A stretch of DNA of 64,000 nt from Paraphysomonas bandaiensis (GCA_965644295.1 CBFFRP010000454.1:1-64000); one strand, 5' to 3'. Counted from the first letter of the stretch, positions 1 through 64,000 are shown. Program-made: numbers and translations. The notes: a model not told the origin generated them from the sequence alone.

Positions 1-41
1 ATACATACATACATACATACATACATACATACATACATACA

Positions 42-72
<31 letters not shown>

Positions 73-442
73 CATACATACATACATACATACATACATA
101 CATACATACATACATACATACATACATACATACATACATACATACATACATACATACATACATACATACATACATACATACATACATACATACATACATA
201 CATACATACATACATACATACATACATACATACATACATACATACATACATACATACATACATACATACATACATACATACATACATACATACATACATA
301 CATACATACATACATACATACATACATACATACATACATACATACATACATACATACATACATACATACATACATACATACATACATACATACATACATA
401 CATACATACATACATACATACATACATACATACATACATACA

Positions 443-470
<28 letters not shown>
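1..470. repeat. (TACA)n tetranucleotide microsatellite, truncated by the window start
   Basis: Near-perfect ATAC/TACA repeats ending ~80 bp upstream of the ATG at 552. Confidence 0.99.
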
Positions 471-473
<3 letters not shown>

Positions 474-551
474 GCATCCTCAGGTGTTGTGTATGCATAT
501 ATTTGTGTGTATATTGCTATAGTCATTTGACCTTATCAGTAATAAACAAGT

Positions 552-1287
552 ATGAGTTCAAATGATCCTGAATGGTAAGTCAATGTCTGTGTGTATCCCT
601 ATAGCCTCATACGCCTCTCTCTCTATATATATATATATGTATAACACTCATGTATGAATCATCAGGCTTGAAGAGGGAGAGCCCACTAAAGCTCACCCAT
701 CCGATCAATCCGATGAAGTCTTATCCTCCAACACTAACAAGACAAACCCTAATGATCCCCCTTATAAAGCGTATGTAAAGTCTGCCTTTAGTTTCTTTTT
801 TTTGGGTGGTGCATTCATGATGGCGTGTACGGGTGCACTCGGTATCGGTACTGCTAATGGAGCGGAAGACACTGGTACTGTGTTTGTTGGCCTTTATTTA
901 TTAATGTTTGCCGCTATGCTCTTTATATTTGAATTGGTTTTATTGAAGCCAATTACAAGTATTGAAATGTTTTTCAAGAAAAACTTCGGGTTTTTGTATG
1001 GGCCAATTGGAAAATCAATATTCCTAATCTTGTAAGCTGAGGAATGTATGTTGTATTGTGTGTGTAATATATATTTGTAGTATTGGGATTTTGTCGTTCG
1101 GGTTGGAGTCTCCCAGGCCTCTAGCTATTGGAACGGGGTGTGTTATGGTATTCTTAGCGACTGCTGTGTTGGTGGTAAATGGCAAGGTAAGCGTCCGGTA
1201 TGACAGTAGTGTCTGTCGAGGAACTAATTTTTATTTTATTTTCAGTGGCCGGAGTACTTCGATAAGCATGAGAAGTATCACCCATGA
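552..1287 (+). CDS. COPI-associated / TVP15-like small Golgi membrane protein (4 exons)
   Basis: Manual splice: 552-574, 666-1031, 1081-1186, ~1245-1287 with GT-AG introns. Several hydrophobic helices and the motif FFKKNFGFLYGPIGKSIFLIFIG, typical of the COPI-associated family. Ends WPEYFDKHEKYHP*. Confidence 0.75.
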
Positions 1288-2095
1288 CCTCACGTGGGTT
1301 CTACTGATGGCCAATGATACCTCATGCACCTGATCTTGTCAAACAACAAGTATTCGGCAATGAGTATTCACGATAGCTTATGGTGCTTTATTAATGCTAC
1401 TAATATGAAATTACGTTATGAATATATCCTTTATTACGGTGTCGCGCTTTGAGTTCAATATGAGAGCCCGCGTCCGTATGTAGTAGCACTAAATTGAACA
1501 ATATACTTCTGAGTACTTGACCTCTACTACCAAGCTACCAAGTGCATCATGTATAACGATAATGAGATAGATATGCCATCAGGCAAACTATCATATTTGG
1601 GGCGTATTTCTCAACCTAGTTGAATTATCTCATTACACTAATTTTGGGGTAACTACGCATTCAAGTGAACGATTCAATTTCGTGCTTTTGATATCTTCGT
1701 TATTATCAATTATCAATTAGCTAACATATATCTTGTACTATTGTACTACTATTAATATAGCATGCTCAGAATACTTTTGGACGATGACATGTAAAGCTCA
1801 AAATACTTTTGTAGTTTCATGCTCTTCAAAATTGACATCAAAATGGCAAGCATGAAACAGTGAGCTTATTACTAATATAACCAAATTTTGATTGAATAAT
1901 TTCTATATTTGTACCTGATTTCCTACAAGAGGATAAATTTTGTTTTAATTTCGCAGTGTCGATTAAAAGTCATTTATTAGCAATAAGTGTTAAGAATTAT
2001 CACCAGCTTAGTAGCTAGATGAAAACTAGTCAAGCTAGATAGATGTCTACCTGTAACTAACTAGTACAAACGGGGATTAAGTTCTAAACATAGCC

Positions 2096-2197
2096 GTGAA
2101 TGTCTTATTATTAGCAGTAGACGTTTAACTGCAACTCTAATTTAGCACTGCAACTCTAGTATCCTACTCTATTTAACGCTACGGAAGCTGCTTGTGC
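2096..2197 (+). repeat. Dispersed repeat, copy A (related to 22650-22770)
   Basis: Shares AATGTCTTATTATTAGCA ... CTATTTA.CGC ... AAGCTGCTTGTGC with 22650-22770. Confidence 0.7.
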
Positions 2198-3057
2198 GTC
2201 GCCGCAAGCTCCTAGTGTAACTATTTTTGCTCTATCACTCAAACCAAACGCCGTGAGCAAGCAGAATGTTGATATGCATGACATCTGTTGACTTCAGGAT
2301 TTTGTGTCCTTAAGGTCAACATCCCGGATGCTTGACTTCAGCTGGGCAGCCCTATACCCCGGTTACCCTTCAGGTGAACCCATTCCCGGATGCCTGTTTA
2401 TTGGTCAAGGCCCAAAAACGTCTACACAAGTGACACTTATTGGCTTATTGGTGTCCCTTGTACCACACAAGCATTCGGCTATGAGTGGGCAGAAGAATAT
2501 CTGCTGTCTATATTATTTGCGGCTCACGTTAGTTTCTCAGAAAGAATCTCCCCGGTACTTATCCCCCAGGACACCACGAAAAGGTGCGAGTCCGACATTA
2601 TTGGAATTATGCAGTATATATATAGTATATATATACATATATTAAAGAAACATATGACACCATAGACTAATCGTAATGCAATTTGTACTTCAGCGTTGAA
2701 GTTATATACACTAGAAACGCATAGAGTTAGAGGTAAAAATCGATCAACTTTTTCCTTCTTATTACGGCAGTAATATAGAGATATAGAGAGCCGCATATCT
2801 TTGATACTTGATACATTCAGCCTACTATTATTCCAATGTCTCTGCTGTACTCATTTGCAATACATGGTACAATGGTTACGTGAAATAATGATAATACTAC
2901 TTCATGATGTGCTCAATATAGTATTAATGTCGAAGTCATAATTAAAAATGATATATTCTGCCAAATTATTATAAAACTCCACTAAAATGTGCACACAAGA
3001 TAGTACACAGAAGTTACGAAACATGTAATCAAAACTTCATTTCTTCCATCGAGCATA

Positions 3058-5636
3058 CTAGCGCTGAACATCACTCCAATTTTCGTAATAATATAGAATA
3101 ACACCAACCGGTTGACCTGAACAGTATCAGTTAAATACTAAGCACATATTCGTTATAGAAACGTACCAATCATACAAAAGGTAAGCCAGAAAAAGACATT
3201 TCCTATAATTTGGTTATTGAAAGCTGCATTGACCTTCCGTGTAACAGTGACTAGGGGCGCCTGCATGAGCATTCCCAGGAATGCGTGACAAGATATCCTC
3301 CTGAACGGGATCGATATGATGAGCTCATGAAAAGCGGCAGAGAAGAAAAACGCTGCGTAGACTGCTATCTGCTTAGACGCACCCTGTCTTAAAAGGGGAT
3401 AGTAAAGATGTCTGCACATCCAATGGTGTACAGGGAGATTCCATGTACGCCAGTACTCGTCAATAGTGCGCGCATTCCACCAGTCCTTATAAAACTCTCT
3501 GTCACCAAAACGTGTGATCTCAGCGAGCAGGTTGAGCCAGAGGTGGAAGAAAAGATAAAATCCCAGTAGCCAGACATATGTATTGGGAATCATAATATGG
3601 ACCAGTCTCTGAATCACACTGAGGATATCCAGGTCATGCATTGGCTGCATTGCCGCCTCTAGCGCAGGAGTCATGTGTTGGTTGACAACAAATAAAATCA
3701 TTCCAGAAGTAATGACAATACGCATCAGGAGTGTAAGAAGGTATCGCCAACGAATACATGGGGAACGAGGATAGTTCAACTGATAGCACAGTGTAGGAGC
3801 CACGCAAAAATAGAGCAAATTTGGAATCGTCAAGTTTTGAGGATATGTTACCACGGGACCAGTGATATCCTGCATCTCTGCATGAATATTGACTAAAGGC
3901 TTTGCGTTATTGTCTGCTGCCGAGGGATCGCTCTGTATTCTGTCGGCGGCCTTAGCCTCCCGGTGGGCGATACGAACATCCCTACATAATTACATATTAA
4001 TACTGCAAGCACTATCAGTGTACTGCAAATTCCAACAAAGGAATAAAGACATGACATCAACATCTCACAGCACTTTCATAATGACATACCTATTGCAGTG
4101 GGCGTAGGATATCATTTTCATCCACAATATGACAGACTGCATTAGGTACAGCATGCACAGAGCCGGGTGAGACTTGCTGAACCATACCCACAGGCAAGAC
4201 CCGCAGATGTTTCCAAGAGATAAAAGGAACTGAACCACGAAGGCGGTTCTGTCTGAAAAAAATCCTTTCTGTGCCAATTTCTGAATTCACATATATCAGA
4301 ACGAACGTACCAAGAGGAAGAGGAGGAATAAAACTTACCTCTACACCAAATGTCAGAAGTAGAATCAGACCCCACGTGGCAACCACCAACAGGGGTTGGG
4401 GTAAGGCCCACCCCCCTGTCGCAGCTGGGGTATCTCTGGACGTGAAGTACGACATATAGAGGCCGTACTCTACAATGTTATCAAATATGACCCGGAAGTG
4501 AGAGACGAAGAGAATAATTACGCCAAGATTGAAAAACCCTCGATAATTCTGTTGCTTAGCATTAATGGAGAGAGGAGACGGCTGACTTCGAACATGGATG
4601 GATTTAGAGGCGGAGAACGACTTCCCTGTAGGGCGGGACTTCTTGTCCTTGGTTGCGGGCTTATAAACATTGCTGGTAGGCTTGCGGAGGGAGGATAGAG
4701 TGGGGTCATCTCGGTTTTGGAGATTCTACACATTCGTATAATAATATGATGAGTTACAATGAATAATATATTTCGGAACTATTACAGCAGGGCATATATA
4801 TCATTGGCACTTTATACAGAGAATGACGAAAGCAAATGCACCTGCAACACTCTGTTAGAGGACTGCACCCTAGCCAGGACTGGTGGTGGCATACTAGGGC
4901 TTCCAGGACCATCTATATCATATCCTATGTTAGAATCTGACATACTGGTAGATAAATGATTCGACGGCGCTTTTCCAAATCCCCCTGTCTTCTTCGGATG
5001 TGCCCCACAGGCCTTGTCAAGCATGGTTATCCACTGTTGTGCCTCCGCCTCATTATCTGACGATAGCCTCAGTAACGCACCACTTTGAGGTCCTCTAGAT
5101 ATATCAATTGCACTCTTGAGGCACACACTAAATATGTGATGCTTTCCATTCTTCGTGATGCCCTCATCTAATACAATACAGTCACTCAAGTCAATAGTTT
5201 TACGAGGATGACGATCGTTTTCATCCCCAAAATAACTTAACACTGATCCTTGTAATACAAAATAACGTAATCCCCAATTCGATGCAAACGAGATCATTCG
5301 ATCTCTCCATTTAAACAGATGACCCCTTCTGATAATGCCATTCGTGACATCATTCAATTCCTCACTTAAAGAATGAATCGCATTCTCAAGACGAGCATTC
5401 TGTTTTAGAAGAATATTTATATTATCATCTGCACTGTCTGTTTGGTTCGTAGATGTTGATATATGATGAGAGTCAGGTGTGTGTGTATGTGTAGCTGATA
5501 GACGGTCTAATTCACTGTACAGAGCACAGATCTCATCCGAAGCAGTGTCGCCTAGACGGGTCTGAAGGGTGTTGACCACTTGACGAAGGGATGTGATACT
5601 GCTATCTATTGTGGACGCACTTGTTTCGGAACTCAT
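3058..5636 (-). CDS. DGAT1: Diacylglycerol O-acyltransferase 1 (MBOAT family) with N-terminal PH domain, multi-exon
   Basis: Exon 1 encodes a PH domain (IRRGHLFKW...WGLRYFVLQGSVLSYF...EAQQWITML). It splices in frame to DGAT1 motifs SIHVRSQPSPLS, QNYRGFFNLGVIILLVSHFR, APTLCYQLNYPRS, FGDREFYKDWWNA, WNLPVHHW and FSAAFHE. The last exon ends GQPVGVILYYYENWSDVQR*. Confidence 0.95.
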
Positions 5637-5669
5637 TGCAGTAAACTATGAAAGAATTAATAGAACAAT

Positions 5670-6433
5670 CATACATACATACATACATACATACATACAT
5701 ACATACATACATACATACATACATACATACATACATACATACATACATACATACATACATACATACATACATACATACATACATACATACATACATACAT
5801 ACATACATACATACATACATACATACATACATACATACATACATACATACATACATACATACATACATACATACATACATACATACATACATACATACAT
5901 ACATACATACATACATACATACATACATACATACATACATACATACATACATACATACATACATACATACATACATACATACATACATACATACATACAT
6001 ACATACATACATACATACATACATACATACATACATACATACATACATACATACATACATACATACATACATACATACATACATACATACATACATACAT
6101 ACATACATACATACATACATACATACATACATACATACATACATACATACATACATACATACATACATACATACATACATACATACATACATACATACAT
6201 ACATACATACATACATACATACATACATACATACATACATACATACATACATACATACATACATACATACATACATACATACATACATACAAACATACAT
6301 ACATACATACATACATACATACATACATACATACATACATACATACATACATACATACATACATACATACATACATACATACATACATACATACATACAT
6401 ACAAACATACATGCATACATACATACATACATA
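5670..6433. repeat. (TACA)n microsatellite, ~760 bp, in a divergent promoter
   Basis: Near-perfect array starting ~33 bp upstream of the DGAT1 ATG and ending ~275 bp before the ATG at 6709. Confidence 0.99.
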
Positions 6434-6708
6434 TACAGTGTATTCTGTGTATTTCTTTAGATATAACGGTTTCATAGGGTATGGTTTTTGTGTAGTGGGT
6501 TGTGTATGTATGTGTGTATATGAATGTATATGTATGTATGTGTCTTCATTCAAGTGGATTATGTGCTTATGGAGAGGTTGTTATATATGCTTATCGTGTA
6601 GTTGATAGAGAGGTGGAGCATATATATATATCTGATATCAACTAAAGAGATTCATACATCATCACAGTAGAGCTAAGTTGCTATTCCTACATTGAGTTAC
6701 ACTATACA

Positions 6709-7244
6709 ATGAATAAGGCGGCGTTAATAACTGTTGGAAAGAAATTCCATGAAGACAGTATGTTTTTATTGAGTGTGTTTGATCTCGAACCATCTGGGGT
6801 CATTATACATGCATATAATCAAACTGACAGTAAAGAATACAGTCTTCCAGTGACAGAGATGGAGGTAATCTATACAGATATGTATGCTGAGGTTTTACTG
6901 TGTTGTTGTTTGTTTAGTTGGGAGAGTCTGGCTTCTCTAGAAATCCTCAGAGTCTTGCTGAAATGCTAGATACTATTTACCTCGTTGATCAAGGGTCTAC
7001 TTGGGCGCTTCAGTCTACGAACCCAAAGATTCGCAACCGACCCCCACGTCCAAGTGGGGAAGAGCTGGAAGCTATGATCAGGAAGAGTACAGCCGGTATG
7101 CCTTCTATTCACGATACTTTGGTTGAAGGCCTTGTTGAGCTTTGTAAGGTTAAACCTTCTGGTAACGATGCCGTACAGTGGCTGGGTGAATGGTTAATAT
7201 CGCATAATCCCAATAAGCCCCGGGTTGAAGTGCCTGATGAATAA
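6709..7244 (+). CDS. Small protein with C-terminal Dpy-30-like dimerisation motif (2 exons), possibly axonemal
   Basis: A 53-nt intron (6865-6917) joins the two ORFs. The C-terminus SIHDTLVEGLVELCKVKP...AVQWLGEWLISHNPNKP resembles the Dpy-30/NME5-type motif. Confidence 0.75.
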
Positions 7245-8320
7245 GCTATATTTGATGTGTGCCAAGGAGTTTGTAAAGTTATATTGATTCTTCCCAACTA
7301 GTACTATTCACACTTTCAAATGTTGTCATCCGAATAATAATCGTCATAGTTTGTTTTTGATTTGTAATTTACATTCAATGCAATTTCTTTCCAGTCACAA
7401 TATGTGACATTTGGCATTGTACTGCATGAACCACCCAGTCTCTGATCGAGAGAATCGCTCTGTAATGTATACACTCACTGTATCTTTTGAACAATATGTC
7501 AAGTGCTAAAAATAATTATTTTCGCACGATATCTGAAATAGGATACCCGAAACTGACAATTGGGTGGTGACTGATCTTTGAACTTACTCGACAAGACAGC
7601 TTCTAATTGCTAACAATAAAGCAAAACTCAACATAGGAACCATGCATTTTGCAAAACTCAACATTTTGTTTATATACAGTACTAAATCAGTAGTCAATGA
7701 ACAGAACTACCTTTGCAGTTAAAATTGTATTTCATGCAAAATACTTTTATATTTGGAATCTAACATAGAGCATAGAGTAAATATATCCATCATCCATCCA
7801 ATTGGAAAGAAAGGTACTAGAATTTAGAATTAGTAAGTGTTGCGTCATCACTTCGCAAAATTTAGGACTATACGTATTTAATCCTAGGGTGTGTGGGTTA
7901 GGAGCATGATCTGTACTAGCCCGTGCGGTTTATCAGCAGATAAATCAGTTTATTCGAAAGAAGACCACATCAGCCATGAACATCTACTACAAAAAATACG
8001 CATCTAACAACGTATTAGATATATTTATTAAATAAACTTGCATGCAACACTTAGCCGTTGATATCAGGTCATACGTCGATCATTTTAGGGCACACGTGTG
8101 CACATCATTGCAACGCGCCATACACAAAGAATACTGTAACAAAACACAAAGGAATGGCACAATAATAGCACTGCTCGTAGTTTACAAAGTATGTAGTGCA
8201 TATTGCTGTATCTACCAATAATAAAATGAAGTTAGTGTAGCAAGCAAGCTAGCTAGCTAGCAATAATCGGGATATTGTCCTAAGTTTTGGCATGTGGCCA
8301 TTCTCACTAGAGCTTAGTCT

Positions 8321-9480
8321 CTAGTTACTTCCTGAGAATCCATCATCTGTAGCACTTTCGTCTGTGACGGCAGGAGAAGGAGCAGGATGCGCCACAATAG
8401 CCGCAGACTGAAGCGTGTGTCGAGAACCCCGGCGGCGTTTTTTTTCCTTAGGCTGACTTGGACCTATTGCTGAAACACTTGAAGTAGGAGGATAAACCGC
8501 ACTTGGATTAGTGGGTATGCCAGTGGGGTGTCTCATGTCATTCCACGGCTGCTGCGCCATAGAAGGAATTCCCACTGAGAAAAGGCCTCCTACGGCCTGA
8601 TGTTGAGCTGATGATGCAGAGTCTCCTACTCTTGACCATCCCGGGTAAAGAGGGGGAGGGGCAGATGCCACGCTGTGTTGTTGATGATGCACCTGCGGTT
8701 GCGAATAAAAACTGTTAAACCCACTATCTGGTTGCAGAAAAGGCATGAAGGTATAAGGAACGTAGCGTTGGAGAGTGTCTGCTATCCGCTCGTATTCATG
8801 ACGCTTCAATATATCTCTGTGCTCAAAGTCAGGAAGCTGTTCATGAAGTTTATTTCCATAATCAGCAGTTGAGGCGACCAACCCTCGCTGTAGTAAGCAT
8901 TCTAAGAAGTTAAGAGTTACAACAACGAAGTAATTAAAATATGAATATTCCTACCATAATTCCCTTTGGACACAATCTCTTCTAGGTTTGTAGGAGAGTC
9001 TAAAAATATGAGGGCATATTCGCACAACCAGAGTGCGTCGATCTCATTTTTCACATTTCGACTAAATTTTCGATTTTTTATAACATTAGAACCAGCACTA
9101 ATTTGTACTCTGTAAGAATCGACAGTGGTTTTAGATATATATTTCGCGTGAATCTGTTTTGGAGGTAATCTAGTATTAGCCAGAGGGGTCTGAACGGTCT
9201 GCTCTACACATGAGTCTATTTTATGATTTAACAGCTGTACCATCAGAGGGACAGGGCCGAGTGTAGCATCCACATCAGTTCTATTCTGACACATTGTTAT
9301 AAGACGTGTATTATCTGTATCCTTTACAGCAACAAGAGCGACTCTATTGGACGGAAGTAGTATAGGTTTAACTTGCAATATACCACTATCAGAGTTATTC
9401 TCATGTACTGATACTGATGTGGAACGCTCTTGTTCACCATCATGATCAGTTGAATTCATTCCCTGATACTCTTGTATCAT
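8321..9480 (-). CDS. Hypothetical protein, possible transcription factor (AP2-like segment, Q/P/S-rich tail, basic NLS-like patch), 2 exons
   Basis: An intron at ~8903-8955 joins ORFs 8917-9480 and 8321-8881 in frame (SKGNY/ECLLQRGLVAS). KEKKRRRGSR lies near the C-terminus. Confidence 0.65.
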
Positions 9481-11500
9481 CAGTCCATTAGATTGATAAC
9501 AATTATTATAATAATATGATTAGAGTCTCATCTCATGGATTGTTAGTACCACACAACTTGCCTTTAATCAATTTGAATGATTCCAATCCCTTCAACCCGA
9601 CGAAAAAGCCTTGAAGTTGAAGACAAACTGAAAATATGACGACTATCCATGCTATCTTATTGAATACTCTAAGGGATGGGAGTAAAACCCTTCAAGTGAA
9701 GAAAAATAAAGGATTTATTGATGAAAAAGATGGGTAATTGGAGAATATAATTGTCATGGAAATTGAAAATAGGGGGTTTTGTATGTTTTTGTTGCAGTAA
9801 TAATTTCACACAAATACAGCACAGAAGGGAGTAATGAAAATTTCTACGTACCAAAAGAAACTCTTCCTAGATTTCCACGTATGTATCCTGACTCGGAATC
9901 CGACGTACATCTGTACATACAACTGTATTTGTGTACCAACCACAACAATACTACTAGTATTTTATACTAGTATGATAATGCCGTACGATGTATTGTATGA
10001 TGGAGGTGTACCACAACATTGTGTACTGGTGTATGTATGACAGTACCGCATGATGGAGCTGTGGATGTACTGCTGTATGTATATATATACACGTACACAG
10101 CTGTTACGGAGTCACTGCAAGCTTCTAACTGCTTCTCAAACTAGCAGGAGAGCACAATGCTACTATCCGCAACTTATACATAGTCATCTATCTGCTGCTG
10201 TATGATACATACATACATATAACTCATCACTGTATATGTATACATACACCACAGAGGGCTTGCAGCATATCTAGTAGCCATATATGGATATGGAGATACA
10301 TATGAATGAAACATATGGAGCCCTTCAGTTGATATGTCTCAATATATGATATAAACAGAGCAGCAGATGCCTATAGCGCTATATGTGACTGCAGTATCCC
10401 TCTATGAAAGGACCTGCCCCGCTATCATATGGAGAGAGCAGATTACTCGGAGCAGAAGGTACTCTACGATTTCAACAGAACTATAGGGTTAGGGTTAGGG
10501 CCAAGCTAAACAATATGAAAAATAGAGCATCGATTACAGGAAATAGGAAACTGAGTATTACATTCATAGACTGGACGACAAAGCGTATTTTAGTGCTATA
10601 CTATATCAAGATAGACTACGTGACTACGTAATGTATGTACGAGTTCTTCACTACGTCGTTGAGTAGTTATTCACTTATTTGTAAAGGCTTTAGTGATCAA
10701 TATTCAGCTGAATACAAGTCGACTCAATTTAATGTAACTAAATTCTATGTGAAATACAGCTACGAGCTACGACTTAATTTAACAGCAAAAATTACTCCAG
10801 TATGTTTCATAGTCAGATATATATAGATGACGACACGATAATGCCACTTTTTACTATGGACACTATGGAGACCACGTCGTCCTGTTCTCAATAATTAAAT
10901 GTCCAAGTTTTAAAATCTTGACAAGGGACGATACTCCTTATCTCAAGGTTGAATTGTAGTTTCGATGTAAATGCTACTTTTAGTAAAATCGAAAGTTTAT
11001 AGACGTCATTTCGTGGTTGGATATTGTCCACAGGATTGATATGAGCCATACTATCCCGGTGGTAATAAGAGTTGTCTTTTGACCTATCGGTCAAAGCACA
11101 TATTTCTGAGAGTAAAAGGCGATGAAATATTTTCAACTTCATGTTACCGAAAATGATATTACTTACAGTTCCTACATCAAAATATCCCATTTTCAAGATA
11201 TATCGAAATGGGTTTGTGATGCGAGATGCTACTACAAAGAGTCCTGATAAGGATTTTAGTGCCTTACAGAAATACAACAACTCACAGCTATATATATTCC
11301 ACGTCAGCAGCATGAACCATGTCTAGTCTACATGGCTGCTAATTTAATAATCACTATAAAGGGTATCTTTACGTATAATAGCTACTGTCGTGAAATATAT
11401 AAATAGCTCGACACACAAGAAACAACGATATGTTGGTAGAAACATCGACGATAATTATATCGTGTGTACACAAAAAAACTACCGAGATTCCATGAAGTTA

Positions 11501-14500
11501 TTATGCTACTCCCAGCTCTGTGACTCCAGTTTCACGAATGGCTAGCAATACTTTCTCTCGCAATGTATCCTTTGAAGTGTACTTGGGCATTATCAGCATA
11601 TGGAAACAGGTGTGTGAAGATGGGAGTGTATTTACTGTCGTAGACCCCATAACCAGAGTAAACGGAGGCGACAAACCACTGAACCCATTGTACGGAAGAG
11701 AAGTGGTGCCAGTAGAAAAGCAAAGCAACCGGCGCCTATCAACATCATCCATTTCCTGCACAACTTCCCAAAACATTTCGACCGTCGGATCATCGTCAGC
11801 AGCATTACGTTTATAATCTGTGTGTGCACGCCATTCGGAAGTGTCGATGGAACTTCTGTTTCCTTCAATCAATAGCTGAAGCGACACATCAGTAAAATGA
11901 TTGAAGCACTCTCTTGGGCAGAAACTTTGAACCCCAAGTACGAAATGTCTAATCAAATTAGTATTATCATCCATGCAGCATAGGTAGTACTTTACGACTG
12001 CTCGTAAAAAATCCACGCGATTGTGAATTGTTACAGATTTTGACCCACCATTAGGAACAAGAGCAAATTGCGAGTGATCTTTTCTCATAACAGTGAAGTC
12101 CAGACATGACGTGTCCAATGTTTCAGCGTCCATCATACATATACTACTCATTGACACCGCTACCTGAGGACTAATTATAGAGAGGTCTGACATTCCCACT
12201 CTGTGCCCAAGGAGAACGCGATATACAGTAATTGGGAAGTTAATAGGTAACGTTCCACCAACAGTTGACTTCACAAGACAAAGTCCTACCAATCTTCCAA
12301 GACCAGCATACATATTCTTGGCGCGTTGACGTAAATCCGCATCCTCTGAGCTACAGACGTCAGGGTCGAAATATATCAAGCCAGTGTCATCATCTTTGCG
12401 TAGGAGCACACTTTCCGGTGAGGCGTTAATCTCAGCTGCAGCTTCAGATAGAACAGATCGAGTGACACCATTTACATCAATTCCCATTTCACCCTCTATG
12501 GAGAATCGGATGTGGGACCTCTTTAGGTCTGAATGACTGTAAGACATCAGCTTCGTGATAACATCGTTCACCAAGTTTGTTTTCTTCGGGAGACTTATAA
12601 CCAACGGTTTGAGATTCGTACAAGCCTGTGAGGTCATACGATCACGAAATACCTCCAGAAGGACTTCGTCGCTAAGTGAGGGAGGGGGGCCCAATCTGAC
12701 AAAATCATTGAACGGCTGAAAGGACGTAGTTTTAATAAGTTGGGTGGTCTGATCTTTCGCGAGTTGAAATCGATCAAATTCCTTTGCACTGTATTCGTCA
12801 AAAATTCCCTCGCTCTCGCCGTCCGATTTTTGCTCATCTGCCTCCAAAAGAGTGGCAGTGGTTTGATTTTTAAGGATTATTTTCTTCAATACCATATCGT
12901 CCAGATCCATCCGTTTTTCCTCCAAGGCTTCCCTCACGCTTCTTTGCACTACCTCAGGTTCATGTCCCCGTACTATCCATTGCCGTACCAATGCATTAAG
13001 ACTAAGTAGTATCTCTGTACCAAGAAATTGTACATCCATGCGGCAGACAGTTACAGGTGTTCCCATCAATTGGCCAATATCTTGTCGAATATACCACAGC
13101 GCGAGAAGAGTGAGTATATTTTCCATTCCAGAATAATTTTCGAGAGCTGTTTTAAGATTCGACGGAATTTTATCCTTATCTCCGATCAGTTTGGACAAGT
13201 CTTTCATGCGATCCCGAAGCACATGATCAAACACAGCGTACGTTTCGCTGTCTATCTGCAAAATACAGGCAACATGTCGGAGCTGATAAATGAACGTGCC
13301 TGAAAGTGCAGTTGTTTCTGCACGAGAGATTCCTTCATTCTGAGTCTGTTGCTCCTCAGCTGCGGCCTCGTCTTCGAGGTACATGACTAAACTTTCTCTA
13401 AGCGATTCGCTAGTTAGTGGGGATAAGTTGTAGAGCAGTGATGTCGCTGCAGCGCTCAGTGAGCCAGCAACAGAGAGAACTTCACTCCCTGCAACAGCAC
13501 TGCTACGGCGGAGATCTTCTATAACTTCCTTGGGAACAAAGCGGAGTGCAAGAGCCTGTGTTGTGTCTGGATCTCCAGCAAGATTCTGTACCATACCAAA
13601 GAGCAACCCCCGCAACCGGTCAAAACTGAGGCTATCCTCCGTACTAGTAAAGTGAATCATATCAGATGGAACATCAAGACGCCGCGAGTATGCCTCACGC
13701 AAACTGTCATATCGACCAGGAGTGCTCAGCTCATCTTGTATTCTGTCACATTGATTGACAACTACGATAAACGGTTTAAGGTTAGACTTTGCTACATTAA
13801 TAATGTCCTTTTCATTATCTAAACTTTCTCCTGCTTTAAGTACCACAACAAACAATGACGATAGCTCAGCAGTACATTGCGTGATCGCTCCACCACTAGA
13901 TTTATCGCTACACATTGTGTGACCGGGAAAATCTACGGCATACACTTGCAGCATATCACGGCTATCACCTTCTAGCCATTCCTCAAATGGTGCGCTAATG
14001 GAGGCAGCATAATCTACCCACGACCCAACAACATGTGCGAGTGGCTCGGTTGTTCGTGTTACAGCATCAGGGTGTGTATCTACACCAAAAAGGCGATGGA
14101 TAACAGTAGACTTTCCTGAATTTTGAGAACCAATAAACCCTATCATGAGATTGTTTTCCAGTATGCGTCGTATGCTGCATATCCTACCAACGTAGCAGAG
14201 TTTCTTTATGATAATGCGTTCCTGTCTCGTATATTTATCAAGTTTTACTGCGGCAGGAAGTGGGTTAGTAGCCTTTGCTGCAGCTCGGATCCTCTTCTCC
14301 ACATCATCCGGGTCTGCAGACTGTAACTTACACCCTCGGTAAATGCTTTCGAAGACCTCCACCACACTCTCCTCCAGAGGTGCAATTTCATCCACAATTT
14401 CCTCGGGATGTTGTCCCATGTTGGATAGAAGAGTCTTAAGCACCACACGGTAATTAGATGATTGGTGATCCTGCATTGCGTAGACGCCGGCAGCTTTGAG

Positions 14501-16398
14501 CGTTTTTCCGATGTTCAATACCACTAAACCTGGAAGGCTGAGGAGCCCGACAGCGCCTAAGTACACACCAGCTCCAACCCCAACTCGCGGCTCCTGCTGT
14601 CGCTCTGCTCTACGCCTATTACTTCGTGCAACAGCTAAGGCAGCAGGAGCAGAAAGGATCACTGACGGTAGAGTCAATAATATACCAGCAGCAGTCAGAA
14701 TAGATCCGCCTACTCTGCTAACTCCACCTGTTATGAAACATTACGCCACTGGCAGGGATCGTACTTACACCGCTCACCTAATGCCGTGCGGGCACCGAAA
14801 CGGAATACATTCTCCTCAGTATGAAGTTCTGTGACTGCTTCTGCGATCATTTCTATTCTCTCTTGGCAACGGTTGCGCAGTAAATGTACATCACACTGTC
14901 TAGCGACGTGTTGCCGCATGCAGGGCTCCAGCACAGTTTCAGCACCGAGTAACCGCTCTACACTCAAGAGGAGCTGCCACAAGTCATTCATACCAGGGTA
15001 CCTTGTTCGAAGAGCTTCTATATTTCCACACTCACGGCTACAAACAGCCACACGCATCAATGCACCAGTGATAAACTCACCATTCATGGTGGGATGCAGT
15101 GCGCGTACCAGTGGGCCGTCAGCAGGTTTAGATGTGCACGGTGTAGCAGAGAGAGTGTTACTATCTCCGAAATCTGACCGTACTCCTATTGTTATACGAC
15201 CCGGAATACGAATTCCTGAAATATCGACTGTGGCTCTCCGGTCGGAACAAGTAACGAGTAAGATTCGGGCAGTTGAATCCACTTCTATATCCCCATGTGA
15301 TACAAAAAATGGCATTCCTTCATCTCCAATTTTCACCGGGACTTCTTTTGTCATTCCACGCAGTAGTACGGCATCTAAGTTTTTTCCTATGAAGTTGAAA
15401 GTTGTGCGAAACGGATGATTTACAATGCGCACGGATGTAATTATTGGTGATAGTTGAAGGCCGTGTTTCTCCTCACTCTTCTTACATCCTTGTCCCAATT
15501 CCTTGTTATCCAACATTTTGAAGCCAATCTGGAGCTGGGTCAGCTGCTGCAGTGCGTTACAGATTTGTTGTCCACTGCGCAATTCTGAAACACTTCCGTC
15601 AGTGTTGGTTAACTTGTATATTCCAATGGGAAGTATCCCCGCACAGGCAATATCTGAATGATTCGAGAGTTCCAGCTCGATTGCTTCAATGCGAGCGAAG
15701 TCTATGGATATATCTTTTCCATCAGAAGAGTGGATTTCAGGTATACGCTTTACTTCGCGTATGAGAGATTCATGAACGCTACTCCATGACGGAAACTCAT
15801 TTCGACTTAAAAAACTAAACTGTTGGAAGTCCAATAGAAGGCGATCCTCAAATCCTCTGCAAACAGTGATATGTCTATCTTCCAAGTTTTTTTCAGCTAA
15901 TTGATTATGGACCATTGGTGACGCACAGAGCGGTCCCGATATTGAAATGCACGTGACTGGAATATCATCGCCCCACTCTTGTCGCAGCAATAGTCCTGTA
16001 ATGTGTGCCACTGCACCAGACCAACCCTGGCCAACTACTAGAATACGATTGACATCTCGTCTGCGCATCACTCGTTTAACAATTCCCACAGGAAGCAGTC
16101 GAGCTAATAGGAAGAATTGGCCACATACCATACCAGTATCAGGGATCACCACAGGCGCCTGTACGCCCCATGCCATCTCAGAGAGTCCACTGTGATCCAA
16201 GGCAATCCCGAGGGTCCTTCCAATGACTGTGAGAGAGTATGTATAGTCTGCATGAGGGGAGGAACAAACAAATAGATTTATATCTGATAATCCTTTAAAA
16301 CAACTCTTTGTGGCCTCATTACGGTGATCGGGATTAACTGAAAGGACCTCAAGCAATCTCTCTGCTAGGGTGATATCGTTAATCTCTTCTCTTGTCAT
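11501..16398 (-). CDS. ~1615-aa fusion: degenerate class-3 lipase-like domain + Ig/IPT-like segment + hydrophobic hairpin + P-loop GTPase + C-terminal HECT E3 ubiquitin ligase
   Basis: A single 50-nt intron (14728-14777, GTGAG...CAG) joins the 582- and 1058-aa ORFs in frame. Motifs: ILVVGQGWSGAVA (lipase elbow-like); GSQNSGKST, DFPG, NQCD (G1/G3/G4); GEMGIDVNGVTR, FWEVV, LLCFSTG and LPSSHTCFHMLIMPKY (HECT with catalytic Cys). Confidence 0.88.
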
Positions 16399-17288
16399 GG
16401 ATACAGTGATATGGTTATATACGCATATTAATAGTACTAATAATGAGAAGTAGACATACACATATAGAAATCTATTCACATATTCAATACCATCACTTCG
16501 ATTTCTTATGTATGAAAATCCTCGTTAACATCTCACTTCATTTGCATACCAAGATATCACTTCATTCCCACAGAACACACGTCACTTCTTCAACCACACA
16601 CTTCTCTTTTGGAGGTCTAAAATCCACTATTTTTTATAAAATATGTTTTAAAATCTAGAGTTTTTTGTTGTGTTACAGAGAAAAATAGAAATATAAGAGA
16701 AACTCGTAAAGTATAGAAATATCCGCAGGACTGGAGAGCGACGTCTGGTATACGATAGCATAAGGAAGAGTTATGGTAAGATATTAAGGAAAGCCTACGA
16801 AATCGAGACTATGATAACTAAGATGTTGAGCTGGTAGATGCATTGTATATGTGTACTGCCTGCCATATGACAGCTACAACCTACAACTGTCCTGCATGTA
16901 CAGCTATAGTTGACAACGTACTCGTAGAGTATAGCACAGCGGTAAAGAAGTACATGGTATACAGCAGTACTATATACAGTACGTGTATGATAGACATGTA
17001 CATAGCACGTACCTGCGTGTATATACAGGTGAGTACATATGTACAGCAGTACTGTATATGCTGTCTCGATGTGTACATATACTATACGGCACAGCAATCT
17101 GTACATAGAGCGGTACATAAGAGACTGCACATAGCATCGTATCCCCCACAGAATCAGAGATAGAGCTAGATCTCTCCATCTACCACCATAACAATGACTG
17201 TTACCTATCATCACAATATCTTAGTGACCTATCTGCTGCTGTAGACACCTCTGAGCATCTGTATATATCTGTATATCTGTATATAGAC

Positions 17289-20200
17289 ATGACCACACCT
17301 CATGAGCTCAAAGATGAGATAGCTGATGCTATGAGAGAGCTACAAGAGCTCAGACAGGGCACAAGAGAGATACTTGACTCTCCCCGTAAGAAGAGACCAT
17401 CGAGAGGGTCCAGTAAACAGTCATCATGGGCTAAAAGTACCTCAAAGAGGATATCTGTGCCATGGACTGCACCTCATAGCAATGAGAATGATAGGGACGG
17501 TCCACACAGTCATGATCAAGAGAAAGGAAAGGAGACATCCTCAAGAACCACCGATAGGAAAGTAAGTAAGGGGTTTACTATATCGAAAGCGCCTAGAAAA
17601 ACTGTAGAGGAAACCAATAATCTGGATTTGCCTTTCTATGACGTGAAAGTGGAAGCCAGTGCGTCTCATAAGCGCCCTCGTTCGGCTGTTATAATGAAGC
17701 CCGCTCCTGTTCCCACTACACGCCCCGTTGCTGACGAGGCACAAGAGACGATTCTTAATCCTGCGGCGGTAGTCACAAGGGAGTCGCATGCATACAGTTT
17801 TAGCAAGGCGAAGCGAGAGACCACAACGGCAACTTCTGCTCCAGCTGAAAATAATAGTGCCCCCCATGCTGTACTAGACATTACGAAAGGCGAGAAACTT
17901 ATACGAGAGAGGCCAATAGGAGGGGTGTTTCTAAAAGAGGCCCGTCCTTTCCAGAAGTCGATTAAAGCAGAAAGTAGTGCAGAAAATGTTACTCCGGTGC
18001 ATACAACGGCTTCTAGTGACGTAAGGAAGGACATAGATATACTGTCTACTAGAGTAACTGCCCCGGCCGTAAAAATTGCGCCCAAGCCAACAACGCAACC
18101 GTTGAGGCGGGCTAAGATGGATCATTCGGACTATGGTACTCCTGGCCCAGGGGCATATACCGACAGCATATTGAAGGTGTACTCGGTATCCGGAGCAGTT
18201 AACAGCACCAATAGTATTGCGGCAAAGAGAGGCCGGTTTAGTACCCCAACTTCGACTAGAGCAAGAGTCAATAAACGATTGAGACAGGGTACAGCACCTG
18301 GCCCAGGCGACTATGACACTGACAGGGCCATTTCGGCCACTCGTCAGACTGTCCCTGGATTTTCTAATGTGTTCCGCCCTGAGTCAGATAGTAAGAACAC
18401 CCCTCAGCTTCAAAAGAAGAAATACTGGGAGGAAAAGGCACGTGATGTGAGGGAAGAGTACGACCTACCTGATGATAGGGTGCTGGCGAAGCGTGAGAAG
18501 GTTCGCACTGTCAAAATGCGCCCGGAAAAGAAAGAAGGGGTAGATTTCCGAAATCGAGAGATCATGCGCAAAATTCAGGCTGAAAAACATAGGGAGGCTT
18601 CTATTGGGGCTGGGACATATGATAAGAAGTATGACGCAGTGGAGACGCGACCGCATGCGCCTGTAAGAATGGATCAGCAGGTAAAGGCAGCAGAAAAGAC
18701 TAAGAGCATGCTGGAGAAGGCAGGGATCATCCCTGCATCTTCCCGGCGGAAGATGGAAGAGGCCGCAAGAGACAAATTTCTTGGGCCGCAGCTTCCGGTG
18801 CCATGGGGGGATGAACTCGTGCCTCCGAAACGAGAAGCCTGGAAAGAACAGGAGGAGGGTTATGAGAGTCCGACTGAGGAGGTGATGGAGCTGCTTGCAC
18901 GACGGAGAGGCGAGACTGGAAGTGGGGCATCTAAACCCTCGGAACCGGACACGACAGAGGCATTTTTGCGGTCATCTTTTTCTGGTGGACTCCATCGGAA
19001 GCCAGCCGCAGTGGCGATGCATAAGCGTTCTCGTAACGATGCACGGCGACTGGTTGATAGAGAACTTACCGTCGAGGAGCGGGAGCGAGATTATCTACCA
19101 ACACAGCTTCACAGCGAGTGGGGCACAGGTACTGAGACGGATCATAGGGCACTGCAGATGGACCTCAATCACGGTAGGCACACTGTAAAAGTGCTTTCAA
19201 AAGGGATTGTTGACCGGGTTTCGTTTAACGATCCTGTTCGACCGAGTACTAGTGGACTTGGACCTGGTGTATATGACATGGATGTGGGGAAGAGGATAGG
19301 CGAGGGTGTTGCAGGTGTGGATTTTAAAAAGTATACGGGCCGGGAGGACGTTGTAGGACCGAAAGGGGAGAGACCGACTGCGGCTAGAGATGGGTTTGAT
19401 GTTGATGAGAATGGTTTTAGACTCAGAGATGAAGTGATTGTGGATGCCCCGAGGGCGAAAGAGGCACTACAGAAGAGGCCTCAGGTGGCTAAGTTATACG
19501 CTCAGGTATGTCACAAACTTGTCTATTAGATAGTGCCCGATGGGTTCGCTCACGTTGATGCCATGATGTCATTAGCCAGCCCGCGAATGAATTGATTGTT
19601 TTAAGTTTTATATCTATGTAGGAACGGCATGAGGTGCCAAAGGATCTTGATGAAGGGCAGCGTCATCTCGGGGGCTCCTGGTTTGAGGGCATGGCCGAAG
19701 ATGTTGCGAAGAAACCTGCTTACGTCAAATACGATGCTATGGTCGGGCGCGAGGGTGATGATGAAAAGGGTCTTGATGATTTAGGATCGCTCATAGATCA
19801 AGGACGAGAAGGGGATGCCGTCCAAGTTGATGTTCGCGACTGGAAGCCTCACAAGGAACGTGTCATCTCAGCACCACAATGGGCGGACCCCTTACGAGAC
19901 CCTCGATTCGATAAGACCAAGGAAGAAGAAAAGAGTTCAGATGCACCCCCCTCCCCCGAGCCCAACTATTCCTATGGCAAACCACGGGATGGTGTGGGAT
20001 TTTTGGATTTTAGTCGACAAGGAGGGCGTTGGGATGATATCAAAGATCAGGAAGTTCTCATGGAGGAAGAGGGGTATGGGAGGCCGGACGTGTGTAAGGT
20101 ACTCGATAATGCGCTCGACGAGGATGTATCAAAAGTTCGTGCTGAAGAAAAGCAGAGTAGTAGAAAGCGGACAGTCACTTATGTCGATATGGATCGACAA

Positions 20201-22393
20201 GGCAAGAGGGAACTAAAACCTGTGAAGAGTGCAGCTCCGGATGTTGTATACGAGATCAAAGAGGACAAAAGGGAAAAGGGAGTGATGGACTGGAAAAAGG
20301 ATCACGGGAGAGATTTGAAAATTATCACCAAAGAAAAACTCCAGGCAAATGCAGACGAAAGATTGAGTGATGACGAAGAGGTTATTGTGTCCCCTCATCA
20401 TGATGTTAAAAGCAGGTCTGTGTATCGCGTACGCAACCACTGAGGCTGGTGTAGTCGCATATATATATACCTGTCCCTCTTACATGTACTTTGTATAGTT
20501 CAAGACGCACTGTATCAGCTCCTGCGTGGTCTGCTAACAAGAAGCCCATCCGTCCTGATCCTCCTGAACCACTTGGTAACCAACTAGAGTATAATTTTGA
20601 TCCAGGTGAGACTGAAGATAAATGTGTGTAATAACTTTTATATCCACACGTTTGAACCAGACTATGGGAAACCGGGGCGGAACAAGGACACGGGGGGTGT
20701 TGGGATGGCTCTGCAAAGTGGGCGAGAGGACGATGCCCCGCTGCGTGAACTAGTGGACGGTCTTGATGAGGAAGAGCTGGATATCGAGCCCGACTACAGA
20801 CTACTTAAGAGCGGAAAAGGCGATGGGGCGGCGAGAGGAGGAGTTCCCTGGGGGAAAAGTGGGTCACTGCCGCCAAGGGTGGCGGAGAAGCTGGCGCCTT
20901 CCGACGACCCACCGGAGGGAGGAGTATTGATTCTGGACCCAGGAGAGGAGGACTGGAACAAAGTGGGTAAAAAAGGCCTTGGGCTTGGCGGCAGAGCAGG
21001 ACAGGACTCCACACGTCCGGGTGCGGCAGATGCACTTCAGGAGCTAGATCGTGAACGAGAGGAACTGCGGATTAGTCCGGTGCATATTAGGGAGGGGAAG
21101 AACACACAGAGTGCTTGGAGAAAGGAGAGCGATGCTGCTGTTCAGTCAAATCCGGAGGTACTGAAGGAATATAGAAATGAAGAACTGGTCCTCTCTCCAC
21201 GTCAGGATAGAGGATTGAAGCCGAACACCCAACCGTCATGGAACAAGCAAAAATATGAATCTAATGATAATTTTGCAGCTAAATCTCTTACAAAAGACGC
21301 GGAGGAGTTGATTCTCTCACCAAAAGAGCCACAGCCGGATAAGCGACGCACCGCCGCGGCTTCCTGGAAAAAACAGTCGTCAGCCGATGTGGATGCGACG
21401 TTAAGCGATATTGGAAAACCTGAAGTTCTAATTTTGTCACCTAAGAAGCCTGCTGGTGACAAAAAGATGCGAGCTCCATCTTGGAATAAGGAGCATGACT
21501 CTACATTTGACGGAAAGGAAGAATACATTGGGGATAAGGAAGAGCTTAAACTGTCGCCAAGAGATGTTGGGACCCGACGGACCACCCCACATCTCTCTTG
21601 GGATAAACAGACGGCTCCTGAACAATCTGCTGAGCTATCTGAGTTCCAGGAGGAGGAACTCATACTGTCTCCTAAGGAGGTACGAGGTACAGGTAACAGG
21701 TACACTGTTGCCTGGAACGATGGTACCGCACCAAGCCCTTCGATTCCTGAAGAAGAATTGAAGTTATCTCCGCGTGAAGCCAGAGATAGGAAGGCAGGAG
21801 GAGTATGGCAAAAGAGCCACAAAGAACGAGAAAATGGCTCTTCTCAGAGACTGAATCCTTCGATGAAGTCTCATAATGAGAAAAGTTCCCGATCACTGAA
21901 GAAGATGTCAGTGACATGGCAAGACCAAACAAACGCTGGAAGCTCTGATCATCTTAAAAGTAATTCTTCGGATAGTAAGACTGGCACAAGAGTAGCGAAG
22001 ACTGGGTCATCCAGTTCATCTACATTGTCCTTAAAGAAGACTGAGTCAACCTCTTCATCTGAAAGGATTTCCAAAAAGGGTAGCAACACCAAAGTATCTA
22101 CAACTTCGAAAGGGTCTGTTAAAGCAAAATCGAAGGACAATGACAGGGGAAATGTACTCTCTGGTAAGAAGAAGACTAATTCACAAAACAGCGAAAAGAG
22201 GCGCAAAGTATCGAAGTCGAAGAGTAGGGAACAGAATCAGGAGTCTGCTCCTGCTCCAACTCCCCCATCAATATCTGTGCCGACACCTACAAGGGCAGAA
22301 CCTGTAGGATTCAGTACTTTGGGACGAAATAGGAGTGATAATGAGGCCCTTGATTTGTTAGATAAACAACTCGAGGAGTTAGAATTGAAGTAA
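17289..22393 (+). CDS. Large SHIPPO/STPG-repeat (PGPGxY) protein, probable ciliary microtubule-associated protein (4 exons)
   Basis: TPGPGAY, APGPGDY, IGAGTY and LGPGVY motifs. Introns at ~19507-19621, ~20416-20498 and ~20606-20659 link the 746-, 269- and 598-aa ORFs in frame. Confidence 0.75.
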
Positions 22394-22649
22394 AATAGAA
22401 CAGCCATGTGTATATATGTATTCTGTGGCACCTGTCTTATATATTATAATGTTACTATATTTCGTGAACTAGTACACGTTTGTTTTATATGTGTAGTTGG
22501 ATTTGATTTGTCGTTTATTTAGCACCCAGTAAATCGGTTGTTGCAGCCTGCACAGCTTGATATTATTGTCATATAGCAGCTTGGTAGTCCTTGCTTGAAC
22601 TTATGCCATGATTTAATAACATAGCTATATATTTTCGTTATTCACTGCA

Positions 22650-22770
22650 GTAAATGTCTTATTATTAGCAATAGGCGTGTAAGAGTCAGAACTAATGTAG
22701 CAAAACAATTCAACTTACTAGTGCTTAACTCTGATATTCTACTATTTAGCGCAAAGTAAGCTGCTTGTGC
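22650..22770 (+). repeat. Dispersed repeat, copy B (related to 2096-2197)
   Basis: Visible blocks of identity with copy A. Confidence 0.7.
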
Positions 22771-23993
22771 TAACAGAAGTTGACATTATTTACTAAGGTT
22801 TACTATTCTCAACTGATAAGATGAAAATTATAAACATTACATGATAAAGAACCTAAGTTGTGTTCGATGTGTTCAACACCATTCATTTACTACTATAGTG
22901 TACAAACCACACACTCAGTGATCGTATCCTGTATAGTCATCCACTTCTACTTCAGTTTCATACTACATAATATAATGTACTAATTACATATATATCTTTC
23001 GATCCTTGCATCTCACATAATACTGCACTCAATTGCAAGTATATAGAATCTTCAGATCTCAACATGTGCGTCACCGCAAGAACCAAGGTGCAACCAAAAA
23101 AAATTATTCGCTGTTTTCGCGACAAAAGCGAATGAAAGTTTGCACTGTAGAAACAGTAATGACGCATGAGGGAAGAAATACTTACACAGCTAATGTTGTC
23201 ACTTCGTCAGTATTGCTCAATGTGACAACTCTATGTGTTGACTTAAACCTATACTACTATTAGGTATATAGTAGTATCAGCAAATGCTTTATAACTTGTA
23301 GCTAGCTTTAATGCTACTTCTACTATTCTATGACCCTTGTGCTTGCAACTTATGGTGACGTAGAGGCATCTTGTGGAACTACTACCACGAATTACCGACC
23401 AACTTTTTCATACTGTCTTAAAACTTAACTTCTCATAAGAAGGTATAAATTTGGTGATTTTGTTAGTTTTTCTTGGAGGCTCCAGCTGATGACAGAGCGA
23501 ACACGGCAGTGGATATATTTCGTGTATAGAGTTATGGATGACTTGTACTGTTGGAGTTAGTAGTACGTTCGGCTGTATCTACTTACTACAAAGGGATTAG
23601 GAGCAAATAATAAAATTCAATGTTCTGGAGTTTCAGGAGTATCAATAAATCCATACATAGTATTATGTGCAAAATGCATTTACAAATGCGATACATTCTC
23701 TGATGTGTAAGTGACAGGCATATTGTGCTCTATACTATTCCGCAAGGCTACGAAACAATATATTGCTATACTATTGTTAGATATCATTCAATCAATAATA
23801 TTGTATTGCTTTTATAACCGGCCACAATAATATTGCAATATACTAGTATCCAATATCACTAATCAGCAATTAAATACATGCGCATATTCCTTTTTTAATA
23901 TGAGTGATAAATATCACCTGATAACCAAACCCACTGCACTGACAAGCAAAGAGACTACCAACTGCTTAGCTAACCACAATTTTCCTCATACTT

Positions 23994-24526
23994 CATCGGT
24001 GGAACAAATTCGGTACCTAATAGGTATCCACTTATGGGTAGGTACCTAGCTGTCATCACCTATATAGGTATACCTAGCTACCTTGTCTATAGATGATAAA
24101 GAAAGGTATCTACCTATTGGTACCTCAAGTTTTACCTATATGTTTTTAATTATTTACTACTTTGCAATATATATATTATATTATGTTTATTATTAAAATT
24201 ATAGTACCTATGGGTAGTTTTGGTATTATATTTTTAGGTAGTACCTATAGGTAGTATTGATACATGTAGGTGATACCTATGGGTATATTTTAATATAATT
24301 AGGGATAACTATCAGTTGGAAATTCAGTAGTCATTGGTACCACCTATAGGGAGATTATTAGGTACGTGTAGTAGGGTGTACTTTTAGGTAGCTATAGGTG
24401 GCACCACCTACAGCTCGTAAACTTACCTACAGGTAGACAGAGGTACCTAATAGATACCGCCGATTTTAATTACAAACGTATCTTTAGGTACTCACCTATA
24501 GGTACTCAGCTCGAGTCCCACCAATG
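23994..24526. mobile_element. Non-autonomous MITE (hAT-like), ~530 bp, with many internal ACCTATAGGT-type palindromes
   Basis: Imperfect terminal inverted repeats CATCGGTGGAAC...GTACCTAATAGGT and ACCTATAGGTAC...GTCCCACCAATG. The 8-bp flanks TCATACTT and TCATCCTC match at 6 of 8 positions. Confidence 0.7.
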
Positions 24527-24942
24527 TCATCCTCTGATCCATCATCGCTATCATATATTGCAATATATTGTGAGCTAGCTTCACAGTATTATTATTGATG
24601 GAATATTTTGTACCCTAGCCCTCGCATCAAATTATTACTATTTATGTAGATTATAGTATTCTTATTTCTACTATAGATTTCGTTGTTGAAGTGTTGACCA
24701 TTCACGCGCCAGAATGATAAGAAACAGATATTGTAAAAGTACGAGATTGAATTGGTGCAAGCCGACTGGTTCGTCAAAATAAATTTGCAAAAAACTTTAA
24801 AATGTTCGCAACAATTGAAACATTAGAAGAATTATGATAAATGTTGAAGACTGAATTAATAATTAGCAGGAGATTTCAGTTCATGATAGCAAATTAGCTG
24901 AAGTGAACAGAAAATTAACGTAAGCTAAACTCCTCAAACATT

Positions 24943-25316
24943 TCAGTGTTTCGCAGGCTTGGCCTCTTCCTCACTGTCCCCGGAGGTCATGAAGTAGCCA
25001 ATAAGGGTACCGAAATATAAAGTTCCTGTAATATAATATATAACATGAGCATCATGAGAGCCTGTATATGGAGTAGTGCTTACCATAGATCCATCTCTTC
25101 CAGTTGACTTGATCCTCAGGCCTATCGTCCTCTTCCGCATCATCACTGTTCGACTGGGTAGCAGTAGCAGAGAATGATCTGCTTGAAACATATGCCAGTT
25201 GTTTCTTTGGTACATAGGCGGCGTTGACAGCCTTATGGAATCTGGTTCTCATGAGCTGTATGGGGGGTTAGAAACACTGTGAATACTTCTCATATGATGC
25301 TTACCAGTTTAAACAT
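24943..25316 (-). CDS. 88-aa putative mitochondrial single-pass membrane microprotein (3 exons)
   Basis: Spliced product MFKLLMRTRFHKAVNAAYVPKKQLAYVSSRSFSATATQSNSDDAEEDDRPEDQVNWKRWIYGTLYFGTLIGYFMTSGDSEEEAKPAKH*. Two canonical GTAAG...CAG introns; basic presequence with an RSF/S cleavage-like site. Confidence 0.75.
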
Positions 25317-28066
25317 TGTTGAGTGTAGTTAAGTTAATGTAGTGGTTTGGTCGCTGGGTTGTGAGTATGTTGTGACAGTCAACCAGCAATTACAAGGCGT
25401 GGGTACCATATATACAGACACGTACTGCTGCTGTATGTAGAGGGATGCATGCATGTAGGTATGTATGCATGTATGTATACTGCTGTACCATGTACCAACA
25501 ACACAACACACCAACAGCATTCACATACACACACATACACCCCACGCATACAGGAGTACATACATCCATGCGCCGGATGCACATGCATACATCCGACGAT
25601 GCAGGTTTCTACATACAAATGACGTCAACATTCCATTTTCTCGATTTTTTCTCGATTATCTGGATTTTTTCTGGATTTTCGCTAATATTTCTAGATTACA
25701 GACATATTTTCTGCCAAAGTAACTCACAATATCACTCTAAAATCCCGAAATCCTCTATAAAATCCTAAATATAAGCTATTTAGGCCATTATTAAACCCTT
25801 AAAATCCCGCTCCAACATATAAATCCCTCTATTTTATGCTATAAACTCATAGTTTAACCACACACTAAGAATATAGAACATACCAAGCAGTTTACCTGAT
25901 ATCGATGAGTGTGACAAGCTCATGACATTAACCGGTGCAGACAATGATATGATAGGTCAGAACTTGTTTACTTTGATATCTTACGGTACCCGGGGACAGC
26001 ATGACACACTGGGAGAGTATGCGTGTACATGCTCATAGCCAGTAACTTTAATCATCTGTTTGAGTCCATGTGAATAGATGCATACTTCGTTCATTCACTA
26101 TTCAAATATCCAGTATATATAAACTTGTGCAGTGATGTACCATACTGTCTTGTAAGAGTTCGGCTCTGGACCAACCAAACTATGGCCTGATTACTATGAA
26201 GCATAAGTAACAAATAAGAAAGTGTTACGTATGCAACAACTTTTAAAGCGACGAGCATGGCAACAAAGGCAATGACACGTAAGAAGCTTGATAACCCCTG
26301 ATGTATGAAGTGAAAGTATATATTAATAGCGGGGCATCTCAACCACTGCTACTTTGGGAAGCAAGTAACAGCCCGTTACCTGGAAGCCAAGAGGGTAATA
26401 AACAATCACGCGAACCCTCTTTGGGTCTAGAGAAACAGTTTTGGGTTTACTGGACACAATTCGACGTGGATTTTATTCAGTAGACATTTTCTTGAAATGC
26501 AAAAAGGTTTGGCAGTCTCGAAATAACAAGAAGAGGAGAAGCTATCCTTGGAGGAGTTATCTAAGGTCATTGTTGAGACGACCGATGAGGAGCTCAACGT
26601 AATGTTAAATCAATCTAAGAAACACTTTCCGGATTGGTGGCTTTCGTTTTCCTATTTTCTCTTCCGGCTGACCTTCGATGCATGTCATTCTACACTCGCA
26701 CCAATCAAATAGGTTCACAAGAAGCACCACTACTCGATTCACCAATGGGAACTGGATCTGACAGGGCTGCAAGAAGATTGCGACAAAGACAGAGTGGTCT
26801 TGAGTAAAGGAGATCCCTGAGTGCTCTTGGGGATGAAGATAGACCGCAGGATAGTTCTACGAAGAAGTGTAAGAGAATTAGCAATGACGAACCAATAAAA
26901 TTCAAACATGTCATTGTCTAAGGATGAACCAGATTAAAGAGAAATACTACAATAGCAAATACAATTGCTTAATGTGATTATCCGTGACTCCTCACCAGAC
27001 GATGGCAGTTTTTACGGGGATATGAAACGCAAGTAAACAATCAGGCCTTGGTTGAGACGTCGTCATCGGATTATACTACACCTGTATTGGATAGTCTGTA
27101 TGGCACTGTGTTGTATATATGATTATATATATGACGATTGCTGTAAGAATTTAGAAATTTAAGGTTTAGATGTATTGATAATGGAGAAAACATTTCCTAA
27201 ATACCCTTCTTTTATTTTTAAAACCCTAAATCCGAGTATTAATGGATTTAGGCCATTATAAATAAAAATGGCCTAACCCCTAACCATATGCACATCCCAC
27301 TTCATGAGAGGACAATACATTAGCATAGCCGGAGATAACCATTCAAGCTGGGATTAGGGTTACATAGGCTCTATGATGGTAATCTTTGTTTTTCTAAATA
27401 CTTCTTCAAAGCTACACTATTGGCTATTGGCGACACTGTATCATGTCTCTAACAGCACTGTGTGTATAGTGATGCATATGGTGCGTCAAGAGGGTAGCAT
27501 ATGCTTTCACACAATACACTTCCACATACCTCATACATATGCTTTACCCTCTACACTCTACAGCCTGTATGTGTTCGTCACTTTAAGCATATACACTCAA
27601 TGCTTGAAGGATAAATTATAATTAATAACCAATAGTACTTGGTATTCATTGTTATCTCAACTGCCAATTGTTTTCATACAATCAGATAGGCACAATCGTA
27701 TATAGCCAATCTCAGTTTTCACTACTATTTTTAATCTCATTACTGTAGTTAATGTAATACTGTTAACAACTACTCTATTCTTCAAGTAACAGTTGTAAAT
27801 CAAACGCTTGAGCCGCTGCCGTATTAGAAGCAAGATAAAATCGTATAACTTATTGTCGTTTCATAGAACAAGATATCTAACACTACAAATAAAAGAAATA
27901 AAACGAGAAATAGATAAAACGATATATCGTATCATAACGATATAAATAGAGAAAACAAGACAAAAAAACAAAGATATAAATGGTACAAACATAAATTGAT
28001 AAAATATTGGGAATCATTAGCACTATCCCAAGAGTTTGGGGAGTTCGTTTCTGCTAATGCTGTCGC

Positions 28067-29098
28067 TCAAGCTTCAAAAACATGACTTTCAGTAGAATGC
28101 ATAGTGATGAGAGTAGGACTAGAGGCTGTGGTGTACGAAGTTGGACTTACTGAGCTGCATTGAGATGGCGTACAAGATTTACTCAGTGGCTTGCATTTCA
28201 TTTGTAGTGTGGGGTAGTTATCTATCTCGTACTCTCTAAGGACATCAACGAGAGGGTTATCGTATTGCCTTGGGCTGGGAGCATGAACTCGCTCCGTAGA
28301 GATACTTAAATTGCGATGAACAAGGCTACTTACACCACTGCTCAAGGATCTGAATACTTCTCTAGAGGAAAAGTTTGTTGTCTTCATATCTGTTAGCTCT
28401 TTCTTTATTCTAGCCAATCTGGATGATAACTCTTGTCTAAATATTATATCTTTATATTTTGAGCTGAGTTCCCGTACGTAGGATGCCTCCATCTGCCCAT
28501 TCCTTCTGCTGCGACGAACGCAGATTGCACTCCAAAAAGCCTCACCACAGATCCGATGGCGAAGATTGGCCTGTAAAGTTCTTACAGGAGAGCATAGTGA
28601 AGGGTGGCCCTGGCACCATTGAGCAAAAGTGCTAAAAGTAATTACGTCGTCGTTACTCAACAATAGTTCAGAAACGGCATGTATATTAGCATCGTCTTTT
28701 AAATTGTCTCCATGGATATCTACCAGCAGCTTCCGTATATTTGTAGACGTTAAGGAATTCATATTATCGTCGTCATATACAATGAATATGTACGGTGCCA
28801 ACTCACAGGCCTCCAGTGATAGAAAACACCAAACCAGACATACGAATTGGGAAAAATTCACACTCTTCGCACCGGCCACCTGACAGAATCTTCGGGGACT
28901 GAATATTCTATGCTCCAATCTTCCGACCTCCAATCCCAATTCCGTCAATATATTATGAATGTCGACACTATCATAGTGCGGAGGGGAGAAGCCGGAGAAC
29001 ACATCAAACAATAGATTGAGCTCAGAGTATGAGAGCCCGATTTCTTTCAGAAGGACAGAACTGATGGAGTCCACGGAAGAGCTTTGACAAGATCCCAT
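28067..29098 (-). CDS. N-myristoylated EF-hand protein (calcineurin B/NCS/calaxin-like fold)
   Basis: Likely start MGSCQSS. EF-hand-like segments VNFSQFVCLVWCF, IFIVYDDDNMNSLTSTNI and ITFSTFAQWC; low-complexity Ser-rich tail. Confidence 0.7.
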   Translation of the reverse strand: MGSCQSSSVDSISSVLLKEIGLSYSELNLLFDVFSGFSPPHYDSVDIHNILTELGLEVGRLEHRIFSPRRFCQVAGAKSVNFSQFVCLVWCFLSLEACELAPYIFIVYDDDNMNSLTSTNIRKLLVDIHGDNLKDDANIHAVSELLLSNDDVITFSTFAQWCQGHPSLCSPVRTLQANLRHRICGEAFWSAICVRRSRRNGQMEASYVRELSSKYKDIIFRQELSSRLARIKKELTDMKTTNFSSREVFRSLSSGVSSLVHRNLSISTERVHAPSPRQYDNPLVDVLREYEIDNYPTLQMKCKPLSKSCTPSQCSSVSPTSYTTASSPTLITMHSTESHVFEA

Positions 29099-29502
29099 CT
29101 CGTATCCGTTTGTATGACATCTGCTTCCTTGTTTTGACCATGTAGTGTGATGTAACAAGGACGTAAGTTGGATATGTCGGAAGAGTTGGGTGAGAAGTTC
29201 AATATATTCTAACAAATAATATCACAGAACTGTGAAATAAACGCCTGTGATTTGCTGACAATATCGTAGTATGATGTATGGAAAGGCTGTAGTGCGAGGA
29301 GTATCTGTAGTTTTACGGATAGGGTCATTCATATACTGGATATACCATATATAGTACGTAGCCCGTAACGTACCCGTAACGTACCATATACATACCGTAT
29401 AAATTACGTATATGTATACAACGTAGTCAATAGAGGATACAGTGGTATGTATATCTAGCTGTTGTTACATCACTATGAGATTACACGCATGCATACATGA
29501 TC

Positions 29503-30210
29503 TTATAGCATCAGTAAAACATTCATCTCGACGGAGTTGTGTGTATGAATCATAACCAAGGCGTCATCTCCGCTCCATGTTATGTTGTAGTCCAAGCATA
29601 GAAGCATAAATACCAAGTTAAATAGATATGGAGCTGAGTCATAGCCAGATTCTAGCGTACATGTGGCAATTCTTCGAAACGCTTCCATTGTAATATGTCT
29701 CTTGCCTTCGTATATAGGCGTAGGACCCTCAGCTTTTTCGTCAGCAATCGTCCGTTTGTATCCAGCAATGAACAGGGATATGTCATCATTGGGAAACATA
29801 TGACTCATCCTGGCTTCCTTGTATAGTAACTTAATAGCGCTTCGATAGCCTCCAATTGTTGATACGGCTTTATATTTTTGTCTTGTAGATTCACGACCCT
29901 CAGTTGGAATATTGTCATTGCTTCCTGAAGTTGTAGAAATGTTTTCTTCATCGAGAATGTAGTCACCTCCGTTACCAATATGACCAAAAAACTCAATTAA
30001 AGTGTCATTTGGAATCGGTAGTGTAAGTGCTCCAGAGTCAGAGTGATACAATGAAGAGACTGATGAGTCTTCATGGTCTCGTATTCATTCAGAGAATAGT
30101 TTTATCATGGTGCAATAATGCCTTTTTGTATTCGTGCATAGATGCTTTGAGACTACCTCTTGAGCGTTTTCAACCGCTGTTCTCTTTTTTCTTCCTTCTG
30201 GTATCGACAT
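29503..30210 (-). mobile_element. Decayed tyrosine-recombinase (Crypton-like) transposon fragment
   Basis: STIGGYRSAIKLLY...FIAGYKRTIADEK..G....EGKRHIT..F and ITWSGDDAL match my recollection of stramenopile Crypton recombinase N-terminal halves. An in-frame stop lies upstream and the catalytic C-terminal part is absent. Confidence 0.7.
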
Positions 30211-30297
30211 CTCCGTGATATATAATAATTGGACCGTTAGTATGATATGAATCCACTCTTCTCTTTAGCGATCCATGGTGTGATATGATCTGTATAC

Positions 30298-30364
30298 CAG
30301 GGCCTGGTAACCATTAATGGTAATGGCATTAATGGGCCATTGAAGGTTACCAGGCCCTAGCCTG
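30298..30364. mobile_element. 67-bp minimal hAT-like element (paired TIRs, perfect 8-bp TSD)
   Basis: AGGGCCTGGTAACC / GGTTACCAGGCCCT inverted repeat, flanked by CTGTATAC at 30290-30297 and 30365-30372. Confidence 0.75.
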
Positions 30365-31144
30365 CTGTATACCATCCCACTATATACGTAGTATACGTAC
30401 TGTACATTATACCCACTACCATACATAATCTACGAGATAGTACATATTTCCTAAAATCCTGAAATTATTCAATGGTTGTTTTTCAATGGTTTGTCGAGCA
30501 GTTGGAATCATATCGTCCGATAGCCCTTGATTACTGATACAGGATCACTTATATACAACCACTTGAGCAGAACCTGAAAGATATCCGATTTATTTATTTA
30601 CATCAGGCGAGTTGGTTTCAGCAAGGACTTTGCTATCGACAGTGTTTGTTGACTGCTTTTCTATCTACTTTTGCACTCATCCAATTAGTTCTGTGAATCT
30701 TGAATCTAGTCCTTTCACAAGTATATGTGCAATTAACTTTAGTTTTATTGTGAAAGTAGCTAAACTATTATAGACAGCCAATACAATATAATGATGAATC
30801 TAAAATAACAGTTTCCTTACCTTTTTCGCTAACATGTCGATATTTAATTGCAAAATCTGTGCAAATAATTCTAGATGAAATGATTTATTATTTGTTATAC
30901 GGAGACGAAGACGTATTCTGTTGGTGTCGAATGACGAAACCCTTCTTATTTCTTACCAAGCCCATCAATTATGAGCACAATTGAAGATCCTCGTCTATAA
31001 AACTTACACATAAATAGGCTGTTCTTATTGTCAATTAGCTTTTTATCGATAAATACGCGAACACAAATTAAATAGCTGATTGACGAAATCATATCGCATA
31101 TCATATTTACCTATGTACATTTAACAATTCTATCTAACGTGCGG

Positions 31145-34100
31145 TTAAATATTAAGACCCCATAATCTGTTGCTGGCCATTTTCTGCTGAATTAGTTTCT
31201 TTGCAATTCGGTGATAACCGTCGCTGGCCTGTTGAAGGAAATTACAGAACGTTGAAATAGTAACAGCATAACTAGAAACACCTCTAGAAACTTCATTGTC
31301 AGATTTTCAGCCCTTGTTAGCTTCTCCTCACGCCTCTTGATGGCATCGATTAGCTCCTCACCCGCCATCGCAACTGTAATGCGTTCAAGGCCCTTCCCTA
31401 GCCCATCCAGGTCTACATAATGAAAAAATGACTTCCTTATTAGCGGCTTATGTTACTTCTCACCGCTATCCTTCTGTTGTGGGGACGATTTCATATTCCC
31501 CATGGAGTGATGTCTGCGCATCAATCACACGACACACTTTCAAGTGCAACTAGTTACCTGTTAAATCGAGGGGGTGTGGAAAAAGTCGGGGGTCTGTCCG
31601 ATAACGACCTTCGAGATGTGGAATCGTTTCTACAAGTTATGTTGTAATGTGTACACTAACTTAACCTCGTTGCAACTCACCTGCCTGCCTCCATGCCTCC
31701 AAGAGTAGCTTGTCTGTAATCAGTCGTGAAATAAAATAAAACTACTTCCGGATAAGGAGTCACCTGATAGCCGCATTGACTCCTGTGGGGTCCCCTCTGG
31801 GGTCATCAAGAGCTTCTACCAAGTCACCAATGCTATATTTGGTAGGTAAGGGAGAGTAGCATACGAAGAAAGTACTAACCTCTCCATCAGTTCCATTGCA
31901 CACATCTTCAGCTCTCTTACTCTCGGGTGATCGGGAGATGGCTGTGAAGCCTGTGTAGCGGTGTAGCGGTCACAGAAAAAATAATTTATGATACACTTTA
32001 TCGGTACCTCATGCATCAAACGATTAAAGCACCCGTCGCAGACTCTTTCTCTGCTATCAGCTGCCTCGCTGTTATTGGTTTCTTTCAAGTGCTCGTCTAT
32101 ACGCATGTCAAACAATGGACTCAATGATCATTACTACCCCACCTATAACAGTAAGTCGCAGTCTCTTCGTTGAACAGCTGCAGCCGCGACCGCCGACATG
32201 TAAGCGTTATCGTTTTATCACATGGAATATAATATCGTATCACTTACAAATCACAAGCCAAACTACCACAGGCGCGACAGTGGTGCCGCCTATTTTTGAT
32301 TCCAAATTCCTCTACACGTGAAGGAATTACTCACAACGCCAGAACTTTCTTCAAACCTACCTGTACAGAGCTGACAGGAATACGACGCGTCGTTTCGTGT
32401 CCACGCCCGCTTGTGCAGTCTCAGGTCCTCTCCGGCCTGCTCTCGAGCCAGCACAAACTCCGTAAAATTAGGAGACTCCTTCTGTTGATGGTAGTGCACT
32501 GGTGTTAATCAAGGATCACTTTGCATAGCATGGCACAGGCGCCCACCTTCTCCTCCCATTCTGTGCGTGCTAGTTGTACCGCTTCGCGAAACGATTGTCG
32601 CAGATTCTCCAGGTGCTTTGGGCTGAACCTTCCACCTGCAAGATGTGTCATTATAGCATTGCAGACGCGCATAATACCTTTCTTGACTATTTCCAAAATT
32701 ACAGGAAGAGCACGCACTGCCCAATTTCCAACTTTTTCAATCGTAGCTTCCATGGGGCGCCATCTGTCCTCGTCCCCACATGAGTCGTTTGTGTCAGCGG
32801 AGCCCATATTCTGTAAGCTCTTGGAATTCGGGGGAGGTGGACTCTTCGCACCGCGACGTGAGTGCACATTCATAACTAAATCAAATGCAGTGCGCCCCTA
32901 TACTCAATACGGTAAAAATGTAAGCCTTAGATGCCAGAGAAAGCAATACGACATTTCACCTGGAAGTCTCTCCAATTCGGATACGCCCCCTACACAGCAG
33001 CCAGTCAAAAAAATAACGCGTAGTATACATGTAACAATCATTGATCACGGCGAATATAAGTTCAGAAGTATGGAACAGTACAATTACCTTGTCTAAGAAG
33101 CTCCTTATGGTTTCCACATCTGGAGATGCATGAGTGCAAGCCATCTGTAGAAAACATTATCGACGATTAAAGTAGCAGCAGGCAATGTACCTGAAGCGGG
33201 GTCAGCCCAGTTTTTTGGTGCTTCACATTAACATTAGCGCCTGCGTCGACAAGCATTCTGTACAACATAATTAGAATTCCCCGATGAGTTGCAGTTGGCT
33301 CCGGAATGTCGACATACCTCACAGGACGAGCAAGATTCTTCTCTGCACAAACATGTAGTGGTGTGGCACCCATAGAATCCATCTACAGCACTATTATTGT
33401 TTCGCAATGCTGCTGTACAATACTCCCACCTGATTGAGGTCCATGCCCTTGGAGTTCAGAAGTTGCAATGTCCATGGCAAACCCTTGCTCGCATGTCCAT
33501 ATCTAAAGAGGGCAATAGTTACAATATATGCACCACAACCAGAACCAAACACAGACTCACACGACAGCCATAAACACGGCATCTCTGTCTCTTAGGTTCC
33601 GCACCAAGGGATCTGCTCCCTTCTCTGAAGACAACCGTTAAAAAATGCAGTCAGTAAATCAAATAGTCACCAAATGATCAAAACAATAGGGTGAGTTCAC
33701 AAATACATACCGATAAGTATCCGTGCCAACGTATCGTGGCCAAAGGCTGCGGCCAATAGCAAAGGCGAATTGAGTCCCCCATTGAGACAATCCACGTCGG
33801 CGCCTTTCTCGAGAAGAATCCGCAGACAGGCTGTGCAGGAAACAATGTCATGTAAAGATTGATACAGGCTATTCGACAGTGTGTTTACTCACCTTCATTT
33901 CCTTTAAGCGCCGCCCAGTGTAATGGTGCCATGCCTGACTCGTCTGGGGAGTCAATGTGATGTCCATTTCCACCGACTCTCTCCAAGAGTTTCAGGTGTT
34001 TCCGAAGCACCAGGAGATTTCCCGTATACGCTGCAGAATGCAGTGACCCAAGCGCCACCTCGTTAAACCACCCAAGCTTCTTCGATAAAGAAGTGTTGCG

Positions 34101-35017
34101 ATAGTACCCGAGTATGGTATTTGTAATTTCTCTCAGCCTAATAGATGTGCCATTACACACCCAATATAAACATTCGCAAAAATAGATTCATATATATAAC
34201 GCGAATCGAGAAAACATACCACGTGGCCCTTGTCGATTCATTATCGCAGGTAAATATATGGCTTGAGTAGGGCCTACAAATAAGAATAAGAGGAATACAG
34301 CTCAATGATCTTCATGTGTTTACCTCTTGCTACCACAATACATTATGACTTCAAACGCTGTTGGATCTTCATCATCATCATATGACAAATCATTTATCTT
34401 CATGTCTTTTATCCATAGCACCTATCAGGCCATATCAGGACATACAGTATAACTACATTACTAAGCAACCCACCTGAAGAAGCTCATATACACTTGGACT
34501 AAACACATACACATATCAGTGAGTGCATACATACATACATACATGAACTCACGAGTTACATATAGTCACAAGAAGAACATCATTGAATAGCATCAAGTGA
34601 CGTCGAGATGTTTTCCACAGGATTCCATCTGTATACATACATGAATGAGGCTGTATATACAGGGTTATATATATATATGCTACCAGGCTCTCTCTTGTTA
34701 ACTGTATCACTCATTATATGAATCCTTGAGCTACCCGTTAAATCAAAATCACCGATATGAGGTCCATCATATGATTGACTGGATGAAGGGCCGATCTCTC
34801 CAGTGGAACGACGACGTGATGTATCTTTAATACGTAAAGTTGAGGCAATTGTTTGTACTTCCTTCCATTGTTTGCCTGATGGACGGGCTACACGACCTCG
34901 ATTAGATAAATCCCGATTACATATGAAGTCAGTTAATCCAATTGTCTCTTCAAGATCTCTTTGATTTTCTTCTTCTTTTTTACGAAGTTCTTCTTCATGT
35001 TCTTCCATAGGATCCAT
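31145..35017 (-). CDS. Intron-rich protein with PH-like domain, ankyrin repeats, FYVE zinc finger and C-terminal R-SNARE-like coil
   Basis: RRHLMLFNDVLLVT (PH-like). Ankyrin repeats GMAPLHWAA, GATPLHVCA and GLTPLQMAC. Spliced FYVE WTRND...CQLC...RRHHCRACG...C..C...RVCDGCF. Ends ...ASNRLWGLNI*. Some internal exon boundaries are approximate. Confidence 0.85.
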
Positions 35018-35701
35018 ACGTGTGACTATTAACTACGATGATATATGTACGTATATTGTGATATGTGAATATATGAAGTATTTATATATGAGGAATTCAA
35101 TAGATAATATTAATATACAGTGACTGTATTACTGTATAGTGTAATGAGAGAGTTGATTTGGTGTTCAATGCAGTGTTAACACACTGTGTATGCCGCAGCA
35201 CTCGTTGATTGTGAATAACACTACTTGACTGCAGCTAATGTAATGGCTAGTTACATGATGCATGCTAGTTAAGGTATGTGGATGTACGTATATATGACCA
35301 TGCAGATATCTACTGTATATAGGAATACACCCATCACTGTCATATGTTATTGTGTAGTATACGGGATGTATATCACGGTATACAGAGATACCAATAGATA
35401 TCACTGCTGCATCACATCTCATTGTAGTTCCTGTAGTCCAAACAAGAAAAACTGAAAATATCGCGTCTGTTACAGATATATTTTCCGACCTTCTCACAGA
35501 AAAAAATCATGAAAGGAAACCCACATATACACACATGACACCCTCATCGAGGCTATGAGTGTACTCCTATAGTATACATACTACACCTGGAATAGTACAA
35601 CTCGACCCCACCCACAGCCTTTAATCATATTAAACATAGTGGGATACAAAGTAGACATAGTAGTTCTTAGTTATCTGTGTGGATATTTCGCTTAACCCAC
35701 A

Positions 35702-36624
<923 letters not shown>

Positions 36625-37399
36625 CTCAATATCCGTGTCTGGGAATGACAATGTGACTACTCTCCTAGTTTAAGTCTATTGTCTCTTCACGACCAATATA
36701 CCACTATGAATTGTAAAATTCTCTAGAGAGGCATTTTTGAATTCTCTTTGATATTTAGATAGTTGATACCGGTGTCTGTTGTTTGGTTGGAGAAATAGTA
36801 CAGGCTTAGCTTGCTGTCATCAGTTGTAGTCAAGTGCATATTCATTCGAACTTGTTGACATTAGCTGATAATCTGATATAACTATCATCCACCTTCTGCA
36901 TTGTGACTCTATTCGATAGATTACTGCAAAATGTACGGTCCGAATCTGTACTCGAATCTTGCGGCAATGAATAATCTGATACCACTACTTCTACTCAGAA
37001 TACAAAACTACAGGTGGTAAGTACAAAAAACGGGGGTGGCTACGTGTGAACTTCTTCTAAGTGTGTAGAAGGTGATTCCGTAATGAGAGCTATAATAGGG
37101 TGATGAGGAGCAAACACAATATGATTAGTTATGTATGACTGAGGAAGTTATGACATAAAATTCTCAACTTCTCACAATATATGAGTGTTCTCTCTGACCA
37201 TTTCTAGAACGAAATACATGATTGGTTTATGCCGGACTAATGCAAACATATAACAATTTCACTTTACAAAAAATTAATTGGGTTCCTTCGTATTTAAAAA
37301 TTTAAATTTCGGTTCTAGTTGCCCAAACTATGCACTTTACGGTACACTCTTTAGTCACTTGAACGAATATTAACAGGAATAAACATAACATACTGATAA

Positions 37400-37919
37400 C
37401 TACTTAGCGTCAGAATCACTTGAAGTAATTGACGACGTATCGTTATTGTTATCACTCTCTCTGCTGTCATCTGACGTAGTGTCTGTGTCCTCGTCACTGT
37501 CGCCCATTTTAGCCTCTGCACGACCTACATAGATCTTAAACATGGTAGAATAACCATATCAACAAAACTTACTCCTTTCAATATATTCCAGCAATGTCTT
37601 TCTGTACTCCAATATTACTCTATTGGTTGGTTCATATTCTAATACTACACAACTATCAGTGATGTCATGAGATGAACGTACTATACATACTCTCCTCTCC
37701 GATATCGATAGCTTCTCTAGCGCTGTCTTCATTCAATGTATCTGCTGACACTAAAACAAGAAACTACGATACATGAGTAATCTACTATATATGCAGGCAG
37801 AGAGAGTCCGTATACCTGACTCATTAACTCCATAGGGGCGCCCTTAGACCCCTCCTTATGATCACCTGAATATGATAATGATACTGATATTAAATAATAC
37901 ATAAGACAATCATACCCAT
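37400..37919 (-). CDS. ERICH2-like small protein (5 coding exons; absent from the ORF track)
   Basis: Manual splice gives MGDHKEGSKGAPMELMSQFLVLVSADTLNEDSAREAIDIGEEILEYEPTNRVILEYRKTLLEYIERSRAEAK plus an acidic D/S tail. APxELMxxFL...ILxYEPxN resembles the conserved ERICH2 core. Confidence 0.7.
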
Positions 37920-37995
37920 TATATCTCCAATAAATAAACTATACTTACTCAGCAACAAACTATGAAGAGCAGTGATCTGATTTAAATCTTACTGG

Positions 37996-38223
37996 ATGTA
38001 TGTATGTATGTATGTATGTATGTATGTATGTATGTATGTATGTATGTATGTATGTATGTATGTATGTATGTATGTATGTATGTATGTATGTATGTATGTA
38101 TGTATGTATGTATGTATGTATGCATGTATGTATGTATGTATGTATGTATGTATGTATGTATGTATGTATGTATGTATGTATGTATGTATGTATGTATGTA
38201 TGTATGTATGTATGTATGTATGT
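37996..38223. repeat. (TATG)n microsatellite in a divergent promoter
   Basis: Lies ~76 bp from each of the flanking divergent ATGs (37919 on minus, 38299 on plus). Confidence 0.99.
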
Positions 38224-38298
38224 ACCTCTGTACAGTGTAGATCTCATTGTGTATGTATATCGCATTGTATCATTTTAAGTAGCTGTCTGATATCAACT

Positions 38299-40910
38299 AT
38301 GAGTACAAGAACTAAACCATCATTAGTCCTTCATGTGGAAGGAAGTCTTATGGATGTAGATGATGAGTCATCTGCCTCAGAGGATGATGTTGCGGTTACC
38401 AACAGTGATAGTGAGGACATCAGAGGGTCTCTAGTAAGAGACATGGAAGAGTTTAATGTCACTGGGGATGATAGTGAGGAGGAGCTGGAGGTGTTTCAAC
38501 ATAAGAAAGAGGCGGTTAGTTCATATGATATATGTGTATGACTGTATATATATATAGATGTGTATGCAGTGTGTATATATATGTGAGTATATATATATGT
38601 ATGTGTGGTATAGGATGAATTGTATTTTGTTATACGTAAGGTGACCATAAAATGTAGGATAGTTCCAAAAGAACAGACACAGAACAAGATAAGGAGCGTG
38701 GTTCTGATAGTGATGAGGTATTCTTCCTTATGATTCTCACGTTTCTCTCAGTTCGTTTGCTGATAGCCTGCAACACCTTCATTGGTCAGTCTGATGGCTG
38801 GCGCAGTTAAGGAGGTGGAGGGTGAGGAGGTAGTACGACTTGTTATCTGGTGGCTGATATTCCATGATATATATATGTAGCAGCCCGTGGAAAGCAGTAC
38901 AAGCAAAGTTCCCATCGGGCTGGTGAATTACTATACTTGGAAACTCTACAACTGTTCACATTGCGTGTACACAGGCTGCAGGCTTCGGTATGGATATGTC
39001 ATCCCTTCCCCAGGAAGCCAGTACCGTTCACACCACTGCACAAAGTACTGAATCGAGTTCGGCCGATGCTTTTGGCATTGCATATCGCCCGTACGGCAAG
39101 CAGAAGCCCGAATATAACCTGCCCTCCGGTCCAGCCTTCGAGGATGAAGCGGAGTTTGAACAAGATCTCCAGCACAGTTCAGTGTTTCGCTCTGCATCTC
39201 TTCCTTCGGCCGAAGCCAGGCGGGAGGACGATGAAGAGGATGAGTTCGACTTTGATGGCGTAGGATGTGCTGAGGGAGCCTCTCCTGTATTCAGTACAAC
39301 TGCTGTTGCTAAGGAACAACCGGTCGAAATTGAGACAAAAGAATCAGTGAAGGACGAAATATCTGCGGAGGAGTCTACAGATTCGCGCCAGGTGCAAGGC
39401 GAACCGCAAGTGTCAGTGCGGGAGGCTGCTCGGGTGGCATTAGCAGAAATAACTGACGTGTATAGCAGTGGTTTGGGGGATCATGATGTGAGTGTAATGC
39501 GTTCTCAAGAGAAAGACGATAAAGAAGTTGTCTTGTCTCCGGAGATGAGCCTTTATGAGACTGTTGTTGCTATGGCGGGACTAGAGGAGATAGATGAGGA
39601 GGAGTTGGAAAGGCAGGAGAGGGAGACTGAAGAGGCTGAAAGAGCTCGGGAGGAGGCGGAACGCAAGAGGCTACAGGATCTACACTCCCAGTGGGAAGCT
39701 GTGGAGAGCGCAGGAGATGTGGGTCGATCGGAGAGCGTGAAAAAAGTTGATCCGGCTGGTATGCGCACCTACGAGACAGTGTCCTACAAAGAGGCCGAAC
39801 GGTACTTTAGGTCTATGGATTTGACTGGATTCCGCCCTCATATAGTACTCGACGAGCCTTCAGAATCCTGGTCGTTGTTTAGGTCAACCACAAAACTGAG
39901 TAAGGCAGCGATTCCTACAGAGGAGCTTGAGTTCCCTTTTCTGGTGGCACAGTTAGATTATTCCCCAGATGAACCAGCTCATTTATCCATGCTCCGTTCG
40001 ATTTATAAGGTGTTGCATTTGGTGTTTATGTGTGCGTAGTAAATTCGGTTTCAGGGGCTTGTGGTTGAAGGAGGAGGAGGGTCAACAATGTGTCCGGTTC
40101 AAGGGGCACACTGGGAAGCTGTCGGGTTTCAAGGTAGCGACCCAAGAACAGACCTCAATAGGTCTATGAAAATGCTCTCTGTTCTGCAGGTACGACATTG
40201 CATGTGGGTCAGTTATATATTATTTCACATGGAATGTGATGACGCATGGTTTGTGCGAACTTGGACACTAGTTTTCGTAATTTACCTTTTGTGTGCTGTA
40301 TACGCAGATGTTACATATGATTCAAACTGAGCGGAGTATGTCACACCGTTTATTCGCCCTGTCCACTGGATCTGGAGCCCTCATGCAGTCTCCGGTGAGT
40401 AATAGTGGTGCCAATGTTGCCGCTCTGGACGACTCCTGGCCAATGATGCTAGTCGCCATCGGAATGACAAAACACGCAATCGATGCCCTCAGATCAGGTC
40501 AACTTACGAAGGAAGTTGTCAAGGCCGGGTCATCTCTGGCGGTTTTGCATGAGTTCCACCACGCTTGTTTTTATTGTCTGTTAAGGTTGATTTCAGATAG
40601 TATATGTGTAAATGTGACTAACAGTGGTTATATCAGGAGCTTAGTCGAACATCCTCAGGTTCACCATGCTGTACATCTGGCAAATATCAAAAAGGAAGTA
40701 AACAGTGAACCGTTGGCAATCCTGAGGGCATTCAGAAACTATAAAATTCCTAAAGAGAAGAAAAATAAATCCTCAGAAAAAGATCAGTACGACAATATCG
40801 AGGAAGATCGCGGTGCTGAATTTGATAGTGGCTCTGATAAAAAGTCTTTTCTGTCTTTTAGTCGTTCAAAAGAGGGTGGTAAAGCGAAGAAGTTTCTTGC
40901 GAGTGGTTGA
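38299..40910 (+). CDS. ELMO/CED-12 domain protein (ELMOD-like) with long acidic N-terminus, multi-exon
   Basis: HLSMLRSIYK...GAHWEAVGFQGSDPRTDLNRSMKMLSVLQ...WPMMLVAIGMT is the ELMO domain signature. Confidence 0.85.
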
Positions 40911-41455
40911 TTATAATAGTGCAATGTAATGATATTGGCTGATATATGAATTAAGAATCTTATCATTTAGATCATCGAAAGTTTGTATTCTATCTTTGGG
41001 ATAGCAGAAGGAGCTCTCTTAATTTCGGGTCAGTAAAAGATTCAGGGTAAAGTACATGCTTGCTAAATATTTTGGAAATATTATTCTACCTAGACAAATT
41101 GGTTTAATTACCTAGTCACACAAACGTTGGTGTAAACACCTAGTCAAAGTAATAAATGAAAAACATAGTCAATATTGGTCAGGTCTTAGATTGTCACGAC
41201 CTTATACAGTCAAAGTGTTTCAGTTTAGCTACTTCACAGTACTTTATGATATATACTGTTCTTATTTTCTCACAAATAAGAAGTAACCTAAATACTGCCT
41301 ACTGACATCGTACCAAGAAACGAAGAGAGAGAAAGAAGGGAAAAAATGGTCTCCTGCTCTCTCTCCTCCTCAACTGCACGTGTAATGATATCAACTATTT
41401 TTTAATCAAGACAAACATGATTCTTAATTTACTCAAGATTACTTTTACTACACAC

Positions 41456-41595
41456 CAGGGCTAGGGAACAACAAACATTGCAGTACTATTGTTAAATAGT
41501 GTCCGAAAAAAACGTTGATGGAGTCATTTAAACCTGCCCATCAATACCATCGCAATATATTGAAATATAGTAGTAGTAATTAAATACATGCGTAA
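41456..41595 (+). mobile_element. TIR-bearing end of a degenerate DNA transposon family also present around 23720-24622
   Basis: Starts CAGGGCTAGGGAACA, the reverse complement of TGTACCCTAGCCCT at ~24609-24622. Shares AATTAAATACATGCG and CAATATATTG motifs with the 23720-23885 region. Confidence 0.5.
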
Positions 41596-41789
41596 ATTTA
41601 CTTTACCAGTGTCTATCCACTCCTGATTGTATAGAAATATAGAAATAAATGAGGTATAATAACACATTTGTATATATACCACATTCACAAAGCATCAGGT
41701 ACTGCAGGATTGTTCGAATATAGACGTCGTTATTGACCTGAACCTCATATTTCCCTCTGCCGTTTTATGAGAGCAACGCACCTATCTGA

Positions 41790-42195
41790 TGAGTGTCTCT
41801 CTACACGGTAGAGCAAGCCACTTACCATACGATTCCTTTGTACCTCTGACAATCAGAAGTTCAGGTAAGTGGCGTAGGAGAGTTGTATCGTGTGGAAGGA
41901 ATTTTAAGGAAGGAGCAGTAACCTATACATCGTTGGAAACCATATCTATCCCAGTGCAGAGCGACTATACCCAAGAATTGTATGGCAATGGTATGGTGAC
42001 CAAGATCTGATCCGTATGGATTGACCCGCTCAATCTCCTGATTAGAACCCGATAGAGAATCTTTGGGCAATCCTAGATCATCGCATGAAAACGAGCTTTA
42101 TCAGCTGCTACTGAAGATATGGAATGAACTCCCAGTTAGCTTATTGTCTGATCTAGTAGATAGCATGCCTTGATGGTGCCAAGCAGTGATAGATT
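41790..42195 (+). mobile_element. Decayed Tc1/mariner transposase fragment
   Basis: From 42016: MD*PAQSPD*NPIENLWAIL, then after a frameshift IWNELPVSLLSDLVDSMP*WCQAVID. This is the WPAQSPDLNPIENLW Tc1 signature interrupted by stops. The left boundary is approximate. Confidence 0.88.
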
Positions 42196-42665
42196 TTTTA
42201 AGTGTTTTTTTATATAGGAAGCCTAAAAATCGAGGTTTTTACACATTAATTAAGAAAATTTTCACCAATTTTTAAACTGAATAGGAATAGCTCATTAGAA
42301 AGCCCGTAATAGCGTAATATCCAGTTTTTACATTTGCTTATTGAAATTCTCGAAAAACCGAAGTGTACTCTTCTGTACTGCTGTATGCTCTTATGATATT
42401 GAAGATGAAGTTACTCGTTCTTTGGTGTAATCAACTTCGACTTTCATTGAAGTACACAGTACAATATCAGGGTAGTGTATAGTATTTAGCTTTCAATGTT
42501 ATGTATCTAGAATATTGAAGATGAAGTTGAATATTATATACTTCTCTTATCTTCAATATGGGGTGATGTGTGTCTGTATGTGTGTCATAATATCGAGATA
42601 TCTCATTAAGATTATCATACCAAGCAATCGATACGCAATTGGCGATCTTCATTAATAAGAACGAT

Positions 42666-43106
42666 ATGTCTCTTCAACCCTTCCATCATGATTTCTTTCA
42701 TCCTTTCCCATGGTCACCTGAGAGAGATTTGGTTGTGTTCAAGGATCACGATCAGGGTAACAAGGCTCTCGCTCCTCTCCTGAGTGTGGATCTCATTGAG
42801 AGCGAGAATGATTATCATGTTCACGCTGATCTACCGGGTGTTCAGGAGAAGGATTTAGACATAAGTGTTGAGGGCAACAGTATGATTATTAAGGGCCATC
42901 GGGAGAGAAATTATGATGTCGAGAACACTACTTCTCACAGAGTGGAGAGGACGTATGGCAGTGTGACGAGAGTCATCAGACTTCCCCCCACGGCAGATAA
43001 GAACAATTCCTCTGCCACCTTTGAGAATGGAGTATTAACAGTGACTTTCCCAAAACTTGAGCCCACTCCTGCGGCCACTAAGATCCCAGTCACTGTTAAG
43101 AAGTAG
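42666..43106 (+). CDS. HSP20: Small heat shock protein (HSP20/alpha-crystallin domain), intronless
   Basis: VDLIESENDYHVHADLPGV...ERTYGSVTRVIRLP...ATFENGVLTVTFPK. Confidence 0.95.
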   Translation: MSLQPFHHDFFHPFPWSPERDLVVFKDHDQGNKALAPLLSVDLIESENDYHVHADLPGVQEKDLDISVEGNSMIIKGHRERNYDVENTTSHRVERTYGSVTRVIRLPPTADKNNSSATFENGVLTVTFPKLEPTPAATKIPVTVKK

Positions 43107-43704
43107 GACGTGTTAGTCTGTGTTTTGTTGCACTGAAACAATTGCCATATTTTTTCATGCTGTATGTTTCGTGCTATGACCATCCGCTGTGATGGCAATA
43201 ATAAAGTAGAGAGTTGTACATCTTATTGAATACACTATGTATCCATAATATAGCGCTATAGTATCCAGCAACCCTTGGAGAGACGTTGATTTTGTAGTTC
43301 GTATACTATATACTATACACTTTAGTTATTCGATGGAAGCCATTTATACACAATACACGCATATGTACCATAGAATAATGCATTATGTCGGTAGAATGAA
43401 ATGCGATTTGTGTTTTGATTTTATACATTAGGGTTAGGAATCCACTCTATTACAGCACACCAAATCTACTCAGTGCCTCTATTGACCAACAAAATTCATT
43501 TACAAATAACTAAATCCGAATGATAATAATAATCAATACACCATACTACCCACAAAGCATAAATTAAATGTGAATAAACTACTTTTTAACTACTCTCACA
43601 CATTCAGTGTGATATCTCTGAAGCCATTTATTTTCGTGCATTTTATATTTCCCTCAGTACACACTGTACGCTATTAGTCAAAGAATAAAGATGGACAGGA
43701 ATAA

Positions 43705-43898
43705 TATCGATAGTTGCTTACATCATCACTCATCAGTGCATTGATTGTTACAGTGATACTCTGATACTAGATATCTACAGCTACGACGTCTAGTAGTTTG
43801 TGGGTTTTATATATTGCTGTAGATATCTAGCATCAGAGTATCACTGCATCAATCAATGCACTGATGAGTGATCATCATGATGTAGTCAACTATCGATA
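43705..43898. repeat. Long inverted repeat (foldback/MITE-like hairpin)
   Basis: Arms 43705-43781 and 43816-43898 are near-perfect reverse complements with a few mismatches and one short indel, around a ~35-nt loop. Weaker pairing extends to ~43674/43929. Confidence 0.9.
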
Positions 43899-44563
43899 CA
43901 ACTTCTCTGCATCCTCATCTTTTGACCAATTCTTGCTTCCAAAGAGGTAATGCTGAGGTATACACAGTATTAAGAGTCATAAATTCACAAAACCATATCG
44001 ATACAATTAAATAGTACTAGAACTGGATATGGGCGCCGAATTCACTTACGTACCAGTAATCGGATGTTCTACAGTCGCGACCTTATACAGTCAGCACATT
44101 TCAGTCGTCTAAATGTCTAAACTATCTCATATAGCCATATAGCCTAACCCTAATCGAATAGATTTCATATAATGCTGTCTTTGACTATTGACTACTGCTC
44201 AATACAACACTCAATACAGCACACATACTCATGTGGCATACCATATACGCTTCAAACATCAAATGAATAGCGTTTAGTGTCCCAATGCTTTCTCAGTGGT
44301 CCCGTAAACCATTATTCACTTTATTTATTATTGGTGCAATTCACAGTACTATTGCTATACCAATGACCTAAAATCTGCGCACCCACACAACAGCAAACCT
44401 ACAACATAGAGCAACGTGGTACCACGAGTTGCGGCTAGTTGCCGAAACTAGAGAAATAATATATGTGCGTAGCACACTCACAGCTTCCAACCGAAATAAA
44501 TCAACCGCGGCTTTCGTAAGAGCATATACGTTGCGCTAACAAACGAACTTTCTTTGATAGTCA

Positions 44564-45906
44564 CTACAGTGTAGCCTCTGACTTAGAGACTTCCTTATAC
44601 TGCGCCATTTCGAGACCCTTACCATCATCGCTTGCATTCATAACCTTGCCCGTACCAATGGTCACATCTTCAAAAGTGGCGTCTTCCTCAGGGTTATCTG
44701 AGAAGAAGAGTCGCACCACAAGGTCATCTCCAAGTCGCACTCTCATCTTACGCTTAATATCCATTTGATCTTTATCAAGATCTGCACTGCTAGTCGCTGG
44801 GTCTCTGCACAACATGGCGTCAATCATAAATTAAAATATTGTAGCTACTGACATGTCTAAGAAAAGAGTATTGTGCCAGATCTCCAATATCTTCTTCTTT
44901 CCCAAAGCTTTCTTCTGATAGAGAAATATTTTGAAATTTCCAGTAACTTCGCAGTCGCATGCCCACTTGTTTTTTTCAGTACCATCGGGCTTTCCCTCGC
45001 CACATTTGAGCTCAGGATCGAAATTAGTTCCTTGAAATATTTTGAAGTTGAGGCCAGTTATCATTGATGCCCATAGGCCAAGCACCTGTACGCCAACGAT
45101 ACGCACCGTGGGCTCCTCAGGCGTCGCAAATCTGGTATCTGTCGGGTCTGTGACAGCTGGGACCTGTCCTATGTCTCCCATAACACCCCAGTACTGGCGC
45201 CACAAGAGCTCGTAAAATATGACATATTTACGTTGACTGGTTACTGTGAGCCCTCGATTGTTGTGCGTTCGCATCTTGTCATAGTAATCCATGGCCTCAA
45301 TAGCACTCTGGCATACTCCAGTTCGTACCAGAAGCACGCAGCACATAAGCCCAGCTCGCCCCTTCCCTGCCTTGCAATGAAGACTGCATACATTGTTTTC
45401 ATCTCGCTCAAGCCAGGCTTTGGCATCATTAGCAAATCCCACAAGAGTCTTCAATGGAGGGGTATTGTGGTCTTTAAATGGGAAGCGACGAACATTACCA
45501 TGAAACACGGCAGGATCATATCCACGTCCAGGTTCACAACAAAAATTATATACCATATAATGATCTTTATGAAATGTATCTAATAAACGTCTGACTTCTA
45601 GACGAGGATTGCGGTATATATGCTCCATACCCGCTGCAGGGAACCCGTGTACAATGATGTTGTTGGTTACATACACTAAATCTAAGTCGAAATCACCCCT
45701 CTGATAGCGACGTTTTTTTTTTGATACAGCTTTTCGACATGGATGGAATAAACAGTTGCATGGTAAGCAACATGCTGTGCAGCAACAGACCTGTGAGTGT
45801 ATGTATGTATGGATGGATGAGTGTGTGTATGTATAGATGAGGAGAGGGTTACCTTATGAAGTTTAGAGTGAAGTGGTCCGTCGTCGATGTCTTCATGAGG
45901 AATCAT
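44564..45906 (-). CDS. PTEN: PTEN-like phosphoinositide phosphatase with C2 domain (3 exons)
   Basis: AVSKKKRRYQRGDFDLDLVYVT, GFPA, YRNP, FKDHNTPP, catalytic HCKAGKGRAG, TVTSQRKYV; C2-type GNFKI..., WHNTLF and LDK. Confidence 0.92.
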
Positions 45907-46106
45907 AGCTGAGCCTCGTATACTAGTTGTATAGGGCTATATGAGGAGTGTTGGTATGATATGATTAACAGACTGACGTCTAGACCCACCAAGCAATACA
46001 TACACACACAGATACACACACACCTAACGACCTCTAAACAACCACTCAACACTATACCGTATACCCACAGTATACCATACCGTATACATACATATACCTA
46101 CTGCTG

Positions 46107-46246
46107 TACATACATACATACATACATACATACATACATACATACATACATACATACATACATACATACATACATACATACATACATACATACATACATA
46201 CATACATACATACATACATACATACATACATACATACATACATACA

Positions 46247-46277
<31 letters not shown>
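46107..46277. repeat. (TACA)n microsatellite in a divergent promoter
   Basis: Between the PTEN ATG (45906, minus) and the USP ATG (~46432, plus). Confidence 0.99.
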
Positions 46278-46280
<3 letters not shown>

Positions 46281-46431
46281 CTCAGCAGTCTGCTGCTCTT
46301 GATGTATGTGGTCTGGTCACTCTAGTGTGTAAGTTTCTCTTGGGGTGGTATGGAATGACAAGCAAGGCATTAATGAACTTATTGAATCTGGAGGAGTTTA
46401 TAACTCACTCCAAAGTGAAACATATCATTCC

Positions 46432-48936
46432 ATGGATAGAAAATACTGCACCTGTGATCATCTAGTCCGTGAGGTCGTTCTACAGGCTGCATCAGTGGCT
46501 AATGAGATCAGAGGGACCGTGCAGTCTATATGTGCAGTGTGTTCCTTCCAATCAGATGCATATCACAGCACAGTTCATTATAAGAACACAGGACATTGCA
46601 TATCTGTACGGAACTCTACCGGATCCTCTGAATTATACTGTTTAGCCTGTAGAGATTATCAATACGACAATTTATTCGATGAATTAACTCAACATAAGCG
46701 AGCGATGATACCAGTCACTCATACTCGAGCTATTGGGATTGTTAATATGGGTAGTACATGTTTTTTAAGTAGTGTACTACAATCTCTTTTAGCGAATCCT
46801 CTCTTAACTCGATATTTTGAAATATCTGAACTGTTTGTGGTGGAATGCCAACTTGTGCATGGTGCAGATGAGACACCCCCTCGATACTGTTTGTTCTGCG
46901 AAATGAAAAAGCTTTATAACCGAGTCAATGTGCATACCAGGTATAATGTTGTGTTTGATACAATTGATTTAAAGTATTCACAGAGGAAATTGTTCGACGC
47001 CTATCATTCCTTGCAACTTACTGTACGCGATATGGAGTTCCTGTCGGCACTTAGCATACTACGAGCAGCAAGACGCACACGAATTGCTACTTGCACTATT
47101 AGATAGTATTAGCTCGCACTTACAGCTATATCACGGCGAGATGAATGTATCTCGTGTTGAGGTAGCGAAAGATGCAAAAGAATCTGACAAACCAGCCCCG
47201 AAAACTGCGGATGACGAAGGAAACATCCCATGTCATAAGTCAGAGCAACCTCAATATTCCTTTCGTGGAATTATCAACGAGGTCAGTAGTCCGATCAAGT
47301 TTTTATTCTAGCGTTATTAGTGTGCCGAACAGGTTTTTAGTGGTGTGCTTCAGTCAGAGTTATGCTGTCACAACTGTGGCTATCGGTATGTCTAGAGCCA
47401 GTGTGTATATCTAACACTAATATTGGAGATAGGAGAAATAGGTTCGAGCCATTCGTAGATATTTCATTAAGTATTCGGAAGCGCGCTGCGACTCTTGATT
47501 CCCCCAGATTTAACATGTACAATATTCCGCCTGTCATGACCCTTTTCTAACGTTAGAACATTCCACACAGGTTCCCAGCAGTATCTCTTCAAGGTTCTGA
47601 AGATCCGGAAATTGCATCTGCAGTGACAACAGCAGCCACGAATATATCTGATTGTGACACAGTCGGAAGTATGGACACGGGATCATTTAACAACTCCCCA
47701 ACCACTGGTGCGGCAGATGGTTGTAGTCCGCACTTTTCTGAAACCCGCCAGCACGAGGGGTCTGTCTACACTTTACATGACTGTTTATCCGCATTCACCT
47801 CATGCGAGCGCATAGATGAGCATGTGGTAAGTAGTTTATCGTCTATGTATATAGTGCAAGTGTGTGACTTTTGCTTTGTAGGACTGTGAAGGCTGCGGGG
47901 TTTCAAGCGGAGCCTCAAAACGACTGACCATGCATACGCCGCCCAACTGTCTCATTATCCACGTGAAGCGTTTCAATGTCGATGCCATCGTGGCGTCGGC
48001 CTCTGGAGGAGTGGAATTCTCTAAGGTCATTTGGGTATCATTACTGCAGGATGTCAATGTAATCTACTGATTGAACAGGTCAATACCATGGTTGATTTTC
48101 CGTTAGAAGGAATGGACATAGCTCCATATATATCGAATGGTATGAGCATTTTTTCAACATCTATCTCAATTTATACACCCCTGTGGGTGCTGTATGCTAT
48201 CAGACGTGCTAACCCGAGTTGATAGCGACGAAATATCTCAGGAATCCACGGAGCAGTACAACTCGTTAAACAAGGCCTCTCCATTGGAGAGTAAAAGCCC
48301 TTGCAATGGGAACAATAGAACCTCATACGACATCAAGCCTGGTAGTAAAAGAACCCTATCAGACCGGAACGGTGATGGTGCAGACGACCTCGACCGTCAT
48401 CACAATACACCTATACCTGAACTTCTCTATGATCTTGATGGACTTGTTTGCCACAAGGGACAGTCTTTGACGCAGGTGTGTACCTCCTCTCATCGTCGAA
48501 ATGATATGAAATGTTGTGTGCAGGGACACTATATATCGTATGTCCGTGAATCGGGGGGGCTCTATAGGAGATGTACTCAAAGTGAAATTACCTCAGAACA
48601 AACACAACCTAAAATGAAACCAAAGAAGGAAAGAAAGAAGAAAAAAGATGCACAGGAGCGAGTTCAGTTGGAATACATGAAATCCCCGACTAGTCGCTGG
48701 CTGAAGTACGCTTACGAGACGTAGTTGCATATTGCTCACAGTCTGTGTTTCAGATGCGATGATGAGAAGATATCTGTGGTAGATGAGGAGGAAGTAGCGG
48801 CAGCGCAGGGGTACATATCGCGCGTTTTAAGTGTTGATAATTCTCAGTGTCTATTGTATACAGGTATATTCTATTTTACGTGAGGAGGGATATATTGGAA
48901 ATATTCAAAAGCACAAACCGAGCTAATATAGTTTAG
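46432..48936 (+). CDS. Ubiquitin-specific protease with N-terminal ZnF-UBP (USP22/Ubp8-like), multi-exon
   Basis: ELYCLACRDYQYD (ZnF-UBP); Cys box GIVNMGSTCFLSSVLQ; YEQQDAHE; PNCLIIHVKRF; His box LVCHKGQSLTQGHYISYV; WLKCDDE; GYILFYVR. The start codon is uncertain. Confidence 0.9.
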
Positions 48937-49494
48937 GGAAAATGTTCATATATTATTTCGTATATAGAAATGAACTTGTTTCAATTGTGCATAAAAATTT
49001 TTGTCGTAATACCTTAACAATATTCGTAATATATTATCTGGTAGTTATAGTTGCGAGTTTTGGGACCAATTTTATATTGTAATAAAACCTAGACTTCGCA
49101 CAGTGTAAGTTATCTCTGTGCTACTTCAACCAGTTGAAGCCCCGTTGATTATTCAACCTAGGCTAATTGGCTGAAATACCATATTGACTATTGGTCATTT
49201 TCACAATTAAGAGTTAGGGGAGGTTTATTGTAATCAAACTAGATATGACTCTTTTATTATATTGCATACACAATTGTGTGTGTAGTGTGTTGTCATGTAA
49301 AACATACAACATCATGATAATTTAATTTGTTCATGATACAATACTCCAGTTCCACAGTTATAGCTATATACTATATAGTATATAGTATCTTTGACTACGT
49401 ATTTCTGATGTTCACATTTATCGTATTCTACAGTACTATCTTAGAGAAAAATACGTATTCCAACTCTCCTACTCAATGTAGAAACTGGTAATCG

Positions 49495-50430
49495 TCAGAA
49501 TATGTCGGCCACCATGTCTTTAGTTGTGACATGTATTAGACTGGCTGTTGGGAACTTACCATTTACGTGTTCCAGTACCCAGTAATACTTTATCTGTATA
49601 TGTTTAGATCGTTTATGATACTCTGGATTTTCCGATAAGTCTTTAGCACTCTTGCTGTCCATGAAGAATGGAGTTGGCTTCCTTAGGATATCCCGAAGCC
49701 AGACCAATTCTTGCATTGCAGCATACTCAGCCATATATTCGGACTCCATGCTGGATGTAGCAACCGCGGTTTGTAATTTCGACTGCCATGCAATAACTCC
49801 AACACATAAGAATACAACATATCCCGTAGTCGAACGTCTTGTGAGTATATCATCTGCCTAGTCCGCATCACTGAACACACGTAAATCGAACTTAGTTCCA
49901 CTGAATTTGATCTCTTTATTCGTCGTTCCTCTCAAGAATTTCAATAATTGAATGGCAAAGGCGAGATCTGGTCTTGTATGAAGTGCGACATACAGGATTG
50001 CTCCAATAATGCTACGGTACGGAAACTTTGAGACCCAGTCCTCCTGTCCTGATGTAAGTTCCCGTTTTGCAGCCAGTAGTTCTTGTGCATTCGATGGCAA
50101 CGGAGTTTCCTTATTCTTTCTACTATTCCCCATGACATATTTAAACTTCTAAATCACCTTCTCTGCATACTTTGAACCAGTCTTCGCCTCTCGTGATTCG
50201 GATATTAAGTAAGCTCTCCCATGTTTACCATTTCAAACATTTGACAGAACTTGTTTTTGACAATGACTAGAAACTCAAGATCCACAGATACGTTTATAAC
50301 ATCATCTGCACACAGAAATAATCACGTGAGTTTGCCATGATGTCAACGATAATATAAGCAAGTATTAATCACACATGGTTTAAACTCCATTGAGATGATG
50401 AACTTATCAATGTGACGATTCCATGTGTGC
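49495..50430 (-). mobile_element. Decayed Ty1/Copia retrotransposon pol fragment (RT/RNase H)
   Basis: FPYRSIIGAILYVALHTRPDLAFA, FSDAD*A, RRSTTGYVV, SSMESEYMA, DSKSAKDLSENPEYHKRSKHIQIKY and DMVADIF, broken by stops and frameshifts. Confidence 0.93.
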
Positions 50431-51232
50431 TTGATGCTTGTCTATATCGTTGACATCATGGCAATAGAAGTCAGATTTTCATTGCAGTAATATTGGAGAT
50501 AGAGGTGACACTTATAAGGAACTTAAGGATGTTCAGATGATGGAGGGATGAGCACTATCGTAAGCATAGTGTGGGTTTGTGTTAAGGTAAGTAAAGTATA
50601 TGTACAGTATGTCTATAAGATATTGTGGAATGAAAACCCCTTTATTTATTGTAGGAAAACCTAAATAACCAGGATTTTCATGCCACAATTTGTCCACAAT
50701 GGTACAATTCGTAGCCGTTAATGAACAGTGCAATCCGTGTATCATCACCTCAGTCATGTATGCTGATGAAGCGAGGGATTGTTATAGTGTTACTTGTTCT
50801 CTTTACTAAAGAGAGGGACAGAAGGGGAAGAAGTTTTGTTGCACTGGTCAGCCAATGGTGAAATTAAGGAGGTGTATGCCAGACAAGAAGGCATAGGAAC
50901 CTGCGTAGGGGAGATTTGCGAGGGATATGTCTAACTCTAAAAAATCCAAGTTTTTTCGCTATACTCTGTTTTTTTTGATGGGTATATTCCATAGGTATTT
51001 GTACAGAAATTGGGTAGATTATACCCAGGAAAATGTATGGTAGTTTCCTGAACTCTTATGCAGGTGTATGATATCCTGATATCCATCCGTATACCAGCAA
51101 ATACCATTCTGTGCATTGAGTACACGCACTTGATACATACACACACACATACACACATACATACAGACATGTCGACCCACCATATCTCTCTCTATATATC
51201 ATCCACAGATATAACCCTCCAGGACATAACTC

Positions 51233-52501
51233 ATGACCACCTCTCTTTCTTCCACTCAACACACACTATTTGTTTTCCTTGGATTACCCTCCTGGGCACT
51301 CGTTGATGTCACCTGGTCCCTCTTATCACAGTTAGCCTCTCATCTACCAGAGAGCTATGCCATATCAGTATTTCTTGTACTTGCTCTCACTATAGGGAAC
51401 ACAATACCCCTCTTGTCGAATACATTTCTTAAAGCTGCATCACAAAATCAAGTTCGTGCTGTTATTTACGGAATCTTATCAACTGGATTTACGTGTGGTG
51501 TTCTCATATCATTATTTTGGCATCAAACTATTCCTATTGGATCGCACCGTTACTCTCTTATCTTTTACGCACTATTCTTTATTGCTGGTGCTTGTTCGTC
51601 TACTTCCAATGTTACACACTATATGTATGTTGCCAAGTATTCCAGCACAGAGACGACTGCGCTCTCTACCGGCATGGCATTAGGCTCTATGACTGCTGGG
51701 ATTCTGGGTATATCGCAAGGACTTTTTCTTTGTAGCGTAGGAATGTCTATTACCCACGTGTATATAACAGTTGCGCTTTTGTATCTGCCAGCCATATTTT
51801 CACTGAATTTAATGCACGCGCCGACTGATAATGGCTTAGAATCTCCGGACAGCCCACTTCTCTCTGACCACGTGGGCCTGTCCCATGCTAGTCCGACTCA
51901 TGGAGACGACAAGCTTATAATGGATAGCGCTTGTACTGTAGTACGCCGAGGTATAATTGCGTCTGTTGATAGTCAATCACAACGGAGTGAGAGTATATGG
52001 GGCCATCACTCCACTCTGCTATATGTCCAAGCTGGGAATTCTTTCCTTGGATATGGGGTGGTTCCGTCCCTTATCTCCCCAGTGTGTTCACGGTTTTCGT
52101 CCCCGTATACGGTCCTCTTATTGGCAACTGGTCTGCTTTGCGCCTTGGATCCGGCCTGTCGAGCTCTTACAGCACTTCGCCCCCTCCGTACTCAACGACA
52201 GGTATTTTACGCCTCAGCGATACTTGCCAGTTTGGCCATGTGTCTGATAATTACTCTCGCTTTTCCTTCGTCGGCTCCACCCCTCTCATCCCCCTATGGA
52301 GGGGCTCTTCCAGTGCTTCTATATGTGTCGTTTGGTGTTGGATTCGGTTTCACTAATACCTCCGTCTTTATCCTTCTGAAATCTCTAGTCCCTCCTGACG
52401 AGGTGCAGGATGCCTACAGATGGACAGGAATTGTGTCTCAGACAGGAGCAATGATGGGGTCTTTTCTTAGTTTCATTCTTGTCATTAGTGGATGTATATA
52501 G
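51233..52501 (+). CDS. SLC52/RFVT-like riboflavin transporter, intronless
   Basis: The N-terminus FLGLPSWALVDVTWSLLSQLASHLPESYAISVFLVLALTIGN resembles the SLC52 signature (GxxSW...W..LP......LPE.W.L......GN). SNVT motif, many TM helices, ending Q.G...GS. Confidence 0.75.
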   Translation: MTTSLSSTQHTLFVFLGLPSWALVDVTWSLLSQLASHLPESYAISVFLVLALTIGNTIPLLSNTFLKAASQNQVRAVIYGILSTGFTCGVLISLFWHQTIPIGSHRYSLIFYALFFIAGACSSTSNVTHYMYVAKYSSTETTALSTGMALGSMTAGILGISQGLFLCSVGMSITHVYITVALLYLPAIFSLNLMHAPTDNGLESPDSPLLSDHVGLSHASPTHGDDKLIMDSACTVVRRGIIASVDSQSQRSESIWGHHSTLLYVQAGNSFLGYGVVPSLISPVCSRFSSPYTVLLLATGLLCALDPACRALTALRPLRTQRQVFYASAILASLAMCLIITLAFPSSAPPLSSPYGGALPVLLYVSFGVGFGFTNTSVFILLKSLVPPDEVQDAYRWTGIVSQTGAMMGSFLSFILVISGCI

Positions 52502-53986
52502 GTTTTAGCTTGCTTTTTTGTTTTCATAGAGTTATTCTTCGAGTTTGTATTTACTGCACATATTCGTGTGCCAACAGTCATTTGATGATTGCTGCATATA
52601 TGTTATTTTCGAATCTTACTTTAGCCGAATAGTTTGTTTCAACTTTTAACAACCAGCTTACTATTATTAGCATTACCCTTCTTGTTGGACGGTGATCAAT
52701 GAATACAGAGCACCATATGATGCAATACACAATGCACATGATAAAGAAGACCGGATTTATTTTATTTTAGGAGCAGATGAAAATTACAATAGCGATTGCG
52801 ACTGTTAAAATGCACTTTGCAGCATGAAATATGCTAACGAAAGCCAAATATATAAAATATAAATATATTGTGAAGTCCTAGACTTAACAATGTTACTAAG
52901 GTCAACAATTTAGCAGGTTTAGTCAATGTCAAAGCAATACTTGAGTACTTGACGTGTTGAGTATTGAAGGTACTATAAATTAGGGCCTGCTAACCGTTAG
53001 TAGCCATATAATGGGTGCTCAGTTCCCCACAACTATAATGACATTATCATTAACGGCCCATTAATAGTTGACCTGAACGAGAGACTGACAGAAGTAGAAG
53101 AAACAACATAGAAATGTAATAATTGGGGTAGCATTTCAAGCATGTCTGGTGTATGTGCTTGCTCGGTACTTTTTCATTGAGTTTGTTAGTACTGCTTTAG
53201 CATGAAGATAGCTATACTGACAATGAATTACCTGTATAGCTTCTAATTCATATTGTATGCTCAACTTACCGACGTGGGCTGGAAGATCATAATGCCCACG
53301 ATTGCATCCATGTAAATTATATGTAAATCATTAGTTTGGTACCCTGCTATGCAGCACAGCTAAGTGTATGACCTACTCGTAGCATCGCTCTAATAAACGT
53401 CGTCGATATTTAATCGCCTTCAACAGTTACCCACTTCTATGACATACATACTGTATCAAGATGCATTCCACTCACAGCTTGGCGATTGTCAACATTCGAG
53501 GCTATTACATCCCATTTGTCTCATTTGGGTGCATAAATAGCTTGTATGAGAATAGCCTGTATGAGGTTATTCGTTGTTTGGAGGGGGCTGTGGATGATGT
53601 CACTGGCGTCCATATCAGCATCAATAATGTTTCTACACATAACGGCATTGAATCCAATCATGTATGTGTAAATGAATACTATTGGCTATTAAAGGATTAA
53701 TTATACAGTCTGTATACAGCAGTAGTGGAGTCTTCACTTTTCCAGTCCACGCCCTCTCCGGAATGTACGTACACTCCATGGTCGGTTCTTGTGGTTGTGC
53801 GGCACTTCTATATATCGTCAATCACCCCTCTATATACACCGCATATACATACCTCCATCTATATATATATATGTATACACTCGGCAGTCAATCATCTCCA
53901 TACATAAGACTGTATTGAATTCATTCATCATTCAACCACATACTTGAACAACTTATAAATTGTATTTGAAAGTCATTAATAAGAAC

Positions 53987-55480
53987 ATGAGTGACGTAGA
54001 TAGAGATGATGAGAGGGGTCAGGGAGAGAAGAAGAAAGATGCTTCAGAGGATCGTCATAAGAGTCATAATCTGAAACAAACACATCTAGCTGTACAAGAT
54101 TTGGCAACATTAGATCCTACAAGATTAACAGCATTGACACCTGAAATTATATCTCGTCAAGCCACTATTAATATAGGGACTATTGGACATGTGGCTCATG
54201 GAAAATCCACTGTTGTGAAAGCCATATCTGGCGTGCAGACAGTTCGATTCAAGAATGAATTGATTCGAAATATTACAATTAAATTAGGTTATGCGAATGC
54301 AAAGATATATCGCTCTGATGCACCATCAGATGAATATGGATTGTATAGATCGAAGGGAAGCTCAACCGCTGATGTTTTTACCGAAGATGGTAAGACATGG
54401 AGTGTTCAGCGACATGTTTCATTCGTAGATTGCCCCGGGCACGATATATTAATGGCTACCATGCTTAACGGTGCTGCTGTTATGGACGCCGCGCTTTTGT
54501 TAATAGCCGGAAATGAGACTTGCCCCCAACCTCAGACATCTGAGCACTTAGCTGCCGTGGAAATCATGAAATTGCCGCACATTATTATTCTTCAAAATAA
54601 GGTAGATCTGGTAAAACAAGAGCAGGCAGAGGCTCAGCATGAACAGATCAAGAAGTTTGTTGCGGGAACTGTTGCTGGTAATGCGCCGGTGATACCAATC
54701 TCGGCTGTGTTGCGTTACAACATCGACATGGTGTGTGAGTACATTGCTCGATACATACCTGTACCTTCCAGAAACTTTATTGGTTTGCCCCGGTTGATTG
54801 TCATTCGATCTTTTGATGTGAATAAACCCGGAGAGGATGTCCAGTCTCTTAAGGGAGGTGTAGCGGGTGGCTCTATCCTTCAGGGCATTCTTAGAGTTGG
54901 AGACGAGATTGAGGTTCGTCCTGGAATCGTCGCCAAAGATACCGACGGCAACATGAAATGCACTCCTATCTACAGTCGCATTATGTCTCTTTATGCTGAA
55001 CAAAATGACCTCCAGTATGCTGTTCCCGGTGGTCTTATTGGCGTGGGAACCAAGATTGACCCAACACTTACCCGTGCTGATCGACTCGTTGGACAGGTAC
55101 TCGGCCTTCGTGACCACCTCCCTGATGTGTTCACCGAGGTTGAGATTTCATTCTACCTCCTTCGTCGCCTTTTGGGTGTCAAAACTACCGAGGGAACGAA
55201 GCAAGCTAAGGTTCAGAAACTCAGTAAGGGCGAAGTTCTTATGGTTAACATTGGATCAACTGCCACTGGCGGAAAGGTCGTTAAAGTTCTCGAGGGACCG
55301 AGTGGCGAACCTGTTGCACGTATTGTCCTTACCCAGCCCGTGTGTACTCAGGAGGGGGAGAAGATAGCTCTCAGTCGACGTGTTGACAAGCACTGGAGAC
55401 TCATTGGGTGGGGTGAGATCAGAAAGGGAGTTAAAATTGAAATGGGTGAGGCTGTTAGAATAACCCCCGAAGAAGGATAA
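53987..55480 (+). CDS. EIF2S3: Eukaryotic translation initiation factor 2 subunit gamma, intronless
   Basis: [67 protein letters not shown]. Confidence 0.98.
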
Positions 55481-56926
55481 GCATCATAGGAGATGGTTCG
55501 TAACTCACTTGGTTCCTGAAATACACAGGCAAGATATGAGCAGTTCTTGGGTTTTTGAATGATATTCAATTTAGTTCCAGTCTGTAGTCGGTATTACCTG
55601 TCACCTCGTTAAAGAGTTTTGTTATAATAACAGAGACTTTATTCATTTGAATTTCTAGCTATGGTACACACGGGTATATCCGATTCATTTATTGTTAGTG
55701 CTGCTGCCCACACGAATACTAGAGCTAATAGTAATGCCACAGTATGATATTATTAAAAAATATTTCAAAATGAACCTACGCACTAAGCACTATTGTAGCT
55801 CTCCTATTACACCGTACATGATAAAGTACACATGTCGTCCCACTATGCAGTGTAGCAATTATTAAGTGGCAAGAGGATTGATGATGACATTTTGATTTAG
55901 TCAGTCTAGCGTTATTAATACTTCATTTTGAACACACAGCACTACGTAAAATGTAAAATATATTCGACACTTTCCATCACAATTTTAGTGTATATCTACC
56001 TATCAGAAGTTGAAATAATATTAATTAATGAATATCAACATTATTTAGGAAAATCTTGCATGATTTACAAAAAACGTTTTGTGTAAATGTACATGAGGTA
56101 CATACATATAAGCTCCAAACTGCACAATAGTATATACGAGAATTTTTATGATTTCTACATCACAAAATGGGATCATATAATACTTTATATGTATGGTGGA
56201 AAGTGAAAAGCGAGCGGCTCATCGCGACAGACATCCAGCCATATGTATAGAGGAAGCGTGAACACTCAAAGCAGATGTATACAGTGTGCTGATATAGATG
56301 GGAGTTATAGAAGGGTCATGAGATGAATATATTCAATAGAAACACTGTGATATCTTTATATATCTACCTATAATTCTATCCGATCATATCAGAGTGCTGT
56401 GCACTCACTTTAGTTGTCTATCTATCGAGATGATAGTCTCAAAGAAATCAATCATCACCCATATCGCTTGGATAGTGAATATCTTCCAGGAAGTTTCATA
56501 TAGTCATATGATCAGCCATTCTGACGAGATTAGGGATATAGTGCTGCCACTGTACCAGATACTGTGTGCTGTTGTAGATGTACTCGTAGAATATACATAC
56601 CCTCAAGTAGACGAGTACTACTGTAGTGCTATACCGTATACACATAAAGCAATACAGATGGTATGGAGCGACCATAGCATGTATCGGTATATACAGCACA
56701 GTATATAGCAAAATACAGCATTCAAACCAAAAAAAAAAAAAACTCAAAGAGACGTTTCAGTTTCACTTGACTTCGACTTCATTTGAGAGTATGTGAATTT
56801 CTCTCTCCACATACATATACATACAGGCTCATGTAATGTATGGAGAGTGCTGTTAACACACATGTCCTCAATGGATATATATATTACTATACTTAGTTAG
56901 AGTCACTGTATTAACCCTCAGTGATA

Positions 56927-59900
56927 ATGACTGATGCCGCTGTGGGATCGATTAGCCATATCCTACAGACGGCTTTCAAGGAAGATTATGAAGAAAGGAA
57001 TAAAATTAATGAATCCAAAGCACGTAAACTCGCAATAGAAGAGCGTAGAAAAGAAAGAGAACGTAAACGTCAATTAGCTGAAGAACGAAAGAAAGAGGAG
57101 GAAGAAAGACTTGCTGCAGAAGCAACAGCATCAAAGAAAGGTGCAAAGAAACCGGAGACATCTGCAGAGCCCTCTCAAGATGAGGATGATGAGCCTGAGG
57201 AGGAAGAGTTAGATGAGGGGGAGCTATATGAGAACCCTGTAGATAAGATACCACTGAGTGAACATCACCGATCCTTACTCGAGGGTAGAGTAGAACGGAT
57301 TCAAAGTGAAATAGAAGAGAATAGCAAAGATGCGGAGCGTCTAGTGACTTATCTCAAACAGCAGCGTGAGATTGCCAAACAATTGGAAATCGAGGAAGAA
57401 GAAAACTTAAAGAAACAGGGAATCATGATAGGACAGCATATACCATCGTTAGTTTCTCAATTAGATGTTGATCCGAATGTCGTGAACGGTTTCGGGAAGA
57501 TAGGTGCAAATTTAGTGATATCTCGAGAGCTGCTAGGTCAGAATAAAGAAAGAAATCTTAGAAGAACTGGCAACCTACCAATCTCTGATGAGGCAGAATT
57601 GCGTAAGACACAACGGAAACAGTATAAGGATACTGAAGTCGAGGATGTGCCCCACTACCTGCAGCATACAGGTGCCTTCAAAGAACGCAGTAATATTACG
57701 GCCGCGAGGTTTTCTTCCACTCTGCAGGAACACAAAACCCACAGAGAGACTATAGCATTAGAACACACCGCTAAAGGAGTAGACATAAAAAAAATTCCGA
57801 AGCGTGACTGGGGACAAAGTGCGATTGAACGTGATCAGGATCAAGCCGTTTTGAAGTCTATTAACCACCGGCTGAATTATCTCAGGAATCCAAGGAACAA
57901 CCCTTCAGCTGTGACGAAGACTCTGGTTGCGCCCTCTATAGGGACCCACAGACCGGGAGGAAGTGTCAAGAGTGGAAGATCTCAACACAGCTCTGGTGTA
58001 TCGGTCGATTCTTCTGTGCCACCGCCTCCACCTGCTCCGCGTTCAACGAACAAATCGGTCATTCAATCTGGTCGATCCGGACATAAAACCAAGCGCGGGA
58101 TAGGATCCAGCACTACTGCCGTCGCAGGCAATGCTCTTTTTGTCACAGAGCCAAGCTGTGTGCTATTTGACTCTTATGATGTAGGAGAGAAGTATGTTCA
58201 GAGTGTCGCATTCCGTAACATATCTTCTGTCTGTCGTACGCTTAGAGTGATTCCTCCCAGGACTGTTAGCTTCAGTATGTCGCCTTTGCGGTTTCCTGCA
58301 AATAGCAAAGGTGGCGTAGTAGCTCCTGGTATGTGTGTTACCTCGGATGTGACTTTTTACCCTAAGTCTCTAGCGGATTACACGGATAGTATTCATGTGG
58401 AAACAGAGGGTGGAGATTACAGCGTGCAGCTACTGGGGCGTAGAGACCCGCCAGTACTTAATCTTCCCTCTCTTCTTGATGTAGGCGCTTGCCTTGTTGG
58501 TGACGCCCTTAGAATATCCGTTCCTTGTGGAAACTCAGGTGGAGCAGGAAAATTCAAGGTTCTTCGTAGTGATTGGTACCCAGAAATTCCTGATGATGTG
58601 GACTATACGGGCTGTGTGCGGAGTGCCCCTTTCACCGTCTACCCTATCGAATTTTCCCTGGAACGGCGCGATTCGATCGACCTCACAATTGAGTTTGTAC
58701 CTTTAGATATCGGTCAATTTCAGCGGAACTTTGTGTTTTTGGGTGACAATGAGCAGTACATTACTGTAACCCTTCAGGGCGAGGGGAGACAAGTTGAGTG
58801 TGCCGTAACTGAGATCAACTCCATAACTGTCCCAGCCATTGACCCGACTATTTTGAAAGACTTACACTTTGCGAACTGTCCAATTGGTTCAGATCATGAG
58901 CAGGAAATTACTGTTTCTAATACAAGTGGTTTACCTATTGAGTATGAGTGGGTGTGGGTAGAATCACGCACGAAAGACATTAGAATGGCTTCACTAGGCA
59001 AACTCATGATAAAGGAGGAACAGCTAGAGGATGATAGAGAACGAAGAGAGCGGTTAAAAGCAGAGGCGGCCGCGGCAGATGCTAGGCGCCTCAGTATTGA
59101 TAGCAAGCGTTCAGGTCAGCGCACAGGTAATAAAACGGCTGGTGGACAAAGTCTGTATAATAGAGGTGATACAGATATGATGAAGTCTACGGGTTTATCT
59201 GTGGAGCACGGCTTCGAGGAGTCCGCTGTTATGAAAGGCTTCGGTATTATGCCTCGGCGAGGAGTACTCCCAGCATATGGATCTTCCCCTTTTGTTGTGA
59301 AGTACACGGCATCTAACGTGGGCTTGGATTCGGCACGTGCTGTTCTTGTTCTTCGTGATGTCACGGAGTCTAGCATGCCAGGGAAGTCCCAAAGCACCTC
59401 AATTGTACATCTTTTGGATATGGCACACGGACCCTACCACCGCTTACAAAGCTGGCTAGATGAGATTGGGGTAGAAGTTCCTTCCGCTAGTTTAAAACAT
59501 GAGCATGACGATCTATTCATGCGCGGTTTGCGGCCACATAATGTCCCTTCCAACAGAATAAGCATGGACACATTAATGTCGATAGCTAGGAATCACGCTT
59601 CAGTGGAGGGATTGCAGTCATCGCTATCAAAGTTTAGATTTACTGTTGGTCGCTTGTTAAGTAAAGCGCGTCGTTGGATTCACAGGACCACTGAAACAGA
59701 TGTGCCGGATGATGATTCTGTGATTGGTGCGGACTTGATGGAGCAAGAAGAGCCAGACAACGAAAGTGTTGTACTGGACGATGCATTTGCGATGGCCACT
59801 ATTCAGCACTGGGATGCAAATGACGACTCACTGGCAGCTACATTCCCAATGTTTAAAGTAGAAATCCCCAGAGATTTTGAGTCTCACATGGTTAGTAGCC

Positions 59901-62900
59901 GAAAGTATATCAATCCTGATTCGGACGAGGCAAAATCTATCAGCAAGGTGTTGTGGATCAATAATATTAGTGCATTCAGCGTTCTTGGATCAGGGTTATG
60001 CACTCTATTAAACGAAAAGGTAAAGCATGAGGCTGTTGATTTCATTCAGAGATGCTCCCGAATTAATCTACCAGCGCTCAATATGAATGTGACTGGTGTC
60101 GGAGTTTTGCCTACTTTTCACTTAACCCCACCAAAACTTATTGTGGGTGGAGCAGTCAGTGTTGGAAAGGAATGGACGGGTACTGTTACACTGCATAACA
60201 CCAGTCATATTTTGAACGAAGTTTCGATTGATACATCAGCAGCTGTAATCCCTCGAATCGGGAACAAGGAGAATGCAACTATCACGGTCTCCAACTCGCA
60301 CATCATTCTCCTTCCTGGAAGTACTGAAACAATCAATGTAACAGTTGTAGTGAACGAAGTAGGCGACTTTGACATCACACTCCCCGTTATCCCTAAGAGT
60401 GAATTTCTAGAAGTGAATGACATAATCATTTCGATCCATACTGTGGGTCCGAAAATACGATTTGAGGCGCCAGAAGTTAATATCGGTCTTGTTAGTACAG
60501 GCGTAGAGACACAGTCTGTGGTGTCTTTCACCAATGATACAGACATCCCCTTGATTTACAATTTATCGTGCTCTGTTGATGCATTGCTCAGTGCATTAAG
60601 TACAAACCGTCGCAATGAAAGGCGTGAGTCAAAATTTGCAACGCCTCCACGAATTCCATCGACACCCAACGAAGATGTACAGTCGGTAGCACATTCTGCG
60701 AGATCGACGAGGTCTCAATTGACTGAGGCATCGACTGATAGTTATGCAATTGAAAATCCAACAGCAGTATTTTCATTTATGCCTCCTAGTGGGGAATTAG
60801 GGCCAGGAGAGACTTGCCATACGACTCTACGTTGTGTGGCTGGTAAATTTCCCCAACGTGTGCGGGGTGTCATCGAGTGCAAGGTCACTGATATTAATGG
60901 CGTGTGTAACCTTCCGTCGCAATACATCAGCGTGAGAGGAGAAGTTCAATCACCGTTGACGATATTAACTCCTTCGCTAGTGGATGTTGGAAATGCTTAC
61001 ATCAATACTCCTATAAAATTCGAAATAACTCTTAAGAATTTGACGAGTCTAGGTAGTAAATTTAAATTTGAGCGACCCGGTGGTGACTCAGCTTCCTACA
61101 AGTTGCAGTTTTCAGAGAAAAGTGGCGATCTTCAAGGCCAGGAGAAGCGAGTTATTACTGTCACATTCACTGCCCTTGTGTCTGGCGTCACAGATGATGT
61201 CATTGGGTGCAAAATATTCGGTTCACCGAACCCTATCGGGTTTCAGTTAAAAGGAATCGCGAAGGGTATTCACGTTGATTTCGTGCCTCTTGAAGAAGGT
61301 GAGGAACCGCCGTTACCACTTGCAGACCCAACAGAGCCTCAGTACCCTGGGCCGGGTTCTGTTCCTGACCCAGCGCCTCTTCGACCGCTTGAATTCGGGT
61401 CTGAAGTGGAACTGTACGAAAGGAGGATCAGGCAGTTCGCTATTCGGAACTTATCAGCTGTGAGCGCTTTTTTTGATATCCGCCCGAGGAAGTATGAAGT
61501 CGGTGAAGTGTTTAATGATGATGACAGTCTGACATCCTCGTTAGCTGAGCCGCCTGCAGTAGGAAAAGGACTTCTTGTGCCGAACGAAGATGGTGAGGCA
61601 AGATATCAGTCCGAGGCGGGAAAGAAGTACATTGGAGCTATGATGAAGCGTCGTCAGGATAAGCACTACTTGACCCTTGGCCTGGGTGCGTCATATGCTG
61701 TAGAACCAAAGACCGGAGTCGTTCCGCCATGGGGAGTTGTAGTGGTTACTGTCTTGAGTCGTAACGACATGCCTGGGTGTTTTGATGATGAACTGGTGTG
61801 CGACTTCAGAGACCATAGAAAAATGTTTCTGCCGATGAAAATGAATGTTTTGGGATGTCCGCTTGTTATCGAAAGGGACTCGTATGGAATGTCATCCTTC
61901 ACACCCCCTGAAGGTCGTACTGAGGAATCGAGTGGTCTATTATTACAAATGGGCTATTCTGCGGTTAATTCTGAACCAATTGTACGAGATTTCAGGGTTC
62001 GAAACAACGGATCATCTCCGGCTACGATCAAGTGGAAGTTACGATCTGTGTCGTCAAGAGTTAATGGCCCATTGAAAGTCGAACTGAGACTGCAGAAGAC
62101 AGGAGTAAAAACCCATTTGCTCTTCTGGGATGATGTTGCCAAGGATTCGCCGTTCGATGTGGACCCAAAAGTTACGGTAATTCCAGCGTATGGACGAAGA
62201 AATTTTAAAGTTAAACTTTTGAGAACGAATGTAGTAGGGAATGAACTAGCCTTGTTGTCAGGTGCTATCTCGTTCGACTCAAGTCCGTCAGATATGTCTG
62301 TGCCTCCAACCAGAGAGAGTATATCTGGAGGAGGAAGTAGACCTGGAGAAGCGGCCGCACCAGAGAGCAAGCAGTCGATGGTGGAGTCGTCGTCCGCAGC
62401 TAGCGTTGTATCGCAGGCGGCTAAATCGGCGGTTGCACGGGTTAGTTATAATATCTCTCTTCATCTCAAGGGCAGTCTAATGCAGCCAGAGATTAGACTA
62501 GATAAAAATATATTGGTTACCACGAAGGATCGAGTGACTCATGTTCCATCTAGCCTTGGGATCGTTCTTAAAACAGATGCACCTAGTCTATTTGCAAAAG
62601 GTGCACGTCCATCAGATGTCTGCAAGCGTGTTATTGCACTCATGAATCCAATTCCGGCCACTCTGGCTTTCAGTGTTTCCGTGGAAGGTCCATTTACCGT
62701 AAAGCTTTTATCCGATGAAAACAAGCAGCGTCCGAAATCACCGTCCTCCGTACATACTTCGAATACGTTGTCCTCTAGGCTTTCGAAGGGACAAAGCAGT
62801 ACTGCTGGTGGTTCATCTGTTGGTGGAACTTGCCTACTTCTCTCTCAGGCTTCTGTGCGGTTTGTTGTAGCTTTTACACCAAGGAGGGAGCTCCGCAATA

Positions 62901-63672
62901 CTCTGCAGAACAATAAATCTACCCTTGGTCTGGGGGATAAGGCTGCCGATGGTGAAAAGGGTACACTTATAGTATCATTCTCGACTGGACAGCAGCTTCA
63001 TGTGCCGATTACTGTCACGCTCTCTACGCCGTTTATATCTGCGTCTTCTCCCAGACTTCATTTTGGTGTATGTCACACTACTCGCCACTGTGATGGTATA
63101 CTTCTTCTATCGTCGTCCACTGATGTTATCGCGAGATGGAGTGTGGAGCACGTTCCAGGGGCTGGGGGCAGTCGAAAAGTTTCTTCTATCCGAGTGAAAG
63201 GATTTGAATCGCTCGGACAACAAGAGGATGACCCATCTGTCTTCACCATTACTCCTGGGTCTGGAGAGCTACAGGGGCCCACAGTATCGCCAACTGCTGC
63301 CACATACTGTCCTCCTAAAGATGTCAATAGAAGGTATACTGAAAAATATGCCACTCTTGTGTGTTATAATTTTGTGTTTTTAGTCAAAGCATCGCTGTTA
63401 TCGAGCAAAGACCTATGGCAACGTCATGGGCCACCTCCACTCTGACGCTACAGGACTCTCTTGTGGAAAGACACCAATCATCAAAGAAGAATGCTATTGA
63501 TGCTCGTTATCCCATTCCGATAAATATCAAGTTCAAGCCGAGTCGAAATGTGCGATACAGTTCTAGATTCAGATTTACTTGTGAGTATGGGAACACTTTT
63601 GATGTGTTGTTGGAAGGGGAGGGAACTTTTGAGGAGCACGAACACAGACCATTGAATCCGGTCCCGAGATGA
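56927..63672 (+). CDS. DLEC1: DLEC1/CFAP81-like ciliary central-apparatus protein with multiple Ig-like ASH domains
   Basis: LNYLRNPR motif followed by EPSCVLFDSYDVGEKY...FRNISSVCRTLRVIPP...GVVAPGM..F.P.SLADYTD. Repeated ASH-like modules and C-terminal YSSRFRFTCEYG. An intron at ~63334-63383 joins the last exon. Confidence 0.85.
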
Positions 63673-64000
63673 TTACATGATGTCCAAAATTAGTTTGAAG
63701 TGCCTATCTCATTTGGTATAATTGAATGTTTTCTCTTAGTAGTGGTGACTGACTGTATTCCCTTGTGCTTGTTTCTACCGTAGATGAATAATTTGTTGAA
63801 ATCTAATTATTGCTTATTATAAACTGTATAAGATATGTGAAATCAGTGGAATGTGTACAATATTGAACGCAATGTGAATGGTGTAACTGATGAGTGGGAA
63901 TATACGTATTAAATCAGGATGTTAAAGCAATCCAAAGCTTCATATTGAATATTAGAGATGTGAGCAAACCGATATGAAAGAGATGACTTTATTCCGTCTC

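Follow-up and report, generated by a model that had tools for sequence, protein, structure and literature searches.

Gene structure and domain layout

A 64,000-nucleotide stretch of Paraphysomonas bandaiensis DNA (the window) carries on its minus strand a spliced gene that encodes a single chain of 1615 amino acids (aa). Two minus-strand open reading frames (ORFs), at 16398-14778 and 14727-11501, are joined by an intron at 14777-14728, whose borders read g/gt...cag/gt and whose removal restores the frame as ...ARTALG/GVSRVGGSILTAAG... (slashes mark the junctions). The features of the locus are as follows.

11501-16398, minus strand: full coding sequence for 1615 aa, two exons and one intron; stop codon at 11501-11503
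15499-16398, minus strand: class-3 lipase-like (EDS1-like) alpha/beta-hydrolase domain, aa 1-300, from the model and from structure and profile matches; no canonical triad
16015-16032, minus strand: degenerate nucleophile elbow GQGWSG, aa 123-128; Gly125 replaces Ser, and Ser127 and Gly128 are invariant in the family
15124-15456, minus strand: beta-sandwich, aa 315-425, Ig/E-set-like at fold level only; AF2 strands 319-418, pLDDT about 90 or above
14779-15096, minus strand: helical bundle, aa 435-540, with the family motif LHPTMN, leading into the hairpin; AF2 helices 436-559
14728-14777, minus strand: 50-nt GT-AG intron in phase 1; it follows codon 540 (Leu) and splits the codon of Gly541
14501-14713, minus strand: predicted membrane hairpin of two Gly/Ala/Pro-rich helices, aa 546-575 and 590-615, with a short polar loop
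13574-14158, minus strand: TRAFAC-class G domain, aa 731-925, with G1 GSQNSGKS, switch-I RT, G3 DFPG, G4 NQCD and a G5-like TS(T/A)
12599-13573, minus strand: helical middle region, aa 926-1250, all-helical in AF2 at moderate to low confidence; no family match
11504-12598, minus strand: HECT ubiquitin-ligase domain, aa 1251-1615; codon of the catalytic Cys1581 at 11606-11608

The proposal of the initial annotation that a 50-nt intron unites the two ORFs into one polypeptide of about 1615 aa is borne out by transcripts. Assembled contigs of public runs were compared over 12500-16500. A 5564-nt contig of run X1 omits exactly 50 nt, bordered by CT..AC on the plus strand and hence GT..AG on the minus strand, and P0001, a transcriptome protein of 1615 aa from the genus Paraphysomonas (MMETSP1103) that is 99% identical end to end, reads straight across the exact junction. 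In run X18, a 16,094-nt contig matches the genome collinearly and retains the 50 nt. The gene is thus an expressed one; its host is a chrysophyte, a Paraphysomonas-like flagellate related to the golden algae. At two loci of relatives (L005 and L006), the intron lies at the same codon and in the same phase. Prokaryote-style ORF calling yields a 555-aa orphan and, separately, a 1058-aa GTPase-HECT protein, which would make the "intron" a coincidence, and many database relatives are entered as proteins of about 650 aa; however, this two-protein reading is refuted by P0001 and the spliced X1 contig and keeps a negligible probability. On the contigs of the short relatives, a GTPase-HECT ORF comes directly after the listed protein, a GT-AG intron again falling at the same codon, and the relatives without the intron are single ORFs of 1669-1841 aa.

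The N-terminal pseudo-lipase

A lipase-3-like fold had been assigned to the N-terminal region. A Pfam scan of the Paraphysomonas protein alone gave no match to a lipase fold, yet profile and structure searches confirm it. The AF2 model of the domain has a pLDDT mostly above 85, and Foldseek matches it to EDS1 (3e-6) and Rhizomucor lipase (1.4e-5). In VIA-align, EDS1 is the best match (chain 4nfu_A, Z 20.7 over 251 residues, rmsd 3.5 Å), compared with Z 15.5-17.2 for fungal lipases and feruloyl esterase; the EDS1-family chains score Z 20.7, 19.8 and 17.4, the last being PAD4. A profile of the family matched only PAD4, EDS1 and SAG101 among solved chains, with E values from 2.9e-7 to 3e-3 (PAD4 2.9e-7, EDS1 2.5e-5). 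Moreover, Pfam Lipase_3 (PF01764) is matched by 15 of 25 relatives, with a best E value of 1.7e-5.

The analogy to EDS1, PAD4 and SAG101 drawn in the initial annotation is thus upheld by both kinds of search. In these proteins the class-3 lipase fold is used non-catalytically, and the same use is presumed in the Paraphysomonas protein. The two families have the motifs FTG-x-x-[WL]-x-G, FG/SG-P-L-x-G, x-R-L and P-[IF]-G-x-Y in common. The sequence and structure alignments to EDS1 proteins end at about residue 300-322. The EP domain, which defines the EDS1 family and binds immune nucleotides in EDS1 heterodimers, has no Pfam match in any of 25 members (E <= 1); instead, the Paraphysomonas protein has a beta-sandwich and a helix bundle. 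EDS1 and PAD4 keep S-D-H, whereas the Paraphysomonas protein is without the nucleophile Ser, and its lipase-like domain, unlike that of the EDS1 family, shares one chain with a membrane hairpin, a GTPase and a HECT domain. The hosts also differ: the Paraphysomonas protein belongs to a stramenopile and the EDS1 immunity proteins to seed plants.

In the HMM alignment to PAD4 (FTGHSLGG), the nucleophile Ser stands opposite Gly125, and in the AF2 model the elbow runs from strand 118-124 through residue 125 into helix 126-142. Position 125 varies across the family (G, D, L, N, S, F): the nine long relatives all have G, D, L or N there, and P0021 and P0022 have Ser. The column of the catalytic Asp is a gap in the Paraphysomonas protein and variable in the family (alignment and predicted model), the family alignment holds no invariant His after residue 186, and P0021 and P0022 are also without the catalytic acid. 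Judged from the alignment and the model, the canonical triad is absent from the whole family and not from the Paraphysomonas protein alone. The earlier observation that the elbow has no Ser holds for its canonical position, Gly125, only; two residues after it, Ser127 is invariant across the family.

Ser127, Gly128 and His132 beside the elbow are invariant in 25 of 25 sequences, which leaves room for some unusual chemistry, or for the tight binding of a ligand, at the former active site. A domain that is still an enzyme, using a non-canonical nucleophile (Ser127 with His132 or another residue) and coupling lipid hydrolysis to ubiquitination, would fit this invariance next to a varying position 125, as well as the canonical Ser kept by two relatives. 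Such an enzyme is nevertheless very improbable: the apex of the AF2 strand-turn-helix is residue 125, not 127; the acid is wanting even in the two relatives with Ser, and no conserved His occupies the lipase His site; and the lipase-like domains of EDS1 and SAG101 function without catalysis.

Central segments and predicted membrane anchor

The segment behind the lipase-like domain, initially described as Ig/IPT-like, is confidently modelled as a beta-sandwich, but its resemblance to Ig/IPT domains goes only as far as generic fold matches: the best VIA-align matches are generic Ig-like or E-set domains with Z 5-7, and no Pfam match or Atlas feature match was obtained. The helical bundle that follows has four invariant residues (L434, H435, M438 and N439), and its structural matches are generic helical ones only (Z <= 6.4).

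The two Gly/Ala-rich hydrophobic helices that had been recognized next are well founded. Averaged over 19 residues, Kyte-Doolittle hydropathy rises to about 2.0 or more in two peaks, near residues 555-566 and 598-606; both are kept in 7 of 7 long relatives, P561, P568, G601 and P606 are invariant, and AF2 gives two long antiparallel helices. Insertion of both helices into a membrane is predicted from their hydropathy, a monotopic or peripheral arrangement being the alternative. With 6 Arg, the inter-helix loop of the Paraphysomonas protein is strongly basic, so that a lumenal position for it fits poorly. The protein has no signal peptide.

GTPase and ubiquitin-ligase domains

The G domain bears out the initial description of a GTPase with G1, G3 and an atypical N-x-x-D G4. 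It is a TRAFAC-type domain with intact G1-G4 motifs (GSQNSGKS at 740-747, RT at 765-766, DFPG at 806-809 and NQCD at 865-868), and Pfam MMR_HSR1 matches it at 3e-7, its 31 bits exceeding the cut-off of 21.9 bits. The EF-Tu motifs DCPG and NKCD are the counterparts of G3 and G4 in the alignment; G4 is without the Lys, and its Asn and Asp are kept. Of the nine long members, eight have G1-G4 unchanged. In P0002, the closest relative, G1, G2, G3 and G4 are degenerate, yet the HECT domain is kept, which implies that GTP gating is not obligatory throughout the family.

The placement of this domain within TRAFAC is ambiguous among EngB, Era, IF2 and IRG, which tie in VIA-align; the G domain scores Z 16.3 with EngB, 15.3 with Era and 15.2 with IIGP1, the IRG score thus standing level with the other two over about 170-200 aligned residues. 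In Foldseek, the GTPase and helical region together retrieve IRG proteins first (GM4951, IIGP1, Irgb6/10; 3e-6), at an rmsd of about 19-20 Å. Neither Pfam IIGP (PF05049) nor an EngB-specific match was found in the G domain. Like IRG, dynamin and EF-Tu, the Paraphysomonas family has DxPG followed by Thr or His at G3, and helices flank its G domain as in IRG. In contrast to Era, EngB and IRG GTPases, G4 of the family is N-[QHR]-x-D, without Lys, and none of the Era/EngB-type or IRG GTPases is fused to an E3. The AF2 model of aa 540-1320, which covers the G domain, is of moderate confidence (pLDDT 71, pTM 0.47).

The C-terminal region is a complete NEDD4-like bilobed HECT domain, intact as first annotated from its HTCF motif. 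Pfam HECT (PF00632) matches at 2.2e-63 over profile positions 8-300 of 306, and a phmmer search of solved structures finds Itch (3.1e-34), Rsp5 and NEDD4L, with E values of 1e-31 to 3e-34 over about 350 residues. Cys1581 lies in HTCF (1579-1582), where LPSSHTCFHML aligns with LPRSHTCFNRL of Itch, and the catalytic Cys is conserved in all six relatives in which the HECT domain is present. The bilobed C-terminal domain, with its Cys in LPxSHTCF 34 residues from the C-terminus, is shared with the NEDD4 family (Itch, Rsp5, NEDD4L and Smurf). The C2 and WW domains of that family are absent, however, the accessory modules of the Paraphysomonas protein being entirely different, and the position -4 from the C-terminus is Leu instead of the Phe that is usual in NEDD4-family HECT domains. 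The domain looks like that of a functional ubiquitin ligase.

Distribution and conservation

The N-terminal module is common to about 30 sequence clusters, and the architecture is identical in every member whose full sequence or genomic surroundings can be examined, including that of Dinobryon. It is seen directly in P0002, P0004, P0006, P0010, P0015, P0016 and P0056, and through an adjacent HECT ORF in P0005, P0014, P0021 and P0053. The family is uncharacterized: no relative in these clusters has an informative name, and a literature search retrieved no paper describing a lipase-like, GTPase and HECT architecture, so that the suspected novelty stands as far as it could be checked. Its distribution seems limited to a few protist lineages, and no relatives were found in viral contigs.

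Members are only 25-39% identical. The G domain and the HECT domain are the best conserved (mean identity 46% each), followed by the hairpin (37%); the helical middle region is the least conserved (22%). This pattern fits the G domain, the HECT domain and the hairpin as the functional core. One relative's contig carries two head-to-head paralogues. The paralogues with swapped C-terminal effectors for which the initial annotation had suggested a search were not found in the Paraphysomonas genome, where the gene is single-copy.

Functional interpretation

The reading that we favour, at somewhat less than an even chance, is that of a membrane-anchored HECT ligase with all domains cytosolic, gated by its G domain and carrying the pseudo-lipase as a non-catalytic binding module. 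Most likely, the two hydrophobic helices would form a hairpin in an endomembrane and leave both large halves of the protein in the cytosol, because the protein carries no signal peptide, and its GTPase and HECT domains depend on cytosolic GTP and E2~ubiquitin. The G domain would serve as a nucleotide-dependent switch, possibly through dimerization as in IRG or dynamin-type GTPases. Such a switch could position or release the HECT domain and thereby promote ubiquitination of proteins on the surface of its own membrane. The pseudo-lipase would hydrolyse no lipid; like the corresponding domains of EDS1, PAD4 and SAG101, it may bind a partner protein, a lipid or a small molecule.

Two known proteins resemble this arrangement conceptually. 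RNF213 combines an NTPase switch and a ubiquitin ligase in one chain and acts on membranes or lipid droplets; however, its NTPase modules are AAA+ ATPases and its ligase activity is of the RING and RZ-finger kind, in place of a G domain and HECT. AUP1, a hairpin protein of the ER and lipid droplets, offers an analogy only: it joins a domain resembling a lipid enzyme to a hydrophobic hairpin and has its part in ubiquitination on the cytosolic membrane face, but its folds are acyltransferase-like, CUE and G2BR, and it recruits an E2 and is not itself an E3.

A rather unlikely alternative is a factor in membrane dynamics or quality control, in which a hairpin-anchored large GTPase would tether or remodel ER, mitochondrial or lipid-droplet membranes in the manner of mitofusin, atlastin or bacterial dynamin-like proteins, while the HECT domain would drive turnover of the protein or of neighbouring ones, in a way that recalls ubiquitination by AUP1 or RNF213 at lipid droplets and the ER. 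A bacterial dynamin-like protein, mitofusin-1 and Fzo1 are among the top Foldseek matches, the hydrophobic hairpin has invariant prolines, a fold derived from a lipid enzyme adjoins the membrane anchor, and a conserved single-copy gene is what a housekeeping role would lead one to expect. Pfam also places Dynamin_N on the G domain, but the match covers the P-loop only (33 residues, 26.8 bits, below the 27-bit cut-off), and dynamin-like superpositions have an rmsd of 20-46 Å. Moreover, the layout of dynamin, mitofusin and atlastin is not found, since the hairpin precedes the G domain; heptad-repeat or stalk homology is not shown; and core organelle machinery would not be expected to be confined, as the family seems to be, to a few protist lineages.

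A cell-autonomous defence effector, preferred in the initial annotation, would be a special case of the membrane-anchored ligase, and an improbable one. The pseudo-lipase would sense a pathogen or prey signal (a nucleotide second messenger or a lipid), the IRG-like GTPase would oligomerize on the membrane of a phagosome or viral factory, and the HECT domain would tag that membrane with ubiquitin. Consistent with this are the exclusive profile matches to EDS1, PAD4 and SAG101 and their leading place in the structural searches, the first rank of IRG proteins in Foldseek, the phagotrophic habit of Paraphysomonas, and the head-to-head paralogues together with the low identity among members. On the other side stand the absence of the EP domain and of swapped-effector paralogues, the VIA-align tie and the silence of Pfam IIGP, the lack of viral-contig relatives and of any link to infection or prey, and the presence of the family in the mixotroph Dinobryon, which shows that it is not confined to pure phagotrophs. 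An immune role for the Paraphysomonas protein is possible but unsupported, because the gene is single-copy and the family of its G domain is ambiguous.

In its widest form, the proposal would be that these proteins are unrecognized, chrysophyte-centred surveillance ligases, in which an EDS1-type pseudo-lipase sensor and a dimerizing immune-type GTPase control a HECT ligase on a membrane; we regard this as a distinctly long shot. If true, seed plants would not have invented the non-catalytic lipase signalling module of the EDS1 kind, and the family would be the first in which a GTPase and a HECT E3 are known to be built into one polypeptide.

Gene structure, transcript and genomic surroundings

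The gene comprises two open reading frames and one short intron, all on the minus strand:

16479-14731, minus strand: upstream open reading frame, with its first ATG at 16398
14677-11501, minus strand: downstream open reading frame, head to tail with the upstream frame
14777-14728, minus strand: 50-nt GT-AG intron, phase 1 (...gca tta g^GTGAGC...AACAG^gt gga gtt..., with ^ marking the splice sites)

Upon excision of the intron, the frames fuse as ...FGARTALG^GVSRVGGSILTAAGILLTLPSV..., and no further interruption of the 1615-aa coding sequence was found. Three observations demonstrate that the splice is real. P0001, a transcriptome protein of 1615 aa (MMETSP1103, taxid 36769, the genus Paraphysomonas, Chrysophyceae), matches the translated window at 99% identity and runs unbroken across the exact intron junction. 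In the public sequencing run X1, aligned on 12500-16500, one 5564-nt contig spans the whole stretch and omits the 50 nt (plus-strand ends CT..AC), and in run X18 a 16,094-nt contig is collinear with the genome and retains them. Moreover, the length of the X1 contig is compatible with one mRNA containing the 4848-nt coding sequence plus UTRs. The single intron-joined polypeptide proposed in the initial annotation, for which transcripts were sought across 14728-14777, is thus borne out.

The intron lies at the border between the N-terminal module and the hydrophobic hairpin. It is found at the same codon and in the same phase (K/R-T-L-G^G...) in the window gene and in the genomic loci of two relatives, L005 and L006 (GT-AG introns at ~7726-7795 and ~7700-7762, respectively), and these three members share merely ~25-30% mutual identity. 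In other members this intron is missing; P0016, whose gene lies on a 55-kb genomic contig, is an example.

The remaining features of the window are as follows:

1-472: (ATAC)n microsatellite, about 118 copies, 99% pure
4812-5636, minus strand: PH-domain protein
5670-6433: (CATA)n microsatellite, about 191 copies, 99% pure
51233-52501, plus strand: SLC52/MFS-type transporter
53960-55480, plus strand: eIF2-gamma
56921-63445, plus strand: ciliary Ig-repeat protein of 2174 aa (CFAP65/DLEC1/Hydin-like)

The genes neighbouring the fusion gene are ordinary nuclear genes, and none of these four suggests a functional cluster around it. Overlapping six-frame open reading frames at 5593-6553 are due to the (CATA)n repeat.

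The gene family and its conservation

A word-prefiltered homologue search with the N-terminal open reading frame alone returned nothing, its length window having excluded full-length kin; the same kind of search recovered only P0001 with aa 558-1277, and only P0001 and P0002 with the full-length family alignment. A word-based prefilter lacks the sensitivity that this family demands; HMMER, run exhaustively over 1.84 billion cluster representatives, recovered 33 relatives, 22 of them with E <=1e-30. Five relatives encoded in single open reading frames of 1669-1841 aa (P0004, P0006, P0010, P0015 and P0016) each combine the N-terminal module with HECT and a G domain that matches MMR_HSR1, and P0002 (1835 aa, also a single frame) has the N-terminal module and HECT without a GTPase match in Pfam. 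P0056 of Dinobryon divergens (1560 aa, truncated in HECT) is 31% identical to P0001 over 1491 residues, and a family fragment was found in Chromulina nebulosa. Relatives of ~650 aa are truncated gene calls; a HECT-bearing frame lies directly downstream on all four contigs concerned (P0005, P0014, P0021 and P0053). The architecture is thus conserved among the relatives examined. Together with the same-codon, same-phase intron in L005 and L006, this shared architecture indicates that the gene is old and has been passed on as one unit. Conservation varies among its parts:

Mean identity of relatives to P0001, by region
G domain: 46%
HECT: 46%
Hairpin: 37%
Helix bundle: 35%
Lipase-like domain: 27%
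Middle helical region: 22%

When the host genome assembly (62.6 Mb) was searched, aa 1-900 matched only themselves; hence, the gene is single copy, and paralogues with swapped C-terminal effectors are absent from this genome. The contig of P0053 (Logan SRR30952561, 11,357 nt) carries two family members head to head: a 1425-aa frame with a GTPase match and a 307-aa HECT frame on the minus strand, and a HECT series of 657-aa, 270-aa and 828-aa frames on the plus strand. Thus, in contrast to the single copy in the window's genome, some organisms hold paralogues in divergent arrangement. In marine metatranscriptomes, with one from a hydrothermal vent (runs X8-X17, at least five studies), 5-15% of the sampled words of 12500-16500 were present, a hint that plankton in nature may express this gene or one very closely related to it.

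The N-terminal lipase-like module

Neither Pfam searches of the N-terminal open reading frame and its sub-fragments (E up to 10) nor phmmer with aa 1-560 against solved structures gave a match, and a family profile was required. Lipase_3 matched weakly in 15 of the 25 aligned relatives (best E 1.7e-5), and the family profile matched a single group of solved proteins, namely rice and Arabidopsis PAD4, EDS1 and SAG101 (E 2.9e-7 to 3e-3). The model predicted from the family alignment (pLDDT 84.5, pTM 0.73) has three parts:

aa about 36-300: alpha/beta domain
aa 315-425: beta-sandwich
aa 435-559: helical bundle

With this model, Foldseek retrieved EDS1 and Rhizomucor lipase (E 3e-6 to 1e-5), and the exhaustive VIA-align comparison ranked EDS1 (Z 20.7 and 19.8) and PAD4 (17.4) above true lipases and feruloyl esterase (Z 17.2-15.5). 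Since profiles, model and both structural searches agree, the class-3 lipase fold suspected initially is confirmed, and among known structures the EDS1-type lipase-like domain comes closest to it in shape. The first domain resembles those of the EDS1 family most; however, the protein has no EP domain and is therefore not a member of that family. A homodimer prediction for aa 1-300 scored 0.00, which gives no verdict either way.

In the ESM Atlas, a streptophyte cluster of Lipase_3 proteins of ~1019 aa can be superposed on residues 1-552 of the model (TM 0.48 by query, 360 residues aligned), a match that extends past the lipase fold; the three-domain module may have plant counterparts. A viral origin, towards which an Atlas lead to giant-virus Lipase_3 clusters had pointed, is unsupported, and the viral contigs searched contained no relatives.

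In the HMM alignment, PAD4 FTGHSLGGA is matched by [FV]TGxG[WL]SGx, so that the nucleophile serine falls opposite Gly125, and the predicted model places residue 125 between a strand (118-124) and a helix (126-142) in canonical elbow geometry. The elbow position is G, D, L or N in nine full-length relatives. Serine occupies the canonical site in two shorter ones on Logan contigs, P0021 (GESYSG) and P0022 (GNSFSG), which also carry the invariant serine two residues later and both lack the canonical acid. The lipase aspartate (PAD4 H-D-V-V-P-R) falls in a two-residue gap in the window protein and in a variable column in others, and no conserved histidine occurs at the catalytic-His location across the family alignment. 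Thus, the canonical triad appears to be missing family-wide, and as neither nucleophile nor acid and histidine are found, the protein is predicted not to be a lipase. The loss of the catalytic serine from GQGWSG, as first described, holds for Gly125, but an invariant serine stands nearby: Ser127, Gly128 and His132, just past the elbow, are identical in 25/25 sequences, which places the vestigial active-site region under strong constraint. This constrained site is read as a candidate binding or structural site that has been preserved; that the domain is instead a non-canonical enzyme is judged very improbable. An alternative triad, S152-H176-D185, was considered and rejected: S152, with F153, G155, P156 and L157, forms the Lipase_3 'TFGsP' structural motif, and in the model H176 sits at the N-terminal end of its strand, on the side opposite the active-site edge.

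The beta-sandwich and the hydrophobic hairpin

The beta-sandwich gave only generic Ig-like/E-set matches, including amylase and galactose-oxidase E-set domains and the Sec5 IPT domain, at Z 5-7, which is in the stated noise range of VIA-align, and ESM Atlas features for aa 312-540 gave no usable match. The label 'Ig/IPT-like' is therefore acceptable as a fold description but as nothing beyond it. The two hydrophobic helices noted at the outset are upheld: uncharged stretches at aa 546-575 and 590-615 have Kyte-Doolittle peaks of about 2.0, equivalent peaks occur in 7/7 long relatives, P561, P568, G601 and P606 are invariant, and AF2 predicts two long antiparallel helices.

The G domain

A P-loop GTPase domain, as initially recognised, is present (Pfam MMR_HSR1, 31 bits against a cut-off of 21.9), with the motifs G1 GSQNSGKS, switch-I RT, G3 DFPG and G4 NQCD. 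In the profile, G3 and G4 pair with EF-Tu DCPG and NKCD, and across the family G4 reads N-[QHR]-x-D. G4 is thus atypical solely in its missing lysine; the asparagine and the guanine-specifying aspartate are retained. In a model of aa 540-1320 (pLDDT 71), the G domain fits EngB/YsxC with Z 16.3 (rmsd 2.5 Å over 158 residues), Era with 15.3 and IIGP1 with 15.2, and these three, IF2 and EF-Tu are effectively tied as structural matches. Foldseek ranked IRG proteins, a bacterial dynamin-like protein and mitofusin/Fzo1 highest, with very large rmsd, and the ESM Atlas offered nothing for aa 641-1250 beyond generic clusters of bacterial GTPases (<=0.79, below the trustworthy level). The domain can be placed in the TRAFAC class, without a named family; the protein cannot be assigned to the IRG, dynamin or mitofusin groups.

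In the closest relative, P0002 (JGI metagenome), compared over aa 737-870 of P0001, G1-G4 are degenerate: the P-loop reads TFLSTNNGKKS, G3 reads DYPS, and the switch-I threonine and NxxD are absent. Pseudo-lipase and hairpin are retained in P0002 and its HECT is intact; it is a natural 'pseudo-GTPase' variant.

The HECT domain

The intact HECT domain reported initially is certain from Pfam (E 2.2e-63) and from its alignment to Itch, Rsp5 and NEDD4L across some 350 residues (E 1e-31 to 3e-34), in which Cys1581, within LPSSHTCF, is aligned to the catalytic cysteine motif of Itch. By its domain and cysteine, the protein is a HECT E3, with predicted ligase activity. The host genome contains 38 matches to HECT at exon level, spread over about 22 loci (at least 20), several of them within very long open frames of 4171-5998 aa; in this organism, HECT looks like a promiscuous module.

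Novelty, working model and significance

The relatives' source names are uninformative ('hypothetical protein', one 'EngB'), full-text literature searches for a lipase/GTPase/HECT architecture found no description, and a eukaryote-wide HECT survey is without any lipase- or GTPase-HECT architecture (PMC3673628). The suspected novelty is therefore supported within the scope of these searches, and the protein is rated as a HECT ligase whose accessory architecture is both conserved and novel, with good documentation at the sequence level.

The component domains, their order, their conservation and the single mRNA are established. A HECT domain requires cytosolic E2~ubiquitin and a G domain requires cytosolic GTP; given these needs and the lack of a signal peptide at the N-terminus, the hydrophobic helices would most plausibly form a hairpin in an endomembrane and leave the two large halves of the protein facing the cytosol. 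A G domain that combines DxPG-[TH] with helices flanking it often serves as a dimerisation switch under nucleotide control, and intramolecular contacts commonly keep HECT ligases inactive. The nucleotide state of the G domain might accordingly set the access or orientation of HECT towards substrates on the same membrane, and the module of pseudo-lipase, beta-sandwich and bundle might bind a partner, by analogy with the lipase-like domains of the EDS1 family. This whole model, a nucleotide-gated membrane HECT ligase with the pseudo-lipase module as partner recogniser, is advanced tentatively, its chances being put somewhat short of even; the main caveats are that the loop between the two helices is basic, that P0002 has a degenerate G domain and that the models are of moderate quality. 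Within it, a role in membrane dynamics or quality control is considered rather unlikely, and the defence role suggested initially is doubtful; the observations do not separate these two variants. The architecture is solid, and confidence in the function is modest.

HECT ligases are defined by the modules ahead of their HECT domain, which in this family comprise the relic of a lipid enzyme, an anchor for the membrane and a GTP switch. If the G domain truly gates the ligase, the protein would be a compact natural case of nucleotide-controlled ubiquitination at a membrane. Moreover, EDS1 as the closest structural relative of the pseudo-lipase bears on the origin of the EDS1-type lipase-like signalling domain. 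The source organisms are poorly studied heterotrophic or mixotrophic flagellates, which are abundant plankton grazers, and for this group a housekeeping function, be it in the turnover of phagosomes, ER or lipid droplets, would already count as new biology.
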